Shown here: one piece after another, positions 1 to 64,000 of the stretch
Layout of the letters: every line of letters starts with the position of its first letter
How positions within the stretch are numbered: position 1 is the first letter of the stretch
Assembly (NCBI GenBank): GCA_024641305.1
Contig: JAHEDI010000006.1
Coordinates: forward strand, 24,149-88,148
Reading direction: 5' to 3'
Length of the DNA stretch: 64,000 nucleotides
Source: a bacterium
Lineage (GTDB): Bacteria; Actinomycetota; Acidimicrobiia; Spongiisociales; JAENVV01
The notes under the pieces: model-generated
Told to the model about the DNA's origin: nothing
Databases searched by the model: none
The model's input: only the letters and a program-made list of their open reading frames with translations
Program-made: the position numbers and the translations under genes

Positions 1-1210
1 GGTTCAACATCGGCGCCAACCGGCCATATCCACCGGGTTTGAGAAGGTCGGAACAGACTGTCGCCGGACGCACCCCCATGCCAATCGCCTGGGAAAGGTT
101 CTCTTTGTTGATTCCCGCTGAAAAGCTCACCTGGACGTCTCCTCGGTGACCTTCGACCATGAATGTATCGGGGAGCGCCGAGATAAGTTCGTCGAGAAGT
201 GCCGTGGCCAGAACATGCAACGGTGGACCGGACAAATACATGGGATCATCGGGAAGGAAGTCCTTGTGATTCTCCACGACCAGGGTATTCGTCAGTTTGA
301 TGCCGAACTTGCGTCCCCGTTCTGCGGCATACGACCGCAACTCCTCGATGAGAGTCACCGCACGATCGAATTGCAGGTCATCGGTGAAAGACTGGCGGTT
401 GAGCCGGATATGTTCGTAGCCAAGCTGCTGTTGAACGATCTCACAAACCCGCCCGAAGCCAAGCAACGTCGGGTTGAGCTTCACGATGACATCGAGACCG
501 TGATGATCCATCAGATATTTGGTAATCGACTCGATCTCATTGGGAGGACACCCATGGAAAGTCGACAACGTCACCGTGTCGGCAATACGGGTGGGAAAAG
601 CGATATCCCGTAGGTCATCGAACGACTCGGGAATCAGCGGCCGAAGCCGCTCGATCTCGACGGAGGCGTCCATCATGGACGTGATGAACGCTTCAACCTT
701 CGGACTTGAGATCCCGGCCAGGTCGTAACCAACCGACATGTCGAAGACCAGAGGTCCGGGGTCACGCCCCACATGGGGACGGAGCGGGTCCCACTCTTTG
801 AGGATATGGATCATCATCCACGCCTTGACATATTCTTCGAGCGACTCGTGGACCTGTAATTCCTGGCTCCACTCGATGTTGAAGCCAATCGTCTCCATAT
901 CGATGCACGGTCGGGCGATGTCCAGGTCGTCCATGACCTGGATCGTCTTGAGCTCGAAAAGGCGGGCACCGCCCAACCACGACAAGACAATGTTCTGGGC
1001 TAACTGGCTGTGCGGGCCGGCGGCCGGGCCGATCGGGGTGGCAGCCGGCCTGCCAAGGAACTCGAACGTGAGATCGACATCCGGGTCAGGTTTCCAGTAG
1101 CGAGCCGTCGGCAAATCAAAAATCCGGTTCCGGCTGGCAAATTCATGAGCGACCCGGCGCAACAGCACATCCAGCGGGAATGGGGTAAGCGGTGGAACCT
1201 TGGGGGCCAT
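1..1210 (-). CDS. ygfK: YgfK-like oxidoreductase subunit of a selenium-dependent molybdenum hydroxylase system; N-terminal part only, gene runs off the window start
   Basis: Hand translation of the minus strand from ATG at 1210..1208 (RBS AGGAGAGG 5 nt upstream) stays open to position 1. It is absent from the ORF track because no stop falls in the window. Product matches the E. coli YgfK N-terminal DHOD/DHPD-like region (ATPIGPAAGPHSQLAQNIV, LFELKTIQV, TLSTFHGCPPNEIE, VKLNPTLLGF, DLLKPGGYGRL). Confidence 0.75.
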   Translation of the reverse strand, partial: MAPKVPPLTPFPLDVLLRRVAHEFASRNRIFDLPTARYWKPDPDVDLTFEFLGRPAATPIGPAAGPHSQLAQNIVLSWLGGARLFELKTIQVMDDLDIARPCIDMETIGFNIEWSQELQVHESLEEYVKAWMMIHILKEWDPLRPHVGRDPGPLVFDMSVGYDLAGISSPKVEAFITSMMDASVEIERLRPLIPESFDDLRDIAFPTRIADTVTLSTFHGCPPNEIESITKYLMDHHGLDVIVKLNPTLLGFGRVCEIVQQQLGYEHIRLNRQSFTDDLQFDRAVTLIEELRSYAAERGRKFGIKLTNTLVVENHKDFLPDDPMYLSGPPLHVLATALLDELISALPDTFMVEGHRGDVQVSFSAGINKENLSQAIGMGVRPATVCSDLLKPGGYGRLAPMLN

Positions 1211-1221
1211 GATTTCCTCTC

Positions 1222-2241
1222 CTAAAGCCGGGCGTGGAGGCGGGCAGCCTGTTCGGATGCTTTGGCGCGAATCTCGACGGGATCGACCATGGTTGGAACC
1301 CCATCTTCGAGGACCACCTGGCCGTCGACTTCGACCCGGATGGGTCTGACCCCCGATGTAAACGCCAGATGCCAGGGATCCATCGGCTGATAAGACCAGG
1401 TAACCAAATCCTCTTTGGCTTCTGGCATGAGGTCCCAGCCGGTCTCAAGCCACGACCAGGCCGAGTCTGGAGAAGCGGTAACGTCGACCGACCGCTGCAT
1501 GACGTAGGCAAGCCGGAACGATTCAATGACGTTGCCCCCGATCCCATCGGTCCCGAGAGCGACCGGGTTGCCAAACCGAGCGGGGTTGGCATACCCAACC
1601 GCGTTGTTCAGATTCGACATGGGATTGTGCAGGATCGTGCCGTTCAATTCATGGTCGGTGGGTAGGTGCACACAATGCGCCAGCAGCCACTTGTCATTCG
1701 TGAGACCTTCGAGCTTGGCGGGGGCATCACGATCTTCGGGCCCCTCACAGACATGTATATGGACGCCCACCCCCAACTCGTCGGCCAGGTCGGCAGCCGC
1801 GGTCAAGGTCTCCTGAGAACACGTGAACGAGGCGTGAATCCCGACCAGCCCGTTGCCGCCCTCGGAAATGAAGCGACGATTCTCTTCGATCCCCCGCCGC
1901 GCCCCATCGGGTCCGTGACGATCCGTCACACCATAGGCAGTAAGGGCCCGGACTCCCACCTCGGCGCAGGCCTTGGCAACCACCGACAAGCTACCTTCGA
2001 TGGCGTTGGGAGATTCATGATGATCGATGATGCCGGTGGTTCCGGCTTCAAGGGCCTCGAGGGCGGCCAACTTGGCAGACCACTCGATCATGTCAAGATC
2101 CAGGGCGGTGTCGAGACGCCACCAGATCTGCTCCAGAATTCCCTGAAAGGTCGTGGCTGTCTTGGGAGGAGCAGGCATCCCGCGCGCCAGCGCCGAGTAC
2201 AAGTGGTGATGGGCGCAGACGAGACCGGGTGTCGTATCCAC
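1222..2241 (-). CDS. ssnA: SsnA-like amidohydrolase (chlorohydrolase/aminohydrolase superfamily), N-terminally short
   Basis: 339 aa ORF. Aligns well with E. coli SsnA from about residue 57 (GLVCAHHHLYSALARGM, IWWRLDTALD, IIDHHESP, ALGTDGIG). GTG start with an in-frame TAA directly upstream. Confidence 0.8.
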   Translation of the reverse strand: MDTTPGLVCAHHHLYSALARGMPAPPKTATTFQGILEQIWWRLDTALDLDMIEWSAKLAALEALEAGTTGIIDHHESPNAIEGSLSVVAKACAEVGVRALTAYGVTDRHGPDGARRGIEENRRFISEGGNGLVGIHASFTCSQETLTAAADLADELGVGVHIHVCEGPEDRDAPAKLEGLTNDKWLLAHCVHLPTDHELNGTILHNPMSNLNNAVGYANPARFGNPVALGTDGIGGNVIESFRLAYVMQRSVDVTASPDSAWSWLETGWDLMPEAKEDLVTWSYQPMDPWHLAFTSGVRPIRVEVDGQVVLEDGVPTMVDPVEIRAKASEQAARLHARL

Positions 2242-2276
2242 TTAGCCGGCTTTCAGGCCAGTGATCGCCTGCTCGG

Positions 2277-4874
2277 TCATGACAAATCGACCGGTGAGTG
2301 CGTATTGATCGGAAGCCGGCTCCGGCGGATCCCGTCGACTTCGTAGAGGGCCTGGGAGACCGCGCCGGCGGTCGGTACGAGTCCGATTTCTCCGACCCCT
2401 TTGATCCCGAATGGTGCTCTGGGCTGAGGTGCCTCCACGAGAATGACTTCGATTTCGGGAACGTCCTTGGGACGAAGGATCCCGAGGCTGCGCAACGTCA
2501 TGTTGGTCGGTCGACCGTCGGCGTCGGTTGGGAAATCTTCGGTGAGGGCATACCCGAGGCCCATATGAACCGCGCCTTCCACTTGCCCTTTACACAGCAG
2601 CGGGTTAACAGCCCGGCCGACATCGTGGGCGGCCACCACCTTCTCGATGTTTCCTGTTGACTTATCGGCGATCACGATTTGGGCCGCGTAGCCAAAAGCT
2701 GAGTGAAGTATCGGATTCTCGAGTCCATCGGAAAGCTTGTTCGTCCAATCGACCCGGTACTCGCCCTCGTAATCGATGCCGACCTGGCAGCCATCGGCTA
2801 GCGCCGCCTGGCAGGCAGCTTGCACCGACCCGGCCCCCATGAGCGTGCCCCGTGAGCCGGTCGTCTGACCTGCCCCGAGTTCCCGGGTGGTGTCGACCAC
2901 CACCCTGATGCGGTTGGCTTCGATTCCGAGCTCCTCGGCGGCGACCTGCATGGCGACGGTGTGTACCCCCTGGCCCATTTCAGTCCAGCAATGCCGCACT
3001 TCGACGATGCCGTCTTCTTCGAAGCGGACGACCGCCCGAGCCACCTCGAGGAAGCCGTTGCCGAGTCCGGAGTTCTTGAGCGCCAATCCAAGCCCGACCG
3101 CTTTGCCGGCCGCCCTGGCTTCGTCATAGGGACCCTTGATCGCTTCCAAACAGAGTCGGACCCCGGTCGAACCATCATCCATGATCTGGCCGGGCCCCCA
3201 CACCACTCCGGGTTCGATGGCATTGCGGCTCCGAATTTCCCAGCCGCTGATGCCGACCTGCTCGGCCAGCCGATCCATAACCCCTTCCATGGCGAATTGC
3301 GCCTGGTTGGCTCCGAACCCGCGGAATGCCCCGCACACCGAGTTGTTGGTCCGAACCGCGGTTGCTTTTACGTCGATGTTTGGCACAACGTATGGTCCGC
3401 TGGCGTGACCGGCCGCCCGTTCAAGAACCTTCATGCCGACCGAGGCGTATGGCCCAGAATCGCCGATCATGCGGACCTTGAGTCCGACCAGTTTGCCGTT
3501 CTCGTCGCATCCCGCCCGGGTCTCGATCCGAATCGGATGCCGCTTGGCATGCATGAAAAAACTCTGTTCGCGCGTGAGGGTGCACTTGACCGGCCGACCA
3601 GACAAGTAGGCGGCCAGGGCCGTCTGGGCCTGATTCGACATGTCTTCTTTGCCACCGAACGCTCCCCCATTCGACACCAATTCGACGGTGATCGATTCCC
3701 GGTCAACCCCGAGGACGGCGGCGATCTGGTCGCGGTCGTCCCAGACTCCCTGTCCACCGGAATACACGTGGAGTCCGGACCCGGCCGGCACTGCCAGGGT
3801 CGACTCTGGTTCCAGAAACGCCTGCTCTACACGCTGGGTCACAAAGAGTTCGTCGACAGTGAATGCTGCCCCGGCGAGGGCCTGATCCACGTCGCCCCGG
3901 ACATACTCCGAGACCGAAAGCTGGTTTCCGTCCAAGCCCCACACGGCATCTTCGTCGTTGAGCGCCGTCATCGGATCGGTGATCGGTGTAAGCACGGTAT
4001 AGGACACATCGATAAGGTCGGCAGCCTGGCGGGCGGTCTGCTGGTCCTCAGCGACGACAATCGCCAGGACATCCCCGAGATAGGAGGTTCGACCTCCCAC
4101 CGGGATGAACACCGGCCAATCCTTATGGATGATTCCCACTCGCAGGTCACCAGGGACATCTGCCCCGGTGTAAATGGCGATCACGCCAGGCAACGCGTGA
4201 GCGGCTTGGGTGTCGATCGACAAGACATCGGCGCGGGCGTGGTCGGCTAGCCGGAGGGCCCCGTGCGCCATTGCGGGCACCCGCAAATCATCGACGTAAC
4301 CACGATCGCCGAGGGCCAACGCTTCCGACTCATATTTGACACTTGAGACGCCGATGCCACCCTCGACGGCGACCGCCGGAATATCTACCCCAGATGCCAA
4401 CAGTTCGATCGCCTCGACGATCCCGACATACCCGGTGCAGCGACACAGATGGGCGCCCAACCGTCCCTCGATGGTGGCGCGATCAAGATCCGGGCCCTTT
4501 TGATCGATGAGGGCTTTGGCGCGAACCAAAATGCCGGGAGTACAAAACCCGCATTGAAGAGCACCCTTGGCGGCAAACCCGCGCGCCAGGCGGTCACGTT
4601 CGTCCTCGTCGAATCCTTCGAGCGTGAGCACTTCTTTTCCGGCAGCCTTCTCCATCGAAACAAGACACGCCTGAATCGCCTTACCGTCGAGGAGAATCGT
4701 GCAGCAGCCACACTGGCCTTGTGGCGCACATCCGTCCTTGGCCGAGGTGATACCGACCTCTTCTCGGAGGGCGGCGAGAAGGTGGGGATGATGCATGCCG
4801 ACCTCGATCGGCCGGCCATTCACGATCAGGCTGGCCTTTTCGGTGGTACGAACATAAACCGGGGTGGCGGTCAT
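2277..4874 (-). CDS. Xanthine dehydrogenase-family molybdenum hydroxylase with a fused N-terminal 2Fe-2S ferredoxin domain (XdhD-like)
   Basis: 865 aa ORF. N-terminus carries plant-type and second 2Fe-2S cysteine motifs (GCCTILLDGKAIQAC, QCGFCTPG), followed by a large aldehyde oxidase/xanthine dehydrogenase MoCo-binding region. Sits next to ssnA and ygfK as in E. coli. Confidence 0.85.
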   Translation of the reverse strand: MTATPVYVRTTEKASLIVNGRPIEVGMHHPHLLAALREEVGITSAKDGCAPQGQCGCCTILLDGKAIQACLVSMEKAAGKEVLTLEGFDEDERDRLARGFAAKGALQCGFCTPGILVRAKALIDQKGPDLDRATIEGRLGAHLCRCTGYVGIVEAIELLASGVDIPAVAVEGGIGVSSVKYESEALALGDRGYVDDLRVPAMAHGALRLADHARADVLSIDTQAAHALPGVIAIYTGADVPGDLRVGIIHKDWPVFIPVGGRTSYLGDVLAIVVAEDQQTARQAADLIDVSYTVLTPITDPMTALNDEDAVWGLDGNQLSVSEYVRGDVDQALAGAAFTVDELFVTQRVEQAFLEPESTLAVPAGSGLHVYSGGQGVWDDRDQIAAVLGVDRESITVELVSNGGAFGGKEDMSNQAQTALAAYLSGRPVKCTLTREQSFFMHAKRHPIRIETRAGCDENGKLVGLKVRMIGDSGPYASVGMKVLERAAGHASGPYVVPNIDVKATAVRTNNSVCGAFRGFGANQAQFAMEGVMDRLAEQVGISGWEIRSRNAIEPGVVWGPGQIMDDGSTGVRLCLEAIKGPYDEARAAGKAVGLGLALKNSGLGNGFLEVARAVVRFEEDGIVEVRHCWTEMGQGVHTVAMQVAAEELGIEANRIRVVVDTTRELGAGQTTGSRGTLMGAGSVQAACQAALADGCQVGIDYEGEYRVDWTNKLSDGLENPILHSAFGYAAQIVIADKSTGNIEKVVAAHDVGRAVNPLLCKGQVEGAVHMGLGYALTEDFPTDADGRPTNMTLRSLGILRPKDVPEIEVILVEAPQPRAPFGIKGVGEIGLVPTAGAVSQALYEVDGIRRSRLPINTHSPVDLS

Positions 4875-5827
4875 ACCCCATCTCCGCTCCGGGCCACGCC
4901 GCGTTGTTCGGTGATCCGTCTGTAGGCGGCCGGTACCCGGTAGCGCTCGAAATCGAACAAGGTGGTCTTGTAAAATCGGGTGTGGTCAAGGTCAATTCTG
5001 GCGACGATCACTTCGTCGCCGGTGGTGATCGCCTGAGCGATGATTTGTCCCGATGGGGCAATGATGACCGACTGGGCGAGAGATTCGACCCCTTCTTCAA
5101 ATCCACCTTTGGCAACTCCGACGACGTACGTCCCGTTCTGATAGGCACCGGCTTGCATGACGAGATGATTATGGAATGCCTGGAGCGGGTTCTGAGTGGG
5201 ATCCGGGGCATACGCCAGGGGGGTGTTGTACCCGATGAGAATGAGTTCGACTCCTTGCAGGCCCATCACCCGATAGGTTTCCGACCAGCGCCGATCGTTG
5301 CAGAGCGCCATACCAACGATCCCACCGAAGGCCTCCGAAACGGGAAAGTCGTCGCCCGGAGTGAAGTAATGGCGCTCCGCATGCTGAAACTGGCGCCACG
5401 GTTCATGCTCGGCATGCCCGGGAATGTGCACTTTTTCGAACACGTTGACCGTTTCCCCATGCGGGTCGACCAGGTGATACACGTTGTGTCTCTGGCCATT
5501 TTCACCGAGCCGCGCATAGCCAAGCGCAAACCCGATCCCGAGCCGCCGAGCCTCATCCCACAAAGGCTTGGTGTAACGATTGGGCATCTCGCGCTCGTAG
5601 AAGTGGTCGGCCTCCTCAAGGGGCATGTGCCACCGCGGAAAGAACGTGGTCAAGGCCAGCTCGGGAAAGGCCACCAGCTCAGCCCCGAGCTCTGACGCAT
5701 CCTGAAGCATCACAATCAAGCGATCAACCACCTCATCGCGAGAGGTGTCACGCTGAACCGGTCCCATCTGGGCTGCGGCGAGGGTCAGTGAACGGGACAT
5801 GCCTGGACTATACCGGACCGGCCACAC
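4871..5827 (-). CDS. Carbon-nitrogen hydrolase, N-carbamoyl-D-amino-acid hydrolase (D-carbamoylase)-like
   Basis: 318 aa. FPELALTTFFPRWH, CNDRRWSE and GYNTP motifs match D-carbamoylases. Overlaps the XDH start by 4 nt. Confidence 0.8.
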   Translation of the reverse strand: MWPVRYSPGMSRSLTLAAAQMGPVQRDTSRDEVVDRLIVMLQDASELGAELVAFPELALTTFFPRWHMPLEEADHFYEREMPNRYTKPLWDEARRLGIGFALGYARLGENGQRHNVYHLVDPHGETVNVFEKVHIPGHAEHEPWRQFQHAERHYFTPGDDFPVSEAFGGIVGMALCNDRRWSETYRVMGLQGVELILIGYNTPLAYAPDPTQNPLQAFHNHLVMQAGAYQNGTYVVGVAKGGFEEGVESLAQSVIIAPSGQIIAQAITTGDEVIVARIDLDHTRFYKTTLFDFERYRVPAAYRRITEQRGVARSGDGV

Positions 5828-5866
5828 CAGCCTTATACAAAAGGTAAAGGTTTGGTGGACCCATGA

Positions 5867-6820
5867 TCAAGTTTCCGTCAACGACGTAAAACGGGTGCCC
5901 GCCTCTCCTGCCATGGCAGCTTCAATGCGCGACGGCGACGTGACGATGGCCTCCGCACCGCCCGCGTCGAGAAAAGCCAGGATCGCACGGATCTTCGGCT
6001 CCATACTCCCCGCTCGAAAATGAATGCCTTCGCCGAGATAGCGACGGGCATCCTCCCGCGTGAGATGATCAACCCATCGCTGATCGGGTTGGCCGAAGTT
6101 CAGGGCTACCTGTTCGACCGAAGTCGATATGAGAAGGAGATCGGCCCCGAGCTCACTGGCGAGCAGCGCCGAGGCGTGATCTTTGTCAATCACCGCCGGC
6201 ACCCCGACCAACGTCCCATCGGGGCCCGCTACTACCGGGATACCCCCACCGCCGGCGGCGATCACGACGTACCCCGCCTCAACCAGCCGAGCTACCGCGT
6301 CCAACTCCACGATTCGAAGCGGATGAGGCGATGCGACCACTCGGCGCCAGCCCCGACCGGCGTCCTCCATCACGTCCCATCCGTCAACGCGATGCCGCTC
6401 ACCGGCCTCAGTCTCTGTCATGAACGCTCCGATTGGTTTGGCCGGATGTTCAAACGCAGGGTCGTCGGCATTGACTTCCACCTGCGTCACAATCGTGACG
6501 ACCCGCTCAGGTAGACCCATCCGTTTGAAGTCGTTCAGAAGATTTTGCTGAAGCAGATACCCGATCGCCCCCTGAGTGTCCGCTCCGCACACCTCAAGCG
6601 GAACCTCGTGCAGTTCGCCGCGCGCCAATTCAGAACGCCGCAGGATGAAGCCGATCTGGGGACCATTGCCGTGGGTCACGACGACATTCCAGCCAGATGC
6701 CACCATGATGGCGATGTGATGATCGGTCTCGGCCGCAGCCAAGTATTGATCCTCCACCGACTGGTGAGCGGGGTCTGTGATGAGACTATTGCCTCCGATT
6801 GCCACTACGGCGATAGGCAT
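5867..6820 (-). CDS. arcC: Carbamate kinase
   Basis: 317 aa. AVVAIGGNSL and THGNGPQIG carbamate-kinase motifs. Counterpart of yqeA in the E. coli ygeW-xdhD region. Confidence 0.9.
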   Translation of the reverse strand: MPIAVVAIGGNSLITDPAHQSVEDQYLAAAETDHHIAIMVASGWNVVVTHGNGPQIGFILRRSELARGELHEVPLEVCGADTQGAIGYLLQQNLLNDFKRMGLPERVVTIVTQVEVNADDPAFEHPAKPIGAFMTETEAGERHRVDGWDVMEDAGRGWRRVVASPHPLRIVELDAVARLVEAGYVVIAAGGGGIPVVAGPDGTLVGVPAVIDKDHASALLASELGADLLLISTSVEQVALNFGQPDQRWVDHLTREDARRYLGEGIHFRAGSMEPKIRAILAFLDAGGAEAIVTSPSRIEAAMAGEAGTRFTSLTET

Positions 6821-6827
6821 GGTCCGC

Positions 6828-7799
6828 TCACATCGTCAAGGCCATGGCGGCCTTCTGGACATGGAGACGATTCTCGGCCTGGTCGTATACGACGCTGTGC
6901 GACCCATCAATGACCTCATCGGACACCTCCAGGTTCCTGTCGGCCGGGAGCGGATGCATGTAGATGGCCTTCGGATCGGCCATGGCGAGCCGTTCGGCAT
7001 CAACCATCCAGTTCGTATACCGGCCGCTGATGTCGGCGGATTCCTCTTCGCTGACGGTGGTCAAAGCTCCCCAAGACTTGGCATATACGACGTCTGCTCC
7101 CCCGAGACCATCCTCGAATGACTCGACCACATCGAGGGTGCCTCCCGAGGCCCGGGCGTTGGCCGCAGCCTGGGCCATGATGTCTTCTTCGAGTGCGAAC
7201 TCGGGTGGGCGGGCGAGTCGGACCTTCATTCCGAATCGCGTGGCCAAAAGCACAAGGCTCTGCGCAACGGAAATCGGCTTCTGATAGCTCGCCGCGTGGG
7301 CATAACTCACGTCGAGTGTCAGGTGTCGGGGATCTCCCTTCTTCTCCATGATCGTCATCACGTCGGCCAGTGCCTGGAACGGGTGGTAGCGGTCACACTG
7401 CATGTTGAGCACTGGCACCCGCGAGGCCTTCGCTACTTCGCGTATGTAGTTGTTGCCCACCCCCCAATCGACGTTGCGAATCGCCAGCCCGGAGGTGTAT
7501 CGCCCCAGAATGTCTCCGATTTCCTTGGCAGTATCACCATGGGAGATCTGGGTGGATTTGGCCTCCATGAACATGGCGTGGCCACCCAATTGGGCCATGC
7601 CCGCTTCGAAACTCGCCCTAGTCCTGGTCGACGAGAAGAAGAACAGCATCGTCAGGACTTTGTCCCGCAACAACGGGTGCGGCTCACCCATCGCCTGCTG
7701 GAGCTTCAGATGTTTGGCGGCCGCGAACAACGTTTCGAGCTCTTCGACCGACCAGTCCTGGGTGGTAATCAAGTCACGGCCACGGACATCGGTGATCAT
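6828..7799 (-). CDS. ygeW: YgeW-like carbamoyltransferase (aspartate/ornithine carbamoyltransferase superfamily)
   Basis: STRTR motif present. Start moved to the internal ATG at 7799, which overlaps the stop of the upstream carbamoyltransferase as ATGA; this avoids the 73-nt overlap implied by the ORF track. Confidence 0.7.
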   Translation of the reverse strand: MITDVRGRDLITTQDWSVEELETLFAAAKHLKLQQAMGEPHPLLRDKVLTMLFFFSSTRTRASFEAGMAQLGGHAMFMEAKSTQISHGDTAKEIGDILGRYTSGLAIRNVDWGVGNNYIREVAKASRVPVLNMQCDRYHPFQALADVMTIMEKKGDPRHLTLDVSYAHAASYQKPISVAQSLVLLATRFGMKVRLARPPEFALEEDIMAQAAANARASGGTLDVVESFEDGLGGADVVYAKSWGALTTVSEEESADISGRYTNWMVDAERLAMADPKAIYMHPLPADRNLEVSDEVIDGSHSVVYDQAENRLHVQKAAMALTM

Positions 7800-8749
7800 G
7801 GCGTCGCTCCCAACACCAGCGCCAGCAGCGCCATACGGATCACCAGTCCGTTGTAGGCCTCTTGCCAATACCGGGCATGATGCGTGTCATCCACGTCGGT
7901 CGACAACTCGTCCATCCTTGGCAAGGAATGCAGGACGATCGACGATCGTTTCGCTTTGGTGGCCAGCAATTCGGCGGTGACCTGATATCGAGAATCTGTC
8001 GTACCCAACGAGTCACCACGCTCGTCCCGACTCTTGCCATAGTCGGCCTGGACAACCGGTTCGATGAAGATCACGTCAGCCTCGTTGACAACCTCCCCGA
8101 CGTGCTCGGCTCTACGGAAGCTCAGGCCACGGTCTCTAACCGTCTTGAGCAGCACCTCATCGGGTTCCTCATCGTCCGGGCAAACGTAGATGAGCTCTGC
8201 GTCAAACTGGGTTAGCGCATAGGCGAGAGAGTGCATCGTGCGCATCCGCCAATCTCCGACCGCCACAAACGTCAGGCCATCGACCCGCCCCAGCTCGTTA
8301 CGCACGGTGAAGAGATCGGTCAGGACCTGAGTGGGATGCTCCCCCCAGCCGTCACCACCGTTGATAACCGGAATCGAAGCCCAGCGAGCCATCTCGTGCG
8401 GTGCCCCGATCTGAGGGTGCCTCATGACGATAACGTCACCGTAATACTCCAACATGTGAGCGGTGTCCTTGATCGACTCTTGGTAGAAGTCCCCCGCTCG
8501 AGTCATCTTCGCGTCGGCGAATCCGGTCACCTGGCCTCCCAACCGCAACATCGCTGACTCATGGGCCAGGCGGGTTCTGGTCGAGGCCTGAAAGAACGCG
8601 CTGACGAGAATCTTGCCTGCGAGAAGATCAATAGTTCGTCGGCTTTTGGCGACCGGGTCGAATCGGTCGCCGGCTTCAAACACGGATTCAAAATCTGCCC
8701 GGCTGAAGTCGTCCAGTGACAAAATGTCACGTCCTGCAAATTCGCGCAT
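7796..8749 (-). CDS. Aspartate carbamoyltransferase-family protein (PyrB-like)
   Basis: 317 aa. STRTR, HPTQ and HSLPR motifs. First gene of the long minus-strand operon. Confidence 0.75.
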   Translation of the reverse strand: MREFAGRDILSLDDFSRADFESVFEAGDRFDPVAKSRRTIDLLAGKILVSAFFQASTRTRLAHESAMLRLGGQVTGFADAKMTRAGDFYQESIKDTAHMLEYYGDVIVMRHPQIGAPHEMARWASIPVINGGDGWGEHPTQVLTDLFTVRNELGRVDGLTFVAVGDWRMRTMHSLAYALTQFDAELIYVCPDDEEPDEVLLKTVRDRGLSFRRAEHVGEVVNEADVIFIEPVVQADYGKSRDERGDSLGTTDSRYQVTAELLATKAKRSSIVLHSLPRMDELSTDVDDTHHARYWQEAYNGLVIRMALLALVLGATP

Positions 8750-8852
8750 GACTAACTCCTGGTCGTAGTCGCCCTACTGTGCAACCGTTGACCGAACGGC
8801 GCTAGTGGCATTTGTCATAATCGGCCGGAGGCCTCTCACGGGGGTACAATGC

Positions 8853-8868
8853 CTCCTTGATCAAGGAG
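8853..8868. promoter_or_regulatory. Perfect 16-bp palindrome CTCCTTGATCAAGGAG overlapping the Shine-Dalgarno of the beta-ureidopropionase-like gene
   Basis: Read directly from the sequence. Its reverse complement is identical, and AAGGAG sits 5 nt before ATG 8874. Confidence 0.5.
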
Positions 8869-8873
8869 CAACT

Positions 8874-9713
8874 ATGTCGATGAACGTGAGGGCCGCCCTC
8901 GTCCAGTCCGAATGGACCGGTGACACGGATTCGATGATCGAAAAGAACATCGGGTACGCCCGGGATGCCGCCAACGATGGCGCTCAAGTTCTCTGTTTCC
9001 AGGAGATCTTCTCGGCCCCCTACTTCTGCACGGTGCAAGATCGCAGCTTCTTCTCCTACGCCGAGGAGATGCCGGGACCCACCACCGACCGCATGGTGGA
9101 TCTCGCCAAAGAAACCGGAATGGTGCTTGTCGTCCCGATGTTCGAGAAGGTCGACGACGGGACCTACTACAACACCGCGGCCGTCATCGACGCCGACGGC
9201 AGCTTCCTTGGCAAATATCGTAAGAACCACATCCCCCAGGTGCAGGGGTTCTGGGAGAAGTTCTACTTCCGGCCAGGCAACCTCGGCTATCCGGTTTTCG
9301 ACACTGCCGTAGGAAAGGTAGGCGTCTATATCTGTTACGACCGGCACTTCCCGGAGGGTTGGCGGGAGCTTGGTCTCAACGGGGCCAAGATCGTGTTCAA
9401 CCCATCGGCTACCACCCGTGGCCATTCCAAATATCTCTGGCAGCTCGAACAGCCGGCCGCCGCCGTCGCCAACGAGTACTTCGTCGGGGCCATCAATCGG
9501 GTAGGCCCCGAGCCTGCCGAAGACACCGACTACTACGGCTCGTCATACTTCGTGGACCCTCGCGCCCGGCTCGTCGGAGAAGTGGCATCTGACCAAAAGG
9601 ACGAAGTCATCGTCCGCGATCTCGATATATCGATGATCGAAGAAACTCGCAACTACTGGCAGTTCTTTCGCGATCGCCGACCCGACACCTACACCCAGAC
9701 CGGGGCGATCTGA
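8874..9713 (+). CDS. Carbon-nitrogen hydrolase, beta-ureidopropionase/N-carbamoylputrescine amidase-like
   Basis: ORF 8805..9713 trimmed to ATG 8874, which follows the AAGGAG SD. Nitrilase-superfamily motifs (CFQEIF, YRKNHIP, ICYDRHFPE). Confidence 0.8.
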   Translation: MSMNVRAALVQSEWTGDTDSMIEKNIGYARDAANDGAQVLCFQEIFSAPYFCTVQDRSFFSYAEEMPGPTTDRMVDLAKETGMVLVVPMFEKVDDGTYYNTAAVIDADGSFLGKYRKNHIPQVQGFWEKFYFRPGNLGYPVFDTAVGKVGVYICYDRHFPEGWRELGLNGAKIVFNPSATTRGHSKYLWQLEQPAAAVANEYFVGAINRVGPEPAEDTDYYGSSYFVDPRARLVGEVASDQKDEVIVRDLDISMIEETRNYWQFFRDRRPDTYTQTGAI

Positions 9714-9743
9714 ACCCGATCGACCGCCGATGGGCTCCTGGCA

Positions 9744-10562
9744 CTATGGCGCGGCCGCCGCCAGCCCGGCCGTCAGCACGACAAAAAGGCCGAGCACCAC
9801 TTGCTGGGCACCGACGATGGCAATCGCCGGCGGAGGTCGACGAACCAGCCACAGGTGAACGACGGCCAGGACCACAATCGCCGACCATCCGACCCACGGG
9901 ACAAACCCGGCAACGGCACCCAAAACGACGACCAGCACGGCCAGAACCTGCCCGAGGTCGCTGACAGTCCGCTTATGAGGCTGTTGCTTGGCCCTGAGCA
10001 ATTGAACCCGCACGAAGATCACGGCCGCCATCGATCTCGCCGCGATCACCAACCACAAACCGCCTGCCACCGACGGCGAAGCGCCGCCGACCAGACCAAC
10101 GGCCGCCGCCACCGATCCAATCCCGATGGTCCCGGCCAACTCGGGTACGAGCCTACGACTGCGAGACCGGATGTCGTACCACCATTCAACGGCCACCAGC
10201 GGAGCAGCCACTGCGAGCGGAGCCAGAAATCGCAGACTTCGGCCCAGGGTAAGTCCAACCAATAAAACCGTCAGGAGGCCCGCTTCTGCAGCTGCCACCT
10301 TCCGGGCCAGAACAGTCCGGGGAAGTTCTCGCCGCCGCCGGTGGTCCACCATGACCATCTTCAACGGAGTTCGCAGCAAGAACCCGACCAGGGTGACGAA
10401 CCCGAGCACAACGCCGGACCATGAGAACGCCACCAGAAGACCGAGCAGAACCGGTTCGATCGCAAAGGCCCAACCACCGTGCTCAGCGGGGATGGCAACC
10501 ATCGCCAGCGTTGGCCGCGCGACTGCGGACATCTCGGGGCCAGGGACAGGGTCAGGAGTCAC
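9744..10562 (-). CDS. Polytopic integral membrane protein of unknown function
   Basis: 272 aa, very hydrophobic, 7-8 predicted TM segments. GTG start. Confidence 0.5.
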   Translation of the reverse strand: MTPDPVPGPEMSAVARPTLAMVAIPAEHGGWAFAIEPVLLGLLVAFSWSGVVLGFVTLVGFLLRTPLKMVMVDHRRRRELPRTVLARKVAAAEAGLLTVLLVGLTLGRSLRFLAPLAVAAPLVAVEWWYDIRSRSRRLVPELAGTIGIGSVAAAVGLVGGASPSVAGGLWLVIAARSMAAVIFVRVQLLRAKQQPHKRTVSDLGQVLAVLVVVLGAVAGFVPWVGWSAIVVLAVVHLWLVRRPPPAIAIVGAQQVVLGLFVVLTAGLAAAAP

Positions 10563-10618
10563 CCGGCAAGTCTACAAATACAATAGGATGTGGAACCTGG
10601 ACCGCCAGGAGGTGAATC

Positions 10619-11626
10619 ATCAACGCCGCTCTGAGAGGCCTTCCCAAGGCCGAGCTTCACTGTCATATTGAAGGAACCCTTGAACCCGAAATGCAGTTCG
10701 CTCTGGCGAGCCGCAACGGCCAAATCGGTCGCTATTCATCCGTCGAAGAACTCAGAGCCGCATACGATTTCACCGACCTCCAGTCCTTCCTCGATATCTA
10801 CTACGAAGGGGCGGCGGCCTTAAGGACGGAGGAAGACTTTTTCGACCTCACCTGGGCGTACCTGGAACGTGCCGCTGCCGACGGCGTGCGCAGGGCGGAG
10901 ATTTTCTTTGATCCCCAAACCCATACCGAACGGGGCATCAGCCTGGAGACGGTAATGAACGGGATCGGGGCGGCCCTTGATCGCAGCACCGAGTTGGGGA
11001 TCTCGACCGGACTGATTCTGTGCTTTCTACGTCATCTGGGCGCTATCGAAGCCCTCGCTACCCTCGAACAAGCCCTTCCCTATCGCAAACGGCTCCTCGG
11101 AGTGGGCCTCGATTCATCCGAGAGGGGTCTTCCGCCCGAGCTATTCGAGGCGACGTACGACCTGGCCAGACAGGAGGGCCTTCGACTAGTTGCCCACGCT
11201 GGCGAAGAAGGACCACCTGCGTACATCTGGCAGGCACTGGACGTGTTGGGCGTCGAACGTATCGACCACGGTGTGAGCGCAATCGAAGACCCGGCCCTCG
11301 TCGATCGACTGGCTGCCGATCAAATTGCCTTGACGATGTGTCCCTTATCGAATCTGAAACTCCACGTGGTGAGTGATCTCGCCGATCATCCGCTCGGTCG
11401 ATTACTCGACGCAGGCGTACGGGTGACCGTCAATTCCGACGACCCTGCCTATTTCGGTGGATACCTCGGCGCCAATTACGACGCCGTCGGTCGGGCGCTT
11501 GGCCTTGCGCCATCCGCACTGATTCAGCTGGCTCGTAACAGCCTTCAGGCGTCATTCCTACCCGAAGCAGACCCGATTTTTGCAGAGTTCGAGCAGGGCG
11601 TCGCAGCCTTGGAGTTGGTCGAATAA
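10619..11626 (+). CDS. add: Adenosine deaminase
   Basis: The ORF-track ATG at 10691 lies downstream of the conserved N-terminal metal-binding motif LPKAELHCHIEGTL, which is encoded in frame at 10640..10681. In-frame TGA at 10613..10615. Real start is probably a non-ATG codon (ATC 10616 or 10619, or CTG 10631) preceded by AGGAGG at 10607..10612. The remainder is a typical adenosine deaminase (HAGE, SDDP motifs). Confidence 0.8.
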   Translation: MNAALRGLPKAELHCHIEGTLEPEMQFALASRNGQIGRYSSVEELRAAYDFTDLQSFLDIYYEGAAALRTEEDFFDLTWAYLERAAADGVRRAEIFFDPQTHTERGISLETVMNGIGAALDRSTELGISTGLILCFLRHLGAIEALATLEQALPYRKRLLGVGLDSSERGLPPELFEATYDLARQEGLRLVAHAGEEGPPAYIWQALDVLGVERIDHGVSAIEDPALVDRLAADQIALTMCPLSNLKLHVVSDLADHPLGRLLDAGVRVTVNSDDPAYFGGYLGANYDAVGRALGLAPSALIQLARNSLQASFLPEADPIFAEFEQGVAALELVE

Positions 11627-11767
11627 CCAGGCGACCCGACCGACAATGCCGTGTTCGTTGACCCAAACGACCGACGCCACTCCACTCATCGGGTGGTGGG
11701 CGTACCGAACAGACTGATCTAGCCATTCGCGGGGATAGTCTGAAGTTCCCCTATCGTGGGTACACCT

Positions 11768-12061
11768 ATGCAGCTTGACATCACTCCCGAAGCCATAGCC
11801 CTGGTCCGCCGGAAGGGCGGGGTCATGGCCATCGACTTCATCCCCCCGATCAGTTGAGGCGGAAAGCTTGAGGTGTCGGTCGACACCTACCTCAAAGGCA
11901 AGGATCTGGCCCCCTATCAACGGGTGGAGGTCGACGATGTCCAACTGCATGTGTCGCCGGCACTGTCGACGTGGGCAGATCGAGCCACGGTGACCGTCAG
12001 GTCAGGAGCGCTTGGTAAGAGGTTTGAGATTCTCGCCGACCATAAACACCAACCAACGTGA
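11768..12061 (+). CDS. Candidate selenoprotein, HesB/IscA-like small protein with in-frame TGA at 11855..11857 (predicted Sec)
   Basis: ATG 11768 to TGA 11855 encodes MQLDITPEAIALVRRKGGVMAIDFIPPIS. The same frame continues through the track ORF 11873..12061. The joined 97-aa product resembles IscA/HesB (ITxxA..., KG...I.F....[C/U]GG), with the TGA at the position of the conserved Cys. A SECIS-like hairpin follows. Confidence 0.55.
11871..11888 (+). promoter_or_regulatory. SECIS-like hairpin (7-bp stem AGGTGTC/GACACCT, GGUC tetraloop) 16 nt after the in-frame TGA
   Basis: Read from the sequence. Loop GGUC at 11878..11881 lies 24-27 nt from the U of UGA. The E. coli fdhF SECIS has an identical GGUC apical loop at 22-25. 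Confidence 0.45.
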
Positions 12062-12172
12062 AGTCATTGAAGGAGCACCGGTCGGTGCTCTCCAGTAGTT
12101 GGTCAGACGGTCGACTCGCAGATGAATGGCGGAGGTTTTACAATCCGTAAAGTGACCGCGCGAGAGGATGAC

Positions 12173-12421
12173 ATGGAGCTAGCTGCCGAGTTTCTGGTTG
12201 AGCCTTTCTCAGAAGGTACGCCTGGTCCCCATGTGCAGGCGGCAGTTCGGGCCGTCGAGTCGACCGGACTGGTTGTAGACGTCGGACCGTTCGGCAACAC
12301 CACCGCCGGCGAAGCAACCACGGTTCTTGCGGCGGTTTGCTCGGCCATGACTGAGGCAATCAATGCTGGTGCTACCCGGGTGAGCCTCAACCTTATCCGT
12401 GGCGAAACCCCTACCCCATGA
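12173..12421 (+). CDS. MTH1187/YkoF-family (DUF77) small protein
   Basis: MELAAEFLVEPFSEGTPGPHVQAAVRAVESTGLVVDVGPFGNTTAGE matches the YkoF/MTH1187 fold family. Start set at the internal ATG 12173. Confidence 0.65.
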   Translation: MELAAEFLVEPFSEGTPGPHVQAAVRAVESTGLVVDVGPFGNTTAGEATTVLAAVCSAMTEAINAGATRVSLNLIRGETPTP

Positions 12422-12780
12422 GCCTTCAGACAACGTTCGCCGCGGCCCTCGAACCACTATTGCGGGTTATCGGCGCCACCGCCATCGACGCTGCAGACGC
12501 AACTGACTCGGACGTCGTGCTGGAATGGGCAGGTCGGCCGGCCGTGGCGATTCGCCTCGACTTCGCCGAAACCACCGCCGCTCAGGTGCGCGGTGTGGAG
12601 GCCGAATTCGGGGCTCCCCTGTCAGACCTGACCCGCGAACAAAAACAAATCGCAGTGCGGATTCTCGACGAGCGAGGAGCCTTTGCCCTACGAAAAGCCA
12701 TTGAAGACGTCGCGGATGCGATGGGTGTCAGTCGCATCACGATCTACAACTATCTCAATGCGATCAGAGAGGCTGACTGA
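12418..12780 (+). CDS. Putative transcriptional regulator with C-terminal helix-turn-helix
   Basis: 120 aa. C-terminal GVSRITIYNYLNAIRE HTH. ATGA overlap with the upstream gene. Confidence 0.5.
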   Translation: MSLQTTFAAALEPLLRVIGATAIDAADATDSDVVLEWAGRPAVAIRLDFAETTAAQVRGVEAEFGAPLSDLTREQKQIAVRILDERGAFALRKAIEDVADAMGVSRITIYNYLNAIREAD

Positions 12781-12835
12781 TGCCCCCTGATCGTGCAGCC
12801 GAAACCAGTCAATCAAGCGTCCCCGAAGGAGCATC

Positions 12836-14323
12836 GTGACAACTTCCATCATGGGTCTCTTCGACACCATCGTCGACGAGCAGGCCCTGACCAACACCAT
12901 CGAGCGTTTTCGGGAGCGTGATATTGCACTTCCGACGTTCGCCCAACTCGCCGATCCGTCGACGATGCCAGATGGCGTGAGAGACGCTCTTGCGAATGTG
13001 GGCCCGGACGATCCAGACCCTCGCAATCTGTGGCGGGTCAACTGGTACAACGATGAGCACCGGACCGGCCGAACGGATGTCCCGCTGTACGTCGAGATTC
13101 CCAGCGAATTAAGTGGCGTCGATGTCCGGATCCTCATGGCACTTGGGGACAAGTTCCCGATGATTCGCGCCCACAAAGTATTGGCAGCGTACGCCTGCCT
13201 GGCCCCCCGCATCGTCACCGGAGCGTTTGATCCGACTTTTCACCGGGCCATTTGGCCGTCGACCGGCAATTATGCCAGGGGCGGCGTCGCGATCAGCCGG
13301 ATCATGGGCTGCCGGGGGATGGCCGTTTTGCCCGAAGGCATGAGCCAGGAACGGTTCGACTGGCTCAACGAATGGACGGCGGGTCCTGAGGACATCCTGC
13401 GGACGACCGGGACCGAATCCAACGTCAAAGAGATCTATGACGCCTGTAACGAACTGGCCAAAGACCCGACCAATGTGGTCTTGAACCAGTTCTCGGAGTT
13501 CGCCAACCACCTTGGGCACTACTACGTCACCGGGCGGGCCCTCGAACACATCTACGAAGCGGCCGGCGGAGGAAACCTCGTAGCCTTTGTCTCGGCTTCC
13601 GGATCGGGGGGAACGATCGCGGCTGGCGACTACCTCAAAGAACGCCATGGATCCCGGATTGTGGCAGTCGAGGCCCTGGAGTGTCCCACGATGCTCTACA
13701 ACGGGTACGGTGAGCACAACATTCAAGGCATCGGCGACAAACACATTCCACTCATCCAGAATGTCATGAACACGGACGATGTGGCGGCCATCACCGACCA
13801 GGCTACCGACACGTTATTGCTGCTATTCAACACCCCGGCCGGAAAAGAATATCTCGTCAGTCAGGGACTCGACCCGGCGCTGGTCGATCAGCTCCAACAT
13901 CTCGGGTTCTCGTCAATCGCCAACCTGCTGGCGGCTATCAAAGTCGCCAAATTGCATGGCTTTGGAGCTGGCGACGTCATCGTCACCGTGGCGACCGACG
14001 GGTTCGAACTGTACAAGTCGGAAGTGGATAAGATCATCTCCCGGGACCATCCAGGCGGCTTCGGCGAAACGGCTGCCGCGGCAGCCCATGCCCGGTTCCT
14101 CACAGGTATCGATACCGATCACACGGTAGACATCGGGGCGATCGGGAGAAAACGGATATTCAATCTCGGCTACTACACGTGGGTCGAGCAGCAGGGCGTC
14201 GATTTCGAGTCGTTCGAAGCCAGACGATCCCAGAAGTTCTGGAAGGAACTCCATGGACACGTCGAACGTTGGGACGCCGCGATCAACGAATTCAACGCCC
14301 GGACCGGAGTGACGGTTGCCTGA
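12836..14323 (+). CDS. PLP-dependent enzyme, tryptophan-synthase-beta (fold type II) superfamily, cysteine-synthase-like with N-terminal extension
   Basis: 495 aa. Candidate PLP lysine in MIRAHKVLAAYA, plus STGNYARG and a glycine-rich GSGGT loop. GTG start 5 nt after GAAGGAG. Confidence 0.65.
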   Translation: MTTSIMGLFDTIVDEQALTNTIERFRERDIALPTFAQLADPSTMPDGVRDALANVGPDDPDPRNLWRVNWYNDEHRTGRTDVPLYVEIPSELSGVDVRILMALGDKFPMIRAHKVLAAYACLAPRIVTGAFDPTFHRAIWPSTGNYARGGVAISRIMGCRGMAVLPEGMSQERFDWLNEWTAGPEDILRTTGTESNVKEIYDACNELAKDPTNVVLNQFSEFANHLGHYYVTGRALEHIYEAAGGGNLVAFVSASGSGGTIAAGDYLKERHGSRIVAVEALECPTMLYNGYGEHNIQGIGDKHIPLIQNVMNTDDVAAITDQATDTLLLLFNTPAGKEYLVSQGLDPALVDQLQHLGFSSIANLLAAIKVAKLHGFGAGDVIVTVATDGFELYKSEVDKIISRDHPGGFGETAAAAAHARFLTGIDTDHTVDIGAIGRKRIFNLGYYTWVEQQGVDFESFEARRSQKFWKELHGHVERWDAAINEFNARTGVTVA

Positions 14324-15437
14324 CAATCCGTTCCTCCGGTACCGCCAACGCCTCGATTCATACCGACGCGCCATCGAAAACGGCTGGAGCGACCAGCGCT
14401 TCACCGAGCTTGTGAACCAAATCGATGAGGCGATCGCCTCGGTTGACGGCCATGGTTTCGAGACGACCCCGCTCACGGCGTACGGTCAGCTCCACCCGAG
14501 CGGCGACGAGGTCTGGGTGAAAGACGACACAAACAACGTCGGAGGATCCCACAAGGCCCGCCATCTCTTTGGAGTCGCGCTTGCTGAGGCCATCGATGGG
14601 GCGGAGTCTGGAGAACTGGCGATCGCGTCGTGTGGGAACGCCGCCATCGCAGCGTCTGTCATCGCCAGGGCCATAAGCCGGCCCCTACGCGTCTTTATCC
14701 CGACCTGGGCAGACCAGGCGATCGTCGATATTCTCCAAACCAACCAGGCGCAGATTGAGATCTGTCGGCGCCATCCGGACGAAACGGGTGATCCGACCTA
14801 CCTGCGATTCATGGAGGCGGTCGCCACGGGATCAACGCCTTTCTCAGTACAGAGCACGGCTACGCCATCGACGCTCGACGGTGGACGGACGATCGGATGG
14901 GAACTCGCCGACCAGCTCATCGAGGTGGGCGTCACGGGTGACCTGGGTCTCTTCATCCAGGTGGGCGGTGGGGCACTCGCCGCGGCCACCTGGCAAGGGA
15001 TTATGGAAGGTCTCGGCCAACAGTCAGCCATCAAACCGGTGCTGTTTGCCGTCCAAACCCAAGCCTGCGCTCCCCTGGCGCGAGCATGGGATCAACTGAT
15101 CGACGAAGTCGGCGCTGACCCGGCCACCCGTCTGGCCGTCGCTTCTGCCGATCCAGACAGGTTCATGAGGCCCTGGGAGCCGATTGGACAATCTGAGGCG
15201 ACCGGCATCCTCGACGATGTGACCTATGATTGGCTTCCGATCGTGGCCGGCATGCTCGCATCGGGCGGAGAGCCGATTGTTGTTGACGAAACGACGGTCG
15301 TCGCCGCCCACCAGCGGGGCCGAGCGATCACTCACATTGATGTAGAACCAACCGGCACTGCCGGCTATGCCGGGTTATTGGCCACCCGCCGCCCCGGCCA
15401 GGCAGTCGTGCTTTTCACCGGCGTCACCCGCTTCTGA
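14316..15437 (+). CDS. PLP-dependent enzyme, fold type II (threonine synthase/dehydratase-like)
   Basis: 373 aa. VWVKDDTNNVGGSHKAR lysine motif. Overlaps the upstream gene by 8 nt. Confidence 0.65.
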   Translation: MPDNPFLRYRQRLDSYRRAIENGWSDQRFTELVNQIDEAIASVDGHGFETTPLTAYGQLHPSGDEVWVKDDTNNVGGSHKARHLFGVALAEAIDGAESGELAIASCGNAAIAASVIARAISRPLRVFIPTWADQAIVDILQTNQAQIEICRRHPDETGDPTYLRFMEAVATGSTPFSVQSTATPSTLDGGRTIGWELADQLIEVGVTGDLGLFIQVGGGALAAATWQGIMEGLGQQSAIKPVLFAVQTQACAPLARAWDQLIDEVGADPATRLAVASADPDRFMRPWEPIGQSEATGILDDVTYDWLPIVAGMLASGGEPIVVDETTVVAAHQRGRAITHIDVEPTGTAGYAGLLATRRPGQAVVLFTGVTRF

Positions 15438-15458
15438 TCCACGAGGTAACTTCTCTGG

Positions 15459-16049
15459 ATGGAATTTTCTGAGGTCCTTGCCAAACGCAGAATGGTGCGC
15501 AATTACACGAACGAGCCGGTCAGTCGCGAACAGCTTGAGCGGATCGTACATGCCGGCGCCAGAGCTCCAAGCGCCGGTAACACCCGCGGTCAGTCATTTG
15601 TCGTCGTGACAGATCAAGCGACCCGGCGGGCCATTGCCCAACTGGCCGGCGAAGCACAGTATGTAGACATGGGCTTCGACCCCTGGGTGTCCAAAGCTCC
15701 CGCTCACATCATCATCGGGGTGTCCGAAGATGCCTATCACAGCCGATATCAGGAGGCCGACAAACTGGGTACCGACGGTGAGATCGAGTGGCCGGTCCCC
15801 TACTGGTGGGTCGACGCTGGGGCATCAATGATGGCGATACTGCTGGCTGCGGTTGACGAAGGTTTGGCGGCCGGTTTCCTCGGAGTGCACGCGTTCGACG
15901 AACTTGAGACGCTCGTTGGCATACCTTCTGATGTATCGGCGATCGGCATCGTCACCATCGGTCACCCCGCCACCGACCGCCGATCAGGGTCGCTCGACCG
16001 ACCGAGTCAGGTCGGCGTGCATTGGAATCAGTGGACCGCCGATGAATAG
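15459..16049 (+). CDS. Nitroreductase-family protein
   Basis: 196 aa. RRMVRNYTNEPVS..AGARAPSAGNTRGQSF nitroreductase signature. Confidence 0.75.
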   Translation: MEFSEVLAKRRMVRNYTNEPVSREQLERIVHAGARAPSAGNTRGQSFVVVTDQATRRAIAQLAGEAQYVDMGFDPWVSKAPAHIIIGVSEDAYHSRYQEADKLGTDGEIEWPVPYWWVDAGASMMAILLAAVDEGLAAGFLGVHAFDELETLVGIPSDVSAIGIVTIGHPATDRRSGSLDRPSQVGVHWNQWTADE

Positions 16050-16061
16050 GCGCTAACCCCG

Positions 16062-17135
16062 ATGTTCATCGATTCGATCAGCCTGTACACGGTCGAAATG
16101 ACGCTGAGGGATCCATTCACCACGGCAACCAGCAGCCAAACCAGTCGGACGTTGCTGATCCTGTCTGTCACCAGTGGTGACCTGGTCGGATGGGGTGAAT
16201 GTAGCGCTGATGGATCGGCCTACTGTCGCGGTGAGGATGCGGTGACGGCTCGGATGGCGCTCGAAGGAGTCGCCAGATCCCATATCGGAGACCTCGTCGA
16301 AGAACCCGCACCGTCGACCGAACTGGTCGCTTCACCGATGGCGGCTGCGGCGCTGGACGCCGCTCGCTGGGACCTCTACGCCAAATCCATCGGCGCCCCA
16401 CTGGCCAACGCCCTGGGCGGTTCGCTCAGACGGGTCGCCTCTCGGGCCGTCCTCGCCCAATCAACCGATCTGCTCGCCCGTGCGGACCAGGCAGTCACCG
16501 ACGGGTACCGATCGGTCAAGATCAAACTTTCGCCTGCCGAAGATTTGACCGATCTCCACAGCATCCGTTCGACATATCCCTCCATCGGAATCGCCGTCGA
16601 CTTCAACGGATCGGCCAGCCGGCATCGCCCCCCGCTGGCGTATTGGGAACGACTCGACGATCTCAACCTCGACTTTGTTGAGCAACCGTTCGATCCGTCC
16701 GATCGGGATGCCAGCCTCTGGTTGGTGGACCGATCTCCGACACCGATCTGCCTTGACGAAAGCGTGCGAAACGCCCATCAAGCTTCCTGGGCGATCGATC
16801 ACGGTTTTCTCGTCAACCTGAAAGCGGCCAAATTCGGAGGCCCAGGACAGGCCCGCCTCATCGGCAGGGCCTGTCCTGATGGGCGAGCCTGGTGGGGCGG
16901 GATGTTGGAGACCGGGATTGGACGAGCCCACACGCTCGCACTGGCGACGATCTCTGGCCCAACCCTTGCTTCGGATCTCGGCGCGTCCAGTCGGTATTAC
17001 GCGACCGACCTCACGGATCCAATCGAATTGGCCGAAGGCGGGATCCAACCATCGAACTCGCCGGGGATTGGTGTCACGGTCGATACCGAAAGGCTCGCGG
17101 CACTCAGCACCAGTTCTCCCGATCGATATTCCTAG
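16062..17135 (+). CDS. Enolase-superfamily enzyme (o-succinylbenzoate synthase / N-acylamino-acid racemase-like)
   Basis: 357 aa. Mandelate racemase/muconate-lactonizing-enzyme-like (KIKLSP, DFNGS, LDESV metal-ligand regions). Confidence 0.7.
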   Translation: MFIDSISLYTVEMTLRDPFTTATSSQTSRTLLILSVTSGDLVGWGECSADGSAYCRGEDAVTARMALEGVARSHIGDLVEEPAPSTELVASPMAAAALDAARWDLYAKSIGAPLANALGGSLRRVASRAVLAQSTDLLARADQAVTDGYRSVKIKLSPAEDLTDLHSIRSTYPSIGIAVDFNGSASRHRPPLAYWERLDDLNLDFVEQPFDPSDRDASLWLVDRSPTPICLDESVRNAHQASWAIDHGFLVNLKAAKFGGPGQARLIGRACPDGRAWWGGMLETGIGRAHTLALATISGPTLASDLGASSRYYATDLTDPIELAEGGIQPSNSPGIGVTVDTERLAALSTSSPDRYS

Positions 17136-17195
17136 AATTTCGTGTAACAATCACCCGCGACAAGGCACTTTCTGGGTGGAGGCTGAGATACACCA

Positions 17196-17905
17196 TGAGT
17201 ACATCCCCGATGGATGACCTGAAAGCATATGCCGCATCATTGACGGATTCCGTCTCAATGGCAGAGACTGACGCCGTGGTTGCTGGCGTCCTTCGCGCCC
17301 CCCGCGGAGGACGCCAGCCGGTCAAGCAGCGGGTAACCGCCGTTGGCGTCGTCATAGCAACATTTCTTTCAGCGAACGTGGGGTTGGCGGCTGCTTCGCA
17401 GAACGCCGCCCCCGGGGATGCTCTTTACGGGGTTGACCGTGCCTACGAACGGATTGCTGAGTTTGTGGGAATCAGCGATTCGCGCACCGAGGAACGCCTC
17501 CAGGAGGCGAACGACCTGGCCAATCGAGGCGACGCATCTGCTGCGTTAGCTGCGGCGTCAGCCGCGCTTGAGGCTGTGAGTTCGTCCCTGGAGGACCCCG
17601 GTTCGGACAGCTACCGCGAAGCGGCGAACTCAATCCGCCAGGCGTCCGAAGAGATCACCCACGCCATACCGGCGTCAGGGAATTCCCGTCCCGAATTCGT
17701 CAATGACATGATGACCGAAACCCGCATGATTGTTGAGTTGGCTCACCAGCTTCGTGATGCTGCCAAGACCGCCGGCAACGCCTCTGATGCTGCCAAGGAA
17801 CTCAACGACCGGGCCAAGGAGCTGTCCGAGAGAGCCAAGAACGAAAAGGCCAATAATTCGGACAAGGAAAATCCGAAGGACTCGAAGGACAACAGCCGGC
17901 CGTAG
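17196..17905 (+). CDS. Membrane-anchored alanine/glutamate-rich coiled-coil protein (possible anti-sigma-like)
   Basis: Track ORF 16892..17905 trimmed to ATG 17196 after the enolase gene ends. Single TM segment (VTAVGVVIATFLSANVGLAAA) and a low-complexity C-terminus. Lies directly upstream of an ECF sigma factor. Confidence 0.45.
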
Positions 17906-17963
17906 GTCGACAGCCAAGCCAATCGCCCGTTCTCTGCGCAAGGTCCTGTAGAGTTTCGAGGCC

Positions 17964-18530
17964 GTGAGAGAATCCGCCGGTGACACATCAGCTACTTGGC
18001 CGCCGTCGATGCAGGCAATCGAACGAGCCCGAGCGGGTGACTCGGAGGCACTTGCCGACATCCTGAGATCTGCCCACCCCCGGCTCGTCGCATACTTCGC
18101 AGGCTCCGGACCCCAACGAGCCGACGCCGAAGATCTGGCGGCTCACACGCTTGAGGCCGTCGTCACGTCGATTCACAAGCTCAAGAACCCCCTGGCGTTC
18201 GAGGGATGGTTCTGGCAAATTGCCCGCTATTCGTTTCGGGGGTGGATTCGCCGCACCCGGCGGCCCGCCCGGTTCGAGCCCAGCTACGCCCCTGGCGCGG
18301 GCCCCGAAGACGCAATTCATCTTTCGGACGAACACACCCAGATCCGGACGGCCCTCGAGATGTTGAGCCCCAAAGATCGAAGTCTGCTGTGGTTGCGCGA
18401 TGTCGAGGAACTGTCCTATGAAGAGATTGGCGGCCGGGTCGGCTCAACGGTCGGCACGGTGCGGGTCGCCTATCACCGCGCCCGCAAAAGGCTCGAAGAG
18501 GCCTACGGAGCTCTGGAACAAGATGACTGA
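17964..18530 (+). CDS. ECF-type RNA polymerase sigma-70 factor
   Basis: 188 aa with sigma-70 region 2 (HPRLVAYFAGS..DAEDLAAHTL) and region 4 (LSYEEIGGRVGSTVGTVRVAYHRARKRL). GTG start uncertain; alternative ATG at 18009. Confidence 0.75.
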   Translation: MRESAGDTSATWPPSMQAIERARAGDSEALADILRSAHPRLVAYFAGSGPQRADAEDLAAHTLEAVVTSIHKLKNPLAFEGWFWQIARYSFRGWIRRTRRPARFEPSYAPGAGPEDAIHLSDEHTQIRTALEMLSPKDRSLLWLRDVEELSYEEIGGRVGSTVGTVRVAYHRARKRLEEAYGALEQDD

Positions 18531-19284
18531 AATCACGTCCCTCACCAATCCATTGGTCAAGTCAATGGTTCGACTCAGAGAGCGACGAACAAGAGACGCT
18601 TCGGGGACCTTCCTGATCGAGGGGACGACCGAACTGAGGAGGGCTCAATTCCGTTCGGATCTGAACATCGAGACGGTCCTGGTTCGCCAGAAACGCACCT
18701 ACGTCGCCCACGGCAACGAGCGAGTAATCACCGTATCGGACGAAGTTCTCGACAAGGTTGCCATGCGCGGCGCCGGTGCGCAGGTGGTCGCCGTTGCTCA
18801 CCAATTCGACACTGCGCTCAGTTCCCTGGCACAGACAACGGGTCTTGTTCTCATCGCTGAAGGCATCGAGAAGCCCGGCAATCTCGGCACGATGCTCCGC
18901 ACCGCCGACGCCACCGGAGCGGCGGTCATCATCTGTGACCCGCTCGTAGACGTCTTTAGCCCACAGGTAGTTCGGGCCTCGCTCGGATGTCTGTTTACGG
19001 TTCCGATGGCCAGGGCAACCCGGAAGGAGGCCATCGCCTGGTCGTCGGGCCACACCACCGTCGTCGGCACCCCGGAGGCAGATCGCTCCCTTTATGAGAC
19101 CGACCTGACTGGCCCGGTGGCGTTGGTAATCGGATCTGAACACGACGGCGTATCCGCCGAGTGGAAAGCAGCCGCCGCGGTCCAGTGCTCGATCCCGATG
19201 GCTGGTCATGCCGACAGCCTGAATGCCGCCACCTCAGCAGCCCTCATGCTGTATGAGGCGGTTCGCCAGCGTCGCCATCGGTAA
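18523..19284 (+). CDS. TrmH/SpoU-family RNA 2'-O-methyltransferase
   Basis: Trimmed to ATG 18523, 8-nt overlap with the sigma factor. SpoU motifs GNLGTMLRTADATGAAVII and GSEHDGVS. Confidence 0.75.
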   Translation: MTEITSLTNPLVKSMVRLRERRTRDASGTFLIEGTTELRRAQFRSDLNIETVLVRQKRTYVAHGNERVITVSDEVLDKVAMRGAGAQVVAVAHQFDTALSSLAQTTGLVLIAEGIEKPGNLGTMLRTADATGAAVIICDPLVDVFSPQVVRASLGCLFTVPMARATRKEAIAWSSGHTTVVGTPEADRSLYETDLTGPVALVIGSEHDGVSAEWKAAAAVQCSIPMAGHADSLNAATSAALMLYEAVRQRRHR

Positions 19285-19349
19285 TCGTTGAATCGAACAC
19301 GTGTTCGGGTTAGGCTTTCTCCCCTACCGACCCGGAGTTACCGACAGCC

Positions 19350-20969
19350 ATGGATCTCCTCCAACGAAGCTTCGATGATCTGGGGGCTCCGCTGTCAACT
19401 GTTCCCTTCTGCGTCTTTGATGTGGAGACCACCGGGGGTTCGCCGGCTACCGAATCGCTGACCGAAATCGGAGCGGTCAAATATCTCGGCGGTGAGGTGA
19501 TCGGCGAATTCCAGACCCTGATCAACCCGGGCCGTGAGATTCCGCCCTTCATCACGATTTTGACCGGTATTACCCACGCCATGGTTGTGGAGGCACCCCG
19601 CATCGAAACCGTGTTGCCGTCGTTCCTCGAATTTATCGGCGAATCGGTCCTCGTCGGACACAACGTCCGATTCGACCTCGGCTTCCTCAACGCCGCCGCC
19701 CTTCAGTGCGGCTATAGCCGGGTCTCAAATCGGTCCGTCGATACGCTGGCGCTGGCCAGACGGCTGGTTCGAAACGAGATCCGGAATCTTAAACTTGAGT
19801 CGCTGGCCGCCCACTTCCGATCGCCGGTAAAACCGAACCACCGGGCACTCGAAGATGCGAGGGCCACCGGGCACGTTCTTCATGCGCTACTCGAGCGCGC
19901 CGGAACCCTCGGTGTCACGGCTCTCGAAGATCTGTTGGAACTGCCCACCGCTCGAGGGTCGACGAATTACTCAAAGATGTCGCTGGCTGACGAACTGCCG
20001 AGACGGCCGGGTGTCTACCTGTTCAAAGACCGGCAGGGCAATGTCATCTACGTCGGAAAGGCGAAAAACCTCCGAACCAGGGTGCGATCTTATTTCTACG
20101 GTGACACACGGCGTTCGATCACCAATCTGCTCAACGAACTCCACTCGATCGAGGGTCGGGTGTGTGAGACCGAACTCGAAGCATCCATCACCGAGTTGCG
20201 CCTGATCCATACGTTTCGGCCCCGCCACAATCGACGGTCCAAGCCGCCCAAGTCGAGCCACTGGGTCAAGCTCACGAAAGAAGAGTTCCCGCGGCTTTCG
20301 CTGGTCCGGACACTCCGCGATGATGGACTGGCCTACCTCGGTCCGTTCCGAAGCAGGGCCTCGGCCGAGTTGGTCATGACTGCCATCTGGGATGCACTGC
20401 CGATTAGACGCTGCTTGACCAAGCCAGGGAGCCGCAACGCCGTCTGTGCGTTCGCTCAGCTCGGGGTGGCCCGATGTCCATGCGACGGGAGCCTGACGAC
20501 CGATGAATACACACACATAATTGGCCGGTTACTCAACGCGCTCGACCGGGATCCGGATGTCCTGCTTTCTCCGATCCGTCACAAGATGATCGACCTGGCC
20601 GCCGCCCAGCGCTATGAGGAGGCCGGGTGGATGCGCGACCGCTACCGGGCCCTGGCGAAGGCGTTGGAGCGAAGGTCGACATGGCAATCAATGCTGTCAG
20701 CCGGAACCATTCGGGCTGAGCGCGGCTCAGATGGGGCCTATATCGGGGATGCTCGGTTCGTCATGGCCTGGATCGCTCCCAACCAGCCACTGTTGCCAAT
20801 CGACATCGCTCCCGAAGACCGAACAGTGTCCGATACGGTGCCACCATCCGTGCTGGCAGCCGAGGAGGCCCACCTCATCTGGACCTGGTTGGCGGACGCT
20901 GATACCCAAATCATCCAGACCGCCGAACCGTTTCGCCGCCCGGCGCGGGTCCCTGAGCTGGCAGCCTGA
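19350..20969 (+). CDS. DnaQ-like 3'-5' exonuclease fused to a GIY-YIG (UvrC-like) nuclease domain
   Basis: 539 aa. DEDD exonuclease motifs (FCVFDVETTG, VGHNVRFD), then GVYLFKDRQGNVIYVGKAKNLRTRVRSYF GIY-YIG. Architecture as in mycobacterial Rv2191-like proteins. Confidence 0.8.
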   Translation: MDLLQRSFDDLGAPLSTVPFCVFDVETTGGSPATESLTEIGAVKYLGGEVIGEFQTLINPGREIPPFITILTGITHAMVVEAPRIETVLPSFLEFIGESVLVGHNVRFDLGFLNAAALQCGYSRVSNRSVDTLALARRLVRNEIRNLKLESLAAHFRSPVKPNHRALEDARATGHVLHALLERAGTLGVTALEDLLELPTARGSTNYSKMSLADELPRRPGVYLFKDRQGNVIYVGKAKNLRTRVRSYFYGDTRRSITNLLNELHSIEGRVCETELEASITELRLIHTFRPRHNRRSKPPKSSHWVKLTKEEFPRLSLVRTLRDDGLAYLGPFRSRASAELVMTAIWDALPIRRCLTKPGSRNAVCAFAQLGVARCPCDGSLTTDEYTHIIGRLLNALDRDPDVLLSPIRHKMIDLAAAQRYEEAGWMRDRYRALAKALERRSTWQSMLSAGTIRAERGSDGAYIGDARFVMAWIAPNQPLLPIDIAPEDRTVSDTVPPSVLAAEEAHLIWTWLADADTQIIQTAEPFRRPARVPELAA

Positions 20970-21005
20970 GATGCCTCTGGCGGAACCGGGCGATAACATG
21001 ACCCG

Positions 21006-22958
21006 ATGCGCTTCATCGTTCGTGACGGTACCGATCCAATCGCCATAGCCGATTCAACGATGCTGGCTGCCATGGGTATGCCCGGCGGAGGTGTCTTGGC
21101 GGTTGGTAACAGCCATGTGCGGGTCAAGGCCGGCCGGGTCGGCGAATCATCAGCGCTGGCCGTTGGCGCCTTGGGCAGGGCGAATGGTGGTTTGACCCTC
21201 GGATCGACGGTCGACGGCACCAGGGCGATCCTGGCAAGCGCCCAGGAAGTCTGGCTATCTGAGCCGGTGGAGGCCGACCTGGTTCGTTCATTGCTGACCC
21301 ATCCGGTGACGGTCGGCGACCAGCTGGACATCGACGGCCAGATGGTCACAGTCGAAAAGGTCGTTCCGCTGGACGCCGGACTGATCAGCTCCGGTACCCG
21401 GTTCCAGGCCGGCGATGTCCAACTGGCTCCGGCCAATGTGCCCACTGTTGTCCTGGACCCATCCAAACCGATCGCCCCCACCACAGCCGAGGCCCTCCTC
21501 GCCGGCCTCGACACCGAACGGGATCTCCTGACCGGGTGGCTGTCACTGCTGACGGGCAACGGTGACCTCCCAACTGCCTGGGGCCTTCCCTCGGTGGCCG
21601 GCGTGGTTCTGGAAGGTCCGCATGGATGCGGCAAGTCCGAGCTCGTCGCGGCTGCCGCCAAAGGTGCCGGTTGCAGTGTGAAGTCGATCGACCTGAACCT
21701 GATTTTCAAGCCGGCTCGACTGCTGGACCTCCTCGAATCGGCCGTGAAGACAGCTCTTCCGTCGACGGTCATCTACGTCGATCGGTTTGAAGCCGTCGCC
21801 GGCGAGGAAGGGCTTACCCCGTTCAAAACGCAGGTGGCGGCCATCATGCGATGGTTCCTGGATGCGGTCGCCGACCGACCAACGATCGCCTGCGTGATCG
21901 GCATCACCTCCCATGCCACGGTCGAAGCCCTGCAATCGCCCCTCCTGCCGAGGACTCTCCAGGTCCCTCCCCCGAACGCTCACCGCCGGACACTTCTCTT
22001 TCAAGCTGCTCTAGCCAGAGTCCCGACCAACGACATTGACTACGCGCAACTGGCGGGTCGAAGCGCCGGCTTTTCGGGTGCGGATATTCTCGGCGCGGTG
22101 CTCCAGGCTTCAACCGAGGTTGCCCGCCTCGGCGAACCGCTCACGACCGATCGGGTGGCAGCTGCTATCGATTCGACCACCCCATCGCTGGGTTCGGTGG
22201 GTTCCGGGGAAGTCCCGTCCTATGGGTTTGAACGGGTCGCCGGACTCAAGGATGTGAAGCAGAGGCTCACTGAGGCGGTCATCTGGCCGATGACCCAGCC
22301 CGAACGGTTTCAACGCCTCGGAATCGAACCACCCAGGGGCATCCTCCTCTACGGGCCTCCAGGAACTGGAAAGACATTTGTTGTCCGGGCGCTTGCCCAC
22401 GAAGCCGGGGCTGCCTTCTTCCCGATCAAGGGCGCCGAACTCCTTGATAAGTTCGTTGGTGAGTCAGAGCGCGGGGTGCGCGAGGTCTTCGCAAGAGCGC
22501 GGGCGGCCGCTCCGTCGTTGATGTTCTTCGACGAGATCGACGCCCTGGCGCCCGTGCGAGGCACCTCGAACTCGTCTGTGACCGATTCGGTGGTCGCGGC
22601 GTTGCTCACCGAACTCGATGGGTTTGGTGGGCGCGGTGATGTTGTCGTTATCGGAGCCACCAACCGTAAGGATCTCATCGATCCGGCCTTATTGCGGTCG
22701 GGTCGATTCGAGGTTCATATCGAACTCGGGCTCCCCGAACTTGAAGCACGGCGGGCGTTACTCGATATCGTCGATGTCCCTTTCAGCGAGGATGTAGATC
22801 TCGACCAGATAGCTGCCGAAACGGAAGGGTTGTCCTTCGCAGATCTCACCGGAATGTTGCGCGAAGCGGCTCTCAACACACTCCGAGGCGACGACCATGC
22901 CCTAACGGTCGGCCCCGCCCACATCCGTCTCGCCCTCGAGCGGTTTGCCAACCGCTAA
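21006..22958 (+). CDS. CDC48/VCP-like AAA+ ATPase with two AAA domains
   Basis: 650 aa. N-terminal double-psi-barrel-like region, Walker A GPHGCGKS (D1) and GPPGTGKT (D2), second-region-of-homology FFDEIDALAP. Confidence 0.8.
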   Translation: MRFIVRDGTDPIAIADSTMLAAMGMPGGGVLAVGNSHVRVKAGRVGESSALAVGALGRANGGLTLGSTVDGTRAILASAQEVWLSEPVEADLVRSLLTHPVTVGDQLDIDGQMVTVEKVVPLDAGLISSGTRFQAGDVQLAPANVPTVVLDPSKPIAPTTAEALLAGLDTERDLLTGWLSLLTGNGDLPTAWGLPSVAGVVLEGPHGCGKSELVAAAAKGAGCSVKSIDLNLIFKPARLLDLLESAVKTALPSTVIYVDRFEAVAGEEGLTPFKTQVAAIMRWFLDAVADRPTIACVIGITSHATVEALQSPLLPRTLQVPPPNAHRRTLLFQAALARVPTNDIDYAQLAGRSAGFSGADILGAVLQASTEVARLGEPLTTDRVAAAIDSTTPSLGSVGSGEVPSYGFERVAGLKDVKQRLTEAVIWPMTQPERFQRLGIEPPRGILLYGPPGTGKTFVVRALAHEAGAAFFPIKGAELLDKFVGESERGVREVFARARAAAPSLMFFDEIDALAPVRGTSNSSVTDSVVAALLTELDGFGGRGDVVVIGATNRKDLIDPALLRSGRFEVHIELGLPELEARRALLDIVDVPFSEDVDLDQIAAETEGLSFADLTGMLREAALNTLRGDDHALTVGPAHIRLALERFANR

Positions 22959-23654
22959 CACTGCCTGTTCATAGCTGAAGACTCCCTCGTAGAGCGCCTT
23001 CCCAACCACTACGGCGTCTGCACCGACGTTCTGCAGTGCGACAATATCGGCGAGGGTTCCTACCCCTCCGGAACCGATCACCCGGCAGTTCGGTGCTCGC
23101 TCCACAGCTTCCCCGGTAAGGGCCAGATCCGGACCGGTCATCGTGCCATCCTGTGAGATTCCGGTGGTGAGGATCCAACCGACCCCGGCAGTGGCCACCC
23201 GGGCGATAACGTCACCAAACGGTCGCCCCTCGTCAAGCCATCCGGCCCCGGTCGCCAATCCTGCCTTGACGTCGATCGCCGCCACAATCCGCTCGGCGCC
23301 GAAACGAGCCACCAGCATCGCCAACAACTCCGGGTCCCATACCGCTGCCGAACCAAGAACGACTCGCGCCACACCGGCTTCAAGAAGCCGAACCGCGGCA
23401 GCCTCAGTCCGAATCCCGCCCCCCAACTGGAACGGGACGGCGGCCCTGGCCATCGCCTCCGCCAAACCTGGCGACGGCATTCCGCTTCGAGCGCCTTCCA
23501 GGTCGACCACATGCACCAGGGTGGCACCCTCCCTACCCCATGATCGGATCGCTTCGACCGGAGAGTCGGAATAGGCGGTAACCGCGCCGTAGTCCCCTTT
23601 CACGAGGCGGACCACCTGACCGTCGAGGACATCAATTGCCGGGATGATCTGCAT
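22902..23654 (-). CDS. hisA: Phosphoribosyl isomerase HisA (PriA-type in Actinobacteria)
   Basis: 250 aa. MQIIPAIDVLDGQVVRL..GGGIR..VVLGSAA..GSGGV HisA/(beta-alpha)8 motifs. Convergent 57-nt overlap with the AAA ATPase gene. Confidence 0.85.
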   Translation of the reverse strand: MQIIPAIDVLDGQVVRLVKGDYGAVTAYSDSPVEAIRSWGREGATLVHVVDLEGARSGMPSPGLAEAMARAAVPFQLGGGIRTEAAAVRLLEAGVARVVLGSAAVWDPELLAMLVARFGAERIVAAIDVKAGLATGAGWLDEGRPFGDVIARVATAGVGWILTTGISQDGTMTGPDLALTGEAVERAPNCRVIGSGGVGTLADIVALQNVGADAVVVGKALYEGVFSYEQAVLAVGKPLEGETDVGGADR

Positions 23655-23681
23655 AAGAACCTCGAACTTGCCAATCTGTTT

Positions 23682-23707
23682 TAGTGTTGTAGCATGTTAC
23701 AACACTA
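23682..23707. promoter_or_regulatory. AT-rich inverted repeat TAGTGTTGTA-N6-TACAACACTA in the hisA / yerC-hisG divergent intergenic region (operator candidate)
   Basis: 10-bp perfect arms with a 6-nt spacer, read from the sequence. Stands out as AT-rich in a GC-rich genome. Lies between the divergent starts at 23654 and 23733. Confidence 0.45.
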
Positions 23708-23732
23708 AGCCGATAAAGAAACCACACTTATT

Positions 23733-24029
23733 ATGACGACCGATGACTGGAGAACCGAACCGGTAATCGCCTTAAGCGAGGCGATCGCTTCGCTGAGCGA
23801 TGCCGAGGAAGTCGCCGGCCTCCTTCGGGACCTATGTACGCGCAGGGAGATAACCGAAATGGCGAGCCGCTGGCAAATCGTACGCCTGCTTGACAGTGGA
23901 ATGTCCTACCGGGACATCGCCCAACAAACCGGGGCCTCCACCGCCACCGTCACAAGGGTTAGTCAGTGGTTTCATCATGGAACGGGCGGCTACCAGCTCG
24001 CCCTCAATCGTCAACAGGAAGAAGCATGA
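23733..24029 (+). CDS. YerC/YecD-like Trp-repressor-family small DNA-binding protein
   Basis: 98 aa. LRDLCTRREITEMASRWQIVRLLDSGMSYRDIAQQTGASTATVTRVSQW matches the B. subtilis YerC TrpR-like family closely. Confidence 0.75.
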   Translation: MTTDDWRTEPVIALSEAIASLSDAEEVAGLLRDLCTRREITEMASRWQIVRLLDSGMSYRDIAQQTGASTATVTRVSQWFHHGTGGYQLALNRQQEEA

Positions 24030-24886
24030 CCCGCATCCTCAGACTCGCCATCCCAAACAAAGGTCGCCTGCGCGAAACGACCGCGTCCCTTCTATCGGAC
24101 GCCGGCCTCGACTTCGAGCAGTCGGATCGCACGCTCTCGGTAAGCGTCCGCAACGTGGACCTTGACCTTCTGTTCGTAAGGACAGAAGACATTGCCGAGT
24201 TGGTGGCCGACGGGACCGCCGACCTCGGAATCACCGGCCAGGACTTACTGGCCGAGGACGGAAAGAACCTCCCGGTTCTGGCCGAGCTCGGATTCGGGCA
24301 TTGTCGCCTGGTGGCGGCAGTCCCCAAGGCATCGGCCGCAGAAAAGCTCAAAGACCTTAACGGATTGCGAGTGGCAACCGCCCACCCCAATGCCACCCGG
24401 CGGATCTTTGACGACCGCGGGATCGAGGCCGAAATCGTGACGCTGCGCGGTTCGGTTGAAGTCGCTCCCAAGCTCGGAGTCGCAGATGCCATCGTTGACC
24501 TGGTCTCGACTGGCTCCACCATGCTCGTCAATGGCCTCCGGCAGATCGACACGATCCTGACGTCCCAAGCGGTGCTCGTCGGTTCCCCGGCCGCCCTGGC
24601 CACGCGGTCTGCAGAGACTGACACCGTCGTTACCGCGCTAACCGCCGTCACACAGGGCCGACGCAAGAGGTATCTCCTCCTCAATGCACCGGCTAGTTCG
24701 GTCAGCCGCATCCAGCAGATCATCCCTGGTCTCGGCGCGCCTACGGTTGTTCCGCTCGCAGACAACCAGATGGTGGCGGTTCACTCGGTAGTCGACGCCG
24801 GGTCCATCTGGAACCTCCTTCCCGACCTGAAGGCTGCCGGGGCCCGTGACATCCTCGTATTACGCATCGAACAACTCATCCCCTAA
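24026..24886 (+). CDS. hisG: ATP phosphoribosyltransferase (long form)
   Basis: Trimmed to ATG 24026 (MTRILRLAIPNKGRL). HisG catalytic motifs plus C-terminal regulatory domain. Confidence 0.85.
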   Translation: MTRILRLAIPNKGRLRETTASLLSDAGLDFEQSDRTLSVSVRNVDLDLLFVRTEDIAELVADGTADLGITGQDLLAEDGKNLPVLAELGFGHCRLVAAVPKASAAEKLKDLNGLRVATAHPNATRRIFDDRGIEAEIVTLRGSVEVAPKLGVADAIVDLVSTGSTMLVNGLRQIDTILTSQAVLVGSPAALATRSAETDTVVTALTAVTQGRRKRYLLLNAPASSVSRIQQIIPGLGAPTVVPLADNQMVAVHSVVDAGSIWNLLPDLKAAGARDILVLRIEQLIP

Positions 24887-24899
24887 GGAACCAAGAATC

Positions 24900-25484
24900 A
24901 TGACCCGTATAGCCACCATTGAACGAACCACGCTTGAGACCAACGTGTCCGTAACCGTCAACCTCGACGGAGCCGGTCTTTCGACGGTCGTCACCGGAGT
25001 CGGATTCCTTGACCATCTCCTCACGTCGCTCGCCCACCACAGCCTCATCGATCTGACGGTCAGTTGCGCAGGCGATTTACACATCGACGACCATCACACG
25101 GTCGAAGACACGATGTTGGTGCTTGGCGAAGCTCTTGGGTCCGCTCTCGGAGACCGGGCGGGTATCTCGCGCTTTGGCAACGCCACGGTCCCGATGGATG
25201 AGGCTCTTGGCAGCTGCGCAATCGACGTCGGCGGACGACCGTACGCGCTAATCGAGGCATCCCTCGTCGGACCAAGCATCGGCAATTTTTCGACGCAGAA
25301 CTTCGCACATGGGCTTGAGGCACTGGCCCGGACGGGCGGATTCACGTTGCATCTCACGGCCACCGGCCACAACGATCACCACGTCGCCGAGGCTGGCATC
25401 AAAGCTGTCGCCAGGGCGCTCCGCATGGCGGTTGCTGCAGATAGTCGCCGGGCCGGCATCCCCTCCACCAAAGGCACCACGTGA
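24900..25484 (+). CDS. hisB: Imidazoleglycerol-phosphate dehydratase
   Basis: Trimmed to ATG 24900. IGPD motifs (DHHTVED, HVAEA). Confidence 0.85.
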   Translation: MTRIATIERTTLETNVSVTVNLDGAGLSTVVTGVGFLDHLLTSLAHHSLIDLTVSCAGDLHIDDHHTVEDTMLVLGEALGSALGDRAGISRFGNATVPMDEALGSCAIDVGGRPYALIEASLVGPSIGNFSTQNFAHGLEALARTGGFTLHLTATGHNDHHVAEAGIKAVARALRMAVAADSRRAGIPSTKGTT

Positions 25485-26077
25485 CGACCATTGCGGTCGT
25501 CGATCATGGCGCAGGAAATCTGGTTTCCATTGCCCAGGGCCTGGAACGAGTTGGCGCCACTGTCGTGGTGGCTACGGATCCGTCAGGACTCGCCGGTGCC
25601 GACGCCCTGGTTCTTCCCGGAGTGGGGACCACTCGAGGCGTGATGGACGGTATCGATGCCGGAGGCTTCCGCTCATCGATCGAGCAGTGGGACCGTCCCC
25701 TCCTCGGTATCTGCGTAGGCATGCAGGTTCTTTTTGCCTCTTCTGACGAAGACGACGCCCGATGCTTCGGGTTTCTCCCCGGCACAGTCGAACTGCTCGA
25801 GGATGCCCCCCGCCTGCCTCACATCGGCTGGAACGATGTCACGATCACCGACGACCCACTGTTCGCCGGTCTCGGTGCCAACCCGACCTTCTACTTCGTT
25901 CATTCCTACGCCCCAACGCCCGACCGGAGGACCGACGTGATCGGAACGGCCAGTTATGGTCGACGATTTACTGCCGCCGTCAGATCCGGCCAGCGAATTG
26001 GTACGCAATTCCATCCGGAGCGTTCAGGAGAGAACGGGATACAACTCCTCGCTAACTTCGTGGCGATGATTCCATGA
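25481..26077 (+). CDS. hisH: Imidazole glycerol phosphate synthase glutamine amidotransferase subunit
   Basis: 198 aa. Class-I GATase motifs (GICVGMQ catalytic Cys, HPE near the C-terminus). Confidence 0.85.
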
Positions 26078-26841
26078 CACTGCGAACCCGGATCATTCCG
26101 TGCCTGGACGTCAAGAATGGCCGCGTGGTCAAAGGCGTCAACTTCGTCAACCTCACTGACGAAGGCGACCCCGTCGAGTTTGCCACCCGGTATGCCGACG
26201 AAGGCGCTGACGAGATTTGTTACCTCGACATCTCGGCCTCCCCCGAAGGGCGCGGCACGCTTCTCGATGTGGTCAGAAGAACCGCCGGCAACGTGTTTGT
26301 TCCCCTTACCGTCGGTGGCGGAGTCCGCAGCCTGGAGGACATGCGCGCCGTGTTGCGATCAGGTGCCGACAAAGTCGCCGTCAATACCGCGGCCGTGGAG
26401 AACCCCGGTCTCCTCGACGCTTGCGCCCGGCACTTCGGCCGTCAATGCGTGGTTATCGCCATCGATACGAAGCAGCGGGACGGGTGGTTTGAGGTCGTCG
26501 TGAATGGCGGGCGCCGACCAACCGGACTTGACGCCATCGAGTGGGCTCGCCAGGCCACGAGGCGCGGAGCCGGCGAGATCCTGCTCACGTCCATGGACGC
26601 CGACGGCACCAAGGTCGGATTTGATCTAGCTGTCACAAAAGCGATCACCGAAGCGGTCGAGGTCCCGGTAATCGCCTCGGGTGGGGCGGGAACGATCCAA
26701 CACTGCATCGATGTAATCAAACTCGCCGATGCCAGCGCCATCCTGGCGGCGTCGATTTTCCACCGTCGCGAAATCGAGATCTCCGACCTGAAAGCCGGAC
26801 TGGCTGCCAGCGGAATCCCCGTACGAGAGGCCTCCCAATGA
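26074..26841 (+). CDS. hisF: Imidazole glycerol phosphate synthase cyclase subunit
   Basis: 255 aa. [16 protein letters not shown] and [15 protein letters not shown] HisF motifs. Confidence 0.9.
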
Positions 26842-27434
26842 TCACATTCAACGCAGACGGTTTGGTTCCCACCATCGTCCAGGATGCCGATACCGGCCAA
26901 GTTCTGATGATGGCCTGGATGAACGAGGAGTCGCTTAAGGCGACCAGGAGCAGCGGTCTGGTGACGTTCTGGTCGCGCAGCCGCAAGGAACTATGGGAAA
27001 AGGGCGCTACCTCCGGCAACCGATTGCAGCTTGCGGAGATGAAATCCGACTGCGATGGCGACACGTTGCTGGTTCTCGCCCGACCTACCGGACCGGCCTG
27101 TCACAACGGAACCACATCGTGCTTCGACGAATCCCCTCCCCCAGAGTTCTCTGAGTTCGGTCGTCTATGGGCGACGATCACCAACCGGATGGGAACTCGA
27201 CCGGAAGGCTCATACACCACCACCCTCGCCGACAATCACGACCTGGCGGCCCGCAAGGTTCTCGAGGAAGCCGGGGAAGTCGCCTTCGCGTCCAAAGACC
27301 TTGACGCTGGATCGGGAGACAGGCAGCGACTGATTGAAGAGATGGCCGATCTGGTCTATCACATGCTGGCGTTGGCAGCCGCCCAGGAGATCTCCGTGTA
27401 CGAAATCGGCTCCGAGCTGAAACGACGCAGCTAG
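26838..27434 (+). CDS. hisI: Bifunctional phosphoribosyl-AMP cyclohydrolase / phosphoribosyl-ATP pyrophosphatase
   Basis: 198 aa. N-terminal HisI ([19 protein letters not shown]) and C-terminal HisE-like region. Confidence 0.85.
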
Positions 27435-28456
27435 CCGACCAGTCCCGGCAGGATTCGTAGGAGCTCGGGTGGACCTTGCACGAGCATGGTCGTGATTACC
27501 GTCTCGGACCACCGCTCCATTTCGTCACGGATCTTTTCCGGTGGACCGACCAACGCCACGTCCTCAACCATCGCCAACGGAATCGAAGCAATGGCCTCGG
27601 CTTTCTTGCCTGCCAGGTACAGGTCCTGAATCCGGTGGGCTTCGGCTTCGTACCCCATGCGGGCGATGACGTCGAAGTGGAAATTGGCGCCTTTGGCTCC
27701 CATGCCACCCACGTAGAGTGCCAGCATCGGACGGATGACATCAGCGGCCTGCTCAGGGTCAGGATTCACAATCACCGGAACGGGGCAGGCGACCTCGAAG
27801 TCGTCGAAGTCGCGCCGGGCGCCATCTCTGGCGAATCCCTCGGCGAGCGCTTCCCGGTAGAACGCATCTGAACGAGGCGAAAACCAGAATGGGAACCATC
27901 CGTCGGCGATTTCGGCCGCCAATGCAACGTTCTTGGGGCCTTCAGCTCCCAGGTAGATCGGGATATCGGATCGCCGAGGATGAATCGTCGCTTTGAGCGC
28001 TTTCCCTAGACCGGTTCCCCCATCGTATGGCAACTCGTAGTGCTGACCATGGAATTCGACCGGTTCGTCTCGGGCGACGACTCGCCGGACGATCTCGACA
28101 TACTCCCGGGTTCTGGCGAGGGGTTTGGGATACGGTTGTCCGTACCATCCTTCGACCACCTGGGGCCCTGACACGCCTAGTCCCAGCACAAATCTTCCTT
28201 CAGAAAGGTGATCCATGGTCATCGCCGCCATGGCGGTGGCGGTCGGGGTCCTGGCAGCCATCTGCATGATGGCAGTCCCGAGACGTAACTGCTTGGTACG
28301 CGCCCCCCACCAGGCGAGTGGGCTCAGTGCGTCGGATCCATAAGCTTCTGCGGTCCAGAGGCTCTCGTAACCCAGGTCTTCGGCCTCGGCGACTAACTCG
28401 GCCATTCCGGTCGGCGGCTGGGCGCTCCAATAACCGGTCATCAGCCCAAGATTCAT
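27431..28456 (-). CDS. LLM-class (luciferase-like) F420-dependent oxidoreductase
   Basis: Track ORF trimmed to [10 protein letters not shown] (start 28456). Luciferase-like monooxygenase TIM-barrel family. Confidence 0.75.
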
Positions 28457-28517
28457 GCGTATGCCCCTCACGGTGCTGGTTGTAAAGAAGGCTAGCCGTG
28501 GAGGTAGGATCCTCAGG

Positions 28518-29855
28518 ATGCACGACGATTTCACATGGGGGGTCGCCACTTCCGCCTATCAAATCGAAGGCGGTCGGTTTGAAGATGGCAAGGCACCATC
28601 GATCTGGGACACCTTCTCTGACATAGGAGACCTCCCCGAGTCTGGCGATGTGGCCTGCGACCACTATCACCGCTACCTCGACGACATCGCACTGATGGCC
28701 GATCTCGGAATCGACGCCTATCGAATGTCCATCGCCTGGACCCGGGTGGTCGACGCTGCAGGAAACCCCAATCTCGCCGGTCTAGCCTTCTATGACCGAA
28801 TTATCGACGCTCTCCTGGCGGCCGGGATCGTGCCCTGGGTGACGCTTTATCACTGGGACCTTCCCCAATCAATCGAAGACGAAGGCGGGTGGCCGAACCG
28901 TTCTGTCGTAGAAGCGTTCGACGTCTACGCCGCGATCGCGTCGAAACATTTCGGTGCTCGAGTCAAGAACTGGATCACCATCAACGAACCGTGGGTCGTG
29001 TCAATGCTCGGGTATAAGGATGGTGTGTTCGCCCCGGGGAGAACCTCCTTTGCTGATGCCCTCGCCGCCGCTCACCACCAACTCCTGGCGCACGGGCGGG
29101 CCGTCGGTACGATTCGGGCCAATGTTCCCGATGCCAGGGTGGGAATTGCGTTGGATTGCCGCCCCTGCCGACCAGCTACCCCGAACCCGGATGACGAAGC
29201 GGCCAGTCGCTATTTCGACGGCTATCGAAACCGGTGGTTCTTCGATCCTGTAGCCGGGTTGGGATATCCGGCGGACATGCTCAGCGCCTTCGAGGCACGC
29301 GGACATTTGACCTCCACCACCCCTGAATGGCTCAAATCAGGCGATCTCGAGACGATCTCAGCCCGGCTGGATTTTCTCGGCGTGAACTACTACACCTCCG
29401 TCGCCGTCAGGCACGGGCACGACGAGGACGAAGCCACCGACGTGCCATCCGGGCCATATCCGCCTTCTGGCTATACGGAGATGGGATGGCAGATCACGCC
29501 GGATGCTCTCCACGAGTATCTTGTTCACCTGCACAAGGTCTACCAGCCCAACTCGATCGTCATCACCGAGAATGGGGCCAGCTTTGGCGACGGCCCTGAT
29601 CTGACCGGACGGGTGGCCGACATCCGACGCCAGGATTACCTTGAGCAACACACAGGAGCCGTCAGAAGGGCCATCGCCGACGGCGTTCCAGTTGACGGCT
29701 ACTTTCTGTGGAGCTTCATGGACAATCTCGAATGGACTTCCGGCTACGCCCAACGGTTCGGTGTCGTTCACGTAGATCACGATACGCTGGTGCGGACACC
29801 CAAGGACTCGTTCTACTGGTATCAGGAAGCCATCGGACGAGCCCGCACTTCTTGA
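28518..29855 (+). CDS. Glycoside hydrolase family 1 beta-glucosidase
   Basis: Trimmed to MHDDFTWGVATSAYQIEGG. GH1 motifs TINEPW (acid/base) and ITENG (nucleophile). Confidence 0.85.
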   Translation: MHDDFTWGVATSAYQIEGGRFEDGKAPSIWDTFSDIGDLPESGDVACDHYHRYLDDIALMADLGIDAYRMSIAWTRVVDAAGNPNLAGLAFYDRIIDALLAAGIVPWVTLYHWDLPQSIEDEGGWPNRSVVEAFDVYAAIASKHFGARVKNWITINEPWVVSMLGYKDGVFAPGRTSFADALAAAHHQLLAHGRAVGTIRANVPDARVGIALDCRPCRPATPNPDDEAASRYFDGYRNRWFFDPVAGLGYPADMLSAFEARGHLTSTTPEWLKSGDLETISARLDFLGVNYYTSVAVRHGHDEDEATDVPSGPYPPSGYTEMGWQITPDALHEYLVHLHKVYQPNSIVITENGASFGDGPDLTGRVADIRRQDYLEQHTGAVRRAIADGVPVDGYFLWSFMDNLEWTSGYAQRFGVVHVDHDTLVRTPKDSFYWYQEAIGRARTS

Positions 29856-29996
29856 CGGCCGCCTCGCCAGACATGAAGCCACACGACATCGACCTGCCGA
29901 CCACGGTTCCAAACGATCAACGGGTGCTGGTCTTCACCCACGGAACCGACAACCCATGTCCACCAGACGAGGGCTGACTACTCTGCGGGTTGTCTG

Positions 29997-32387
29997 ATGT
30001 CGATCGCCACCACGCGTATGCCGGGTCTTACAAACGAGCAAGTCGCCGAGCGCATGGCCGCCGGACTCCGTAACGTCAGACCGTCAGGGCCCGATCGGAC
30101 GACGGGCGACATCGTCAGGGCAAATACCCTCACCCGCTTCAACCTGCTCATCACGGTCCTCGTTGTGGTCATCGTCTTTGTGGCACCGATCCAGGATGCT
30201 CTGTTCGGGTTTGTCATGGTCATCAACTCATTGATCGGAATCTTCCAAGAACTGCGCGCCAAATTGACCCTCGACAAGCTGCGCCTGATCCAGGCTCCCC
30301 ACGCCACCGTGATCCGCAACGGAGTCGAAACCTCGGTCGCAGTAGAAGACGTGGTTCAAGACGACGAATTACTTGTTGGGTCGGGCGATCAGATCATCGT
30401 TGACGGTACCATCACGAATAGCCGTGGCCTGGAGATCGACGAGAGCCTCCTGACCGGAGAGGCCGATCCGGTCACCAAGCAAGTCGGTGACTACGCCCGA
30501 TCGGGAAGTTTTGTGGTCGCCGGATCAGGATCCATGCGGGCCGAACACGTCGGGGTCGATTCGTTCGCCGCCCAACTGGCGGTAGAAGCGCGCAAATTCA
30601 CACTCGTCAATTCAGAAATCCGATCGGCGATCGACACGTTGCTCATGATGATCGGATGGATGCTCTTCCCGATCGGCGCCATCCTCATCATCGGTCAGTT
30701 AACACAAGGCTTCTCGGAAGCTGCCACCGGGGCGGTCGCCGGGATGGTTGCCATGATCCCCCAGGGTCTGGTACTGCTCACCTCGGTGGCTTTTGCGGTG
30801 GCGGTCGTACGGCTCGGCCGTCATCGGGTCCTCGTGCAGGAGTTGCCGGCTGTCGAGACGTTGGCAAGGGTCGACGTGGTCTGTTTTGACAAGACCGGCA
30901 CCTTGACCGAGGGAACCCTTCGCCTGGTCGCCACCCAACTCATTAGCGGAGACAAAGACACGGTCCGTCAGGCACTCGGAGCGATTTCGCGGGTCGAGGT
31001 GCAACCCAACGCCACCGCCCGCCTTCTGGCGGACGCTACGAAAGATCCCGGATGGCGGATCATCGGGTCGGTACCGTTCTCGTCAGAGCGTAAATGGTCA
31101 GGAGCCAGTTTTCACCAGCGCGGTACCTGGATTCTTGGAGCTCCAGACATCATCGTGTCGCACCACACTTCGCTTGCCAAGACGGTGGCGAAACATACCA
31201 ATTCCGGCCGGCGGGTTGTCGCCCTCGCCTACACAGACGAGGCGCTGACCACCACCGATTTGCCATCAGATCTCGTTCCGTGGGCGTTGATCATTGTGGG
31301 CGACACCGTGCGCCCTGACGCTCGCGCGGCCTTGGACTATTTCGCCGACCAAGGCGTGGCAGTCAAGATCATCTCGGGAGATGACCCTCGAACCGTAGCA
31401 AGCATCGCCAAAGCAGCAGGAGTCAGTGGATCCAATCGCGTGGTTGATGGAAGCCGCCTTCCGACCGATCCGACCCGGCTCCGTTCCATCGCCGAGCGAG
31501 GAGTCGTCTTCGGGCGAATCACCCCCCACCAGAAGAAGGAGCTGATCCTCGCCCTTCAAGCCAACGGACACACGGTGGCAATGACCGGGGACGGTGTCAA
31601 CGACGTCCTGGCCCTCAAGGAAGCCGATATCGGGGTAGCCATGGGGGGCGGGAGTTCCGCCTCGCGAGCCGTATCCCAGCTCATACTGCTCGACGGAACA
31701 TTCGATGCCCTGCCCCATGTCGTTGCGGAGGGCCGACGTGTTATCGGGAACATCGAACGGGTCTCGAACTTGTTCCTCACCAAGACGGTCTATGCGATGG
31801 CACTTGCGGTATCGACGTCGCTCTCGCAACTCGCCTACCCGTTTCTTCCCCGCCAACTCAGCCTGGTTGGCGCTCTGACCATCGGCATCCCTGGCTTTTT
31901 CCTGGCCCTTCAACCGTCATCTACCCCAGTCCGTCCCGGATTTCTCCTCCGGGTATTCCGATTTGCCATACCGACCGGATTGATCGCGGCCGCGGCCACC
32001 TACAGCGCCTACGGCCTGGCCCGCAACCAGGGTGTCCCACTGGGCGAGGCCAGAACAACCGCCACGCTCGTCCTGGTGGCCGTAAGTCTGTTTGCCCTAC
32101 TCGTCGTGAGCCGACCGTTGACCACCGCCCGCCAGGTTCTCGTGATGGCGATGACCGGGCTGTTCATGGTGACGATGGCGCTTGAATCTGCCAGGGTCTT
32201 CTACGAACTGCCGCTCCCAACAGCCATCGTCATCTGGGCGTCGATAGGGATCGCCGCCTTTACCGGAGCGATCATGTATACGGCCTGGCAGCTTTCCGGC
32301 TGGATAGCCCAGGGTGGAGTTAACTCGTTCGTGGCCGCGATCGTCACGGTTTTCAGGGGCGACCGGTCCGGCGATGACAACAACTAG
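29997..32387 (+). CDS. P-type cation-transporting ATPase (P2-type, Ca2+/Mg2+-like)
   Basis: 796 aa. CFDKTGTLTEG phosphorylation motif, MTGDGVNDVLALKEADIGVAMG hinge, 8-10 TM segments. Confidence 0.85.
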   Translation: MSIATTRMPGLTNEQVAERMAAGLRNVRPSGPDRTTGDIVRANTLTRFNLLITVLVVVIVFVAPIQDALFGFVMVINSLIGIFQELRAKLTLDKLRLIQAPHATVIRNGVETSVAVEDVVQDDELLVGSGDQIIVDGTITNSRGLEIDESLLTGEADPVTKQVGDYARSGSFVVAGSGSMRAEHVGVDSFAAQLAVEARKFTLVNSEIRSAIDTLLMMIGWMLFPIGAILIIGQLTQGFSEAATGAVAGMVAMIPQGLVLLTSVAFAVAVVRLGRHRVLVQELPAVETLARVDVVCFDKTGTLTEGTLRLVATQLISGDKDTVRQALGAISRVEVQPNATARLLADATKDPGWRIIGSVPFSSERKWSGASFHQRGTWILGAPDIIVSHHTSLAKTVAKHTNSGRRVVALAYTDEALTTTDLPSDLVPWALIIVGDTVRPDARAALDYFADQGVAVKIISGDDPRTVASIAKAAGVSGSNRVVDGSRLPTDPTRLRSIAERGVVFGRITPHQKKELILALQANGHTVAMTGDGVNDVLALKEADIGVAMGGGSSASRAVSQLILLDGTFDALPHVVAEGRRVIGNIERVSNLFLTKTVYAMALAVSTSLSQLAYPFLPRQLSLVGALTIGIPGFFLALQPSSTPVRPGFLLRVFRFAIPTGLIAAAATYSAYGLARNQGVPLGEARTTATLVLVAVSLFALLVVSRPLTTARQVLVMAMTGLFMVTMALESARVFYELPLPTAIVIWASIGIAAFTGAIMYTAWQLSGWIAQGGVNSFVAAIVTVFRGDRSGDDNN

Positions 32388-33273
32388 ATACGTTGGAGCC
32401 CTCCTTCTCATCGCAATGATGTCGGCCGCCTGCATTGCCGAACCGATCGAGCGCTCGCCCTTGAACACATACCCACCAATAGATGGTCCGACGAACCCGG
32501 CGATTATTCGAAACCCTACGACCAGCGTTCCGCTCGAACGTGTTGAGGTGATCGCGCTGGCCAGGGACCAAACCCTGACTGGCTCGATCAGGTATGACGT
32601 CTACGGACCGGAACAGGGCGCAGAATTACCCGTTCTCGTGATCGTCCATGACCTCGATGGAGCCGAACAGGCCACCGAGCTGGGACTGGCGCTGGCCACC
32701 GAGAATATCGTGATAATCCCCCGTTACGCCAGCCCGATCAGAGGAGGACGATTCCCCGATCCTTTGTCTGCCGCCCGATGCGCACTTGCTCTGGCCTCTG
32801 ACGCCTCCGTGTTCGGCGGCGATCCCGACCAGGTCCAAATGATCGGAGCCGGGTTCGGAGCGTTGGCCGCTTTCATCGTGCTGACCACCGACGACCTGTA
32901 CCTGCCTGCCAGCTGCGAATACACCGGGTCGGCGAAACCGGCTCGGCTGATAGCGATCGGCGGCACCTGGAGCCCTTCCCAGCTTGCGGCCGATGCATTC
33001 GACGCCATGAATGCCTTCATGGGTGGGACTGCCGAGCAGGCCCCAGCCACCTGGGAGCTGCTCAACCCTGATCAGTACGTTGATAGGCCACCGTTCGAGA
33101 TCACGTTGCTCCAGGGCGACAGCGACCCGAACCCGGAGGTGACCGACGTATTTGCCGACCAACTACTCGAAGCCGGCTGGCCGGTGATCGGCGGGGTCAT
33201 CCGGCAAAACAGCAGCCGAAGCGCGCTAACCAACGCTACAGACGAAATCGCCGACTACCTCGACAGGAGTTAG
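32374..33273 (+). CDS. Lipoprotein, alpha/beta-hydrolase-like
   Basis: Start ATG 32374 overlaps the ATPase 3' end by 14 nt. Signal and lipobox [20 protein letters not shown]. Confidence 0.5.
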
Positions 33274-34505
33274 TGAAGCTCCTCGAGTTTGTCGTTCTTG
33301 CCAATAACGATGATCCCGCCGTCAGAGACGGTAAATTTCTCCCGGTCGGCGTCGAGATCGACTCCAATCTTCATGCCGGCCGGCACCCAAACGTTCTTGT
33401 CGATGATGGCGTTCCTCACCACCGCTCCCCGACCAACCCTGACGTTCTCGAAGAGGATGGAACCTTCGATCTCTGAGAAAGAGTTGATCCGAACCAGGGG
33501 CGACAGAATCGATTGGACGACGTGACCGCCGGACACCACTGCCCCGGACGAAACCATCGAGTTGATGGCCCGACCGCGCCGCTCACCCTCATTGTGGATG
33601 AACTTGGCCGGAGGGTGGGTCGGCTGCCAGGTTCTGATCGGCCAGGACTCGTTGTAGAGGTCGAAGATGGGATCGAGAGCAATCAGGTCCATCGAGGCTT
33701 CGTAGTATGAATCAATGGTTCCCACATCACGCCAATACCCCAGCTCCCGGTGGCTCTGCCCGGGAACGACGTTGGACGCATAGTCATAGACGTGTGCGAC
33801 TCCCGCCGCCACCAGCGCCGGGATGATGTTTCCGCCGAGGTCGTGCTTGGATTCTTCATCCTCGGCATCGGCCCTGATGACCTCTTCGAGCACATCTCTT
33901 CTGAAGATGTAGCTGCCCATCGAAGCGAACGCGAGAGAAGGATCATCGGGAATCGTTGGCGGAACAGCGGGCTTCTCGACGAAGGCCTTGATGCGACCGC
34001 TGCTATCGGCGTCGATGACTCCAAAATCTGTGGCATCGTTGACAGGAACCCGGATTCCGGCCACGGTGACCCCGGCTCCTGACGCAATATGGGCATCGAG
34101 CATCTGCCTCGGATCCATCCGGTAGATGTGATCGGCACCGAAGACGATGACATGGTCAGGGCGCTCGTCATCAAGGATGTTGAGGTTCTGAAAGATCGCA
34201 TCTGCCGATCCGGAATACCAGCGGGGGCCTCGCCGCATCTGAGCCGGAACGGCGGTGACGTAGTTACCAAGGATCGGCGAAAGACGCCAGGTCTGGCTCA
34301 AGTGCTTGTCGAGACTGTGACTTTTGTATTGTGTGAGAACCGCGATGTGGTGGAAGTGGGCATTTGTGAGATTCGACAGCACAAAGTCGATGAGCCGGTA
34401 ATGGCCACCGAAGGGGACCGCCGGTTTCGCTCGCGATCTCGTAAGGGGATGCAATCGCTTGCCTTCACCGCCGGCCAGGACCATGGTCATAATGCGTTGG
34501 CTCAT
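33270..34505 (-). CDS. glgC: Glucose-1-phosphate adenylyltransferase
   Basis: 411 aa. [24 protein letters not shown] nucleotidyltransferase motif and C-terminal left-handed beta-helix. Confidence 0.9.
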
Positions 34506-34550
34506 GGGGTCAAACTAGTCCGGGGACGTTGCTGGTGTCAGAATGGCGCA

Positions 34551-35024
34551 GTGAAGTATTTCATTTTACTGATCCTCCTCGTGGTTCTTACCGCCTGCGC
34601 TCCACCCGCAAGCCCGGCCTCACCGGTTGCCATCCCCGAGGTAACGGCCGCCGAGTTCCTTGAAACGCTCAAGACCTCCGACCTTCCCATCGTTGTCAAT
34701 GTGTGGGCATCGTGGTGTCTTCCCTGCCGGGCTGAGGCTCCCCTCCTGCGAGAGGCCGCCATCCAATACGCCGGCGCCGTCACCTTTCTCGGCGTTGACA
34801 TTCAGGATCGACCGGAAGACGCGGCCGCCTTCATTGGCGAGTTTCGGTTGGACTTTGACCATGTTGCCGACCCGAACCGCGCCATTCCGGCTGCTCTGGG
34901 GGGGGTCGGCGTCCCCATCACCTACTTCGTCGCTCCGGGGGGGAAAATCATCTCGACGCACGTGGGAATCATCGACGAACGAACCCTCGTGTCCGGCATC
35001 GATGACCTTGTTCGGCAGCCCTGA
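34551..35024 (+). CDS. TlpA/ResA-like thiol:disulfide oxidoreductase lipoprotein (Cys-containing CxxC form)
   Basis: GTG 34551 gives (M)KYFILLILLVVLTAC signal and lipobox. Thioredoxin motif VWASWCLPCRAEAP. Confidence 0.7.
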   Translation: MKYFILLILLVVLTACAPPASPASPVAIPEVTAAEFLETLKTSDLPIVVNVWASWCLPCRAEAPLLREAAIQYAGAVTFLGVDIQDRPEDAAAFIGEFRLDFDHVADPNRAIPAALGGVGVPITYFVAPGGKIISTHVGIIDERTLVSGIDDLVRQP

Positions 35025-35653
35025 TGGAGTTCACTTTGCTGGGGGCGGTCTTGCTGGGCGCTGGAACAATGTGGATGACGGATCGCGTCCTGAACCGCCG
35101 GCAGCGCCGATTCGACGATCTCCTCGGCGCAACCCTGATGGGTCTGCTCGTGGGACGACTGGCCGCCATGGTGTCCGGTGGCTCCTACCCCTGGTCACAC
35201 CCTGGACTCATTCTCCTTGTCAGGGCAGGCGTCCACCCCGGCTGGGCATCGATCGGGGCACTCGGATCACTGGCATGGCGTTTCCGATCCACCTCGCTGC
35301 CGATTTCGCTTGGCCCGTTGGCCGTTCCTGCCCTGATGGGCCTGAGCGGCTGGGAACTGGGCTGTGTGGTCCGGTCTGCCTGTGGCGGGGTTACCGTCGG
35401 CTCGTGGGAAGTGCCGATCGGCGGGTTGGCCGGACTTGCCATCGGATTGGCGGCGCTGATCGTGTATCGGCTGCCGCTTCGTACCAAAGCGGCGGCGGCC
35501 CTTGTTGCGGCCGGACTGGTGCGGGCCGCCGCGGATCCGTTTCGCAGCGCCCTAAACCACTCGGTCATCTGGTGGTATCTGGCGGCTGTGGTGATAGGGG
35601 TGGCCCTCGCAATTACCTGGACAAGCTCGGCCGTCAGAACGAGTCCCGAGTAG
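35024..35653 (+). CDS. Integral membrane protein, translationally coupled to the TlpA-like gene
   Basis: 209 aa, about 5-6 TM segments. TGATG stop/start overlap with the upstream thioredoxin gene. Cys pair in CVVRSACGG. Confidence 0.55.
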   Translation: MEFTLLGAVLLGAGTMWMTDRVLNRRQRRFDDLLGATLMGLLVGRLAAMVSGGSYPWSHPGLILLVRAGVHPGWASIGALGSLAWRFRSTSLPISLGPLAVPALMGLSGWELGCVVRSACGGVTVGSWEVPIGGLAGLAIGLAALIVYRLPLRTKAAAALVAAGLVRAAADPFRSALNHSVIWWYLAAVVIGVALAITWTSSAVRTSPE

Positions 35654-35681
35654 TGTTCGCCCACCAAGACCAAGAGGTTCG

Positions 35682-36581
35682 ATGCCCGCCAATGAGATCT
35701 ATGAACTGCTCAATGCCATAACGCCGTCGATCCAGATCCTGATGGACGAGCACCGCGAGCGACGTGAGCATTGGTACGCCCATGAACTCGTCCCCTGGGA
35801 GCTGGGGCGCAACTTCAAAGATGAACCATGGGATGAGTCGCAGTGCACGATCTCGCCGGAAGCCCGCACGTCATTGGTATTGAACCTGCTTACCGAAGAC
35901 AACCTTCCGTACTACCACAGCGAGATCGAACTGCATTCGAAGGATCACGAATTGCTCGCCGAATGGAATCGACAGTGGACAGCTGAAGAAGGCCAACACG
36001 CCATCGCCATCCGGTCCTACTTGCTCACCTCACGCAACTGCGACCCTCATGAACTCGAGGACGACCGCTTGGCCACCATGACCACAGGATATTCGACGGG
36101 ACTTCCGAATCCGGTTGCCCTCTTTGCGTACACGTCGGCACAGGAACTCGCCACCAGGGTCTCGCATCGTAACGCCGGTCGGATAACCGATGATCCGGTC
36201 GCCTACGAGATCATGTCACGGATCGCCGTCGACGAAAACCACCATTTCATGTTCTATCGTGGGGCAGTCACCGCCATGCTGGCCGAAAACCCGTCGGTTG
36301 TACTGCCCGAGATCTACCGAGTGCTGTCCAACTTCGAGATGCCAGGGGTGGGAATGCCCAAGTACATGCGCCGCGCCCTGCAAATGGCCAAAGCGGGCGT
36401 CTACAACATGCGCATCCACCATGACCGGGTTCTGGTCCCCCTCATCCGCGATTGGAAGATCGAATCCATGGAAGGGCTGACCACCAAAGCCCAGGAGTTT
36501 CAGGAAAAGATCATGGGCATTCCGGCTCTCGCCAATCGGCAGGCCGAGACCTTCGAGAGAAGGTACGGTCTAGCTACTTGA
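35682..36581 (+). CDS. Acyl-ACP (stearoyl-ACP-type) desaturase, DesA1/DesA2-like
   Basis: 299 aa. Di-iron ligands EENRH-like (WTAEEGQHA, DENHHFMFY). Confidence 0.8.
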   Translation: MPANEIYELLNAITPSIQILMDEHRERREHWYAHELVPWELGRNFKDEPWDESQCTISPEARTSLVLNLLTEDNLPYYHSEIELHSKDHELLAEWNRQWTAEEGQHAIAIRSYLLTSRNCDPHELEDDRLATMTTGYSTGLPNPVALFAYTSAQELATRVSHRNAGRITDDPVAYEIMSRIAVDENHHFMFYRGAVTAMLAENPSVVLPEIYRVLSNFEMPGVGMPKYMRRALQMAKAGVYNMRIHHDRVLVPLIRDWKIESMEGLTTKAQEFQEKIMGIPALANRQAETFERRYGLAT

Positions 36582-36613
36582 CACGCAGGCTAATAGCGCT
36601 TTCAGCCTGCGTG
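36582..36613. terminator. Bidirectional terminator-like hairpin between the convergent desaturase and histidine kinase genes
   Basis: 10-bp inverted repeat CACGCAGGCT / AGCCTGCGTG with a 12-nt loop, read from the sequence. Spans both stop codons. Confidence 0.45.
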
Positions 36614-37780
36614 AGCCGGTAGCTCAAACCTCACTATTCCGCCGGGACCCTGCCCAATCCCGATCGTGCCATGATGAGCATCGATCACAGACTTGGCGAT
36701 CGCCAGACCGAGCCCTGAGCCCGAAGCGCTACGGGATGGGTCGTTGGTCGTGAAACGGTCAAAAGCAACCAGTTCAAAATCCGGATCAAAGCCGGGTCCT
36801 TGATCAGCCACTTCGACGATTCCACCAAGTCCGCCAACCGAGACCCGCACCAGAATCGCCGACCCGGCCGGCGCATACCGAATCGCGTTGTCGACCAGGT
36901 TCCGGATCAGCCGCCCAACCGCACTCGGATCAGCTTCCACGATCACCCGGGCTGGCGCTTGCACGATCAATTCGACTCGATTCGCCTGCGCGACCGTGAC
37001 CAGACTGTCAACCGTTTCGTCGGCGAGTTCGGCGAGGTCGATGGCAACCGGTACGATCCCACCGGCTTCGACCCGTCCCAGAATCGATAGGTCATCGACC
37101 AAACGCTCCAGAGTTCCCAGGTTGCCAACCAACCGATGCAACATGACACCCTCGTCGACGACCAGACCATCCTGGAGGGCCTCAAGACCTGCTCGAAGGC
37201 TCGAAAGTGGCGTTCGGAGATCATGGCCAACTGCGGCCAGAAAGTCGCGTCGCCCTTGCTCATCACGCTCCCGTTGACGTTTTGCCGAGTCGAGTTGGGC
37301 CACCATCTCGTCGACGGCCCGCGCCGTCGTTCCGATCTCGTCGGGACGATACACCCGGGTCCGAACCGACGTATCGCCGGCCGCCACAAGCTCAGCGGTC
37401 CTGGCGATTTGGGCCAGGTCGTCGGTTACCGAACCAGCCACGTTCAAGGCGAGCGTCAATCCGAGCGCCACACCCAGTCCCAACTCGACGAACATGAGCC
37501 TCAGATCGTGGGCGGTGAGGAACATGGGCGAAGCCATCACAGAGCCGAGGGCAGCCACGAGCACCGCTGACACCGCAATAATCTGAATCGTAAGCGTGAT
37601 CGACGTGAGACGGTTGGCGAACTTCCTCAGAATCCAGCCGACTGCGACCGTCACGACAGTCACTGCCCCGAAGATTCCGTAGAGCGCCAAACGCTCCGGA
37701 GCGCTCGGCTGCATGGCAGCTTCACTCAACGCCACCCAGACGGTCGCAAGGGCAACAACAATGATGACGAGCCGCGTCAT
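36602..37780 (-). CDS. Sensor histidine kinase
   Basis: 392 aa. Two N-terminal TM segments, HAMP, H-box (HDLRTPL) and HATPase_c (GSGLGLAIAKSV). Confidence 0.85.
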   Translation of the reverse strand: MTRLVIIVVALATVWVALSEAAMQPSAPERLALYGIFGAVTVVTVAVGWILRKFANRLTSITLTIQIIAVSAVLVAALGSVMASPMFLTAHDLRLMFVELGLGVALGLTLALNVAGSVTDDLAQIARTAELVAAGDTSVRTRVYRPDEIGTTARAVDEMVAQLDSAKRQRERDEQGRRDFLAAVGHDLRTPLSSLRAGLEALQDGLVVDEGVMLHRLVGNLGTLERLVDDLSILGRVEAGGIVPVAIDLAELADETVDSLVTVAQANRVELIVQAPARVIVEADPSAVGRLIRNLVDNAIRYAPAGSAILVRVSVGGLGGIVEVADQGPGFDPDFELVAFDRFTTNDPSRSASGSGLGLAIAKSVIDAHHGTIGIGQGPGGIVRFELPAHAG

Positions 37781-38490
37781 CCCTCGAACCTATACCCGAC
37801 CCCGCGCACGGTTACCAAACGGTCAGGACGTTCCGGATCTTTCTCGATCTTGTGGCGGATACGGCGAACGTGAACAGTGACAGTTGACGTGTCCTGCCAC
37901 TCCGACGACGAGTGCCAGACGTGGTCGAGGAGTTGGGAACGGGAAAAGACTTGCCGGGGCGAGGATGCCAGAAAGACCAACAGATCGAATTCCCTGGCGG
38001 TCAGCGTGGCCAACTCGCCGTTTACGGTCACCTCCCGACTGACCGTGTCAATCGTGAGCCCGTCGAACTCGAGAACGTCTACCCCAGGCTCGGGCTCGAC
38101 ATTCACCCGCCGCAAGACCGACCGAACCCGGGCAACCAACTCGCGGGGAGAAAACGGTTTGGAAACATAGTCATCGGCGCCCAACTCAAGTCCGATGATC
38201 CGATCGGCCTCCTCGGTGCGGGCGGTGAGAACGATAACCGGCACGGTGGAGTTGGCGCGGAGCTCTTTGAGGATGTTTAGTCCCCCCACCCCCGGCAACA
38301 TGAGATCCAGGATGAGTAAGTCGGGAAGACCCGTTCGCAGCTTTGCTACCGCTTCTGTCCCGGTGGCGGCGGTATCGACCAGGAAGCCGTCTCGCTGTAA
38401 ATAGGTCGTCATGACCTCGCGAATGGTGGGCTCATCGTCGACGATCATCACCCGGGTTTGCTTATTCATGAGGCCATCGTACGACAGCAC
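37777..38490 (-). CDS. OmpR-family response regulator
   Basis: 237 aa. Receiver domain (VMIVDDEP...DLLILDLMLPG) and winged-helix C-terminal domain. 4-nt overlap with the kinase gene. Confidence 0.9.
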   Translation of the reverse strand: MLSYDGLMNKQTRVMIVDDEPTIREVMTTYLQRDGFLVDTAATGTEAVAKLRTGLPDLLILDLMLPGVGGLNILKELRANSTVPVIVLTARTEEADRIIGLELGADDYVSKPFSPRELVARVRSVLRRVNVEPEPGVDVLEFDGLTIDTVSREVTVNGELATLTAREFDLLVFLASSPRQVFSRSQLLDHVWHSSSEWQDTSTVTVHVRRIRHKIEKDPERPDRLVTVRGVGYRFEG

Positions 38491-38550
38491 CCGAAACCCG
38501 CAACCCGTGTTCTTGCGATGTTCACCAATCGGTTCTCTGCCGTTCCTCTT

Positions 38551-38964
38551 ATGAAGCGAATCACAATCCTGGCCATCGCAGTGTTGATGGTGATTATGAC
38601 TGCGGCTCCGGCATTTGCCGCCCAGCCGGCAAGCGGTCCGATCACCCCCGACTTCATCTACGCCGATGGAGATCTATACGGAACGATCTTGCAGGGCTCG
38701 CTGCCGTACAACGGGCACAACAAGTCATTCGACCAACTCTTCCTGGTCCCCGACCAGCAGCCTGTCGCTGAATCGAATCGCGGCCAGGGCTACAACGGAG
38801 GACGTTGGCTTCCGACGCCCGTAACCAAGACCGTGGACTTTCCCGCCGGGCACATGGTCACGTCCGCAGCAGAACTGGCTCAGGCCGAGGCTGATGGCTG
38901 GGTGGTAATCGGAGACCCGATCACGGAAGCCGCCTTTCTTTGCCCGCTAGTCCCCAACCATTGA
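38551..38964 (+). CDS. Secreted hypothetical protein
   Basis: Trimmed to MKRITILAIAVLMVIMTAAPAFAAQP (Sec signal peptide). Confidence 0.5.
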   Translation: MKRITILAIAVLMVIMTAAPAFAAQPASGPITPDFIYADGDLYGTILQGSLPYNGHNKSFDQLFLVPDQQPVAESNRGQGYNGGRWLPTPVTKTVDFPAGHMVTSAAELAQAEADGWVVIGDPITEAAFLCPLVPNH

Positions 38965-39041
38965 CCTGAACCGACCATCGAAAAGGTTCTGGTCGGGCGT
39001 ACGCCGGACCGGAAGCTTTTCGAGGTTTCTACACTCCCGGT

Positions 39042-39368
39042 GTGCCACATATCGATATCACCGACACCTCACTAGGCATTGGACGGGTTCCAATCCTGTC
39101 CGACATCGCGCTGGCCTTAACCACTGGAAACGTCGCCTGGCCGAGCAGCCCGAACGTAGCGCCCGACGTCGCGGCCGAGATTTCGCAGGGCCAAAGTGAT
39201 CGACAGATCCTGGACGGCCCGGCGAATAGCGTTGGAGATAAGGTCATCATCGATCCATCGACATCAGGCCTCGGCTTGGCGTTGTGGGCGGCCCCCGGAC
39301 CGGCCACATTGATCGGTGGCTGGGCAACGCGGCCCCTTCGACGAGACCATGGGGCAGATTCGCCATGA
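39042..39368 (+). CDS. Hypothetical small protein
   Basis: 108 aa ORF whose TGA overlaps the ATG of the next gene (ATGA at 39365..39368). No recognisable domain. Confidence 0.3.
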   Translation: MPHIDITDTSLGIGRVPILSDIALALTTGNVAWPSSPNVAPDVAAEISQGQSDRQILDGPANSVGDKVIIDPSTSGLGLALWAAPGPATLIGGWATRPLRRDHGADSP

Positions 39369-40111
39369 ATCCGGAAGACCTGCTCTTTCAGGTTCAACGA
39401 GATCTCGCTGAGGTCCAGGAACAACGCGCGAGCGGCGAACTCGACGAGGTCACCGCCAGTCGCCTCACCGACACCTACCAAGCAGAGATCGCCCGAGCAC
39501 AAGGTGCTGACGATCAGGTAGACCCGGCCTCAACCTTGTCGCTTTCTCGGGGCCGGTTGATGGTAGGAGCGGTCATACTCGCCGTTACCTTCGCCGGAAT
39601 CACGTGGGCTGCCAGTGGTGCTTTGGTCGGGCGGGAACCCGACGCTTTTTCTGAACCCGATCGTCAGGTCGATCTTGCCACCTTCAGTAACGAGCAAATG
39701 ATCGAAGTGATCAACGCTAACCCTGACATACCCGAGGTCAACCGTATGCGCCTGGCGCTGGCAGAGCGATATTTCGAAGCGAGCGAGTACTCAAATGCGT
39801 TGACGTGGTACCAGGTTGTGCTCGATTCCAGACCCGCTCCGGCCGACGAATCTGAAGCTCTTGCTCGGATCGGCTGGATGATCCTCGAGTCGGGCCAGCC
39901 CGACCACGCGCTGCGATTCGAGAACCTGGCCCTGGAAGCCAACCCCGCCAACCTGGAGGCCAACTTCTTCCGGGGCCTGGTGTATGCCCGGCTTGGCCGG
40001 ACCGAGGAGGCACTGGCTGACCTACGATTGGTCTCCGACAGCCCGGACGTGCCTGACGACGTCCGCTCCGTGGTCGCGAACGCCATCGCCGCCCTTGAGG
40101 ACGGCTCATGA
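39365..40111 (+). CDS. TPR-repeat membrane protein
   Basis: Trimmed to MNPEDLLFQ. One TM segment (LMVGAVILAVTFAGITWAA), then TPR-like repeats. Confidence 0.55.
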   Translation: MNPEDLLFQVQRDLAEVQEQRASGELDEVTASRLTDTYQAEIARAQGADDQVDPASTLSLSRGRLMVGAVILAVTFAGITWAASGALVGREPDAFSEPDRQVDLATFSNEQMIEVINANPDIPEVNRMRLALAERYFEASEYSNALTWYQVVLDSRPAPADESEALARIGWMILESGQPDHALRFENLALEANPANLEANFFRGLVYARLGRTEEALADLRLVSDSPDVPDDVRSVVANAIAALEDGS

Positions 40112-40290
40112 AACCCTCCCGGATCGCCTGGCTTGGTACATTGGTTTGATTGTCGGGGTGATCGTTCTGAGGTGAACATGCCGCTATGGACTCAGCCTGT
40201 GCATCATCGAAGACACCAAAGTCGACAAAACGACCGGTGTAACGGAGACCGGCACGCTGCAGGGCTCACCAAACGATTGACGACACCCGC

Positions 40291-41697
40291 CTAACGACAG
40301 CCGGCTATCTCGGGAGCGTCGAGTCCAGCCAGTCCGTCGCCCTTCCCCTTCAAGTATCGATCAAAGAAAGAGACGAGCTGCGATTCAACCAGCTCACTAC
40401 TCCGAATAGGGTCGAGGGAACCGCCGATCCCGAGATACTTTGACAGTGGCGACAGCCGCGGGAGGAGGGTGAAATCTCGGTGAGCGGTTCCCATGATGCA
40501 TCCGAAGGACACAACGTCGGCTGAGGCCTCCCGCAGCGTGGCGAGAGGGATCTCGTTCGGCTCACTGAGCCAGGCTTCTGAACGAAGGATCGCCATCGGT
40601 ACGTGAACACCGTCGGCCAGAATCGCCTCATCAACCGGCTCGACCCAGGGATCGAGGCCGTACACCGCCGAGCACCGATCGTCGGTAGCGCAGAACTCGA
40701 TCGCCGCCCCCCCGCCGGTTGAATGGCCGAAAACCCCGATGCGACTCAGATCGAGGCGGCCCGCCATCGGGCCGTGGGCATTGAGGTCCTCGACAGCTAT
40801 CAGGGCCTGGCCGATGTCCAATCGAAAGATGTCAACGAGTGTCTCAGAGGCGGCCGCGTATGCCGCGTCGCCGACCGTTTCCTGGTCGGGAAGGGCGACC
40901 GGATCAAGGGCCGCAAAAGTCGCCCCGTCATCGATGGTGGTTCCCAGAGCGCCGTACGTGTGGTCGATGGCCACGACAACATACCCGGCGGCGGCCAACG
41001 CCTCAGCTTGCGGGAAGGCCACCGTCCGGAAACCGGCCCACCCGTGCGAATACACAACAACCGGATACGGTTCAGATGCGACGGCAACCGGCGCATCGAA
41101 CACGCTGCCCATGGTGGCGTTGCGTAAATGGTTGAGCGCAAACGAAGGCAGTCCGAGGTAGGCGGCGGTGGCTGGAGCAAAGTCGTCGAACGAATCGACA
41201 AAAGGAGCCAGAGGCCCATCACTCGGTTCGGATGGATACCAAATCTGGAGGGTGATCTGGCGGAAGCCACCCGGATTCGGTCCATAGAGCTCCACCCGGT
41301 CAGGACTCACCGATCGCACGGTCATGGTACCGATCGGCGTCGTTGGAGCAGCCAACTGAACCACCGGAAGAGCCAGTGTTGGAATAACCAGCACTCCGAT
41401 CCCCAGAACCCCTGAGAGGCCCTTGCCCAGTTGAGTGACCCGCCGCCGAGGTGCTTCCGGAGATTCCGGGGTGGGCGACACGATCTCCCAGGCGGTCGCC
41501 ACTGAGAGAATCACGACGAGGAGGTAGATGGGATAGAGCTGCCATCGGATGTCTTCAACGCGAACATGCATGAACAACGCCCCGGCGGCGGCCAGAATCG
41601 GTATCCATCCAAAGGGCCGACGCGGCAAGCCGGTAACGGACGGCCACAGGACGAATCCGGCCAACGATCCAACAATTACCAATTCCCACATGCTCAT
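40291..41697 (-). CDS. Membrane-anchored alpha/beta hydrolase (PAF-acetylhydrolase/dienelactone-hydrolase-like)
   Basis: 468 aa. N-terminal TM segments, then VVVYSHGWAGF and GHSTGG nucleophile elbow. Confidence 0.6.
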   Translation of the reverse strand: MSMWELVIVGSLAGFVLWPSVTGLPRRPFGWIPILAAAGALFMHVRVEDIRWQLYPIYLLVVILSVATAWEIVSPTPESPEAPRRRVTQLGKGLSGVLGIGVLVIPTLALPVVQLAAPTTPIGTMTVRSVSPDRVELYGPNPGGFRQITLQIWYPSEPSDGPLAPFVDSFDDFAPATAAYLGLPSFALNHLRNATMGSVFDAPVAVASEPYPVVVYSHGWAGFRTVAFPQAEALAAAGYVVVAIDHTYGALGTTIDDGATFAALDPVALPDQETVGDAAYAAASETLVDIFRLDIGQALIAVEDLNAHGPMAGRLDLSRIGVFGHSTGGGAAIEFCATDDRCSAVYGLDPWVEPVDEAILADGVHVPMAILRSEAWLSEPNEIPLATLREASADVVSFGCIMGTAHRDFTLLPRLSPLSKYLGIGGSLDPIRSSELVESQLVSFFDRYLKGKGDGLAGLDAPEIAGCR

Positions 41698-41706
41698 GCG
41701 GCGAAT

Positions 41707-42444
41707 CTACACAGCTTTGAGATCGAAACCGTACGGCAATTCGAGGCGATGGACCGCCATCATGTCCGGATCGCCGAGCAGTTCCCTGGTTCCGCCATCG
41801 GCTACCAACTTTCCAGCGTCGATAATGACAGCTCGTTCACACAACTCAAGGGCGTAGGGCAGATCATGGGTAACCATGAGCATGGTCACGTCAAGGCCCT
41901 TGAGAATCGTGGCCAGCTCTCTCCGGGAGGCGGGGTCAAGGTTGGAGGAAGGCTCGTCAAGCACCAGAATTTCGGGTTTCGAAGCAAGAACGGTCGCCAC
42001 CGCCACCCGGCGGCGCTCGCCAAGCGAAAGGTGGTGTGGAGCGCGGTCGATGGCGTGCACCATCTCGACCGCGCCGAGTGCGTCCAGGACACGCTGGTCG
42101 AGTTCGTCACCCGAAACGCCGAAATTGGCTGGACCGAACGCGACGTCCTGACGGACGGTTGGCATGAACAATTGATCATCGGGATCCTGAAATACCATTC
42201 CGACTCGGCGCCGAATGTCCATCACCGAAGTGTCGTCGAGCGGCGTTCCCCCGACCACCACTCGTCCGGGTGGAGGCATGTGGATGCCATTCAGATGGAG
42301 GACGAGCGTGGTCTTACCCGCCCCGTTCGGGCCGAACATCGCCACTCGCTCTCCTGCCCCGATCTGGAGATTCACCCCATCGAGCGCCTTGAGACCACCC
42401 GGATAAGAGAACGTGAGATCGGTAACTGAGATCGAGGTGCTCAT
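41707..42444 (-). CDS. nikO: ECF-transporter ATPase (CbiO/NikO-type)
   Basis: 245 aa. Walker A GPNGAGKTT, signature LSLGERRRV, Walker B ILVLDEP. Confidence 0.85.
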   Translation of the reverse strand: MSTSISVTDLTFSYPGGLKALDGVNLQIGAGERVAMFGPNGAGKTTLVLHLNGIHMPPPGRVVVGGTPLDDTSVMDIRRRVGMVFQDPDDQLFMPTVRQDVAFGPANFGVSGDELDQRVLDALGAVEMVHAIDRAPHHLSLGERRRVAVATVLASKPEILVLDEPSSNLDPASRRELATILKGLDVTMLMVTHDLPYALELCERAVIIDAGKLVADGGTRELLGDPDMMAVHRLELPYGFDLKAV

Positions 42445-43208
42445 CCGGAGACCACCAGGGCAACCGCCGCCGTAATGACCGCCAATCCGGGCAATGCCAA
42501 TGCCCGCACCACATCGGCGGTCGACGTCAGGACGTCGCCAAACGTCGGCATGGAGCCCGCGTAACCGCGTGCCACCATCGCCATGTAGACCCGCTCCCCC
42601 CGCTCGTAGGAGCGAATGAACAGCGCCCCGGCAGAGGTGGCGAGTGCCTTCACCTGCCAGAAGGCCTTGGGTTCGTAGCCGCGGGCGGCCATCGCCACAC
42701 GCATACGCGCCATCTCGCCACTTATCACCTCGAGATAACGGACCATGAAACCCGCAATCGCCACGATGGCTTTCGGGGCACGCAGGCGGTTCAGGCCGGC
42801 CAGAATGTTTGGAATCTCCGTTGTGGCTGCCAGCAGAATCGAACCCACGACGCCGCAGGAGCCTTTCGCCAGGATCGTCCAGGCGGCGAGAACCCCGGCC
42901 TCGGACAATCTGACTCCGCCGAATTCGAGAAATGGGCCTTCCCCGACCAACGGGAGCAGCAGTGCAAATGCCAGAAATGGCACCTCAACGAGCATTCGCC
43001 GGGCAATAAACCGGACCGGTACCCCGGCCAGTCCGGCCACCAGACCGAGCACCGATGCGTAGAGGCCAAAAGCCCAGACGGCTCGCGCGGGCGTTGCTAC
43101 CACCGCAACGACGAACAAGAACAGGGCAGCCACCTTCAGATGGCCGGGCAATCGATGCACGACCGAGTGCCCATGAATATGGAGAGCATGCGCGTGGCCG
43201 CCACTCAT
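42441..43208 (-). CDS. nikQ: ECF-transporter transmembrane T component (CbiQ/NikQ)
   Basis: 255 aa, CbiQ-family hydrophobic profile. Overlaps its neighbours by 4 nt. Confidence 0.8.
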   Translation of the reverse strand: MSGGHAHALHIHGHSVVHRLPGHLKVAALFLFVVAVVATPARAVWAFGLYASVLGLVAGLAGVPVRFIARRMLVEVPFLAFALLLPLVGEGPFLEFGGVRLSEAGVLAAWTILAKGSCGVVGSILLAATTEIPNILAGLNRLRAPKAIVAIAGFMVRYLEVISGEMARMRVAMAARGYEPKAFWQVKALATSAGALFIRSYERGERVYMAMVARGYAGSMPTFGDVLTSTADVVRALALPGLAVITAAVALVVSG

Positions 43209-44161
43209 ACCGGTGACCTGCGTCGCAATATAGTAAAGGTAAGCCAGCCCAGAAGAAACGTCACGACCATACCCACCGCAGCAGCCACAATCCGGCCAGC
43301 TCCATCAGAAAGACCGGCTGCCCCGTAGTTCGACAGCGGGGAGGTGGCGATCAAGCTTCCCTGAGCTTCTTGTGCAAGCCCGGTCTGCTCGGCTACCCAC
43401 TGCAACCCGTCGGGGTTCGAGGAGGCGAAGACGGTAAGTGACACCAGCATCGCTGCGGCGACGCCGGCGAGAATCCAAAATCGTTTCATGGGCAGCCGGG
43501 GACTACCTTCGGCGCGCAGGTCGCTCGCTCCAAATACCAGATCAGGTCGGGCCTGAAGGACCGCCCCGACGACCGCCACTGTGATGAAGCCCTCGCCGAT
43601 GCCGATCAGGAGATGGGAGCCAGCCATGAGCAACAAGACGTTGAAAAGGTTGACTCCACCGACCCCACCGATGGCGTATTCGACGACAAACATAACTGCG
43701 GACACCACCACGGACAGGGTCGCCGCCACAAATGAAGCACCGAGAACTGCCCGCCTGGACGGCCGGAATGGAGCCCGGACCAATCGGAACATGAACCAAC
43801 CACTCAGCGTCGTAACCACGGCCATGTTGATCAGGTTTAGGCCGAGTGCCGAGACCCCGCCATCGGCGAACAACATAGCCTGGAGGATGATCACAACTGA
43901 GACGACCACCACTGCCACTGATGGACCCATCAAAATGGCCGCAAGCGCACCGCCGAGTAAATGGCCGCTCATGCCTGGTAGCACCGGGAAGTTGAGCATT
44001 TGCAGCACAAATACGAAGGCCGCCACCAGTCCTGCCAGAGGGATCTGACGGTCCTTGAGACGAGCTGCTGATTGGCGGAGGGCTCCACCGACGCCGCCGG
44101 CGGCAATTACTCCTGCCCCAAGCGACGTGGTGCCGTCAATAAAGCCATCGGGAATGTGCAT
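43205..44161 (-). CDS. nikM: Ni/Co ECF-transporter substrate-capture component NikM/CbiM fused with an N-like C-terminal region
   Basis: Start set at ATG 44161 so the product begins MHIPDGF, the CbiM/NikM N-terminal metal-binding signature. The track's TTG 44179 adds only MQEAIP. Confidence 0.8.
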   Translation of the reverse strand: MHIPDGFIDGTTSLGAGVIAAGGVGGALRQSAARLKDRQIPLAGLVAAFVFVLQMLNFPVLPGMSGHLLGGALAAILMGPSVAVVVVSVVIILQAMLFADGGVSALGLNLINMAVVTTLSGWFMFRLVRAPFRPSRRAVLGASFVAATLSVVVSAVMFVVEYAIGGVGGVNLFNVLLLMAGSHLLIGIGEGFITVAVVGAVLQARPDLVFGASDLRAEGSPRLPMKRFWILAGVAAAMLVSLTVFASSNPDGLQWVAEQTGLAQEAQGSLIATSPLSNYGAAGLSDGAGRIVAAAVGMVVTFLLGWLTFTILRRRSPV

Positions 44162-44173
44162 AGGGATCGCCTC

Positions 44174-44190
44174 TTGCAAGCTGCTTGCAA
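44174..44190. promoter_or_regulatory. Nur-box-like operator TTGCAA-GCTGC-TTGCAA upstream of nikM
   Basis: Perfect 17-bp palindrome read from the sequence. Matches the Streptomyces Nur consensus tTGCAA-N5-tTGCAA. A Fur-family regulator is encoded 700 bp upstream. Confidence 0.6.
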
Positions 44191-44227
44191 TAACTATACG
44201 GCGATTCCGAGCCGACCGTGAATCAGG

Positions 44228-44848
44228 TTATCCGGCCGTCTCGAGAAGGGAGTCGAGTTCCGCCCGAAGAACCTCTTCGCCGGCTGCACCAGCCCACGAG
44301 GTCTTCACGATTCCATCGTGGGTGATGAGCACGGAAACCGGTTGATAGGGAATCCCATAGGCAGAAAAAACCTTCTCATCGGTGTCTAACCCCCACAACA
44401 CGTTGCCGGACGGAAGCAGTTGGGATGCCCGTTCGGTCGTGTCTTGCAGGGATCCCTTCCACGCCACCGCCAGGAACGTCACCTGGTCTGCATAGTCAGC
44501 CGAAACTTTGTCGATAACGGGTAACTCCCGCTGGCAGGAACTTCACCACTCGGCCCAGAACACCATGTAAACCGGCCGCGACCCTTCCGACAAGGTGAAG
44601 GTCGACCCGTCTGCGAGTACCAGTGAAAAATCGGGGGCAACCGGACCCTCTACCCCGGACGGAGCCCGATCCAACGGCGAGACGGCCGGATCCGCAGTGA
44701 CGACTGAAGTTGTTTCAGTAATGGGCCGGGCAAGTTCGGTCGTGGTCGGTGGATCTCCGGCACCTTGGATCGAAGTGGCCGTGCTCCCGGCCCCGCAGGC
44801 GCTGAGCACGAGGCCAAGGGCGACGAGAACTTTGGCGGAACGGTTCAT
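44228..44848 (-). CDS. Candidate selenoprotein, TlpA/ResA-like thioredoxin-fold lipoprotein with U-x-x-C active site (in-frame TGA at 44545..44543)
   Basis: Track ORFs 44543..44848 and 44228..44482 are in the same frame, separated by one TGA. The joined product is ...VYMVFWAEW-U-SSCQRELPVIDKVSADYADQVTFLAVAWKG..., which aligns to WASWCxPC of TlpA/ResA. Lipoprotein signal MNRSAKVLVALGLVLSAC. A hairpin follows the TGA. Confidence 0.6.
44516..44532 (-). promoter_or_regulatory. SECIS-like hairpin downstream of the in-frame UGA of the TlpA-like gene
   Basis: On the mRNA this is AGCGGG-AGUUA-CCCGUU. 6-bp stem including one G-U pair, 5-nt loop with G21 U22 relative to U1 of UGA. E. coli fdhF has G23 U24. 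Confidence 0.35.
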
Positions 44849-44880
44849 ACGAGCAAGTTTGCAACAGATCGGAATCTAAC

Positions 44881-45327
44881 TCAACCTAAGTTCCCCGAAT
44901 GTTCACAATCCCGACAATATCCGCCCAGGGCAAAGTGTGATGGGTTGACGGTGAATCCGTAGGAAGCGTGCAATTCCTCGAAGAAGCCGCCCAGTGCTCC
45001 GGCGGGCACGTCGATAGTGGAGCCACAGTTATCGCAAGTCAAGTGGTGATGAGATTCTGACTCACTCAGATGGATCACCCCGGGGCCGTGCCCGAGATGG
45101 ACATGATGGACAACCCCCAGCTGTTCGAAGACCTCGAGCGTCCGATACACTGTCGAGGGGTTGATGGCCTGCTTGGCGATTTTCTGGGCCGCATCGTGCA
45201 CGCCCGCCGAGGTCAGATGTTCGTCGTGCCCATCGGCAATCACCTGGCAAATCGCCCGACGAGCGGCGGTTAGCCGGAGGCCTTTTGCCCGCAAAACGGC
45301 AATCAGGTCATCGGCGGCGACCTGCAT
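44881..45327 (-). CDS. Fur-family metalloregulator (Nur/Zur-like)
   Basis: 148 aa. Winged-helix N-terminus, HHHLTCDNCG and CRDC metal sites. Lies upstream of a Nur-box-controlled nik operon. Confidence 0.8.
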   Translation of the reverse strand: MQVAADDLIAVLRAKGLRLTAARRAICQVIADGHDEHLTSAGVHDAAQKIAKQAINPSTVYRTLEVFEQLGVVHHVHLGHGPGVIHLSESESHHHLTCDNCGSTIDVPAGALGGFFEELHASYGFTVNPSHFALGGYCRDCEHSGNLG

Positions 45328-46346
45328 TACCGATCCATCTCCTGGCTAAGCGTGATAACTCGTTGGAGCACCTTTTCGGCCGCCCCCGAATCAATCGAGG
45401 CTTCGGCGAGCGGAATCCCATCGGCAATCGACGGGGCTTTACCGGCCGCCGCGATCCCGGCCGCCGCATTGAGGACCGCAATGTCTCGCCGGGGTCCGGC
45501 CTCGCCGGCCAGCACGCTTCTCAGGATCATGACGTTCTCGCCCGCGTCACCACCCACAAGGTCCTCCAGCTTCGCCCGCTTGAGTCCATGATCGGCCGGC
45601 TCGAAAGACGACTTCCTGATGACACCGCCAGTGAACTCAAACAACGTCGAAGGACCGATCGTCGACAGCTCGTCGAGGCCATCGTCCCCATGGAACGCAA
45701 AAGCCCTAACCGCACCAAGGTTGGCCAGGACACCGATCATCTTTTCGGCCATTTGTGGGTCAGCCACGCCGAGTGCCAGGTGTTGAGCCGTGGCAGGGTT
45801 GGTCATCGGGCCAAGGAAGTTGAACACCGTCGGAATCCCGAGTTCCGATCGCACCGGGCCGGCGTGCCGCATGGCCGGGTGGTAGTTCCGGGCGAAGAAG
45901 AAACCGAATCCTTCTTGTTCGATGAGTTGCACCGTCCTGGCCGGCTCCAGGTCTATGACCATACCAAGGGCTTCGAGAACATCCGCTGATCCGCACTTCG
46001 AAGAAGCCGACCGATTGCCGTGTTTGGCCACGGTGCAGCCCGCTCCTGCCGCAATAAACGAGGCCGTGGTTGAAATGTTGAACGTCCCGAATCCATCGCC
46101 ACCGGTGCCAACGATGTCGAGCACCGGGCGATCGATCGCCACGCGAATCGATGCCTCGCGCATCGCCTCGACCAAACCCGTCAGCTCGTCGGTCGTTTCG
46201 CCCTTTATCCGAATGGCGACGATGAACGCCGCAATCTGAGCGGGGGTCGCCCGACCCGACATAATCTCGGTCATCGCTCGATGCGCCTGATCTCTCGTCA
46301 GGTCAGTGCCCTCTGAAAGCGGTTTGAGCGTGCTTGACCACTGCAT
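45327..46346 (-). CDS. trpD: Anthranilate phosphoribosyltransferase
   Basis: Trimmed to MQWSSTLKPL. GTGGDG and NISTTASF TrpD motifs. Stop overlaps the fur-family start. Confidence 0.85.
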   Translation of the reverse strand: MQWSSTLKPLSEGTDLTRDQAHRAMTEIMSGRATPAQIAAFIVAIRIKGETTDELTGLVEAMREASIRVAIDRPVLDIVGTGGDGFGTFNISTTASFIAAGAGCTVAKHGNRSASSKCGSADVLEALGMVIDLEPARTVQLIEQEGFGFFFARNYHPAMRHAGPVRSELGIPTVFNFLGPMTNPATAQHLALGVADPQMAEKMIGVLANLGAVRAFAFHGDDGLDELSTIGPSTLFEFTGGVIRKSSFEPADHGLKRAKLEDLVGGDAGENVMILRSVLAGEAGPRRDIAVLNAAAGIAAAGKAPSIADGIPLAEASIDSGAAEKVLQRVITLSQEMDR

Positions 46347-46418
46347 AATATGAAGCTCCGGGCTACTGGTGTGTTGCGCGCATCGTAGTCGCCGCACCGC
46401 CATTCGATCACAGTTTCG

Positions 46419-46949
46419 GTGTTCACCGGCGGTGGCACTACCATAGGACGGCAAGATCTCACGAATTGCAGAAAGGAACTCGCCGCGGTGTCTGATACGA
46501 CCCTGTACTTCTCATATACGGCGCTCATGTCGCCATATCGTCTCAGGGACGTAGCACCTGGAGCCGAGTTCCAGTTCATCGCCCACCTCCCTGAAACCAA
46601 GCTCATCTTCCCGTTCGAGCTCGAAGTTGGGGCGGGCGCTCTGCCATCGGTTCGTCCCGAACCAGGGAACACGGTCTGGGGGGCGATGTTCGCCGTCAGC
46701 GATCAGGACCTCGAAGCGATCAGCGCAGCGGAACTCGAAGAGCTGCGCTCCATAACCTACGACTTCAAAGCGGTCGATCGCGAAGGCAAGCGCCACAGCG
46801 TTGTTACCCATATCCATGCGGATACCTCAGATCGGGTGGCGCATCCGTCCAAGAAGTACATGGGCCAGATCGTTCTGGGTGCCCGGCATTGGAAGCTGCC
46901 AACCGGCTGGATTGCCGGACTCGAAGAGCACATGGACAACCCTGCGTAG
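46419..46949 (+). CDS. Gamma-glutamyl cyclotransferase-like (AIG2/GGCT family) protein
   Basis: YFSYTALMS..VWGAMFAV pattern. True start possibly GTG 46488. Confidence 0.5.
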   Translation: MFTGGGTTIGRQDLTNCRKELAAVSDTTLYFSYTALMSPYRLRDVAPGAEFQFIAHLPETKLIFPFELEVGAGALPSVRPEPGNTVWGAMFAVSDQDLEAISAAELEELRSITYDFKAVDREGKRHSVVTHIHADTSDRVAHPSKKYMGQIVLGARHWKLPTGWIAGLEEHMDNPA

Positions 46950-46989
46950 TTGCCAGACCCGACCGCCCAGGCGGTCAACGATCCACCTT

Positions 46990-48072
46990 CTACCCCACAA
47001 CCGTGGGTTCGGCGTAAAACCGTTTCCTCGCCCACAGCGCGACATATACGAGGCCGACCAAGACCGGTACCTCGATCAGTGGACCAACCACACCGGCCAG
47101 CGCTTCACCTGAAGTAACACCAAAAACACCGATGGCTACCGCGATCGCTAGTTCAAAGTTGTTGCTCGCCGCTGTGAAGGCAACGCTGACGTTCTTCTCG
47201 TACGACAGATGCAACCGCAGTCCGAGTGCGAACGCCACGGTCCACATCAATCCGAAATAGGCGAGAAGCGGAAGGGCGATGCGCGCCACATCGAGGGGTT
47301 GGGCGGTGATGGTCTCGCCCTGGAGAGCGAAGAGGATCACGACGGTAAAGAGGAGCCCGTAGAGCGCCCAGGGGGCGAGCTTGGGAATGAATTCTCCCTC
47401 GTACCACTCAACACCGCGACTGCGTTCCCCCCAACGGCGTGTGCAATAGCCACCCGCCAGCGGAATCCCCAGGAACACGAGGACGATCTTGGCAATTTCC
47501 CACATCGACACATTCAACGCGGCACCCTCAAGCCCCAGCCAGTTCGGTAAGAGCTCGAGGTAGAAGTAGCCCAATACCGAGTACGCCACGATTTGAAAGA
47601 CCGAGTTGAGGGCGACAAGCACCGCGGCGGCCTCCCGATCCCCGCATGCCAGATCGTTCCAAATAAGCACCATTGCTATACACCGGGCAAGCCCGATAAT
47701 GATGAGCCCCGTCCGATACTGCGGTAGATCGGGCAGCATCAGCCATGCCAGCGAAAACATCAGGGCCGGACCAACCACCCAGTTGAGTATCAACGAAGTG
47801 CCCATCAGTTTCCTGTCGGTGGCGATCTCACCGATCTGCGAGTAACGGACCTTCGCCAGCACCGGATACATCATGACGAGCAGTCCTACCGCAATCGGCA
47901 ACGAAACCGATCCGATTTTGACAGTGTCGAGCCAGTCGTTGAGATCAGGAAAGACCCTGCCCAGACCAAGTCCGAGGATCATCGCCACGATGATCCAGAC
48001 CGGTAGGAAACGATCGACGACTGACAATCGGGCGAGTGCCGGTTCGGTCACGGTCGGTTGGCTACCGGTCAC
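46990..48072 (-). CDS. ACR3-family arsenite efflux transporter
   Basis: 360 aa, 10 TM segments. ACR3 conserved regions (MYPVLAKV, GLARCIAMVLIWN). Confidence 0.8.
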   Translation of the reverse strand: MTGSQPTVTEPALARLSVVDRFLPVWIIVAMILGLGLGRVFPDLNDWLDTVKIGSVSLPIAVGLLVMMYPVLAKVRYSQIGEIATDRKLMGTSLILNWVVGPALMFSLAWLMLPDLPQYRTGLIIIGLARCIAMVLIWNDLACGDREAAAVLVALNSVFQIVAYSVLGYFYLELLPNWLGLEGAALNVSMWEIAKIVLVFLGIPLAGGYCTRRWGERSRGVEWYEGEFIPKLAPWALYGLLFTVVILFALQGETITAQPLDVARIALPLLAYFGLMWTVAFALGLRLHLSYEKNVSVAFTAASNNFELAIAVAIGVFGVTSGEALAGVVGPLIEVPVLVGLVYVALWARKRFYAEPTVVG

Positions 48073-48302
48073 GATTGGACACCGATCGGCTGGCTCCCGT
48101 TCCCATTCATGTTCGGTCAGTCATGTCACGTCCTGGCTATTGGATCTCACGTCGGTTCCGGTTGGAAACAAGCCGATCCCGATACCCGTCAATCTACGGG
48201 CCTGATACGGCACCCGTGATCGGTTCATGTGGCGAAATGCGTAAACGCCTGTCATCAGTCGTAGAGTTGACGGTACTCGCCGTCCAGTCCAAGGATCACG
48301 CA

Positions 48303-48662
48303 ATGTTCCGCACATTACAGTGGCATGCTCTCATGCTCGGCTTTGGGGCAGCCACCGTGATCGCCTCGCTCGCTGCCACGCTGACGTGGGCAGCCACAGC
48401 TGCCTTGGGCCGAGACTCCGTGACTGGCGCCGTGGTATTTGGTGTTCTGGTCGGGTTGGTCGGAGCCGGCTATGTCGGCGGAAGGCTTTCGATGCGAAAG
48501 ATATTCCACGGGACGCTGGCCGCCTTGGCCTTTGGATTTGGAGTGACGATTGCCTCTATGGCCGGAGGGAGTCCCGCCCCACCCGTCCAGCAGGCCTGGT
48601 TCCTGGTTCTCGCCGCCGGACTTGGTGCCACGGGCGCCTACCTCGCCGGCCGGTCCAAATAG
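48303..48662 (+). CDS. Small membrane protein
   Basis: Trimmed to MFRTLQWHAL. 3-4 TM segments. Confidence 0.45.
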   Translation: MFRTLQWHALMLGFGAATVIASLAATLTWAATAALGRDSVTGAVVFGVLVGLVGAGYVGGRLSMRKIFHGTLAALAFGFGVTIASMAGGSPAPPVQQAWFLVLAAGLGATGAYLAGRSK

Positions 48663-48678
48663 AGCTGCGGTTAACGGC

Positions 48679-48705
48679 GGGATCCCGCCCAACGGGCGGG
48701 ATCCC
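48679..48705. terminator. GC-rich perfect hairpin (12-bp stem GGGATCCCGCCC / GGGCGGGATCCC, AAC loop) between the convergent membrane-protein gene and rnpB
   Basis: Read from the sequence. No U-tract, which is typical of actinobacterial intrinsic-terminator-like structures. Confidence 0.45.
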
Positions 48706-48711
48706 ACAAGT

Positions 48712-49102
48712 TTGAGTTCGCCTATAAGCCGGATTCTGTGTCCTGTTTTCTTTCGAGCGAAGCTCGATCGAAACAGGCAGCGACCATCTATCTGGGATTG
48801 CCGTTACCGGTCAACCTCGTGCGGCCTACCCGAGACGTTCACCTCAAACGAGGATCGACGGGCCGTCATAGTCTCTGCATGGCCTTGCTCCGGGCGGGGT
48901 TTACCAGCCGTGCCGGTCACCCGACACGCTGGTGGTCTCTTACACCACCGTTTCACCCTTACCGTGCCTTGCGGCGTTGGCGGTTTTCTTTCTGTTGCAC
49001 TTTCCATCGGCTCGCGCCGCCTGGGGGTTGCCCAGCGCCCTTGCCCTGTGGAGTCCGGACTTTCCTCCAGGATTACTCCCGGCGGTCGCCCGGCGAACTC
49101 AC
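48712..49102 (-). ncRNA. rnpB: RNase P RNA (bacterial type A)
   Basis: The reverse complement carries GGAGGAAAGUCCGGACUCC (P4), ACAGGGCA, AGUGCAACAGAAA, GGUAAGGGUGAAA, GGUAAACCCC and ACAGAAUCCGGCUUAU. P1 forms between GAGUUCGCC (49100..49092) and GGCGAACUC (48722..48714). Confidence 0.85.
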
Positions 49103-49307
49103 GGTAAACGATACCCCGCTTTGACCACCAATGAGGTCGGTCTGACTTTGATAGGAAGACCACGAGAACCAGAACGTGTCAAGGTGAGGCACGACCGTCA
49201 GTAGGATACCCTCCAGTTCCCCCGACACGGCCGTCCGGTGATTGACCAGACCGATCCCGTTTCTTGGTCTTCAAACTGCCACATTGGCCGGAGGCATCGG
49301 CTAGACG

Positions 49308-50873
49308 CTATTCGGCGTCAAGGATTTCAATGAGCCTCATGGCTCGCTCGTCGAACAAATTTCCTCCTGCCCACAGTCCAAGTGCCAGGACTCCCCCGCC
49401 GTAGACGACTGCCACAAGTGCGGCCAACGTTACGCCTCCCGCTCCCCCGATCGCCCAGCCAACCAGTAGACCAACGGCCATCGGCAGAAGGGCCAGCCCG
49501 GACACGAAGAACCCACCCAGTCCGAAAAGCATGACGCGAAACTGCCCGGCCGTTCGAGTGGCAAACAGATTCTCTTCGGGCAATTGATACGCCGCATAAA
49601 TAGCCACCACTGCCCCCACGCCGACGAACAGTGCCGACGTGGCCATTGCCGTCAGGAACCCCGCCCCCAAATACGAGATGCTTCGGCCTGACCATGCCAG
49701 TAGCCCGGTCACGACCAGCAGAACCGGAGTGGCAGCCAACAAATAAGCGACAATCTTCCCGAACAGCACCTGTCTTCCCTTGATACCGGAGAGAACGTAC
49801 ATCCAGAAACTGCCGCCGTCGAGACCAAATGTGTTGAACATGAGCGGCGCAAGGAGAGCGAACGAGACGGCCGAAACGGTCATCGGTGCCCATGGCCCCA
49901 ACTGACCGGTAAGCGCTGAGTACGTGAGTCCGACGATAATGATGACACTGGCGAGCAATTGACCCTTTACCCGGAGATCACGACGCAGATACTTGAGCTC
50001 TTTGAAGGTGACCGCCCCGACCGGGCCGCTCATGAACCCACTCGACCCGAACCCGAGGCCGGTGGACTTGAGCCGCTGGGCCGGCGTGGTGTCACCGGTT
50101 TGGATACTCAGCCTGCCAAGCGCCCAACCAAACCCGGACACCAGACCCGCCGACAAAGCCAGGCCGAGTGCCAGGATCCCGATTGAAGAAATCCAATCAC
50201 CTTCCGTCAGGCGCGCCGCTACCCCGCCGAGCGCCCCGAACGGGTTCCACCGGACCACCCTGGACACCCACCCGAAATCAGGATTGGCGCTATCCACGAA
50301 GGTGACTGGCACGAGGCTTGGCAGAACGAGCAGCATGAGCGCCGCCAGTGATACGAGTTCTCGACCGCGCCGCCACCGCAGCATGTCGCTCACGAGCGTC
50401 GTCAGGAATCTCGCCTCAAGCAGGCACAACGCCCACACCAGGACCGCCGCCACCCACGCACCAACCGTCGGCCAGCCCCATCCAAGTGCATCGGTCTGAC
50501 CGGCTGCCACCCCTCCCACCAGGAGCAAGGTAAACGCCGACCCGGGACTGATCATGCCTGCCACTGTCAATCCGGCAGCCATCTGATGGCGGGTCAGAGG
50601 GTAATTCTCGAACGACCTGGGCTCGAGCGTCTGATCGATGGAGGCCATCACGATGGGTCCGACGATCCAGATGAGCGCCACTGCCGAATAGACGATTCCG
50701 ACAACGACGGGATCGCCCTCGACCCTCCCGATCACGAAACGAGCCAACCAGGCAGCACCGGTCCCGAACCCCCCGATCATGACGATCGAAAGCAGGGCCA
50801 GAACGGGCCACTTGCCAGATCGAGCAATGTTGAAGAGGATCCTTAGCTTGAGTCGGGCAAAGACCCCAACCAT
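49308..50873 (-). CDS. ABC transporter permease (multi-TM)
   Basis: 521 aa, highly hydrophobic. Directly downstream of an ABC ATPase. Confidence 0.7.
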   Translation of the reverse strand: MVGVFARLKLRILFNIARSGKWPVLALLSIVMIGGFGTGAAWLARFVIGRVEGDPVVVGIVYSAVALIWIVGPIVMASIDQTLEPRSFENYPLTRHQMAAGLTVAGMISPGSAFTLLLVGGVAAGQTDALGWGWPTVGAWVAAVLVWALCLLEARFLTTLVSDMLRWRRGRELVSLAALMLLVLPSLVPVTFVDSANPDFGWVSRVVRWNPFGALGGVAARLTEGDWISSIGILALGLALSAGLVSGFGWALGRLSIQTGDTTPAQRLKSTGLGFGSSGFMSGPVGAVTFKELKYLRRDLRVKGQLLASVIIIVGLTYSALTGQLGPWAPMTVSAVSFALLAPLMFNTFGLDGGSFWMYVLSGIKGRQVLFGKIVAYLLAATPVLLVVTGLLAWSGRSISYLGAGFLTAMATSALFVGVGAVVAIYAAYQLPEENLFATRTAGQFRVMLFGLGGFFVSGLALLPMAVGLLVGWAIGGAGGVTLAALVAVVYGGGVLALGLWAGGNLFDERAMRLIEILDAE

Positions 50874-51613
50874 GACAGCTCTCCATCTGCAAGCACGGCC
50901 CCGCCGACCATTTCTACGAATACGTCCTGCAGCCTCCGGCCACCCGTCACGGATTCAAGAGACCCGGCCGCCAGCACGGCACCCTGGTTGATGATGACCA
51001 AGCTGGTGCACAGCCGCTCGACGACATCCATGGCGTGATCCGAGAACACGACCGTTCCGCCCCCGGCTGCGTAGCGGCCGAGAATCGCCTCGACCACCTG
51101 ACGGGATACCGGATCGACCCCCGCGAACGGTTCGTCGAGGAAGATCACGAGCGGACGATGGAGCAAGGCAGCCGCGATGGCGAGCTTTTTGGTCATTCCG
51201 AGGCTGTAGTCGGCTACCAGAGTCGAGGCATCGTCGGCCAGGCCAAGAACGCCCAGCAGCTCAGCAGCCCTCGCCCTCACGGCCGCGACCTCCAGGCCGC
51301 GCAGCTGCCCTGAGAAATGCAGCAACTCGACACCCGTCAGCTTCTGGAAGAGGCGAGGCTGGTCAGGCACGAGCCCGATAACGGCTTTGGCCGCAACCGG
51401 ATCGCGCCACACGTCATGGCCCGCCACCGAGACAGATCCACCGTCAGGGCGGAGCAGACCGGTTGTCATGCGGAGCATGGTCGTCTTGCCTGCGCCGTTC
51501 GGTCCGGTGATGCCAAAAAATCCACCGGTCGGGATGGCGAGAGTCACCTGATCGACCGCCACTTTGTCACCAAAGTGCTTGGTAAGCCCGTTGAATGAAA
51601 CCGCCATTTCCAT
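50843..51613 (-). CDS. ABC transporter ATP-binding protein
   Basis: 256 aa. Walker A GPNGAGKTT, signature LSLGMTKKL, Walker B IFLDEP. Confidence 0.85.
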   Translation of the reverse strand: MEMAVSFNGLTKHFGDKVAVDQVTLAIPTGGFFGITGPNGAGKTTMLRMTTGLLRPDGGSVSVAGHDVWRDPVAAKAVIGLVPDQPRLFQKLTGVELLHFSGQLRGLEVAAVRARAAELLGVLGLADDASTLVADYSLGMTKKLAIAAALLHRPLVIFLDEPFAGVDPVSRQVVEAILGRYAAGGGTVVFSDHAMDVVERLCTSLVIINQGAVLAAGSLESVTGGRRLQDVFVEMVGGAVLADGELSWLGSLPDSS

Positions 51614-51739
51614 CCGAGCAACACTAGGTCACAACCACCGGGTTGTCGGCCTCGGTTTTGCAACGGACAACTTGCCAACAGTTCCGTGCCCCGCAACCCC
51701 GTCAGTCGGTAATCGCTTGCCGTGAGCTACCGTACGAGC

Positions 51740-52405
51740 ATGTGCGGACGATTCATCCAGGCGTTGGAACTCGACGACTACGCCAACTTCTTCGGGGCAA
51801 CAGTCATACGAACAGAGGCTCTCAAACCGTCGTACAACGTCGCCCCGACCGACCAGGTCTATGGCCTTGTCGAGAACGAGGGTGAGCGGATGATCGGTAC
51901 GTTCACGTGGGGACTCATCCCCCATTACTCGAAGGACCGGAAGACCATTCATATCAACGCCAGGGTCGAGACGATCGACTCGAAACCCGCCTTCCGAGAT
52001 TCGTTCGCCAGGAGACGGTGTCTCATCCCGGCGGATGGTTTCTACGAGTGGGAGCGCCGGCCAGACGACACGAAACAGCCGTACTTCATTTCGCGTGAGT
52101 CAGGGCCGATGGCATTTGCCGGCCTGTGGACTCGATGGCGCGATCCGGCCACTGACGAACGTGTGGTGACCTGCACCGTCATCACGACGAAAGCGGACCC
52201 GGCCATTGAAGCGATTCACGATCGAATGCCGGTGAGCCTCAACCAGGACCTGTGGGACGACTGGCTGGATTCCAATCAACGGGAGGCCGACGTCGCGCTC
52301 CAGATACTCGACGCCAACGATCCAGCCCGACTTCAGTTCCGACCCGTTCCGACCCTGGTCAATTCGGTCCGCAACAACGGCCCGGAACTGTTGGCCAGCT
52401 ACTGA
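51740..52405 (+). CDS. SOS-response-associated peptidase (SRAP/YedK-family abasic-site processing protein)
   Basis: Start set at MCGRF (ATG 51740), the invariant SRAP N-terminus with catalytic Cys2. Confidence 0.8.
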
Positions 52406-53511
52406 CCGAAGGACACTCCGAGCGTCCTGGCGGACTTGACCCAGCGGTGGTCGGGCGGCACCACCTGGCGCTTGCCGGCCACCTCTTCCAGCGGCACGGT
52501 CACGGTGTGCCCTCCCTGGGTGGCCACCATGACCCCTCGCTCGCCGGCCGCGATGAACTCGACGGCCGCGGTGCCAAGCCGGGTGGCCAGGAGCCGATCA
52601 ACAGCGGATGGAATCCCGCCCCGCTGAACGTGTCCGAGAATGGTGACCCTTGCCTCCAATCCGGTCAGCTCCTCAAGCTGGTCTGCCAATCGGTGAGTGT
52701 TGCCTTCCAGCGAGGCATCCAGCGCCGACAGGGCAGCTTTGGCCTCTTTCCTGGTATCACCTTCTGCGGTCTCAACGATCTCGCGAAGTCCCTGCATCTG
52801 GAGGTCGGTTTCCACCGATCGAGCTCCCTCTGACACGGCGATGATGGAGAAGCTACTTCCGGCCGCCCGCCTGACGCTGATCGCGTCGGCAATGACTTGC
52901 ACGTCATAGGGTATTTCGGGAATCAGGATGACGTCGGCTCCGCCGGCCAATCCGGCGCCGAGCGCCAACCATCCAGCATTGTGTCCCATGACCTCAACGA
53001 GCATGATCCGGTGATGCGAGTGGGCGGTCGAGTGAACCCGGTCGATCGCCTCGGTAGCAATCGACAGAGCAGTGTCAAACCCGAAGGTGGCGTCGGTGCC
53101 CCACACGTCGTTGTCGATTGTTTTGGGTAGCGTGACAACCGGGAAGCCTTGTTGATGCAGGCGCAGGGCATTCTTCTGGGTTCCCCCTCCGCCAAGACAG
53201 ACCAGTACATCGAGCTGGTGTTCAAGACAGTTCTCGATCATAAGGCCGGTCATGTCCATTTCGGTACCGCCGACGTCCATCTTGTGAGGTTTATCACGAC
53301 TCGTTCCCAGGATGGTCCCTCCCACGGTCAGAATCCCCGACAGTTGAGCCGAATTGAGCCGAATCATCCGGTTTTGCATGAGGCCCCGAAATCCGTCGAG
53401 GAAACCGATAACTTGCATGTCATAGGTTCGAATAGCCGACTTCCCGATGGCCCGAATCGCCGCGTTGAGGCCCGGCGAGTCACCGCCGGCAGTGAGAATT
53501 CCAATATTCAT
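52399..53511 (-). CDS. pfkA: 6-phosphofructokinase
   Basis: 370 aa. [18 protein letters not shown]-like and MGH motifs. Confidence 0.85.
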
Positions 53512-53543
53512 GCTTCCAACCTACCAGCGGTAAGATCTGCCCC

Positions 53544-54230
53544 ATGTCCCGTGTCGTCCGGGGAATAGTTGCCTCTCTTCTTCTTTTTGGTGCAGCTTGT
53601 TCCCATCCGAGTTCTTCTGCCTACCCGAACTCCAACGTCGTCCAACCGGCTGCGGTGCGAGTTCTGGCTCTCGCCTGCGGATTCGTGTCTGAAGGTGTCG
53701 GGGTATTTGTCGCGCCTGATCTCGTGGTTACGAACGCTCATGTGGTGGCGGGCGGCGAACAGATCCAGGTTCGGGCTATCCGCAACACCGTAGATGCAGT
53801 CCTGGTCGGATTTGACCCGAACCTGGATCTCGCACTCCTTCGAACCCGTGGACAACCTCCCGACATCTTTGTGCCTTTGATTGCGTTGGAGGACCCGGTT
53901 CAAGGTGACATCGGCCTGGTCGCCGTTTTCTCAGACGAAGGCAGTTTCGTCACGATTCCCTATGAGGTCACCAGGGCGATCGTTGCAAGCGGTACAGACA
54001 TCTATGGGAACGGCAAACATCTCCGTAGAGCGCTCGACCTCGATACCACTATCCGACCCGGCGACTCCGGAGCCGCCTTGTTCGACGAGACCGCCGCGGT
54101 TGTGGGAATCGCCTTTGCCTCCTCTCGTAACGGCGATGGGGTTACCTACGCCATCGCCGCCTCCGAGCTGCGGTCATTCCTCGACACGACCGACGCCGGT
54201 TCCCCCGTCGATTCGGGTGCCTGCTACTGA
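53544..54230 (+). CDS. Trypsin-like (S1) serine protease lipoprotein
   Basis: Signal and lipobox LLLFGAAC. Catalytic triad regions TNAHV, D and GDSGAAL. Confidence 0.7.
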   Translation: MSRVVRGIVASLLLFGAACSHPSSSAYPNSNVVQPAAVRVLALACGFVSEGVGVFVAPDLVVTNAHVVAGGEQIQVRAIRNTVDAVLVGFDPNLDLALLRTRGQPPDIFVPLIALEDPVQGDIGLVAVFSDEGSFVTIPYEVTRAIVASGTDIYGNGKHLRRALDLDTTIRPGDSGAALFDETAAVVGIAFASSRNGDGVTYAIAASELRSFLDTTDAGSPVDSGACY

Positions 54231-54266
54231 CGTTCACCGCATCGTCGACCCTGTAGGGTCGTTCTG

Positions 54267-55229
54267 ATGAGCAACGATCGAATCGTGGTGACCCGGCAAC
54301 CTCCCGGCAGCGCGCTGCAGCTTCTCGAGGAAGCGGCCGCCATCTGGGTGTGGCCGCACGATCGCCCGATAGATCGCTCGACCCTGCTGCGCGAGATTGA
54401 CACGGCAACCGGTCTCTACTCCATGCTCACCGACGGCATCGACCATGGGCTTCTCGATGCCGCTCCACACCTGAAAGTCATCTCGCAAATGGCTGTCGGA
54501 GTAGACAACATCGACCTGGAGGCCTGCCGACAAAGAGGCATAATCGTCGGCCACACCCCCGATGTGCTCACCGAGACGACTGCCGACCTGGCGTTTGGCT
54601 TGATGATCGCCGCAGCCAGACGATTCGGCGAAGGAATCCACGACGTTCACGCTGGCAAGTGGGGAGATTGGGATCCGAACTATCTGGTGGGGCACGACGT
54701 TCACGGTTCGACGCTCGGCATCATCGGATTCGGCAGAATCGGACAGGCGATCGCCAGACGGGCGACTGGCTTTTCCATGCAAATCTTCTACACCCAACGA
54801 CACCGGAGCAAGGAGCTCGACTCGGCGGGACCGTCGTTTGTGACCTTGGACGAACTTCTCGGCGAGAGCGACCACGTCGTCGTCGCCACGCCGCTCAGTG
54901 ACGAAACCAGGCACCTCATCGGATGGAACGAACTTCGACGTATGAAGTCGACCGCCAGCCTGATCAATATCGGTCGGGGCCCTCTCGTGGACCCCGACGC
55001 CCTTGTCCGAGCACTCAGGACCGGTGAGATTTTTGCGGCGGCACTTGACGTTACGGAACCGGAGCCCATTCCCACCACCCACCCGTTGGCGAGTTGCCCC
55101 AACTGTTTCATCACCCCGCATCTCGGCTCCGCGACAACCAGAACGAGAACTGCCATGGCAGAACTGGCCGCTCGCAACCTGGTCGCCGGGCTGCGAGGTG
55201 ACCCGATGGAAGCACCCGTAATCGCATAG
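54267..55229 (+). CDS. D-isomer-specific 2-hydroxyacid dehydrogenase (glyoxylate/hydroxypyruvate reductase-like)
   Basis: 320 aa. NAD-binding GIIGFGRIG, catalytic R/E/H regions. Confidence 0.8.
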   Translation: MSNDRIVVTRQPPGSALQLLEEAAAIWVWPHDRPIDRSTLLREIDTATGLYSMLTDGIDHGLLDAAPHLKVISQMAVGVDNIDLEACRQRGIIVGHTPDVLTETTADLAFGLMIAAARRFGEGIHDVHAGKWGDWDPNYLVGHDVHGSTLGIIGFGRIGQAIARRATGFSMQIFYTQRHRSKELDSAGPSFVTLDELLGESDHVVVATPLSDETRHLIGWNELRRMKSTASLINIGRGPLVDPDALVRALRTGEIFAAALDVTEPEPIPTTHPLASCPNCFITPHLGSATTRTRTAMAELAARNLVAGLRGDPMEAPVIA

Positions 55230-55238
55230 ACTCGGACT

Positions 55239-55775
55239 GTGCCAAAGCTCTCCCGCCGAACCTTCGTAGGAGCCCTGGGTAGCATGATGATCGTGCTGGC
55301 CTCCGCCAGCACGTCCGTTTGGGCTCCCCTGGCCTACTTCATTGGACCGGGATGCATGGCCACCGGATACTTCTATTGGTTGTTGTCGAAGGTGGTCTCC
55401 GGCACGGGACTCAGAATCCTCCGCACAGCCTGGCCCATGCTCGGTGCGCTCCTGATCGCCAATCAGTCCAGCGTGCCAGGTTTGGTAATTCCCATCGTGG
55501 TGGCGGCCGCTGCGGTGGGTACCGGGAACCTGGCGGTCGGCCTGCAACCGAGGATCTACCCGATGCCCGTCTGGGCGGGGAGCCTGATCAGCCTGATTGT
55601 CCCGTTGGTAGCTGTCACGGGGTCGTTTATCTACGTGATCGGGTCCCCGACCGTCGGAGACGTCGCCACCAGCAGCGGCCTGGGTTTCACGGTTGCCAGC
55701 ACGGCATTGTTTGCTGCCCATGGCATTGGAAGTGCGATTGCGGCATTCGGCACCGATCGGGTGATCGCTCGCTGA
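55239..55775 (+). CDS. Hypothetical integral membrane protein
   Basis: 178 aa, 5 TM segments. Confidence 0.45.
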   Translation: MPKLSRRTFVGALGSMMIVLASASTSVWAPLAYFIGPGCMATGYFYWLLSKVVSGTGLRILRTAWPMLGALLIANQSSVPGLVIPIVVAAAAVGTGNLAVGLQPRIYPMPVWAGSLISLIVPLVAVTGSFIYVIGSPTVGDVATSSGLGFTVASTALFAAHGIGSAIAAFGTDRVIAR

Positions 55776-55807
55776 CAAGTTCGCGATTCCGTCTAGCCTG
55801 CTGACCT

Positions 55808-56413
55808 ATGGCGCGACTACTTCTTATCCGGCACGCCCCGACTCCCGAAACCGGAAAAAAGCTCACGGGACGGCTGCCGGGTGTTTCCCTCGGCGAGGCG
55901 GGCGAAAAGATAGCTCAGCGGGCAGCCGACCGACTGGCCGACGTGAAGATCAAAGCGGTGTATTCCTCGCCGATAACGAGGACCGCCGAGACCGCCGCCT
56001 TCGTGGCCGCTCCCCATCACCTGGACCCCATCCTCACTGAGGGGGTTCAAGAGGTCGACTTCGGAGATTGGCAGGGCAGGAATCTGTCAGATCTCCGGAA
56101 ACTCAAACTATGGACCCAGGTCATCAACACCCCATCCCAGGCGCGATTTCCCAACGGCGAAAGCTTTCCGGAAATGCAGACGAGAGCTGTGACTGCCTGC
56201 AACGCCATCGCCGCAAACCACAAAAAGCAAACAGTGGCCATTGTTTCGCACTCCGATGTCATCAAGGCGATCCTGGCGCACTATCTCGGACAGCCACTCG
56301 ACACCTTCCAGCGGATAATCGTCTCCCCGGCCTCGGTGTCGGTGGTCCACGTCCCGCCTTTCGGCGTACCGATGGTCGAAACGATCAACTCGTACGGGAG
56401 GCTCGATGATTGA
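55808..56413 (+). CDS. Histidine-phosphatase (phosphoglycerate-mutase-like) family protein, MSMEG_4193-type
   Basis: LLIRHAPT catalytic His motif. Conserved actinobacterial neighbourhood with DUF3090 and SCO1664-family genes. Confidence 0.7.
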   Translation: MARLLLIRHAPTPETGKKLTGRLPGVSLGEAGEKIAQRAADRLADVKIKAVYSSPITRTAETAAFVAAPHHLDPILTEGVQEVDFGDWQGRNLSDLRKLKLWTQVINTPSQARFPNGESFPEMQTRAVTACNAIAANHKKQTVAIVSHSDVIKAILAHYLGQPLDTFQRIIVSPASVSVVHVPPFGVPMVETINSYGRLDD

Positions 56414-56897
56414 TCACCTTGGACCGGCCGAACGGTTCGCCGTCGGAGCCATCGGAGAGCCGGGCCAACGCACGTTCTACGTGCATGTGGTGGCTGACAC
56501 CGTCTCCTATTGGTTTGTCGCAGAGAAAGGCCAGATTGCCGCCCTGGCCGACTACGCCTTGACCGCCCTCGCCAGGGCCAACATCTTGCCTGACCCCGAC
56601 GGCATGAGCTTGATCCTCTCGAGACTCGAACTCACCGAACCTGATGACCCGCAGTTTCGAATTGGAGCAATGAGCATGGCCATCCAGCCCCAATCAGACC
56701 TCATGACGCTTGAGCTGGTCTCGATCGAGGGCGACGAAGGGGTGGACTTCGTCATCGCCCCCGAACAACTTCAGGCTGCCGCCATCAAAGGCCTGGAGGT
56801 CGTCGACCAGGGTCGGCCGATTTGTCCGAAGTGTCAACTGCCCATGGGGCCGGGCGACCATAAGTGCCCGGCGTCGAACGGCCATCACCCAGACTGA
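56406..56897 (+). CDS. DUF3090-family protein
   Basis: 163 aa with C-terminal CPKCQLP...HKCP zinc-ribbon-like Cys cluster. 8-nt overlap with the upstream gene. Confidence 0.6.
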   Translation: MIDHLGPAERFAVGAIGEPGQRTFYVHVVADTVSYWFVAEKGQIAALADYALTALARANILPDPDGMSLILSRLELTEPDDPQFRIGAMSMAIQPQSDLMTLELVSIEGDEGVDFVIAPEQLQAAAIKGLEVVDQGRPICPKCQLPMGPGDHKCPASNGHHPD

Positions 56898-57580
56898 TGC
56901 CCTCCGATCCCGTCATCGTGAATGTGGTGGGCCGCATGCCGTACGCTTCAAACGCGACGTTGCTGGTAGAACTCGATACCGGACAGCAGGCGATCTATAA
57001 GCCAGCCGATGGAGAGCGACCCCTGTGGGATTTTCCATACGGAACGTTGGCCGCCCGCGAGGTTCTCACCTCGGAGGTGGCTGCCGGACTTGGCCTCGAT
57101 ATCGTGCCGCACACGTTCCTGCTCGATGGACCGTTCGGGCTCGGTTCAGTGCAGATCTTCATCGATGAGGACTTTGATGTTGATCCTCGACCGTTGCTTG
57201 AAGGACCGTCGGAACGCCTGTGGCCGTTTGCCGTTCTGGATATCGTCGTCAACAACGCCGACCGTAAGCTCGGCCACATCCTGGTCGAACAGAGCACCAA
57301 TGCGCTCTGGGCAATCGACAACGGCCTTTCGTTCCACGCCGACGACAAGCTTCGCACCATCCTGTGGGGGTTCGCCGGTCGACCACTGCCTGACGCGCTG
57401 GTCGCCTCCCTCCATGCCCTGCAGACGGCCCTCGCCAAAGATCTGTACGACCGGGTCGTCTCCTTGCTCAGCCAGGAGGAGGCTGATGCTCTTGTGGAGC
57501 GAACCACCCGGTTGATTGCGTCCGGGATTCATCCGCCGCCACCGCTTGATCGACCCGCCGTCCCCTGGCCGATGTGGTGA
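56864..57580 (+). CDS. SCO1664-family protein
   Basis: 238 aa. Third member of the conserved actinobacterial triad. Confidence 0.55.
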   Translation: MPGVERPSPRLMPSDPVIVNVVGRMPYASNATLLVELDTGQQAIYKPADGERPLWDFPYGTLAAREVLTSEVAAGLGLDIVPHTFLLDGPFGLGSVQIFIDEDFDVDPRPLLEGPSERLWPFAVLDIVVNNADRKLGHILVEQSTNALWAIDNGLSFHADDKLRTILWGFAGRPLPDALVASLHALQTALAKDLYDRVVSLLSQEEADALVERTTRLIASGIHPPPPLDRPAVPWPMW

Positions 57581-57581
57581 G

Positions 57582-59519
57582 CTATTTTCTGAGGTAGTCC
57601 CGGACGATCATGTCGCCCAACTCCTCGGAGCGGGCGGCAAACACCCGGCCGTGCACGATCTTCGCCAACCGATCGACAAATGCCACCAGTCCTGGTTCTT
57701 GTTCGAGCATGAAGATATTCATGGTTACTCCGCCCCTGGCGAGTCGCATGGCCTCTTTGAACGTCAGGTCGATCGTTCGGCGCGCCGGAGGCCACTGAAA
57801 GAAAACCTCATCCCCTTCCAGGTGAGCGGTCGGCTCGCCATCGGTGACCAGGAGCACTTGTTTGGTGGCATCCCGATGACGTGCCAGGATCCGACCTGCC
57901 AGATTGAACGCATGTTCCATGTTGGTTCCGTAGACAGGCTCCCAATCGACCTGACCCAGATCGGCCGGCGACATCACCCTGGCATAGTCCGAAAAGGCCA
58001 CGATTTCGAGATGGTCCTCCGGGTAGGCGGTGGTGATGAGGGCGTGGAGCGCCAATGCCATCCGTTTGGCGCCAAGCCAGTGACCCCGTAGCGGCATCGA
58101 GCGGCTCATATCGAGCAACAACACGGTGGCAACCGAAGTCTTGGTCTCGTATTCGGCGATCTCGAAATCCTCCGGTGACAGCTGAATCTGGCCACCCTCT
58201 GAAACACCGCCCCGCACAACCGCATTGCCGAGGGTCCGCTGAAGATCGAGGCGGAACGTATCCCCGTACTTCCAAGGACGCGAGGTGCCGGTCGGTTCTC
58301 CCATCCCTCCCGCCGACGGCACATCATGGGATCCCGGCCTGTCCACGGTGATGTGTTCAAACACTTTCGAGAGCGCCTGCTCGCCGAGTTTGCGGACCCC
58401 GCGCGGTGTCAGCTCCAATCGACCGGAACTCCGCACGACCACCCCGGCCCGTTCAAGGGCTCGCTCAATCTTCTTGAGCCGTTCGAGGTCCCGACGGGCT
58501 TCACCGTCGAGCATTCGGGCTAGTTCCTCCGGGTCGACATCGGCCAAAGAGGCACCCGGATAGTTTTGGCCGAGAGCCCGCTCAAGGTTTTCCATGGCTG
58601 AAAGATCCTCGATGGCGTTCAAAGCCGCCCCCAAACCGTCCGTCGGGCCGCCCGCCCCATCCATGGAACCGTTCCAGTCGAGGCCAGGTGCCAGTGCCCG
58701 CAGTGTATTACCGAGGTGATCCATTTGGAAGGCCAGGTCGAGGTCGTCCATCGCCACGTTCATAAGATCGTCGAGTTCGGCCCGCTGGTCTGGCGAGAGG
58801 TTGGCCATGAACCGGGAGAAGGCCGCCGCTCGTTTGGCCAAGGCTTCGAGCAGTTCGTCGAGCGTGGTCGGATTCTCTGGAAAGAATTCGCCGTGCTTGG
58901 TCATGAAGGCCGCAAACTCTTCGTCGGATGGCCCGGTCCCGGCCTGACGCTGATCAAGGAGACCGTTTAGATCGGCCAACATGTCTTTGAGCGCAGCCAT
59001 CGTTTCGGGATCAGGATCGCTCATCGCCTCGGAAACCTCCCGGAACATGCGATCCATGATGTCTCGGCGGAGTTCGTTGAGCAGATCATCGAACGCCTGA
59101 CGGGCCTCTTCAGACACAAACTCGTATCCTTTCAGCTCGGACAGCGTCTCAGCAAGTGAGTCCGGCAACGCATCGAGCGCCACCTCCCGGAATCGGGCAT
59201 CATCTGAGTCCATCACGGATAGCTCCATCTGCTCCGTGTGAACAATCTCTTCGACCCGCTCACGAATTCGGGCAATCGGCCCGTTCGTGCCAAGGCGGGC
59301 GGCGGCCTCTTGGCGCATGTGTTCGATCCGGGCCCGGAGCTGATCCAAGCCGGAGAACCGGCCAGGCATCCCCTGGCGAAGAAGTCGCTCAAGGGACTCG
59401 TCGACCGACCATCCGTTAAGTAGATCCTCCGACAGTTGCTCGACCAGATCATCAAGCGGCAGCTCGGCGGAAAGCGGATCCTGAGACCCATCCCACGCCG
59501 AATAGCGATTCGGGAGCAT
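57582..59519 (-). CDS. von Willebrand factor A domain protein (ChlD-like)
   Basis: 645 aa. Acidic coiled N-terminal region, C-terminal VWA with MIDAS (LLLDMSRSM). Confidence 0.7.
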   Translation of the reverse strand: MLPNRYSAWDGSQDPLSAELPLDDLVEQLSEDLLNGWSVDESLERLLRQGMPGRFSGLDQLRARIEHMRQEAAARLGTNGPIARIRERVEEIVHTEQMELSVMDSDDARFREVALDALPDSLAETLSELKGYEFVSEEARQAFDDLLNELRRDIMDRMFREVSEAMSDPDPETMAALKDMLADLNGLLDQRQAGTGPSDEEFAAFMTKHGEFFPENPTTLDELLEALAKRAAAFSRFMANLSPDQRAELDDLMNVAMDDLDLAFQMDHLGNTLRALAPGLDWNGSMDGAGGPTDGLGAALNAIEDLSAMENLERALGQNYPGASLADVDPEELARMLDGEARRDLERLKKIERALERAGVVVRSSGRLELTPRGVRKLGEQALSKVFEHITVDRPGSHDVPSAGGMGEPTGTSRPWKYGDTFRLDLQRTLGNAVVRGGVSEGGQIQLSPEDFEIAEYETKTSVATVLLLDMSRSMPLRGHWLGAKRMALALHALITTAYPEDHLEIVAFSDYARVMSPADLGQVDWEPVYGTNMEHAFNLAGRILARHRDATKQVLLVTDGEPTAHLEGDEVFFQWPPARRTIDLTFKEAMRLARGGVTMNIFMLEQEPGLVAFVDRLAKIVHGRVFAARSEELGDMIVRDYLRK

Positions 59520-60922
59520 CAGCTGCGGCCGTACACAGAACTACCGGCTTCGGCGTCCTTGTTCAGGCGACGGGTGAGATGGAGTCCTTCCATGGCAAAA
59601 TCGAGCACGCTCGCCAGGTGATCCGGTGACTCCTCGGCCAGTCCAACCCGCCTGGCGAACTCGGCCAGAACTGCCAGGTGGCCGACTTCGAGGAGCATCG
59701 ACCCGGCCGGAGTCAAGTCACCCGACTCGACGATGACCCCCTCATCGAAAAGGTCGATCAGTTCGGCGAAGTCGACACCGTTTGAGCGATCTCGAAAGAC
59801 CTCGACGACCGCCTGCGCCAGGAGACGGCGCAATACATCCATCTCTCGCCCCTCTTCGAACACTTCGAACTCGACCCGTCCCATCGAGGCGAGCAATACC
59901 GAGGGGAGATCGGCAATCCGGGCTACGGCCTGTCCACTTCCAGTGCGCAAAGCCCGTCGCACGGCCGAAGCGACGATCGTTTCCAGATTGGCAATCGAGA
60001 AGCGGACCGAGACCCCCGACCGCTGATTCACGTGCGACGAGTTTCTCACGGCATGGGTGAACTCGGCCAGGATCTCTTTGAGGAATTCCGGCACCTCGAT
60101 GCTCACACCGGCCGGAGGGGGGGTCGACTCCTGCTCCATGATCATGATCTCGTCGTTGATCGTCATGGGATAGTGGGTACGAACCTCAGATCCGAATCGG
60201 TCTTTGAGCGGGGTAATGATCCTCCCGCGGTTCGTGTAGTCCTCGGGGTTGGCCGAGGCGATGAGCAGGATGTCGAGCGGCAGACTCACCCGGTACCCGC
60301 GGATCTGAATGTCACGCTCTTCGAGCACATTGAGCAACGACACCTGAATCCGGGTAGGAAGATCCGGCAACTCGTTAATCGAGAAGATCCCCCGGTGCGA
60401 ACGAGGCACCAGCCCGTAATGAATGGTCAATTGATCCGACAGATACCGGCCTTCGGCAACCTTTATCGGGTCAACATCACCGATCAAATCAGCTACCGCG
60501 GTGTCTGGCGTAGCGAGTTTCTCACCATAACGAGCCTCAGGAGGCACCCATCGGATCGGCGTCAGGTCGCCTTCCTCGTCGATGAGGTGCAGGCAAAACG
60601 CACACACCGGCCGGAACGGTGAATCATTGATCTCGCAACCTTCGACGGTTGGCGAATACGCGTCGAGTAGGTCGACGAGCCTGCGAATGAGCCGCGTCTT
60701 GGCTTGCCCACGCTCCCCAAGCAAAATGATGTCGTGGCCCGCCAATATGGCTCGCTCCAGGGCCGGGATGACCGTCTGGTCAAATCCGACAATCCCGGGA
60801 AACAGCTCGGCGCCCGCTCGCATCCGCTGCATGAGGTTGTCTCGTAGTTCATCTTTGACGCTGCGATCGACCCAGTCCGATTCCCGCAACGCACCAAGTG
60901 TGGTTATCCCCGTGTGGTCCAT
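59519..60922 (-). CDS. AAA+ ATPase, ChlI/MoxR-like
   Basis: 467 aa. Walker A LLGERGQAKT, Walker B/sensor region GIFSINELPDL. 1-nt overlap with the VWA gene. Confidence 0.7.
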   Translation of the reverse strand: MDHTGITTLGALRESDWVDRSVKDELRDNLMQRMRAGAELFPGIVGFDQTVIPALERAILAGHDIILLGERGQAKTRLIRRLVDLLDAYSPTVEGCEINDSPFRPVCAFCLHLIDEEGDLTPIRWVPPEARYGEKLATPDTAVADLIGDVDPIKVAEGRYLSDQLTIHYGLVPRSHRGIFSINELPDLPTRIQVSLLNVLEERDIQIRGYRVSLPLDILLIASANPEDYTNRGRIITPLKDRFGSEVRTHYPMTINDEIMIMEQESTPPPAGVSIEVPEFLKEILAEFTHAVRNSSHVNQRSGVSVRFSIANLETIVASAVRRALRTGSGQAVARIADLPSVLLASMGRVEFEVFEEGREMDVLRRLLAQAVVEVFRDRSNGVDFAELIDLFDEGVIVESGDLTPAGSMLLEVGHLAVLAEFARRVGLAEESPDHLASVLDFAMEGLHLTRRLNKDAEAGSSVYGRS

Positions 60923-61002
60923 GGTGCACCTTATCCTGTCGCCGGACCCTACGGCACGGCGTTTCGAGTTTTGATGTCCGGTGTCCCGACTACTGTGTTT
61001 TC

Positions 61003-61992
61003 ATGACAACTTTTGCGTACTTCTGCGGGCACGAACAATGGCAACCCGAGGAACTTGTCGAGCACGCCAAACTCGCTGAGACGGCTGGCTTTGACATGTT
61101 GGTGGTTTCAGAGCATTTCCACCCATGGGTAGACGACCAATCTGCGGCCGGGTTTGCCTTCGCAACGATCGGGGCCATGGCGCAGGCAACCGAACGAGTC
61201 AGCTTCGCGACCGGCGTAACCACGCCGCTGTTCCGATATCACCCTGCCGTCGTGGCCCAGGCGGCGGCCACTCTCGATCGCCTCTGTGGAGGTCGATTCA
61301 ACCTCGGCGTTGGGACCGGCGAAAACATCAACGAAGGGCCTCTCGGCTACGAGTTTCCCAACTATGCGGGACGATCGTCCCGGATGCGCGAGGCGCTTGA
61401 GATCATGCGGCGTCTGCTGGATGGTGAGAAGCTGACGTTCAACGGTGAGCATTACGTGACGGATCGCGCCAAGCTGTACTCGCCGCCGCTCGGCCCGGTG
61501 CCGATTTGGCTCGCAGCCGGTGGACCCAAATCGGCCGCTCTGGCAGGTGAAATGGCCGAAGGAATCGTGACATCCGTGAAGGTGCCGGACGAGACTCGGC
61601 AAAACGTCATTGATCCGTCCAAGGAAGCTGCCCTGGCGGCCGGGCGTCCGGCCCCGAAGATTCTCGCAACCAGGTGGGCGATCAAGGCCGAGAACGACGA
61701 GGAGGCCTGGGAGGCGCTCTACCCGTGGCGAGGACTCCGGGCCCCGGGGCGTCTTGATGCCGTCGACCCCATGGACTTGCGGATCCGGGCTGACGAAATG
61801 CCCCGAGAAGAAATTCTCGGCCGCTACTCCCTCGTGTCGAGCGCCGAGGACATCGTCGAGACGTACCGACCATTGGTGACCGATCTCAAGGCCGACGTCG
61901 TGACCATCCAAATGGCCTCGCTCGACCAGCCCGCCCTAATCGAGATGCTCGGCAGTGAGGTGCTCCCGCAATTGCGTGCGCTCGTCGGCTAA
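61003..61992 (+). CDS. LLM-class F420-dependent oxidoreductase, Fgd (F420-dependent glucose-6-phosphate dehydrogenase)-like
   Basis: Trimmed to ATG 61003. Strong similarity to Fgd (VSEHFHPW, TPLFRYHPAVVAQA, LGVGTGE). Confidence 0.75.
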   Translation: MTTFAYFCGHEQWQPEELVEHAKLAETAGFDMLVVSEHFHPWVDDQSAAGFAFATIGAMAQATERVSFATGVTTPLFRYHPAVVAQAAATLDRLCGGRFNLGVGTGENINEGPLGYEFPNYAGRSSRMREALEIMRRLLDGEKLTFNGEHYVTDRAKLYSPPLGPVPIWLAAGGPKSAALAGEMAEGIVTSVKVPDETRQNVIDPSKEAALAAGRPAPKILATRWAIKAENDEEAWEALYPWRGLRAPGRLDAVDPMDLRIRADEMPREEILGRYSLVSSAEDIVETYRPLVTDLKADVVTIQMASLDQPALIEMLGSEVLPQLRALVG

Positions 61993-62702
61993 CTGCCGCC
62001 TTCCGGAAAGCTGGCTCCGATTTCGATGAGCAGGTCGTCGACCTCACTCTTGATGGCAATCCCGGCTTCGATCTCGTCGGTCTGAAGATCTGCGAGGAGG
62101 CGCCAGCTTGGTGCGTCACGGCGAAGCAGGTCGCTGACAGGAGCGACCTGCTCGGGCGGAATCGTCCGCAGCCAGTTGCGAATGGGTGCCACAAATGGCC
62201 CCCCGAAAGTGGCGATTGGGTCGAGCTCCCATCGGTCGTCCACGAGCCTGAGTACGAACACTCCAGAGATTTCCTGAACGCCGAACCGAATGCTGCCGAT
62301 TGCATACCGCACTCCATCGGTGGCGAACTGGCGGTCGATGGTCGCCGCGATATTGTCAGGTTCGGCGTCGACCAATCCCGGCAAGGATGCCGCAAAGGCC
62401 GACCAGAAGTTGTCGCGGGCTTGTGAGCTCAACCCCCGGTCTTCATATGACAAGAGAGCCGTTGCGTCTGGAACTTCGATGGCAGCAAGCAATCCCAGTT
62501 GGGCTTCATCGACCAGGTCACTCGTGGCGGAGTAGTTGCTTGCCCATAGCTCCTGGAGCAATTTGGTGAGCACCGCTTCAGGACCGAGTGGCTGTTGGGC
62601 CACTATGGTGTTAACCGTCGTCGATACGGGGGCTCCCGACCCGCCGCAGGCGGCCGTCGCACCGATAAGTGCTGCCAACAAAACGAGTCGAAGTTTCTGC
62701 AT
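61989..62702 (-). CDS. Hypothetical lipoprotein
   Basis: Signal and lipobox LLAALIGATAAC. Confidence 0.5.
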   Translation of the reverse strand: MQKLRLVLLAALIGATAACGGSGAPVSTTVNTIVAQQPLGPEAVLTKLLQELWASNYSATSDLVDEAQLGLLAAIEVPDATALLSYEDRGLSSQARDNFWSAFAASLPGLVDAEPDNIAATIDRQFATDGVRYAIGSIRFGVQEISGVFVLRLVDDRWELDPIATFGGPFVAPIRNWLRTIPPEQVAPVSDLLRRDAPSWRLLADLQTDEIEAGIAIKSEVDDLLIEIGASFPEGGS

Positions 62703-62733
62703 CGACAGACCAGCGTAGCTCCGTGGCAGCCGT

Positions 62734-63255
62734 CTAGGCCCGGACCGGGAGTCGCCCAGTCGTAAGAAGCGTCTTGCGAATGGTCGGATCCGATAGCCCG
62801 AGACGGCGGTATAAGTACGTCAGGTACGCCAACCCGGCCAATTCCTGACCGATGGCTACGGGTGTGAAGAGCCCTCCAAGATGACCCCAGTAGTCGGCCT
62901 GGCCCGGATCGAAAGCCCATCCGAACACCGGCCATAAGAAGGTTGCGCTGGACATCCACATCCCGTCGAGGAGCAGGTGCAGCATCGCCCCGATCGCCAC
63001 GGCCATGATGGCCCGCCGTCGTCTCCCCCGCCGGGTCACCAGCAGCGCCAGCGTCATGATCGCGGTTGGAAAAGCCAGACTGTGGCCGATCAGACGGTCG
63101 GCCCCGAAGTAGTCAGGGGCGATCAACGTCCCGAGCGGTTTGTCGATGAGGTTCGGAAGCACGGCGCCGAGGGCGAGCATGCGCACGTCAACCTTCGGGT
63201 CCCGGAAGATGTACCGGAAAAGCAGGATGGCGCCTGCAATGTGATAGACCAGCAC
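62734..63255 (-). CDS. Hypothetical integral membrane protein
   Basis: 173 aa, 4-5 TM segments. Confidence 0.45.
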   Translation of the reverse strand: MLVYHIAGAILLFRYIFRDPKVDVRMLALGAVLPNLIDKPLGTLIAPDYFGADRLIGHSLAFPTAIMTLALLVTRRGRRRRAIMAVAIGAMLHLLLDGMWMSSATFLWPVFGWAFDPGQADYWGHLGGLFTPVAIGQELAGLAYLTYLYRRLGLSDPTIRKTLLTTGRLPVRA

Positions 63256-63966
63256 CTAGACGACCAGGATGCGCCTGCAATGAAGACAACGGGGCGGATC
63301 TTCGTTCAGCACCTCAAGTTGCTCGGCCGGTGACAGAGTGAGATGGCATCCTCCACACACGCCGTCTGCCAGGCGAGCCGCACCAACGCCTTCTTTGTGG
63401 GCTCGTAAGGACTCGTACAGCTCAAGAATCTCGGGGTCGATGAGTGGAACAATCGCCTGTTTGCGTGATTCCTTGCGGGCGATCTCGGCATCGATACGCT
63501 TCCAGGCCTCGCCCACTTCCGCCTCATGCGTGCGCATCGTGACCTCAGCCGAGGCAACCGCTTCGACGGCAGACGCCACCGCCGTTTCAAGTTCTTCGTG
63601 ACGATCGAGAAGCATGAGGACGTCGTCTTCCATCGTGGATCGACGCTTCTTGAGGGACTGAACGTCCAACCGAAGATTCTCGGCGTCCCGAGCCGTTAAG
63701 CCGCCGGCAAACAGCCGTTGTTCATGTGTGTCGATTTTCGACTCGAAGAGTTCGAGCTCGCCCTCATGCTTATCGAGGGTCAACGCAGTTTCCTTGAGTT
63801 GCTCGGCAAGGTCGGCATGGGTGGCCGTCGCCTTTTCGTGAGTCTTATGCGCCTTCTTGTATGCAGCCAGGGCCGGCAGCGATGACCGTTCAGCGAGCAG
63901 CCGATCAATCTGAGAATCCACGTCCTGCAGGTCGAGAAGGTCGGCCAAACTCTTGAACTGTTGCAT
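63256..63966 (-). CDS. Zinc-ribbon coiled-coil protein (DUF164/C4-type)
   Basis: Coiled coil followed by CGGC...CLHC. Start set at the second ATG (63966), which is preceded by GGAGGG. Confidence 0.6.
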   Translation of the reverse strand: MQQFKSLADLLDLQDVDSQIDRLLAERSSLPALAAYKKAHKTHEKATATHADLAEQLKETALTLDKHEGELELFESKIDTHEQRLFAGGLTARDAENLRLDVQSLKKRRSTMEDDVLMLLDRHEELETAVASAVEAVASAEVTMRTHEAEVGEAWKRIDAEIARKESRKQAIVPLIDPEILELYESLRAHKEGVGAARLADGVCGGCHLTLSPAEQLEVLNEDPPRCLHCRRILVV

Positions 63967-64000
63967 TAACCCTCCCATGGGTCGGTCGTCACGCTGGTTA

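Follow-up and report, generated by a model that had tools for sequence, protein, structure and literature searches.

Genes of the locus and their conservation

The window analyzed here, i.e., a 64-kb stretch of DNA, originates from a MAG of an uncultured, marine-type actinobacterium of the Acidimicrobiia. Seven close-set genes occupy its minus strand between positions 2 and 8749, in the order ATCase-like carbamoyltransferase, OTC/AOTC-like carbamoyltransferase, carbamate kinase, D-carbamoylase, 2Fe-2S and molybdenum enzyme, SsnA-like and YgfK-like proteins, and their spacing, which varies between an overlap of 4 nt and a gap of 39 nt, is as expected for an operon. Profile searches of the window products bore out the gene list, positions, order and strand given in an earlier note, as well as the divergent beta-ureidopropionase-like gene beside the operon. 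The adenosine deaminase reported alongside is also present, although outside the 1-9713 span to which it had been assigned. The following features were distinguished:

2-1210, minus: N-terminal part (403 codons) of a YgfK of the short form, truncated at the window edge; putative 2,8-dioxopurine reductase
1222-2241, minus: short SsnA-like amidohydrolase (339 aa), putative ring-opening hydrolase
2277-4874, minus: 2x[2Fe-2S] and molybdopterin enzyme of the XdhAC/DOPDH type, no FAD domain; putative urate to 2,8-dioxopurine step
4871-5827, minus: N-carbamoyl-D-amino-acid hydrolase-like CN-hydrolase
5867-6820, minus: carbamate kinase (NF009007, 381 bits; cut-off 266)
6828-7868, minus: OTC/AOTC-like carbamoyltransferase, distinct subfamily (OTC 261 bits, below 306; AOTC 237, below 288)
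7796-8749, minus: ATCase-like carbamoyltransferase, distinct subfamily (TIGR00670)
8805-9713, plus: divergent beta-ureidopropionase/N-carbamoylputrescine amidase-like CN-hydrolase
9744-10562, minus: YwiC-like membrane protein, conserved neighbour (PF14256, 77 bits)
10616-11626, plus: adenosine/adenine deaminase (NF006850, 452 bits; cut-off 419)
11768-12061, plus: candidate selenoprotein, ORF of 97 codons whose codon 30 is an in-frame TGA (IPPIS-U-GGKLE)
12122-12421, plus: small Thiamine_BP (YkoF/MTH1187-like) protein (PF01910, 29.5 bits)
12418-12780, plus: HTH_22 (YheO-type C-terminal HTH) protein (PF13309, 68 bits)
12836-14323, plus: 495-aa fold-type-II PLP enzyme, distantly cysteine-synthase-like (PF00291)
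14316-15437, plus: 373-aa fold-type-II PLP enzyme, distantly threonine synthase/dehydratase-like (PF00291, 107 bits)

Loci L004 and L005 share this gene set and its order, with 84-95% amino-acid identity, and the core composed of the molybdenum enzyme, SsnA and YgfK genes is adjacent in 36 of the 69 related loci, so this arrangement is not a matter of chance. The context in L004, L005, and L003 is one of purine metabolism, with genes for an ABC transporter of the Bmp/PnrA type, for a deaminase of the CDA fold and for a conventional XDH (one subunit with FAD and 2Fe-2S, the other a pucD-like Mo subunit), which in close relatives are localized just past window position 1.

On the other side of the operon, the YwiC-like gene holds the same position in L004, L005, and L010. 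The real start of the deaminase gene is probably the non-canonical ATC at 10616, downstream of AGGAGG; the HCH metal motif lies in frame 5' of the first ATG, both in the window and in L010, L051, L054, and L056. The small Thiamine_BP gene recurs in L076 between a CN_hydrolase gene and two PALP genes. The HTH_22 protein is likely the regulator of the locus: its tblastn matches lie beside the cluster in 29 of the 69 loci, and 15 of them extend over half of the protein or more at no less than 40% identity.

The molybdenum enzyme, YgfK, SsnA and the selenium question

The molybdenum enzyme comprises Fer2_2, Ald_Xan_dh_C, MoCoBD_1, and MoCoBD_2 domains, displays the motifs FGGKE, KRHP, and GVGE, and shares its architecture with the aldehyde oxidoreductase of D. 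gigas (292 bits). Its placement in the XdhD family, as proposed previously, had to be abandoned, as TIGR03313 yielded 202 bits against a cut-off of 1101.9; the protein belongs to TIGR03311 instead (825 bits, with a cut-off of 830.45). Nor does the fused Fe-S/Mo subunit distinguish the locus from that of E. coli, as had been claimed, since XdhD likewise combines both parts in one chain and is collinear with the window enzyme in alignment (24% identity). In XdhD, E606 is the residue proposed to orient urate. It is also worth mentioning that proteobacterial and myxococcal MAGs (loci L063 and L066) carry the same Mo-enzyme type (48% identity) together with YgeY and a bona fide YgeW (44-45% identity to YgeW of E. 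coli).

The YgfK fragment matched a single model, TIGR03315 (388 bits, profile positions 5-388), and shows 40-41% identity with E. coli YgfK over about 400 aa (residues 5-405; 41% for the L004 orthologue). The earlier note regarded it as the N-terminus only and expected the gene to continue past position 1. The gene is indeed cut by the window, but the full gene is itself short, and its remainder is not E. coli-like, as near-identical relatives end at about 590 aa (P0001, 96% identical to the window YgfK, has 591 aa). This short YgfK aligns exclusively with residues 5-405 and 898-978 of its E. coli counterpart; thus, it retains the FMN barrel and the 2x[4Fe-4S] domain, while the FAD/NAD(P)H module (residues ~410-895) is missing. 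The same short form is carried by 63 of the 69 related genomes, and the best 120 database homologues are 576-638 aa long, with the exception of three (454, 460, and 466 aa; one labelled partial). Its AlphaFold model (pLDDT 84, pTM 0.88) matches the FMN barrels of DHODH and DPD (Foldseek E ~2e-9); at the sequence level no match to DPD or PreA was found. Having no NAD(P)H/FAD module, the enzyme would have to obtain electrons from an external Fe-S partner, and no donor gene is evident at the locus.

The SsnA-like protein matched NF005540 best by far (257 bits), followed by TIGR03314 (240 bits), with the next family at 82 bits, and is 34% identical to E. coli SsnA. The profile match begins at position 58, i.e., about 55 N-terminal residues are missing; an in-frame stop immediately precedes the GTG start in both the window and L004, and the HxH motif constitutes residues 11-13. 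All three core proteins score below the cut-offs of the curated full-length models. They match the YgfK, SsnA, and "selenium-dependent XDH" models and not ordinary dihydropyrimidine dehydrogenase, guanine deaminase or CO dehydrogenase, the top hits that the earlier note had named as speaking against its assignment. Its designation of the locus as an actinobacterial counterpart of the E. coli ygfK-ssnA-xdhD/ygeW/yqeA region is upheld, the class being Acidimicrobiia.

SsnA and YgfK had also been taken as markers of a labile selenium cofactor, a view overturned by two studies of 2025, in which YgfK is the 2,8-dioxopurine reductase and SsnA the ring-opening amidohydrolase of reductive urate degradation (10.1101/2025.05.19.654654; 10.1101/2025.04.24.650524). 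The markers of the selenium cofactor are YqeB, YqeC, and SelD, none of which is encoded in the 64-kb window. An old database reading, which makes YgfK a selenate reductase subunit and the locus one for selenium metabolism, persists in the source annotations of homologues ("putative selenate reductase") and in the name of TIGR03315; we give it practically no credence, as published work shows that YgfK of E. coli and C. sporogenes acts in urate degradation, reducing 2,8-dioxopurine, and nothing at the locus relates to selenate.

The conserved ORF at 11768-12061 suggests that the organism uses selenocysteine, which would imply the presence of selD. The TGA codon and both its flanks are kept in L010 (78% amino-acid identity), with 30 synonymous and 13 non-synonymous codon differences 3' of the TGA, and the match to NF041239 ("CC/Se motif family (seleno)protein"; 29.4 bits, E 6e-7) extends across it. 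Its database homologues are exclusively post-TGA fragments of 62-64 aa.

Carbamoyltransferases, CN-hydrolases and PLP enzymes

The genes of the ATCase-like and OTC-like proteins overlap by 4 nt (stop/start) and are followed by that of carbamate kinase, which shows 48% identity with E. coli YqeA. The likely real start of the OTC/AOTC-like gene is ATG 7799 (323 aa), as called on contig L001. The "YgeW-like" label of this protein did not hold, as YgeW models gave 143-151 bits (cut-offs 500 and 453) and the best matches were OTC/AOTC. The presence of two carbamoyltransferases, which had been described as a difference from E. coli, was borne out, and neither of them is a YgeW.

The two proteins could be regarded as ordinary biosynthetic aspartate and ornithine enzymes, adjacent by chance and not catabolic, given that the ATCase-like one just exceeds the TIGR00670 cut-off (242.8 versus 236.95 bits) and that the closest solved relatives are a genuine ATCase and OTCase. 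The pattern of motifs makes this very improbable. In both proteins the carbamoyl-phosphate motifs are retained (STRTR, HPTQ, and R167 in the ATCase-like; STRTR and HPFQ in the OTC-like protein), whereas those for the second substrate are altered. Aspartate-binding TRVQKER and HPLPR are replaced by EPVVQADY(G/T)K.RDER and HSLPR in 10 out of 10 orthologues, and the ornithine-binding DxxxSMG loop by KSWGA(M)LTT, along with GDARNN by AxSYQKPxSV, in 11 out of 11. Moreover, the overlapping genes and carbamate kinase share an operon with catabolic hydrolases. All nine related loci holding the three genes have them together, adjoining the short YgfK gene or a few kb from it; they are contiguous in seven, while in L012 and L014 the OTC-like gene lies 0.8-0.9 kb from the other two on the opposite strand.

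The D-carbamoylase-like protein, with a likely real start at ATG 5800, matches 6lei, a solved structure of N-carbamoyl-D-amino-acid hydrolase (372 bits), and 1fo6 (300 bits), and its gene is directly upstream of that of the Mo enzyme in 27 of the 69 loci. The divergent CN-hydrolase, found in nine loci, is related to 2vhh (190 bits), 5h8i (180 bits), and human beta-ureidopropionase (174 bits).

The 495-aa PLP enzyme scores 82 bits against cysK, far below the cut-off. Its gene adjoins the cluster in 10 loci, including the proteobacterial L063 (57% identity), and is found beside XDH-family genes in L077 and elsewhere also without the cluster. The enzyme is a candidate for a downstream step. The 373-aa PLP gene follows it in L026, L037, and L063, and more distant versions occur within the carbamoyltransferase operon in L040-L044 and L052, the last being weakly matched by E. 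coli YgeX. This enzyme is a candidate replacement of the diaminopropionate ammonia-lyase YgeX.

A putative reductive urate pathway

The reductive 2,8-dioxopurine route was worked out in gut bacteria in 2025, and the functions of XdhD/XdhAC, YgfK, SsnA, YgeW, and YqeA of E. coli, C. sporogenes, and C. difficile are established biochemically. Li et al. use SsnA to mark the pathway, and Actinomycetota are one of the phyla in which they report it (10.1101/2025.05.19.654654). The locus described here is probably the Acidimicrobiia version of this cluster. The E. coli one consists of xdhD-ygfM, ygfK, ssnA, hyuA, ygeW, yqeA, ygeY, and ygeX (Li et al. 2025, bioRxiv 10.1101/2025.05.19.654654). Both contain an XDH-family Fe-S/Mo fusion, adjacent YgfK and SsnA, and a YqeA-related carbamate kinase. 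In the window, however, the Mo enzyme is TIGR03311-type and not XdhD-type, YgfK and SsnA are trimmed as described above, and two non-YgeW carbamoyltransferases and two CN-hydrolases appear instead, and HyuA, YgeY, and YgeX, like YgfM, YqeB, YqeC, SelD, and MocA, are not encoded within the 64 kb; the hydantoinase, M20 peptidase and YgfM homologue had already been reported as missing.

Clostridia provide further parallels. The Mo enzyme of C. sporogenes, XdhAC (DOPDH), works without NAD(P)H (Liu et al. 2025, bioRxiv 10.1101/2025.04.24.650524); compared by description, it likewise contains Fe-S and MoCo domains with no FAD subunit. In the XdhD/UacX/UacY system of C. difficile (Li et al. 2025, 10.1101/2025.05.19.654654), the ring reductase, like the short YgfK, has no FAD/NAD(P)H domain and presumably uses an external Fe-S donor; the ferredoxin dependence proposed for clostridial enzymes is a model for the electron supply of the short YgfK. 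Hydrolytic removal of ureido groups (UacY) is an accepted alternative there. In contrast, the window reductase is a trimmed YgfK and not a PydA-like UacX, and the hydrolases of the window belong to the nitrilase superfamily and not to D-aminoacylases or M20 peptidases.

Family assignments, domain architectures, gene order and conservation are what was observed; from these we infer which substrates are used, in which direction the Mo enzyme works, where the electrons come from, and what the carbamoyltransferases and PLP enzymes do, as follows. Purines would be taken up and deaminated, a step served in the window by the adenosine/adenine deaminase and in close relatives also by the transporter, CDA-fold deaminase and XDH. 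The FAD-less Fe-S/Mo enzyme (2277-4874) would then take the 6-oxo group off urate to give 2,8-dioxopurine, whose pyrimidine ring would be reduced by the short YgfK, through its FMN barrel and two [4Fe-4S] clusters, with an external Fe-S electron partner, and opened hydrolytically by the short SsnA. Ureido groups of a diureidopropionate-type product may be removed in two ways, i.e., hydrolytically by the D-carbamoylase-like and beta-ureidopropionase-like enzymes, in place of YgeY/UacY, and phosphorolytically by the pair of non-canonical carbamoyltransferases, whose carbamoyl phosphate carbamate kinase would use to form ATP. The latter resembles the arginine deiminase-type harvest (catabolic OTC and carbamate kinase) and the YgeW-YqeA pair, in which a phosphorolytic carbamoyltransferase feeds carbamate kinase, although here there are two such enzymes, neither YgeW nor canonical OTC/ATC. 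Finally, the C3 remnant may be turned into pyruvate, for which the two PLP enzymes encoded at 12.8-15.4 kb are candidates.

Several observations count against this reading, i.e., the sub-cut-off scores of the core proteins, the lack of an evident electron donor gene at the locus, and the characterization of the known pathway in anaerobes. Most such Acidimicrobiia live as aerobic heterotrophs. Moreover, the window contains no candidate for the hydantoin/dihydropyrimidine ring-opening step (HyuA), and neither it nor most related loci encode a hydantoinase/dihydropyrimidinase, YgeY or clear YgeX; thus, the known pathway cannot be completed from the locus alone.

The same families might act on a different N-heterocycle (another oxopurine, a pyrimidine-like compound or a hydantoin), with the Mo enzyme (de)hydroxylating it, YgfK and SsnA in the roles of PydA and PydB, and the CN-hydrolases in that of PydC or D-carbamoylase. 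The low scores, the trimming of YgfK and SsnA, and the absence of HyuA, YgeY, and YgeX would fit this reading, as would the CN-hydrolase pair, since hydantoins and pyrimidines are classically broken down with a D-carbamoylase and a beta-ureidopropionase-like enzyme. Reductive pyrimidine degradation (PydA/DPD or PreT-PreA, PydB dihydropyrimidinase, PydC beta-ureidopropionase) also proceeds by FMN/Fe-S ring reduction, amidohydrolase opening and nitrilase-superfamily decarbamoylation, and the short YgfK shares the domain pair of PreA (FMN barrel and 2x[4Fe-4S]), its model matching DPD and DHODH. However, SsnA is no dihydropyrimidinase, the reduction here would follow a Mo hydroxylase step, and no PreT-like partner was seen in related loci. 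As the best, near-exclusive family matches are YgfK, SsnA, and TIGR03311, the locus is set among genes of purine uptake, deamination and XDH, and the same Mo-enzyme type accompanies true YgeW and YgeY in L063 and L066, we consider another substrate unlikely. Reductive urate degradation remains the probable function, and in these Acidimicrobiia the urate route would be built from trimmed or swapped enzymes.

Gene content of the operon and its probable relation to the urate pathway

In the first 9.7 kb of the window, seven ORFs are tightly packed on the minus strand, and another one diverges from them on the plus strand. HMM scans of the ORFs confirmed the gene list and gene order proposed in the earlier note.

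Features of the operon and of its plus-strand neighbours
2-1210, minus: ygfK open frame, running off the window; TIGR03315 is the sole match (388 bits, profile positions 5-388)
1222-2241, minus: 339-aa SsnA-like amidohydrolase
2277-4874, minus: 865-aa molybdenum (Mo) enzyme with Fer2_2, Ald_Xan_dh_C, MoCoBD_1 and MoCoBD_2 domains
4871-5827, minus: CN-hydrolase (372 bits against the solved N-carbamoyl-D-amino-acid hydrolase 6lei)
5867-6820, minus: carbamate kinase (NF009007, 381.4 bits, cut-off 266)
6828-7868, minus: carbamoyltransferase (OTC models TIGR00658 and NF001986, 249 and 261 bits, below 280.85 and 306; N-acetylornithine carbamoyltransferase 237, below 288; YgeW models TIGR03316 and NF005538, 143 and 151, below 500 and 453)
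7796-8749, minus: ATCase-like carbamoyltransferase (TIGR00670, 242.8 bits, cut-off 236.95)
8805-9713, plus: divergent CN-hydrolase, nearest to beta-ureidopropionase and N-carbamoylputrescine amidase
about 10.6-11.6 kb, plus: adenosine/adenine deaminase, following the divergent CN-hydrolase
11768-12061, plus: 97-codon ORF with an in-frame TGA at codon 30, candidate 'CC/Se motif' selenoprotein
15459-16049, plus: nitroreductase-family protein, following two PLP enzyme genes
16062-17135, plus: MR_MLE protein, i.e., an enolase-superfamily protein similar to o-succinylbenzoate synthase / N-acylamino-acid racemase, following the nitroreductase gene

It was not until 2025 that the reductive urate pathway was elucidated, and it has been presented as a property of gut anaerobes. 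According to two preprints (Li et al., bioRxiv 10.1101/2025.05.19.654654; Liu et al., bioRxiv 10.1101/2025.04.24.650524), urate is reduced to 2,8-dioxopurine by XdhD-YgfM or by the FAD-less XdhAC of C. sporogenes, the ring is reduced by YgfK, and SsnA opens it to ureidomethyl-hydantoin (major product) or 5-ureido-dihydrouracil (minor product). The second ring is opened by HyuA, one ureido group is removed by YgeW and the carbamate kinase YqeA or by UacY, the other by YgeY, and YgeX finally turns 2,3-diaminopropionate into pyruvate and ammonia. Liu et al. define a cluster by at least four of seven pathway proteins above their thresholds; by family, three of the seven (XdhAC-type enzyme, YgfK and SsnA) are encoded in the window, and HyuA, YgeW, YgeY and YgeX are missing. 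The locus is best described as a distinct version of this pathway, not as a selenium-marker locus, and the core of the earlier reading, i.e., that it is a real actinobacterial counterpart of the E. coli locus, was right.

The tblastn searches of the 64 kb with the E. coli HyuA, YgeX, YgeY, YqeB, YqeC, MocA and YgfM proteins (E 1e-5) gave no match, in agreement with the earlier statement that a hydantoinase, an M20 peptidase and a separate FAD subunit (YgfM) are missing; SelD was likewise without a match in the 64 kb (E 1e-3). In the Pfam/NCBIfam scan, the 17-64 kb part contained no hydantoinase or selenium genes and proved to be housekeeping only (his operon, cobalt transport, PFK, trpD, RNase P). 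For the opening of the hydantoin or dihydropyrimidine ring, neither tblastn with HyuA nor the domain scans pointed to a candidate gene in the window.

Within this housekeeping part, the ordinary histidine biosynthesis genes (hisA/F-type, hisG, hisB, hisH, hisF and hisIE) occupy positions 22902-27434, the hisA/F-type gene (22902-23654) being located on the minus strand and the others (23966-27434) on the plus strand. The bacterial class A RNase P RNA (48709-49101, minus strand, 279 bits) is overlapped by an ORF (48738-49124) that is probably spurious. A luciferase-like (F420/FMN-dependent) oxidoreductase is encoded at 60898-61992 (plus strand), about 50 kb off the locus, and nothing ties it to the pathway; a luciferase-like enzyme has been proposed as the Chloroflexota ring reductase (Li et al., 10.1101/2025.05.19.654654).

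Distribution and domain structure of the core enzymes

With the YgfK fragment as query, 69 loci were found in 185,579 species genomes, nearly all of them from Acidimicrobiia MAGs, several of which may be sponge-associated, as indicated by the family names Candidatus Poriferisodalaceae and Spongiisociaceae. What the analysis shows directly is to which families the proteins belong, which domains they have lost, how the genes are ordered and how far they are conserved. A short, approximately 590-aa YgfK (at least 50% identity) was present in 63 of the 69 loci, the set of Mo enzyme, SsnA and YgfK in 36, the D-carbamoylase-like gene directly upstream in 27, and the two carbamoyltransferases with carbamate kinase in nine; hyuA was found once (L056) and an E. 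coli-like ygeX twice. In L063 and L066, loci of proteobacterial and myxococcal MAGs, the Mo-enzyme type of the window (48% identity) is encoded beside genuine YgeW and YgeY, which speaks for a role of this enzyme type in the urate pathway. Downstream of ygfK in L003-L005 there are genes for a PnrA/Bmp-type ABC transporter, a CDA-fold deaminase and a conventional xanthine dehydrogenase (XDH; 466-aa FAD and 2Fe-2S subunit, 758-aa pucD-like Mo subunit), which places the operon in a purine-catabolic island; the downstream flanks of L018 and L026 held nothing related to the pathway.

The Mo enzyme combines 2Fe-2S and Mo domains in one chain with no FAD domain. It scores 825.0 bits (cut-off 830.45) with TIGR03311, the 'selenium-dependent xanthine dehydrogenase' model, and fails the XdhD family (TIGR03313, 202.5 bits, cut-off 1101.9; 24% identity to E. 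coli XdhD). Judged by its sequence, it is probably of the TIGR03311/XdhAC type without an FAD partner in the operon. It carries the motifs FGGKE, KRHP and GVGE, which we take to be the XDH-type active-site residues. The Fe-S/Mo fusion had been listed as a difference from E. coli, which it is not, because E. coli XdhD, too, unites both parts in one chain and can be aligned collinearly with the enzyme of the window. The position of XdhD Glu606, a residue proposed to orient urate, is occupied by D/E in Acidimicrobiia and by K in L063 and L066, in a region where the alignment is unreliable.

The notion that SsnA and YgfK mark a labile selenium cofactor is outdated, because the 2025 preprints solved the function of both proteins as urate-pathway enzymes; the markers of this cofactor are YqeB and YqeC, and the selenium dependence of clostridial Mo enzymes was demonstrated through SelD. 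In the 36 loci that share the Mo-enzyme type of the window, none of SelD, YqeB and YqeC was found up to a distance of 10 kb from ygfK.

A second arrangement was observed in six Acidimicrobiia loci (L006, L008, L011, L015, L017 and L064), where the short YgfK is accompanied by YqeB, YqeC and an XdhD-type enzyme (37-38% identity to E. coli XdhD), as well as by YgfM in L008, L011, L015 and L017, where the locus extends that far. In these loci the short YgfK adjoins a Bmp ABC transporter and sits at approximately 12-20 kb, and SsnA was not found within 10 kb. The YqeB and YqeC of this arrangement show that the class does possess the selenium-cofactor trait.

The earlier note had described YgfK as an N-terminus only, to be completed beyond position 1. 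The window copy is indeed cut at residue 403 and, as seen in relatives, the gene continues; they show, however, a form of about 590 aa without the FAD/NAD(P)H module of E. coli. At the N-terminus there is a DPD/DHODH-like FMN domain, a homologue of residues 1-405 of E. coli YgfK (40% identity in the window copy and 41% in the orthologue from L004), and in the nearest relatives (L002, 98% identity; L003-L005, 86-87%) ygfK ends after 589-590 codons. The short protein matches E. coli residues 5-405 (41%) and 898-978 (40%), and the central GltD-like module (pyridine nucleotide-disulfide oxidoreductase, E. coli approximately 410-895) has no counterpart in L002, L004, L005 or the database homologues P0001-P0120. 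The C-terminal 2x[4Fe-4S] ferredoxin domain was seen in the orthologues (Pfam Fer4 families, residues 467-530 of the L004 protein). A complete 590-aa orthologue scores 437 bits, below the TIGR03315 cut-off of 835.3. Among the best 120 homologues from a 5.8-billion-protein collection, annotated as '4Fe-4S dicluster domain-containing protein' or 'putative selenate reductase', all have 576-638 aa save three of 454-466 aa, one of which is labelled partial. The AlphaFold model of P0001 (96% identity, 591 aa; pLDDT 84, pTM 0.88) resembles dihydroorotate dehydrogenase and dihydropyrimidine dehydrogenase in their FMN barrels (Foldseek E of about 2e-9, probability 1.0). The gene lengths in relatives, the lengths of homologues and the model match therefore indicate a genuine short form and not merely a gene cut by the window. 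In L067 (7810-12031), a long E. coli-like YgfK (matching residues 1-417 and 435-1003) is directly followed by a short-form one.

SsnA is the top amidohydrolase match of its ORF (NF005540, 257 bits; TIGR03314, 240 bits; next family, 82 bits), although below the curated cut-offs (444 and 455.5, respectively). The match begins at profile position 58, and the start lies about 10 residues ahead of the metal-binding HxH motif (HHH, residues 11-13). A longer N-terminus is ruled out by a stop codon that immediately precedes the start, both in the window and in L004. This short form is kept in 49 loci. The genes ssnA and ygfK, 11 nt apart in the window, are likewise adjacent in 49 loci.

Carbamoyltransferases, CN-hydrolases and the plus-strand neighbours

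The presence of two carbamoyltransferases in the operon was confirmed by HMM scans, with the exception of the label "YgeW-like": the product of 6828-7868 falls far below the YgeW cut-offs, and the ATCase-like protein reaches only 34 and 38 bits with these models. Both proteins keep the carbamoyl-phosphate motifs STRTR and HPxQ, and the replacements of their second-substrate motifs are conserved. Of the aspartate-binding residues checked in ATCase (R167, R229, Q231 and HPLPR), the ATCase-like protein keeps R167; in all orthologues TRVQKER is replaced by EPVVQADY(G/T)K.RDER (with an insertion) and HPLPR by HSLPR. In the OTC-like protein, the ornithine loop DxxxSMG is replaced by KSWGA(M)LTT and GDARNN by AxSYQKPxSV. 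In seven of the nine loci that contain both genes and the carbamate kinase gene, the three are contiguous; in the remaining two (L012 and L014), the OTC-like gene is 0.8-0.9 kb away from its partners and on the opposite strand. In contrast to the E. coli/clostridial pathway with its YgeY/UacY, the window encodes two predicted nitrilase-superfamily decarbamoylases and neither of these enzymes.

The deaminase gene probably starts at a non-canonical ATC, because its HCH metal motif precedes the first ATG (10691), lying in frame in the region 10616-10690; no ATG, GTG or TTG is available upstream of 10691, the ATC follows AGGAGG, and the situation is the same in L010. Next in order are the 97-codon TGA ORF and genes for a small Thiamine_BP protein, an HTH_22 regulator and two fold-type-II PLP enzymes (495 and 373 aa). 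With tblastn, 29 loci gave a match to the regulator next to the cluster, and in 15 of these it satisfied full-length criteria.

The ORF at 11768-12061, located between the deaminase and the purine-locus regulator, reads MQLD...IPPIS-TGA-GGKLE.... The same TGA is present in L010, with 78% amino-acid identity on both flanks, and 30 synonymous versus 13 non-synonymous codon differences 3' of it show that this frame is under selection. The read-through product matches NF041239, 'CC/Se motif family (seleno)protein', and the match spans the TGA (29.4 bits, E 6e-7, cut-off 40); public gene calls contain only post-TGA fragments of 62-64 aa. A SECIS-like hairpin 3' of the TGA (GGUGUC/GACACC stem) was left out of the evidence, since its folding energy is no better than that of shuffles (z = 0.07). 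As regards tRNA-Sec, there is no tRNA whatever in the window. The ORF is good, albeit indirect, evidence that selenocysteine is decoded in this organism, for which SelD is required; it has no bearing on the selenium content of the Mo enzyme.

In 10 loci, among them L063, the 495-aa PLP gene stands next to the cluster, and in L077 it lies beside XDH genes; in L074-L076 the PLP genes occur alone or with a CN-hydrolase gene only. On this mixed genomic context the PLP pair was rejected as fixed pathway parts, and both enzymes are at most candidates that could take over the last step, on the C3 compound, from YgeX. In L076 (8815-12699) the order CN_hydrolase, Thiamine_BP, PALP (494 aa), PALP (405 aa) was observed with no Mo enzyme, SsnA or YgfK nearby; this sub-module may work as a separate unit that processes ureido compounds or amino acids. 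The nitroreductase and MR_MLE genes were not counted as parts of the locus, because no related locus has a counterpart. N-acylamino-acid-type racemases can act on N-carbamoyl amino acids.

Proposed route and its significance

For the pathway of the window we infer on which substrates the enzymes act, in which direction they run, where the electrons come from and how ATP is gained. The neighbouring XDH would oxidise purines to urate, which the FAD-less Mo enzyme would convert into 2,8-dioxopurine; the short YgfK would then reduce the ring with electrons from an external Fe-S donor, and the short SsnA would open it. The ureido groups would be taken off by the CN-hydrolases, by phosphorolysis through the two carbamoyltransferases (carbamate kinase then forming ATP), or in both ways, and the C3 product might be handled by the PLP enzymes.

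A more far-reaching joint reading, which we consider quite improbable, is that the Mo dehydroxylase and the trimmed YgfK, both without NAD(P)H/FAD modules, are wired via Fe-S/ferredoxin to the co-encoded XDH. The reduction of urate, which takes four electrons, would be paid for by the four that are released when hypoxanthine is oxidised to urate; purine breakdown would be internally redox-balanced and independent of pyridine nucleotides, each carbamoyltransferase would phosphorolyse one ureido group (two ATP per purine, not one), and the hosts would be non-gut, probably aerobic marine and sponge-associated actinobacteria.

SsnA in Actinomycetota was noted, with no actinobacterial cluster described, by Li et al. 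(10.1101/2025.05.19.654654), and a full-text literature search found no paper on Acidimicrobiia versions of the pathway. The locus and its 60-odd related genomes would represent a distinct, streamlined version of it, widespread in uncultured Acidimicrobiia, in which nitrilase-type decarbamoylases stand in for YgeY/UacY. The two uncharacterised carbamoyltransferase subfamilies tied to carbamate kinase are new candidate enzymes, and YgfK without the NAD(P)H module and SsnA without the N-terminal segment are natural domain-deletion variants that may help to define the catalytic cores. The range of the pathway would thereby grow by a large, uncultured group of marine-type actinobacteria, in which the labels '4Fe-4S dicluster domain-containing protein', 'putative selenate reductase' and 'cysteine synthase' would hide a route of purine-nitrogen recycling.

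What the first reader, a model, noticed from the sequence alone, without database searches (positions are those of the whole stretch)
44161..44227. Textbook Nur box (TTGCAA-N5-TTGCAA) immediately upstream of nikM, with a Fur-family regulator nearby
The 17-bp perfect palindrome TTGCAAGCTGCTTGCAA (44174..44190) lies 13-29 nt upstream of the MHIPDGF start of an ECF Nik/Cbi MNQO transporter. This matches the Streptomyces Nur operator consensus. A Fur-family gene (44881..45327) lies in the same transcriptional direction. This predicts nickel-responsive repression and identifies the transporter as NikMNQO rather than a cobalt system.
Basis: partly seen in the sequence, partly recalled or inferred. 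Interest (0 to 1): 0.55.

Follow-up and report, generated by a model that had tools for sequence, protein, structure and literature searches.

The report
Nickel-repressor operator before a nickel transporter
A perfect binding site for the nickel-sensing repressor Nur sits on the promoter of a nickel-uptake transporter operon, with the Nur gene about 0.7 kb upstream; this circuit is already known from Streptomyces and is seen here in an uncultured Acidimicrobiia bacterium, so the finding is real but ordinary.

Summary
TTGCAAGCTGCTTGCAA (44174..44190) is the only TTGCAA-N5-TTGCAA in the window, and 0 of 100 shuffles contain one. It lies 12 nt before the ATG (44161, minus strand) of an ECF-type S-component gene that starts MHIPDGF.

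- **Operator position:** the box begins 2 nt after a predicted -10 hexamer (TTCACG-N18-TATAGT) and ends at the Shine-Dalgarno GAGG, so it covers the expected transcription start.
- **Regulator:** the Fur-family gene (45327..44881) is most similar to S. coelicolor Nur (3EYY, 94 bits; next structure 61). It keeps the Ni-site triad His70/His72/His126, which the Nur structure paper says is conserved only in Nur orthologues.
- **Recurrence:** a genome-collection scan found the exact box 5-35 nt upstream of an MHIPDG start in 41 loci. Forty look actinobacterial, and 17 have a Nur-like gene nearby.
- **Not a cobalt system by context:** there is no B12 riboswitch.

Two corrections apply. There is no separate nikN gene, because the N-like two-helix PDGLE domain is fused to NikM. 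Nickel rather than cobalt specificity rests on context, not on sequence.

This is a new member of a known kind and of low interest. As a side observation, the gene between nur and nikM is a probable UxxC selenoprotein.

The parts
44174..44190 (.). Nur box: a perfect 6-5-6 palindrome (TTGCAA-GCWGC-TTGCAA) and the predicted operator
   Evidence: Exact and unique in the window, with 0/100 shuffles matching. Invariant apart from one spacer base in 7 related loci. The same box precedes nikM in 41 genome loci. It matches the published consensus (PMC2691836).
44217..44222 (-). Predicted -35 hexamer TTCACG of the nikM promoter
   Evidence: Promoter scan. Conserved as TTCACG or TTAACG in 7 loci while the spacer diverges.
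44193..44198 (-). Predicted -10 hexamer TATAGT, 2 nt upstream of the box
   Evidence: Promoter scan. Conserved as TATAGT or TATAAT in 7 loci. In other lineages a TATAAT overlaps the first T of the box.
44170..44173 (-). Shine-Dalgarno GAGG, directly after the box and 8 nt before the ATG
   Evidence: Read from the sequence. Invariant in 7 loci.
43205..44161 (-). nik(MN): ECF S component (CbiM domain, residues 2-208) fused to an N-like PDGLE domain with two TM helices (residues 228-314)
   Evidence: PF01891 at 5.6e-56 and PF13190 at 6.7e-15. Met1-His2 and His67 are present, and these are the metal ligands in NikM2 (PMC3945884). Hydrophobic segments at 227-249 and 286-313 flank the PDGLQ motif.
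42441..43208 (-). nikQ/cbiQ: ECF T component; overlaps the nikM stop by 4 nt
   Evidence: PF02361 at 8.3e-35. TIGR02454 at 140.7 bits, above its cut-off of 111.8.
41707..42444 (-). nikO/cbiO: ECF ATPase; overlaps the nikQ stop by 4 nt
   Evidence: PF00005 at 2.5e-30. Best NCBIfam matches are ECF/cobalt-type ATPases, all below their cut-offs.
44881..45327 (-). nur: Fur-family regulator of the Nur subfamily (148 aa)
   Evidence: PF01475. Best solved relative is 3EYY (S. coelicolor Nur) at 8.8e-26 and 94 bits, against 61 bits for the next. H33, H70, H72, H81, H88, H90, H126, Y56, R57 and the four Cys are conserved; H86 is Glu and D37 is Ala.
44228..44848 (-). Context gene between nur and the box: TlpA/Redoxin-like lipoprotein with an in-frame TGA (44543..44545) at the first Cys of CxxC. 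It is a probable selenoprotein and is not shown to belong to the nickel circuit.
   Evidence: A single frame. The TGA is conserved in 9 related loci. The Redoxin domain spans the TGA when it is read through. The hairpin meets the bSECIS criteria (PMC13188914).
40291..41697 (-). Context gene: membrane-anchored alpha/beta hydrolase that starts 9 nt after the nikO stop and may be the last gene of the operon
   Evidence: PF03403 at 1.9e-20. Found downstream of nikO in 8 related loci.

Best explanation
The palindrome is the operator of a Nur-type nickel repressor, and it sits on the promoter of a nik(MN)QO nickel-uptake operon. When nickel is plentiful, the Nur orthologue encoded about 0.7 kb upstream loads Ni at its Ni-site (His70/72/126 equivalents) and at its M-site. 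It then binds as a dimer to the two TTGCAA half-sites. Because the box starts 2 nt after the -10 hexamer and runs to the Shine-Dalgarno sequence, bound Nur blocks RNA polymerase at the transcription start and shuts off transporter synthesis. When nickel is scarce, Nur leaves the DNA and the operon is transcribed.

Shown here:
- the exact box;
- its position relative to a conserved promoter-like site and the start codon;
- conservation of the Nur-specific residues;
- recurrence of the arrangement in 41 genome loci.

Inferred:
- actual binding by this protein;
- nickel dependence;
- the position of the transcription start;
- nickel as the transported metal.
For: - **Exact, unique box:** 0/100 shuffles contain one.
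- **Promoter geometry:** TTCACG-N18-TATAGT ends 2 nt before the box. The -35, -10, box and SD are conserved in 7 loci whose NikM is 85-99% identical, while the promoter spacer drifts.
- **Regulator:** closest to Nur 3EYY at 94 bits, with the next structure at 61. The Ni-site triad, three of the four M-site histidines, and Y56/R57 are conserved in the window protein and in 14 actinobacterial neighbours of boxed nikM genes. The Nur paper states the triad is conserved only in Nur orthologues and that H86A barely affects DNA binding.
- **Published precedent:** the consensus tTGCaa-N5-ttGCAA, and Ni-dependent Nur binding to the S. coelicolor nikM promoter.
- **Genome scan:** 41 loci carry the exact box 5-35 nt before an MHIPDG start, and 40 of them look actinobacterial. 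Seventeen have a Nur-like gene within the 8 kb fetched, usually directly upstream.
- **Specificity:** in 291 kb of those loci only one exact box lies elsewhere, and it is inside a coding region.
- **No riboswitch:** no cobalamin riboswitch or other Rfam match in 41000..47000 at E <= 1.
Against: - No experiment exists for this organism.
- The transcription start is only predicted.
- His86 of the M-site is Glu and the DNA-backbone contact Asp37 is Ala. The corresponding alanine mutants of S. coelicolor Nur keep most DNA binding.
- Sequence does not separate NikM from CbiM: 67 versus 63 bits. The NCBIfam names say 'cobalt', though all those matches are below cut-off.
- No second Nur target and no nickel enzyme was found in the 64 kb.
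- In the Nanopelagicales-type loci no Nur gene lies within the fetched 8 kb.
- The genome scan returned no Streptomyces locus. It demanded a perfect box and a perfect MHIPDG start within 35 nt, so it samples only part of the family.
Confidence: 0.85

Rival explanations
1. The regulatory circuit is the same, but the transporter is a cobalt or dual Ni/Co importer (CbiMNQO-like), and the Fur-family protein responds to cobalt or to several metals.
For: NCBIfam best matches are named cobalt transporter CbiM/CbiQ/CbiO. The S component scores almost equally against NikM2 (67 bits) and R. capsulatus CbiM (63 bits). The NikM2 planar N4 site also accommodates Co2+ (PMC3945884). The Nur M-site is not metal-specific.
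Against: The CbiM NCBIfam matches are all far below their curated cut-offs. There is no cobalamin riboswitch, the usual mark of Cbi systems (PMC2667541). The operator and regulator are of the type shown to be nickel-responsive. The fused N-like domain is PDGLE, with only sub-threshold similarity to CbiN models.
Confidence: 0.1
2. The palindrome is bound by some other transcription factor, and the adjacent Fur-family protein controls different genes.
For: In about 23 of the 41 loci, mostly Nanopelagicales-type, no Nur-like gene lies within the fetched 8 kb. The Thermoflexus locus has the box, but its only nearby Fur paralogue lacks the Ni-site.
Against: The site is an exact match to an experimentally footprinted operator type. 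Where a regulator gene is adjacent to the box, it is always a Nur-type protein with conserved recognition-helix residues Y56/R57. S. coelicolor nur is also not adjacent to its targets (PMC4531530), so a distant nur is not evidence against Nur control.
Confidence: 0.04
3. The palindrome is a chance sequence, or it acts as an RNA/DNA hairpin (for example a terminator for the upstream trpD-nur-redoxin genes) and not as a protein operator.
For: It is a perfect 17-nt palindrome located between two co-directional genes. Some related loci have palindromes extended by 4-7 bp.
Against: 0/100 shuffles contain the motif. It is conserved in 41 loci at a fixed position before nikM. No terminator-like site is found and no T-run follows. 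The RNA fold of the region is not better than shuffles (z = -1.5), and the minimum-energy structure does not use the full palindrome. Flank complementarity across sites is no higher than column composition predicts, and the window's site has no extension.
Confidence: 0.01

Closest known systems
Streptomyces coelicolor Nur and its Nur box at the nikM (nikMNOQ), nikA, sodF and sodF2 promoters (Ahn et al. 2006; An et al. 2009, PMC2691836)
   Same: The operator architecture is the same 6-5-6 TTGCAA-N5-TTGCAA. The regulator subfamily is the same: Ni-site His70/72/126, M-site His33/88/90, and Tyr56/Arg57. The target type is the same, the S-component gene of an ECF nickel transporter. The logic is the same: a Ni-loaded repressor sits on a box that overlaps the promoter.
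   Different: The host is an uncultured Acidimicrobiia lineage, and the regulator is about 40% identical to S. coelicolor Nur over the alignment. Here nur lies directly upstream of its target, whereas in S. coelicolor it is co-located with ygfZ (PMC4531530). His86 is Glu and Asp37 is Ala. The box is a perfect palindrome, not a degenerate consensus match. N is fused to M. No sodF/sodN arm of the regulon can be seen in the window.
NikR-controlled nikMNQO / nikABCDE operons (proteobacteria, archaea and others)
   Same: A nickel-bound repressor shuts off a nickel importer, and the regulator gene is often adjacent to the transporter operon (PMC2667541; PMC7055735).
   Different: The regulator fold is unrelated (ribbon-helix-helix NikR versus winged-helix Fur family), and so is the operator.
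B12-riboswitch-controlled CbiMNQO cobalt transporters
   Same: The ECF M/Q/O core is homologous, with identical metal-ligand residues (Met1, His2, His67).
   Different: No cobalamin riboswitch is present here. The small partner is a PDGLE-type domain, not a CbiN (COG1930) protein. Control is by a protein operator.
Fur and Zur boxes (n-1-n inverted repeats)
   Same: They are bound by dimeric Fur-family repressors at promoters of metal-uptake genes.
   Different: Their half-sites are separated by 1 bp, not 5 bp. The 5-bp spacing is the feature that the Nur structure paper links to the Ni-site-fixed S1-S2 sheet.

Membership tests
Nur subfamily of Fur-family regulators | Fur-family domain (winged-helix DNA-binding domain plus dimerisation domain) | tested here: met
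   PF01475 at E = 1.2e-21, covering residues 15-128.
Nur subfamily of Fur-family regulators | Closer to Nur than to Fur, Zur or PerR | tested here: met
   Against all PDB sequences, 3EYY (S. coelicolor Nur) scores 94.2 bits (E = 8.8e-26). The next hits are a Fur at 61.4 bits, M. tuberculosis FurB/Zur at 56.5, S. coelicolor Zur at 47.3 and B. subtilis PerR at 46.2. No NCBIfam Fur, Zur, PerR or Irr equivalog reaches its cut-off. No formal tree was built.
Nur subfamily of Fur-family regulators | Ni-site histidine triad His70/His72/His126, stated to be conserved only in Nur orthologues | tested here: met
   All three are His in the window protein and in 14 actinobacterial neighbours of boxed nikM genes. 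A Thermoflexus Fur paralogue has R/E/K at these positions. The criterion comes from PMC2691836.
Nur subfamily of Fur-family regulators | M-site His33/His86/His88/His90 | tested here: met
   His33, His88 and His90 are conserved. His86 is Glu here and varies among relatives. H86A did not significantly affect DNA binding in S. coelicolor Nur, whereas H33A, H88A and H90A did.
Nur subfamily of Fur-family regulators | DNA-contact residues Tyr56 and Arg57 in the recognition helix | tested here: met
   The STVYRTLE helix is identical to Nur. Asp37, a backbone contact whose D37A mutant binds slightly less well, is Ala here.
Nur subfamily of Fur-family regulators | Nickel-dependent binding to the Nur box | not testable with these tools
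   Needs EMSA or footprinting with purified protein, with and without Ni(II).
Nur box (operator) | 6-5-6 inverted repeat tTGCaa-N5-ttGCAA | tested here: met
   TTGCAAGCTGCTTGCAA matches 12 of 12 specified positions. The consensus is from PMC2691836.
Nur box (operator) | Located on the promoter of a nickel-homeostasis or SOD gene | tested here: met
   The box starts 2 nt after a predicted -10 hexamer and lies 12 nt before the nikM ATG. The promoter elements are conserved in 7 loci. The promoter itself is predicted, not mapped.
ECF-type nickel transporter NikMNQO | S component with N-terminal Met1-His2 and His67 metal ligands | tested here: met
   MHIPDGF at the N-terminus and His at position 67. 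Ligand roles are from PMC3945884.
ECF-type nickel transporter NikMNQO | Small two-TM 'N' partner (or K+L) | tested here: met
   The C-terminal 100 residues of the M protein form a PDGLE domain (PF13190, E = 6.7e-15) with two hydrophobic helices. The homologous segment is a separate gene after nikM in the Nanopelagicales-type loci. Whether PDGLE corresponds to one of the published NikN subtypes could not be checked.
ECF-type nickel transporter NikMNQO | T component (Q) and ATPase (O) in the same operon | tested here: met
   CbiQ TIGR02454 is above its cut-off and an ABC ATPase is present. The genes overlap by 4 nt each.
ECF-type nickel transporter NikMNQO | Nickel rather than cobalt as substrate | tested here: inconclusive
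   Sequence similarity does not discriminate. Context favours Ni: a Nur box, an adjacent nur and no B12 riboswitch. Transport assays are needed.
Bacterial UxxC Redoxin/TlpA-like selenoproteins (side observation) | In-frame UGA at the redox Cys, conserved among homologues, followed by a bSECIS hairpin (3-9 nt loop with G in its first two positions, stem of at least 4 bp, 16-37 nt from UGA, energy <= -7.5 kcal/mol) | tested here: met
   The TGA is conserved in 10 of 10 sequences. The stem is 6-7 bp, the loop is AGUUR, the spacing is 16 nt, and the energy is -7.8 to -12.3 kcal/mol. Criteria are from PMC13188914. The Sec machinery (selABCD) could not be looked for, and there is no tRNA in the window.

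The most novel reading that the evidence does not exclude
The conserved cluster trpD-nur-(UxxC selenocysteine redoxin lipoprotein)-nik(MN)QO-hydrolase may be one functional unit. In that reading the extracytoplasmic selenoprotein takes part in nickel acquisition, for example as a Sec/Cys nickel-binding or chelate-releasing accessory that replaces NikK/L-type components. That would make it a selenium-dependent nickel uptake system in Acidimicrobiia. The evidence does not exclude this. The gene is kept between nur and nikM in 9 related loci at 42-69% (N-terminal part) and 50-91% (C-terminal part) identity to the window's protein. However, it lies upstream of the Nur-controlled promoter, and ccmH/ccmI-like genes nearby suggest an ordinary cytochrome-maturation role.
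Probability: 0.07. Interest if true: 0.6.

Novelty: new member of a known kind. Interest (0 to 1): 0.22.

Why it matters
The result allows a confident annotation in an uncultured Acidimicrobiia genome: a nickel importer rather than a 'cobalt transporter', and a Nur regulator rather than a generic 'Fur family' protein. It also shows that the Nur-nikM regulatory link described in Streptomyces extends, with an unchanged operator core, to Acidimicrobiia, freshwater Nanopelagicales-type lineages and Cellulomonas. That is useful for regulon reconstruction and for reading nickel limitation in environmental metatranscriptomes. It does not reveal a new mechanism.

Tried and rejected
- **Hairpin or cruciform idea.** Several related sites have extended palindromes such as cttgTTGCAA...TTGCAAcaag. 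Across 41 unique sites, flank complementarity is no higher than column composition predicts, and the window's site has no extension. The RNA fold is unremarkable. Rejected.
- **Cobalamin riboswitch.** None found, and no other Rfam family near the locus.
- **Ni versus Co from solved structures.** NikM2 and CbiM score alike, so this is uninformative.
- **Literature on the PDGLE domain.** No relevant paper in the library, so its equivalence to a NikN subtype stays open.
- **Second Nur targets.**
  - There are no other boxes in the window, even with 2 mismatches.
  - No NiSOD, urease, [NiFe]-hydrogenase or Fe/Mn-SOD signature motifs appear in six-frame translations.
  - The one extra exact box in the fetched loci (L035:7334) lies inside a coding region.
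- **Start codon.** The mechanical ORF list starts the M gene at a TTG inside the box (44179). This was rejected in favour of the ATG at 44161, because Met1-His2 must be the N-terminus.
- **Not attempted.** No structure prediction, because it could not test metal-site chemistry. No formal Fur-family phylogeny.

Full report
**Observation.** The plus strand reads TTGCAAGCTGCTTGCAA at 44174..44190. It is a perfect 17-bp palindrome and the only match to TTGCAA-N5-TTGCAA in the 64-kb window, even with two mismatches allowed. No exact match occurred in 100 dinucleotide-preserving shuffles. With two mismatches chance gives about one site per window, so the weight lies in the exactness and the position. 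All the genes concerned are on the minus strand.

**Gene anatomy (minus strand, 5' to 3').**
- **trpD** ends at 45327, and its stop codon shares one base with the ATG of the Fur-family gene (TAATG).
- **The Fur-family gene** runs 45327..44881.
- **A TlpA/Redoxin-like lipoprotein gene** runs 44848..44228 and is interrupted by an in-frame TGA.
- **A 66-nt intergenic region** follows, and it holds the box.
- **A 318-aa protein** (44161..43205) has a CbiM domain (PF01891, E = 5.6e-56) and a C-terminal PDGLE domain (PF13190, E = 6.7e-15).
- **cbiQ** (43208..42441) and **cbiO** (42444..41707) each overlap the previous gene by 4 nt.
- **An alpha/beta hydrolase** starts 9 nt further on.

The mechanical ORF list begins the M gene at a TTG inside the box. 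The true start must be the ATG at 44161, because the alignments to NikM2 and CbiM structures run from residue 1 to residue 1. [quoted passage not shown] The window protein has M1, H2 and H67. There is no separate N gene. The PDGLE segment has two hydrophobic helices (227-249 and 286-313) flanking a PDGLQ motif. That is the topology described for NikN/CbiN (PMC2667541).

**Operator geometry.** The only sigma-70-like site in 43900..45600 is TTCACG-N18-TATAGT at 44222..44193 on the minus strand. The box begins two bases after the -10 hexamer and ends directly at a GAGG Shine-Dalgarno sequence, 8 nt before the ATG. A transcription start at the usual distance from the -10 hexamer would fall inside the box (inference). 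I aligned the region from seven loci whose NikM is 85-99% identical. The -35, -10, box and SD are invariant or nearly so, while the promoter spacer diverges. A repressor bound here would occlude the polymerase. This is how the Nur box overlapping the sodF promoter is described (PMC3919588).

**The regulator.** Against all PDB sequences, the 148-aa protein is closest to 3EYY, S. coelicolor Nur, at 94 bits (E = 8.8e-26). The next Fur-family structures are a Fur at 61 bits, FurB/Zur at 56 and PerR at 46. No NCBIfam Fur, Zur, PerR or Irr model reaches its cut-off.

In the alignment the Ni-site residues His70, His72 and His126 are all histidine, as are M-site His33, His88 and His90, and also His81. 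The recognition-helix residues Tyr56 and Arg57 sit in an identical STVYRTLE motif. His86 is Glu and Asp37 is Ala. The Nur structure paper reports four relevant points:
- The Ni-site triad is essential.
- The triad is 'conserved only in Nur orthologs'.
- H86A does not significantly affect DNA binding.
- D37A only slightly reduces binding.

By that paper's criterion, the protein is a Nur orthologue.

**Comparative evidence.** I scanned one genome per species (185,579 species) for the exact box, followed 5-35 nt later by ATG-CAY-ATH-CCN-GAY-GG. This returned 41 loci. By their record titles they are Acidimicrobiia, Nanopelagicales/'Ca. Planktophila', other Actinomycetota, Cellulomonas, three MAGs labelled Bifidobacterium, one untyped 'bacterium' and one Thermoflexus. 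From the base composition of these loci, the chance of an exact box at one position is about 3e-8. That gives about 1e-6 per gene over 31 offsets, so 41 hits cannot be chance (inference).

All the loci encode homologues of the window's M, Q and O proteins, at 38-99% identity for M. Seventeen have a Nur-like gene within the fetched stretch, usually directly upstream of the box. The 14 that could be read in full all keep the Ni-site triad. The Fur paralogue near the Thermoflexus site does not. In 291 kb of these loci only one exact box is not nikM-proximal, and it lies within a coding region. The M and PDGLE parts are fused in the Acidimicrobiia and Cellulomonas loci and are separate genes in the Nanopelagicales-type loci.

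The scan required perfection, which probably explains why no Streptomyces locus was returned. It samples the family and does not delimit it.

**Nickel or cobalt.** Sequence alone does not decide. NikM2 scores 67 bits and R. capsulatus CbiM 63. The planar N4 site fits both metals, and automatic names say 'cobalt' at sub-threshold scores. Context favours nickel in three ways:
- The operator and regulator are of the type shown to respond to nickel.
- There is no cobalamin riboswitch, the usual mark of Cbi systems.
- The small partner is not a CbiN-family protein at threshold.

I give nickel about 0.85 and cobalt or dual specificity about 0.1.

**Rivals.**
- **Chance** is excluded by the shuffles and by conservation.
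- **A terminator or RNA hairpin** is not supported. No terminator-like site was found. The fold is no better than shuffles, with z = -1.5. The extended palindromes seen in 8-9 other loci reflect a flank bias (T-W-R ... Y-A-A), not a general excess of complementarity, and they are absent from the window.
- **A different regulator** binding the box cannot be formally excluded, but it has no support where a regulator gene is adjacent.

**Comparison with what is known.** This is the Nur / Nur-box / nikM circuit of S. coelicolor (Ahn et al. 2006; An et al. 2009), found in another actinobacterial class. The differences are modest:
- nur lies next to its target, whereas in S. coelicolor it is co-located with ygfZ.
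- The box is perfect, not degenerate.
- M and N are fused.
- Two non-critical residues are substituted.

Nur orthologues outside Streptomyces have been noted before, for example in Frankia. I found no paper in the library describing Nur boxes in Acidimicrobiia or Nanopelagicales. That is absence from a limited library, not proof of novelty. The verdict is a new member of a known kind, real and well supported, but of low surprise.

**Side observations.**
- **A probable selenoprotein.** The gene between nur and the box is one reading frame, with a TGA at the first Cys of FWAEW-C-xx-C.
  - The TGA is conserved in all nine related loci that keep the gene, with conserved protein sequence on both sides.
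  - Read through, the protein matches Redoxin, AhpC/TSA and Thioredoxin domains across the TGA.
  - Sixteen nucleotides after the TGA lies a 6-7 bp hairpin with an AGUUR loop, one compensatory pair, and an energy of -7.8 to -12.3 kcal/mol. This meets the published bSECIS criteria.
  - UxxC Redoxin-family and thiol-disulfide-isomerase-like selenoproteins are already listed as predicted families, so this too is a member of a known class.
  - Public gene calls split it into 101-aa and 79-aa fragments.
- **Possible cytochrome-maturation link.** ccmH-like and TPR genes lie just beyond the hydrolase and may point to a cytochrome-maturation role for the redoxin.
- **RNase P RNA.** The window also holds an RNase P RNA at 48709..49101.

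**Limits.** Only 64 kb of the genome was available, so the regulon could not be surveyed. Binding, metal response, the transcription start and the transported metal are all inferred.

Noticed in passing
window 44228..44848 (minus); TGA at 44543..44545: The two 'ORFs' between nur and nikM are one TlpA/Redoxin-like lipoprotein gene with an in-frame TGA at the first Cys of CxxC (FWAEW-U-SSC). The TGA is conserved in 9 related loci, and a hairpin meeting the bSECIS criteria follows 16 nt later. It is a probable UxxC selenoprotein of an already listed family. Public gene calls split it into 101-aa and 79-aa fragments.
   Followed up: yes
window 45327 (trpD stop / nur start); loci L008, L009, L010, L016, L020, L021, L025, L027, L031: The trpD stop codon overlaps the nur ATG by one base (TAATG), and trpD directly precedes nur in nine related loci. 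The nickel regulator therefore appears to be co-transcribed with a tryptophan-biosynthesis gene. No reason is apparent.
   Followed up: partly
window 40291..41697 (minus); L009, L016, L021, L022, L026, L028, L031, L038: A 468-aa membrane-anchored alpha/beta hydrolase (PAF-acetylhydrolase-like) starts 9 nt after the nikO stop and keeps this position in eight related loci at 32-72% identity. It may be an unrecognised last gene of the nik operon.
   Followed up: partly
L004, L005, L007, L012, L014, L015, L039, L040 (box flanks): In some lineages the palindrome extends 4-7 bp beyond the 6-5-6 core, with different sequences (ttctta...taagaa, ctcttg...caagag, accttg...caaggt). Across all 41 sites the flanks show a T-W-R / Y-A-A bias but no general excess of complementarity. 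The window's site has no extension, because GAGG (the SD) replaces YAA.
   Followed up: partly
L040:5097..6836: In an Acidimicrobiaceae MAG the ORF starting MHIPDG is 579 aa long and seems to join NikM, the PDGLE domain and CbiQ in one frame. That would be a possible M-N-Q triple fusion, or else an assembly error.
   Followed up: no
L037:3846..3922 (Thermoflexus, Chloroflexota): This is the only locus not from Actinomycetota. It has the exact box plus an adjacent one-mismatch box. Its MHIPDG ORF stops after 67 aa, and the only Fur paralogue nearby lacks the Nur Ni-site (R/E/K). It may be a horizontally acquired or decaying copy.
   Followed up: no
window about 39284..40111 (+) and the neighbouring ccmH-like gene (L046:6178..7247): A TPR (CcmI-like) gene and a CcmH-like gene lie just beyond the hydrolase on the opposite strand. 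They may be the functional partners of the TlpA-like selenoprotein in cytochrome c maturation.
   Followed up: no
window 48709..49101 (minus): A bacterial RNase P class A RNA (279 bits). Several mechanical ORFs listed there are therefore spurious.
   Followed up: no
L035:7334..7350: The only exact TTGCAA-N5-TTGCAA in the fetched loci that is not in front of nikM. It lies inside the N-terminal coding region of a SAF-domain-like ORF and is probably not an operator.
   Followed up: partly

Follow-up and report, generated by a model that had tools for sequence, protein, structure and literature searches.

Selenoproteins with a thioredoxin fold of the TlpA type and a UxxC active site have been known since 2005. 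The 'Thiol-disulfide isomerase-like protein' family (cd02966 TlpA-like / PF13905, UxxC) was first described from the Sargasso Sea metagenome (PMC1088965), and is listed also in PMC9312934 and PMC13188914. A second group, the 'Prx-like thiol:disulfide oxidoreductase' selenoproteins (PF00578, UxxC/UxxU; WP_010940744.1), was described chiefly from Deltaproteobacteria and marine metagenomes. Proteins of such kinds are already curated in NCBIfam, as the Rcas_1661 thioredoxin-like (seleno)lipoproteins (NF041057) and the ResA-like proteins with a WAxxUGC motif (NF041054). Bacterial selenocysteine (Sec) insertion elements are described by the bSECIS model as hairpins with a loop of 3–9 nt, a stem of 4–16 bp and an energy of -7.5 kcal/mol or lower; the loop features G at position 1 or 2, followed by U, and the distance from the UGA to the loop is 16–37 nt (PMC13188914).

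The locus reported here was found on the minus strand of the window, i.e. the whole stretch of 64,000 nucleotides that was analysed. It is marked by the following elements:

44228..44848, minus strand: predicted selenoprotein gene, complete; 206 codons, one of them for Sec; start ATG at 44848, stop TAA at 44230-44228
44543..44545, minus strand: in-frame UGA, predicted Sec residue 102, which opens the U-S-S-C redox motif (44534-44545) as its nucleophile

As judged from comparative sequence data, the in-frame UGA is very probably (about 0.9) read as Sec, and the gene encodes a selenoprotein.

Gene and reading frame

Translation of 44228-44848 on the minus strand yields one frame of 206 codons, with a sole internal stop (PVYMVFWAEW, stop, SSCQRELPVID). 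Gene callers divide it into two ORFs, of 101 aa (N-terminal) and 84 aa (C-terminal), and in every public database entry found the gene is present as two nameless fragments. The first-pass annotation had reported two minus-strand ORFs in the same frame, separated by a single TGA at 44545-44543, as the translation bears out. It had also placed this TGA at the first Cys of a thioredoxin active site. This holds true: the codon aligns with Cys in the Cys homologs, and because the full-length Cys homologs read FWAEWCPVCRRELP, the TGA is located exactly at the first active-site Cys.

Conservation of the TGA codon in relatives

Twelve clusters of homologs in the databases, 47–76% identical over the shared part, all terminate exactly at FWAEW. 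Six full-length Cys homologs (P0001-P0006) read FWAEWCP[VT]C, where Cys occupies the UGA position and opens the thioredoxin CxxC. The contigs fetched for the truncated forms (L001-L011) all carry TGA (11/11). Ten extend past it, and feature in frame the motif xxC[QR]RELPV, followed by the conserved C-terminal half; the remaining one, L006, stops 3 nt past the TGA.

Conservation was measured in 80 related loci, taken from genomes that represent species, nearly all of them MAGs of Acidimicrobiia. The codon at the Sec position is TGA in 71 loci, TGC or TGT in nine, and TAA or TAG in none. Carriers of the TGA form include complete genomes, such as OZ244166.1, OZ244213.1 and OZ244163.1. The nine Cys-form loci likewise read FWAEWC..C, and a clade of 8 Cys forms clusters in a rough tree with Sec forms of the UPTC type. 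In all complete copies the frame continues for 102–108 codons (~104) from the TGA to the next stop. The region downstream of the TGA is under purifying selection (pN 0.26 versus pS 0.665; pN/pS 0.30 in close pairs). Frameshifts or other disruptions in orthologs, named in the first-pass annotation as evidence that would tell against Sec, were found in none of the 91 sequences checked, and 0/90 complete copies have a frameshift or a second stop. The gene terminates at TGA in 46, TAA in 18 and TAG in 17 of the TGA forms. Since TGA is the true stop of the same gene in 46 of them, it is not reassigned genome-wide, and still terminates translation. Taken together as sequence evidence, the conserved TGA/Cys pair and the in-frame conservation downstream strongly support the predicted reading of the UGA as Sec.

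The hairpin downstream of the UGA

44516..44532, minus strand: SECIS-like hairpin; stem made by nt 14-19 and 25-30, counted from the U of the UGA; overlaps the Q-R-E-L-P-V codons

The hairpin begins 10 nt past the UGA codon, and the distance from the UGA to the loop measures 16 nt. In the window the stem is formed by the pairs A-U, G.U, C-G, G-C, G-C and G-C, and the loop by A20, G21, U22, U23 and A24 (44526-44522). A hairpin AGCGGG-AGUUA-CCCGUU, with G21 and U22 in the loop, had been proposed from the window alone. It is found as described at 44532-44516 of the minus strand, and is conserved and covarying in the relatives. Among 70 unique TGA forms, the sequence CGG GAG TTR CCC GT is invariant at synonymous sites, save for compensatory exceptions (CAG..CCT in L091, a G.U pair in L039). 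The outermost pair, 14-30, is GC in 50 forms, AU in 14, GU in 3, CG in 1 and UA in 1, so that a standard pair is found in 69/70. Overall, 93.7% of the hairpin cells of the alignment are paired, compared to 35–72% in slid controls, and 0/500 shuffles reach the observed values. The same stem is recovered by RNAalifold. The nine Cys forms use other codons in this region, and the hairpin is absent (-5.4 to +3.8 kcal/mol).

All the 70 unique TGA forms fall within the limits of the bSECIS model, as they have a 5-nt AGUUR loop, a stem of 6–7 bp and a spacing of 16 nt. The window hairpin is small; its energy, -7.8 kcal/mol compared to -10.4 at the family median, is barely under the threshold of -7.5 kcal/mol, and its 16-nt spacing corresponds to the lower limit of the model. 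When the window region is folded as a single sequence, a different minimum-energy structure is obtained, and the stability is no better than that of shuffled sequences (z = 0.84); the hairpin is thus supported by comparison among sequences and not by its energy. No SECIS family of Rfam was matched at gathering thresholds, nor at E values up to 10 on 44440-44600. Such an outcome was to be expected, as Rfam covers bacterial SECIS elements poorly (bioRxiv 10.64898/2026.04.03.716425). Part of the hairpin encodes the conserved R-E-L-P residues, and the same bases are thus under both protein and RNA constraint.

The predicted protein

44795..44848, minus strand: lipoprotein signal peptide MNRSAKVLVALGLVLSAC, with lipobox L-S-A-C and Cys18, as read from the sequence
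~44648-44794, minus strand: Thr/Pro-rich linker, poorly conserved; pLDDT <50 in the model of a Cys homolog
44231..44647, minus strand: thioredoxin-fold domain of the ResA/CcmG/TlpA type, residues ~68-206, with U-x-x-C-x-x-E-x-P and Y-Q-P (cis-Pro)

Both the signal-peptide lipoprotein and the TlpA/ResA-like identity proposed in the first-pass annotation are upheld. The former is indicated by the N-terminal lipobox MNRSAKVLVALGLVLSAC and by Cys18, which is invariant in alignment A1, where Ala17 is nearly so. An in-frame lipobox-like motif is found in 86/91 loci; export and membrane tethering are judged from this motif alone. For the TlpA/ResA-like identity, support comes from Pfam and from a Cys homolog whose model folds like ResA. 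When the stop is translated as Cys, the protein matches Redoxin (PF08534, 4.3e-12), AhpC-TSA (PF00578, 7.7e-10), Thioredoxin_8 (PF13905, 1.3e-07) and also Thioredoxin. The active site reads W101-U102-S-S-C105-Q-R-E108-L-P110. Residues E108, which we take to be the equivalent of ResA Glu80, P110 and Y168-Q169-P170 are invariant in A1.

The AlphaFold model is that of a natural Cys homolog, P0001, 50% identical to the window protein. Its domain (pLDDT >90) has a thioredoxin fold, with the N-terminal beta-hairpin and the central insert typical of ResA/CcmG. The best Foldseek matches of this model are ResA, DsbE, CcmG and DsbF (target-normalised TM up to 0.91); for ResA 1st9 the target-normalised TM is 0.90 and the rmsd 1.5 A. 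Sequence matches in the PDB include Etrx, DsbF and ResA. The top entries are 4evm/4hqs (1.2e-11), and 3ios ranks third among distinct proteins (7.7e-11). None of the named equivalog cut-offs of NCBIfam is reached (ResA, 55.8 vs 170; DsbE, 31.1 vs 123; TlpA, 25.9 vs 230; StoA, 30.8 vs 210). The protein is thus a member of the TlpA/ResA/CcmG superfamily, and not the ortholog of any named enzyme. Likewise, none of the curated selenoprotein models of NCBIfam reaches its cut-off.

The full-length product, of about 19–21 kDa, would be a membrane-anchored, exported disulfide reductase of the ResA/TlpA type with a U-x-x-C active site; the predicted role as a reductase, the electron donor and the substrate are suggested by homology only.

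Genomic context

44881..45327, minus strand: gene for a Fur-family (Nur-like) regulator (Pfam FUR 1.2e-21); ends 32 nt upstream of the start of the predicted selenoprotein
44174..44190, no strand assigned: perfect Nur box TTGCAA-GCTGC-TTGCAA, between the stop of the predicted selenoprotein gene and the start of a cbiM/nikM-like gene (ATG 44161)
41707..44161, minus strand: CbiM-PDGLE, CbiQ and ABC-ATPase genes, directly downstream; Ni/Co uptake of the ECF type, NikMQO-like

The genes directly downstream match CbiM (5.9e-56), PDGLE, CbiQ (8.3e-35) and ABC_tran in Pfam. The location between a Fur/Nur regulator and a nik operon, already noticed in the first-pass annotation, is supported by the Nur box, perfect and conserved, found upstream of the cbiM/nikM-like gene. 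The box is the sole match in the 64-kb window, where 0.09 are expected by chance, and is kept at the same place in 21 loci. The Nur consensus is tTGCaa-N5-ttGCAA, and Nur binds at nikM (PMC2691836). In the subclade of the window the predicted selenoprotein gene is probably co-transcribed with the Nur-like regulator. The Fur-family gene adjoins the predicted selenoprotein gene in 30/80 genome loci, and Fur plus CbiMQO was rejected as the defining context, being present in just 30/80 loci. Neighbours widely kept are an AIG2/GGACT-like gene (63/80) and a PAF-AH-like membrane hydrolase (61/80).

A ccm (System I) cluster resides 4–9 kb from the gene in several relatives; in the window, no ccm genes were found within 15 kb of it. 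A link to cytochrome c maturation was not adopted, given this distance and the presence in the ccm clusters of the relatives of their own Cys-type Redoxin.

A second TGA gene and the Sec machinery

The region 11768-12061 of the window hosts a second gene, unrelated to the first, with its own conserved TGA at 11855-11857 and a hairpin featuring a GGUC loop, which presumably resembles the E. coli loop. The first-pass annotation had listed this gene as a HesB-like Sec candidate. The TGA candidate is real; the label is wrong, as no Pfam family is matched, and among family models only 'CC/Se motif family (seleno)protein' is hit, weakly. This second gene with TGA and hairpin points to Sec decoding in this genome.

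Neither the 64-kb window nor the related loci (1.37 Mb) yielded selA, selB, selD or tRNA-Sec. ARAGORN detected not a single tRNA, whether in the window or in the full set of 92 sequences; the related loci all correspond to the same syntenic region, and the result therefore says nothing about the genomes. In tblastn, E. coli SelA and SelD matched neither the window nor the loci; this is a weak test, the queries being distant. Two ORFs of 467 and 645 aa at 57582-60922 were considered as selA-selB on account of their size, and correspond in Pfam to MoxR-type AAA and VWA proteins. The order Actinomarinales belongs to the class Acidimicrobiia. Sec machinery (selA, selB, selC, selD) is present in all the 84 complete genomes of Actinomarina, order Actinomarinales (bioRxiv 10.64898/2026.04.03.716425). 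We infer that it is present also in the genome of the window.

Interpretation of the in-frame UGA

The two nameless fragments shown by callers and databases, and a window in which no Sec machinery was found, are what one may expect of a pseudogene, in which an ordinary TlpA/ResA-like gene lost its function through a nonsense mutation, and the frame past it is decaying. The relatives argue otherwise. The same codon is TGA in 71/80 species-level relatives and never TAA or TAG, the 90 complete copies have no frameshift or second stop and a fixed downstream length (102–108 codons), selection beyond the stop is purifying, and the hairpin is conserved with compensatory changes. Nor are the related loci artefactual assemblies of a single sequence: they derive from many independent samples, with protein divergence up to 55%. 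The pseudogene reading is effectively refuted. Also considered was that the UGA is a true stop, which separates a 101-aa N-terminal lipoprotein from a C-terminal protein translated from an internal start, with the hairpin serving for termination, pausing or re-initiation. The break would fall exactly at the catalytic Cys, where nine relatives have Cys and the gene is uninterrupted, and either fragment would be a broken thioredoxin fold, with strand-1 and the Trp on one side, the second Cys, helix-1 and the remainder on the other. Callers do predict downstream ORFs of 79–98 aa, and in 67/82 TGA-form sequences (a set that takes in the window and the first-fetched contigs) translation could restart in frame at the earliest from a TTG Leu codon in the hairpin loop. 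However, the window has TTA at this codon, as do 14 further unique TGA forms, which excludes TTG as a conserved start; 29 loci lack an in-frame ATG, and the position of such an ATG is not conserved. Two separate proteins are hence very improbable.

Alternatively, no selenium might be involved: the hairpin could promote decoding of the UGA by a suppressor or near-cognate tRNA, with insertion of Cys, Trp or some other standard amino acid. General suppression does not fit the data, because this same gene ends at TGA in 46 relatives. The site corresponds to the redox-active Cys of the homologs, as in a classic Sec/Cys pair, and the hairpin, which is short and matched by no Rfam model as one might expect under such decoding, fits the SelB-type bSECIS model in spacing, loop size and G-U in the loop. 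Sec machinery was found neither in the window nor in the related loci, which would also agree with decoding by a standard amino acid; on the other side, the family of the second TGA gene of the window, the one with a GGUC loop, is curated as (seleno)protein, and relatives of the same class carry selA, selB, selC and selD (bioRxiv 10.64898/2026.04.03.716425 for the genes, the class placement being ours). Recoding of this kind is improbable, and decoding as Sec is the preferred reading.

If the UGA is read as Sec, Sec-tRNA(Sec) delivered by SelB would decode the codon at 44545-44543 during translation, and SelB would be recruited by the small hairpin, through its 6-bp stem and the AGUUA loop with G21-U22. 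Export and lipidation at Cys18 would then place the domain on the outer face of the membrane, at the end of the flexible Thr/Pro-rich linker. There the protein may reduce, or isomerise, disulfides or sulfenates of exported proteins, by way of a selenenylsulfide intermediate with Cys105, and would presumably be recycled by a membrane electron carrier of the CcdA/DsbD type.

The gene is conserved in at least 71 species-level genomes of Acidimicrobiia, though split in databases. Its correct annotation would give one more selenoprotein to this class, abundant in soil, sediment and water, in which the use of selenium is only now being noticed (bioRxiv 10.64898/2026.04.03.716425). The natural Sec/Cys pair is clean (71:9), and together with the 8-member Cys clade it may be useful for asking when Sec pays in an exported oxidoreductase, in an oxidising compartment. 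The very short, invariant hairpin, which lies over the codons of the catalytic motif, would be a compact case of dual RNA/protein constraint. Current understanding of Sec decoding and of TlpA-type enzymes is unchanged by this gene.

A broader reading is rather doubtful: that the gene encodes a class-wide, unannotated extracytoplasmic selenolipoprotein of Acidimicrobiia, in which Sec is ancestral and dominant (~89% of the sampled species), placed in the window subclade in a nickel regulon (nur, Sec-tlpA, Nur box, nikMQO). If the regulon were real, a selenium-dependent redox step at the cell surface would be coupled to nickel acquisition, or to a Nur-controlled response to oxidative stress. In this reading the hairpin would also rank among the smallest and most closely spaced functional bacterial SECIS elements, set within the catalytic R-E-L-P codons.

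Comparison with known systems

The window protein shares with Bacillus subtilis ResA, E. coli/Bradyrhizobium CcmG and TlpA the signature C-x-x-C-x-x-E-x-P and the extracytoplasmic tethering to the membrane, and ResA 1st9 is the best structural match, as determined for the Cys homolog P0001. It differs from these proteins because of Sec in place of the first Cys, a lipid anchor rather than a transmembrane helix, and an identity of ~25%. The ccm clusters of the relatives hold their own Cys-type Redoxin, and the window protein is thus probably not a dedicated CcmG. Other exported or lipid-anchored proteins of the TlpA type, from Gram-positive bacteria and Actinobacteria, are Etrx1/Etrx2 of Streptococcus pneumoniae and DsbE/DsbF of Mycobacterium tuberculosis. 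In contrast to the window protein, all are Cys proteins, and the Etrx partners MsrAB2 and CcdA are not seen beside the window gene.

Among the curated (seleno)protein families, the window protein scores 16.4 with NF041057 (cut-off 190) and 26.7 with NF041054 (cut-off 300), and consequently belongs to neither. It features the motif W-A-E-W-U-x-x-C, in contrast to the WAxxUGC of NF041054. The 'Prx-like' selenoproteins, compared by description, resemble it in the AhpC-TSA/Redoxin match and in the UxxC of the thioredoxin type, distinct from the TxxU of peroxiredoxins; they differ in their distribution, and no UxxU is found here.

The 'Thiol-disulfide isomerase-like' family (references MGB1650493.1 and MAK15852.1) is likewise compared by description. 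Shared features are the TlpA-like thioredoxin fold, a UxxC motif with Sec in first position, the PF13905 match, and the prediction from Sec/Cys pairing and a downstream bSECIS. The present clade is set apart by its lipoprotein nature, the long Thr/Pro-rich linker, a fixed SECIS of its own (CGGG-AGUUR-CCCG), and, as far as sampled, by being confined to Acidimicrobiia. The window protein is a convincing, if unsurprising, addition to the established class of UxxC TlpA-like selenoproteins.

A thioredoxin-like gene with an in-frame TGA

The minus strand between 44848 and 44228 holds a single frame of 206 codons with one internal stop, translated as MNRSAK...PVYMVFWAEW*SSCQRELPVIDK...LLETAG*. The internal stop is a TGA (44545-44543), the terminal one a TAA. 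With Cys substituted for the internal stop, the product matches the Pfam families Redoxin (4.3e-12), AhpC-TSA, Thioredoxin and Thioredoxin_8. Frame, coordinates, TGA and domain type are as described in the first-pass annotation, and the interval is well supported as a genuine selenoprotein gene.

In a protein search, six full-length relatives (188–218 aa) carry FWAEWCP[VT]C; twelve clusters of shorter relatives (115–163 aa, 47–76% identity over the shared part) end exactly at ...FWAEW. Contigs fetched for eight of the truncated forms yielded 11 loci, all with TGA at the internal codon. The sequence of one (L006) stops 3 nt past the TGA; the ten reaching further continue in frame with xxC[QR]RELPV[IV]D and then a conserved C-terminal half. 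Scanning a single genome for each species turned up 80 loci, almost all carrying the label Acidimicrobiia MAG. The scan had no bias toward TGA, because one of its two patterns could find Cys forms only. The internal codon is TGA in 71 loci, TGC or TGT in 9, TAA or TAG in none. U-P-T-C is the commonest Sec-form motif, along with U-G-T-C, U-S-T-C, U-S-S-C (the window) and others; most Cys forms feature C-P-V-C. Two loci are labelled 'uncultured Boseongicola sp.' (L034, CAXMMT010000096.1) and 'uncultured Gammaproteobacteria bacterium' (L071, CAXMPS010000290.1), though their Sec forms are typical of Acidimicrobiia; mis-binned contigs seem a more likely source of these labels than horizontal transfer.

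A conserved hairpin downstream of the TGA

A 14-nt segment, CGG GAG TTR CCC GT, starts 12 nt past the UGA, and its synonymous positions are fixed in 70 distinct TGA-form sequences: Arg is always CGG, Leu always the rare TTR, Pro always CCC. In a numbering where the U of UGA is 1, nt 14–19 pair with nt 25–30, around a loop made of A20 G21 U22 U23 R24. The stem is kept in L091 by a compensatory change (G17A with C27U), and pairing in L039 by a G.U pair. Pair 14-30, which joins the middle base of a Gln/Arg/Lys codon to the silent last base of a Val codon, is G-C in 50 sequences, A-U in 14, G.U in 3, C-G and U-A in one each, and mismatched in one. Paired cells amount to 93.7%, vs 35–72% after shifting the 3' arm by 1–3 nt, and none of 500 column shuffles matched any observed pairing measure. 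The same six pairs were independently predicted by RNAalifold.

The published bacterial SECIS model specifies a loop of 3–9 nt, a stem of 4–16 bp, 16–37 nt between UGA and loop, a G as first or second loop base, as a rule with G or U next, and an energy of -7.5 kcal/mol or lower (PMC13188914). All 70 TGA forms pass it, at a UGA-loop spacing (16 nt) which is the lower limit of the model. The window hairpin (-7.8 kcal/mol) falls in the weakest class, the family median being -10.4. In the nine Cys forms the same residues are encoded by other codons (CGA/AAG, GAA, CTN, CCG) and the hairpin cannot form (-5.4 to +3.8 kcal/mol), so the element goes with the TGA rather than with the amino acid sequence. 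Taken singly, the window hairpin is unremarkable (z = 0.84, single-sequence fold), and an Rfam search of the region gave no matching models; support for the putative SECIS comes from comparison among relatives, which bears out the hairpin initially proposed from the window sequence.

Other readings of the TGA

The real stop of the TGA forms is TGA in 46, TAA in 18 and TAG in 17, so TGA still acts as a terminator in these organisms. Between internal TGA and real stop lie 102–108 codons in 90 of 90 complete copies, and divergence past the TGA is 0.26 at non-synonymous vs 0.665 at synonymous sites, with a pN/pS of 0.30 for close pairs. Along with the conservation of the TGA, these data rule out a pseudogene, an error in sequencing and general reassignment of TGA. 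It is very improbable, too, that the UGA is a true stop, the N-terminal and C-terminal fragments being made as two genes. Past the UGA, only one in-frame start candidate is widespread, the TTG coding for Leu within the hairpin loop, and this codon is TTA in the window and in 14 more unique TGA-form sequences; in-frame ATG codons are absent from 29 loci and not conserved in position, and each fragment by itself would form an incomplete thioredoxin fold.

Genomic neighbourhood

Features flanking the selenoprotein gene, in order

trpD, minus strand, first in order, before the Fur-family gene
44881-45327, minus strand, Fur-family regulator, between trpD and the selenoprotein gene
44174-44190, Nur box TTGCAAGCTGCTTGCAA (TTGCAA-GCTGC-TTGCAA), perfect match, 13 nt upstream of the cbiM/nikM-like ATG at 44161
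from ATG 44161, minus strand, CbiM-PDGLE, CbiQ and ABC ATPase genes, after the selenoprotein gene
40291-41697, minus strand, membrane PAF-AH-like hydrolase, after the ABC ATPase

TTGCAA-N5-TTGCAA is the Nur box as defined by experiment, and in Streptomyces coelicolor Nur binds the promoter of nikM (PMC2691836). The motif occurs once in the window (0.09 expected by chance), past the end of the selenoprotein gene and ahead of the cbiM-like ATG, a position it keeps in 21 related loci. The box implies that the Fur-family gene may encode a nickel-responsive Nur, and the CbiM-PDGLE, CbiQ and ATPase genes a nickel (NikMQO-type) transporter, so that the Fur/Nur and nik context noted at first reading is reasonable. 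Since the TTG listed as the start of the CbiM ORF (44179) falls within the box, translation more likely begins at ATG 44161.

The nur and nikMQO arrangement is found in only about 30 of the 80 loci, placed between the selenoprotein gene and widely conserved neighbours. These are a divergent AIG2/GGACT-like gene (63/80 loci; window 46419-46949, plus strand) and the membrane-anchored PAF-AH-like alpha/beta hydrolase (61/80), usually directly downstream of the selenoprotein gene. In several relatives a ccm cluster lies 4–9 kb off and includes a Cys-type Redoxin gene of its own; in the window none is found within 15 kb of the gene. A bacterial class A RNase P RNA resides at 48709-49101 on the minus strand (279 bits, full-length RF00010 match).

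Putative Sec decoding and a second candidate

11768-12061, plus strand, second selenoprotein candidate, TGA 11855-11857, MQLDITPEAIALVRRKGGVMAIDFIPPIS-U-GGKLEVSVDTYLKGK..., unrelated to the 44228-44848 gene

The TGA of this candidate is kept in two relatives, L093 (68% identical) and L092 (45% identical), and a hairpin 20 nt past the UGA (AGGUGUC-GGUC-GACACCU, -10.8 kcal/mol) is identical in all three. The Sec candidate of the first-pass annotation gains from this conservation, but the HesB label attached to it is dropped, as no HesB match was found. The sole family match, at 29.4 bits and thus short of the cut-off of 40, is to NCBIfam NF041239 ('CC/Se motif family (seleno)protein'); a weak Pfam CC_Se_fam match is seen in one homolog, and all database homologs are C-terminal fragments of 62–64 aa.

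A tRNA search of the window and related loci found none, and tblastn gave no matches there to approximate E. coli SelA and SelD sequences. A selAB-sized ORF pair (57582-60922) was ruled out as selA-selB, being MoxR/VWA. The order Actinomarinales belongs to the class Acidimicrobiia. The genes selA, selB, selC and selD are reported to be present in 84 of 84 complete genomes of Actinomarina, order Actinomarinales (2026 preprint, bioRxiv 10.64898/2026.04.03.716425). Sec decoding in the genome of the window is indirectly supported by these genes and by the second TGA/hairpin candidate.

Anchor, fold and active site

The N-terminus features a basic n-region, a hydrophobic core and the lipobox L-S-A-C, whose Cys18 never varies in the alignment; a lipobox-like motif is present in 86 of 91 loci, and a poorly conserved Thr/Pro-rich linker leads to the catalytic domain. 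By sequence, the nearest solved structures include the pneumococcal surface lipoproteins Etrx1/2 (4evm/4hqs, 1.2e-11), which rank first, M. tuberculosis DsbF and ResA. The structure modelled was that of a natural Cys homolog, P0001, 50% identical to the window protein (domain pLDDT > 90). Its best match is B. subtilis ResA (target-normalised TM 0.90, rmsd 1.5 A), with DsbE/CcmG, DsbF and Etrx next. The W-U-x-x-C-x-x-E-x-P motif and a Y-Q-P loop are invariant in the alignment; their Glu and Y-Q-P loop we take to be the catalytic Glu and cis-Pro of ResA/CcmG-branch reductases. The window protein reached the NCBIfam cut-offs of no equivalog (ResA, DsbE, TlpA, StoA), and was below those of the curated selenoprotein models WAxxUGC and Rcas_1661 selenolipoprotein. 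By these sequence comparisons it is a superfamily member, not an ortholog of any named enzyme.

The best mechanistic reading is that of a lipid-anchored extracytoplasmic disulfide reductase, in which the selenolate would attack substrates and Cys105 would resolve the selenenylsulfide; reducing direction, electron donor and substrates are what we infer. An ordinary Cys-type TlpA/Redoxin-like lipoprotein paralog is found at ~34560-35024 on the plus strand, within ORF 34089-35024 (lipobox LLVVLTAC, active site VNVWASWCLPCRAEAP), and the genome therefore has both Sec-type and Cys-type exported thioredoxin-like lipoproteins.

Sec/Cys evolution and known selenoproteins

A rough neighbour-joining tree puts eight of the nine Cys forms into one clade, which groups with UPTC-type Sec forms, suggesting Sec-to-Cys replacement in one lineage; the reading is tentative, because the tree is distance-based and midpoint-rooted. 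The gene bears moderately on annotation and on Sec/Cys evolution in Acidimicrobiia, where the selenoprotein appears in the searched databases as unnamed fragments only. It adds a member to an already known kind, and would not surprise a specialist. UxxC selenoproteins whose thioredoxin fold is TlpA-like or Prx-like have been known since 2004–2005 and figure in current reviews, and thioredoxin-like selenolipoproteins are already recognised in the curated family NF041057. The Acidimicrobiia clade fits the known UxxC TlpA-like/Prx-like proteins by domain and motif, the two features on which the likeness is judged.
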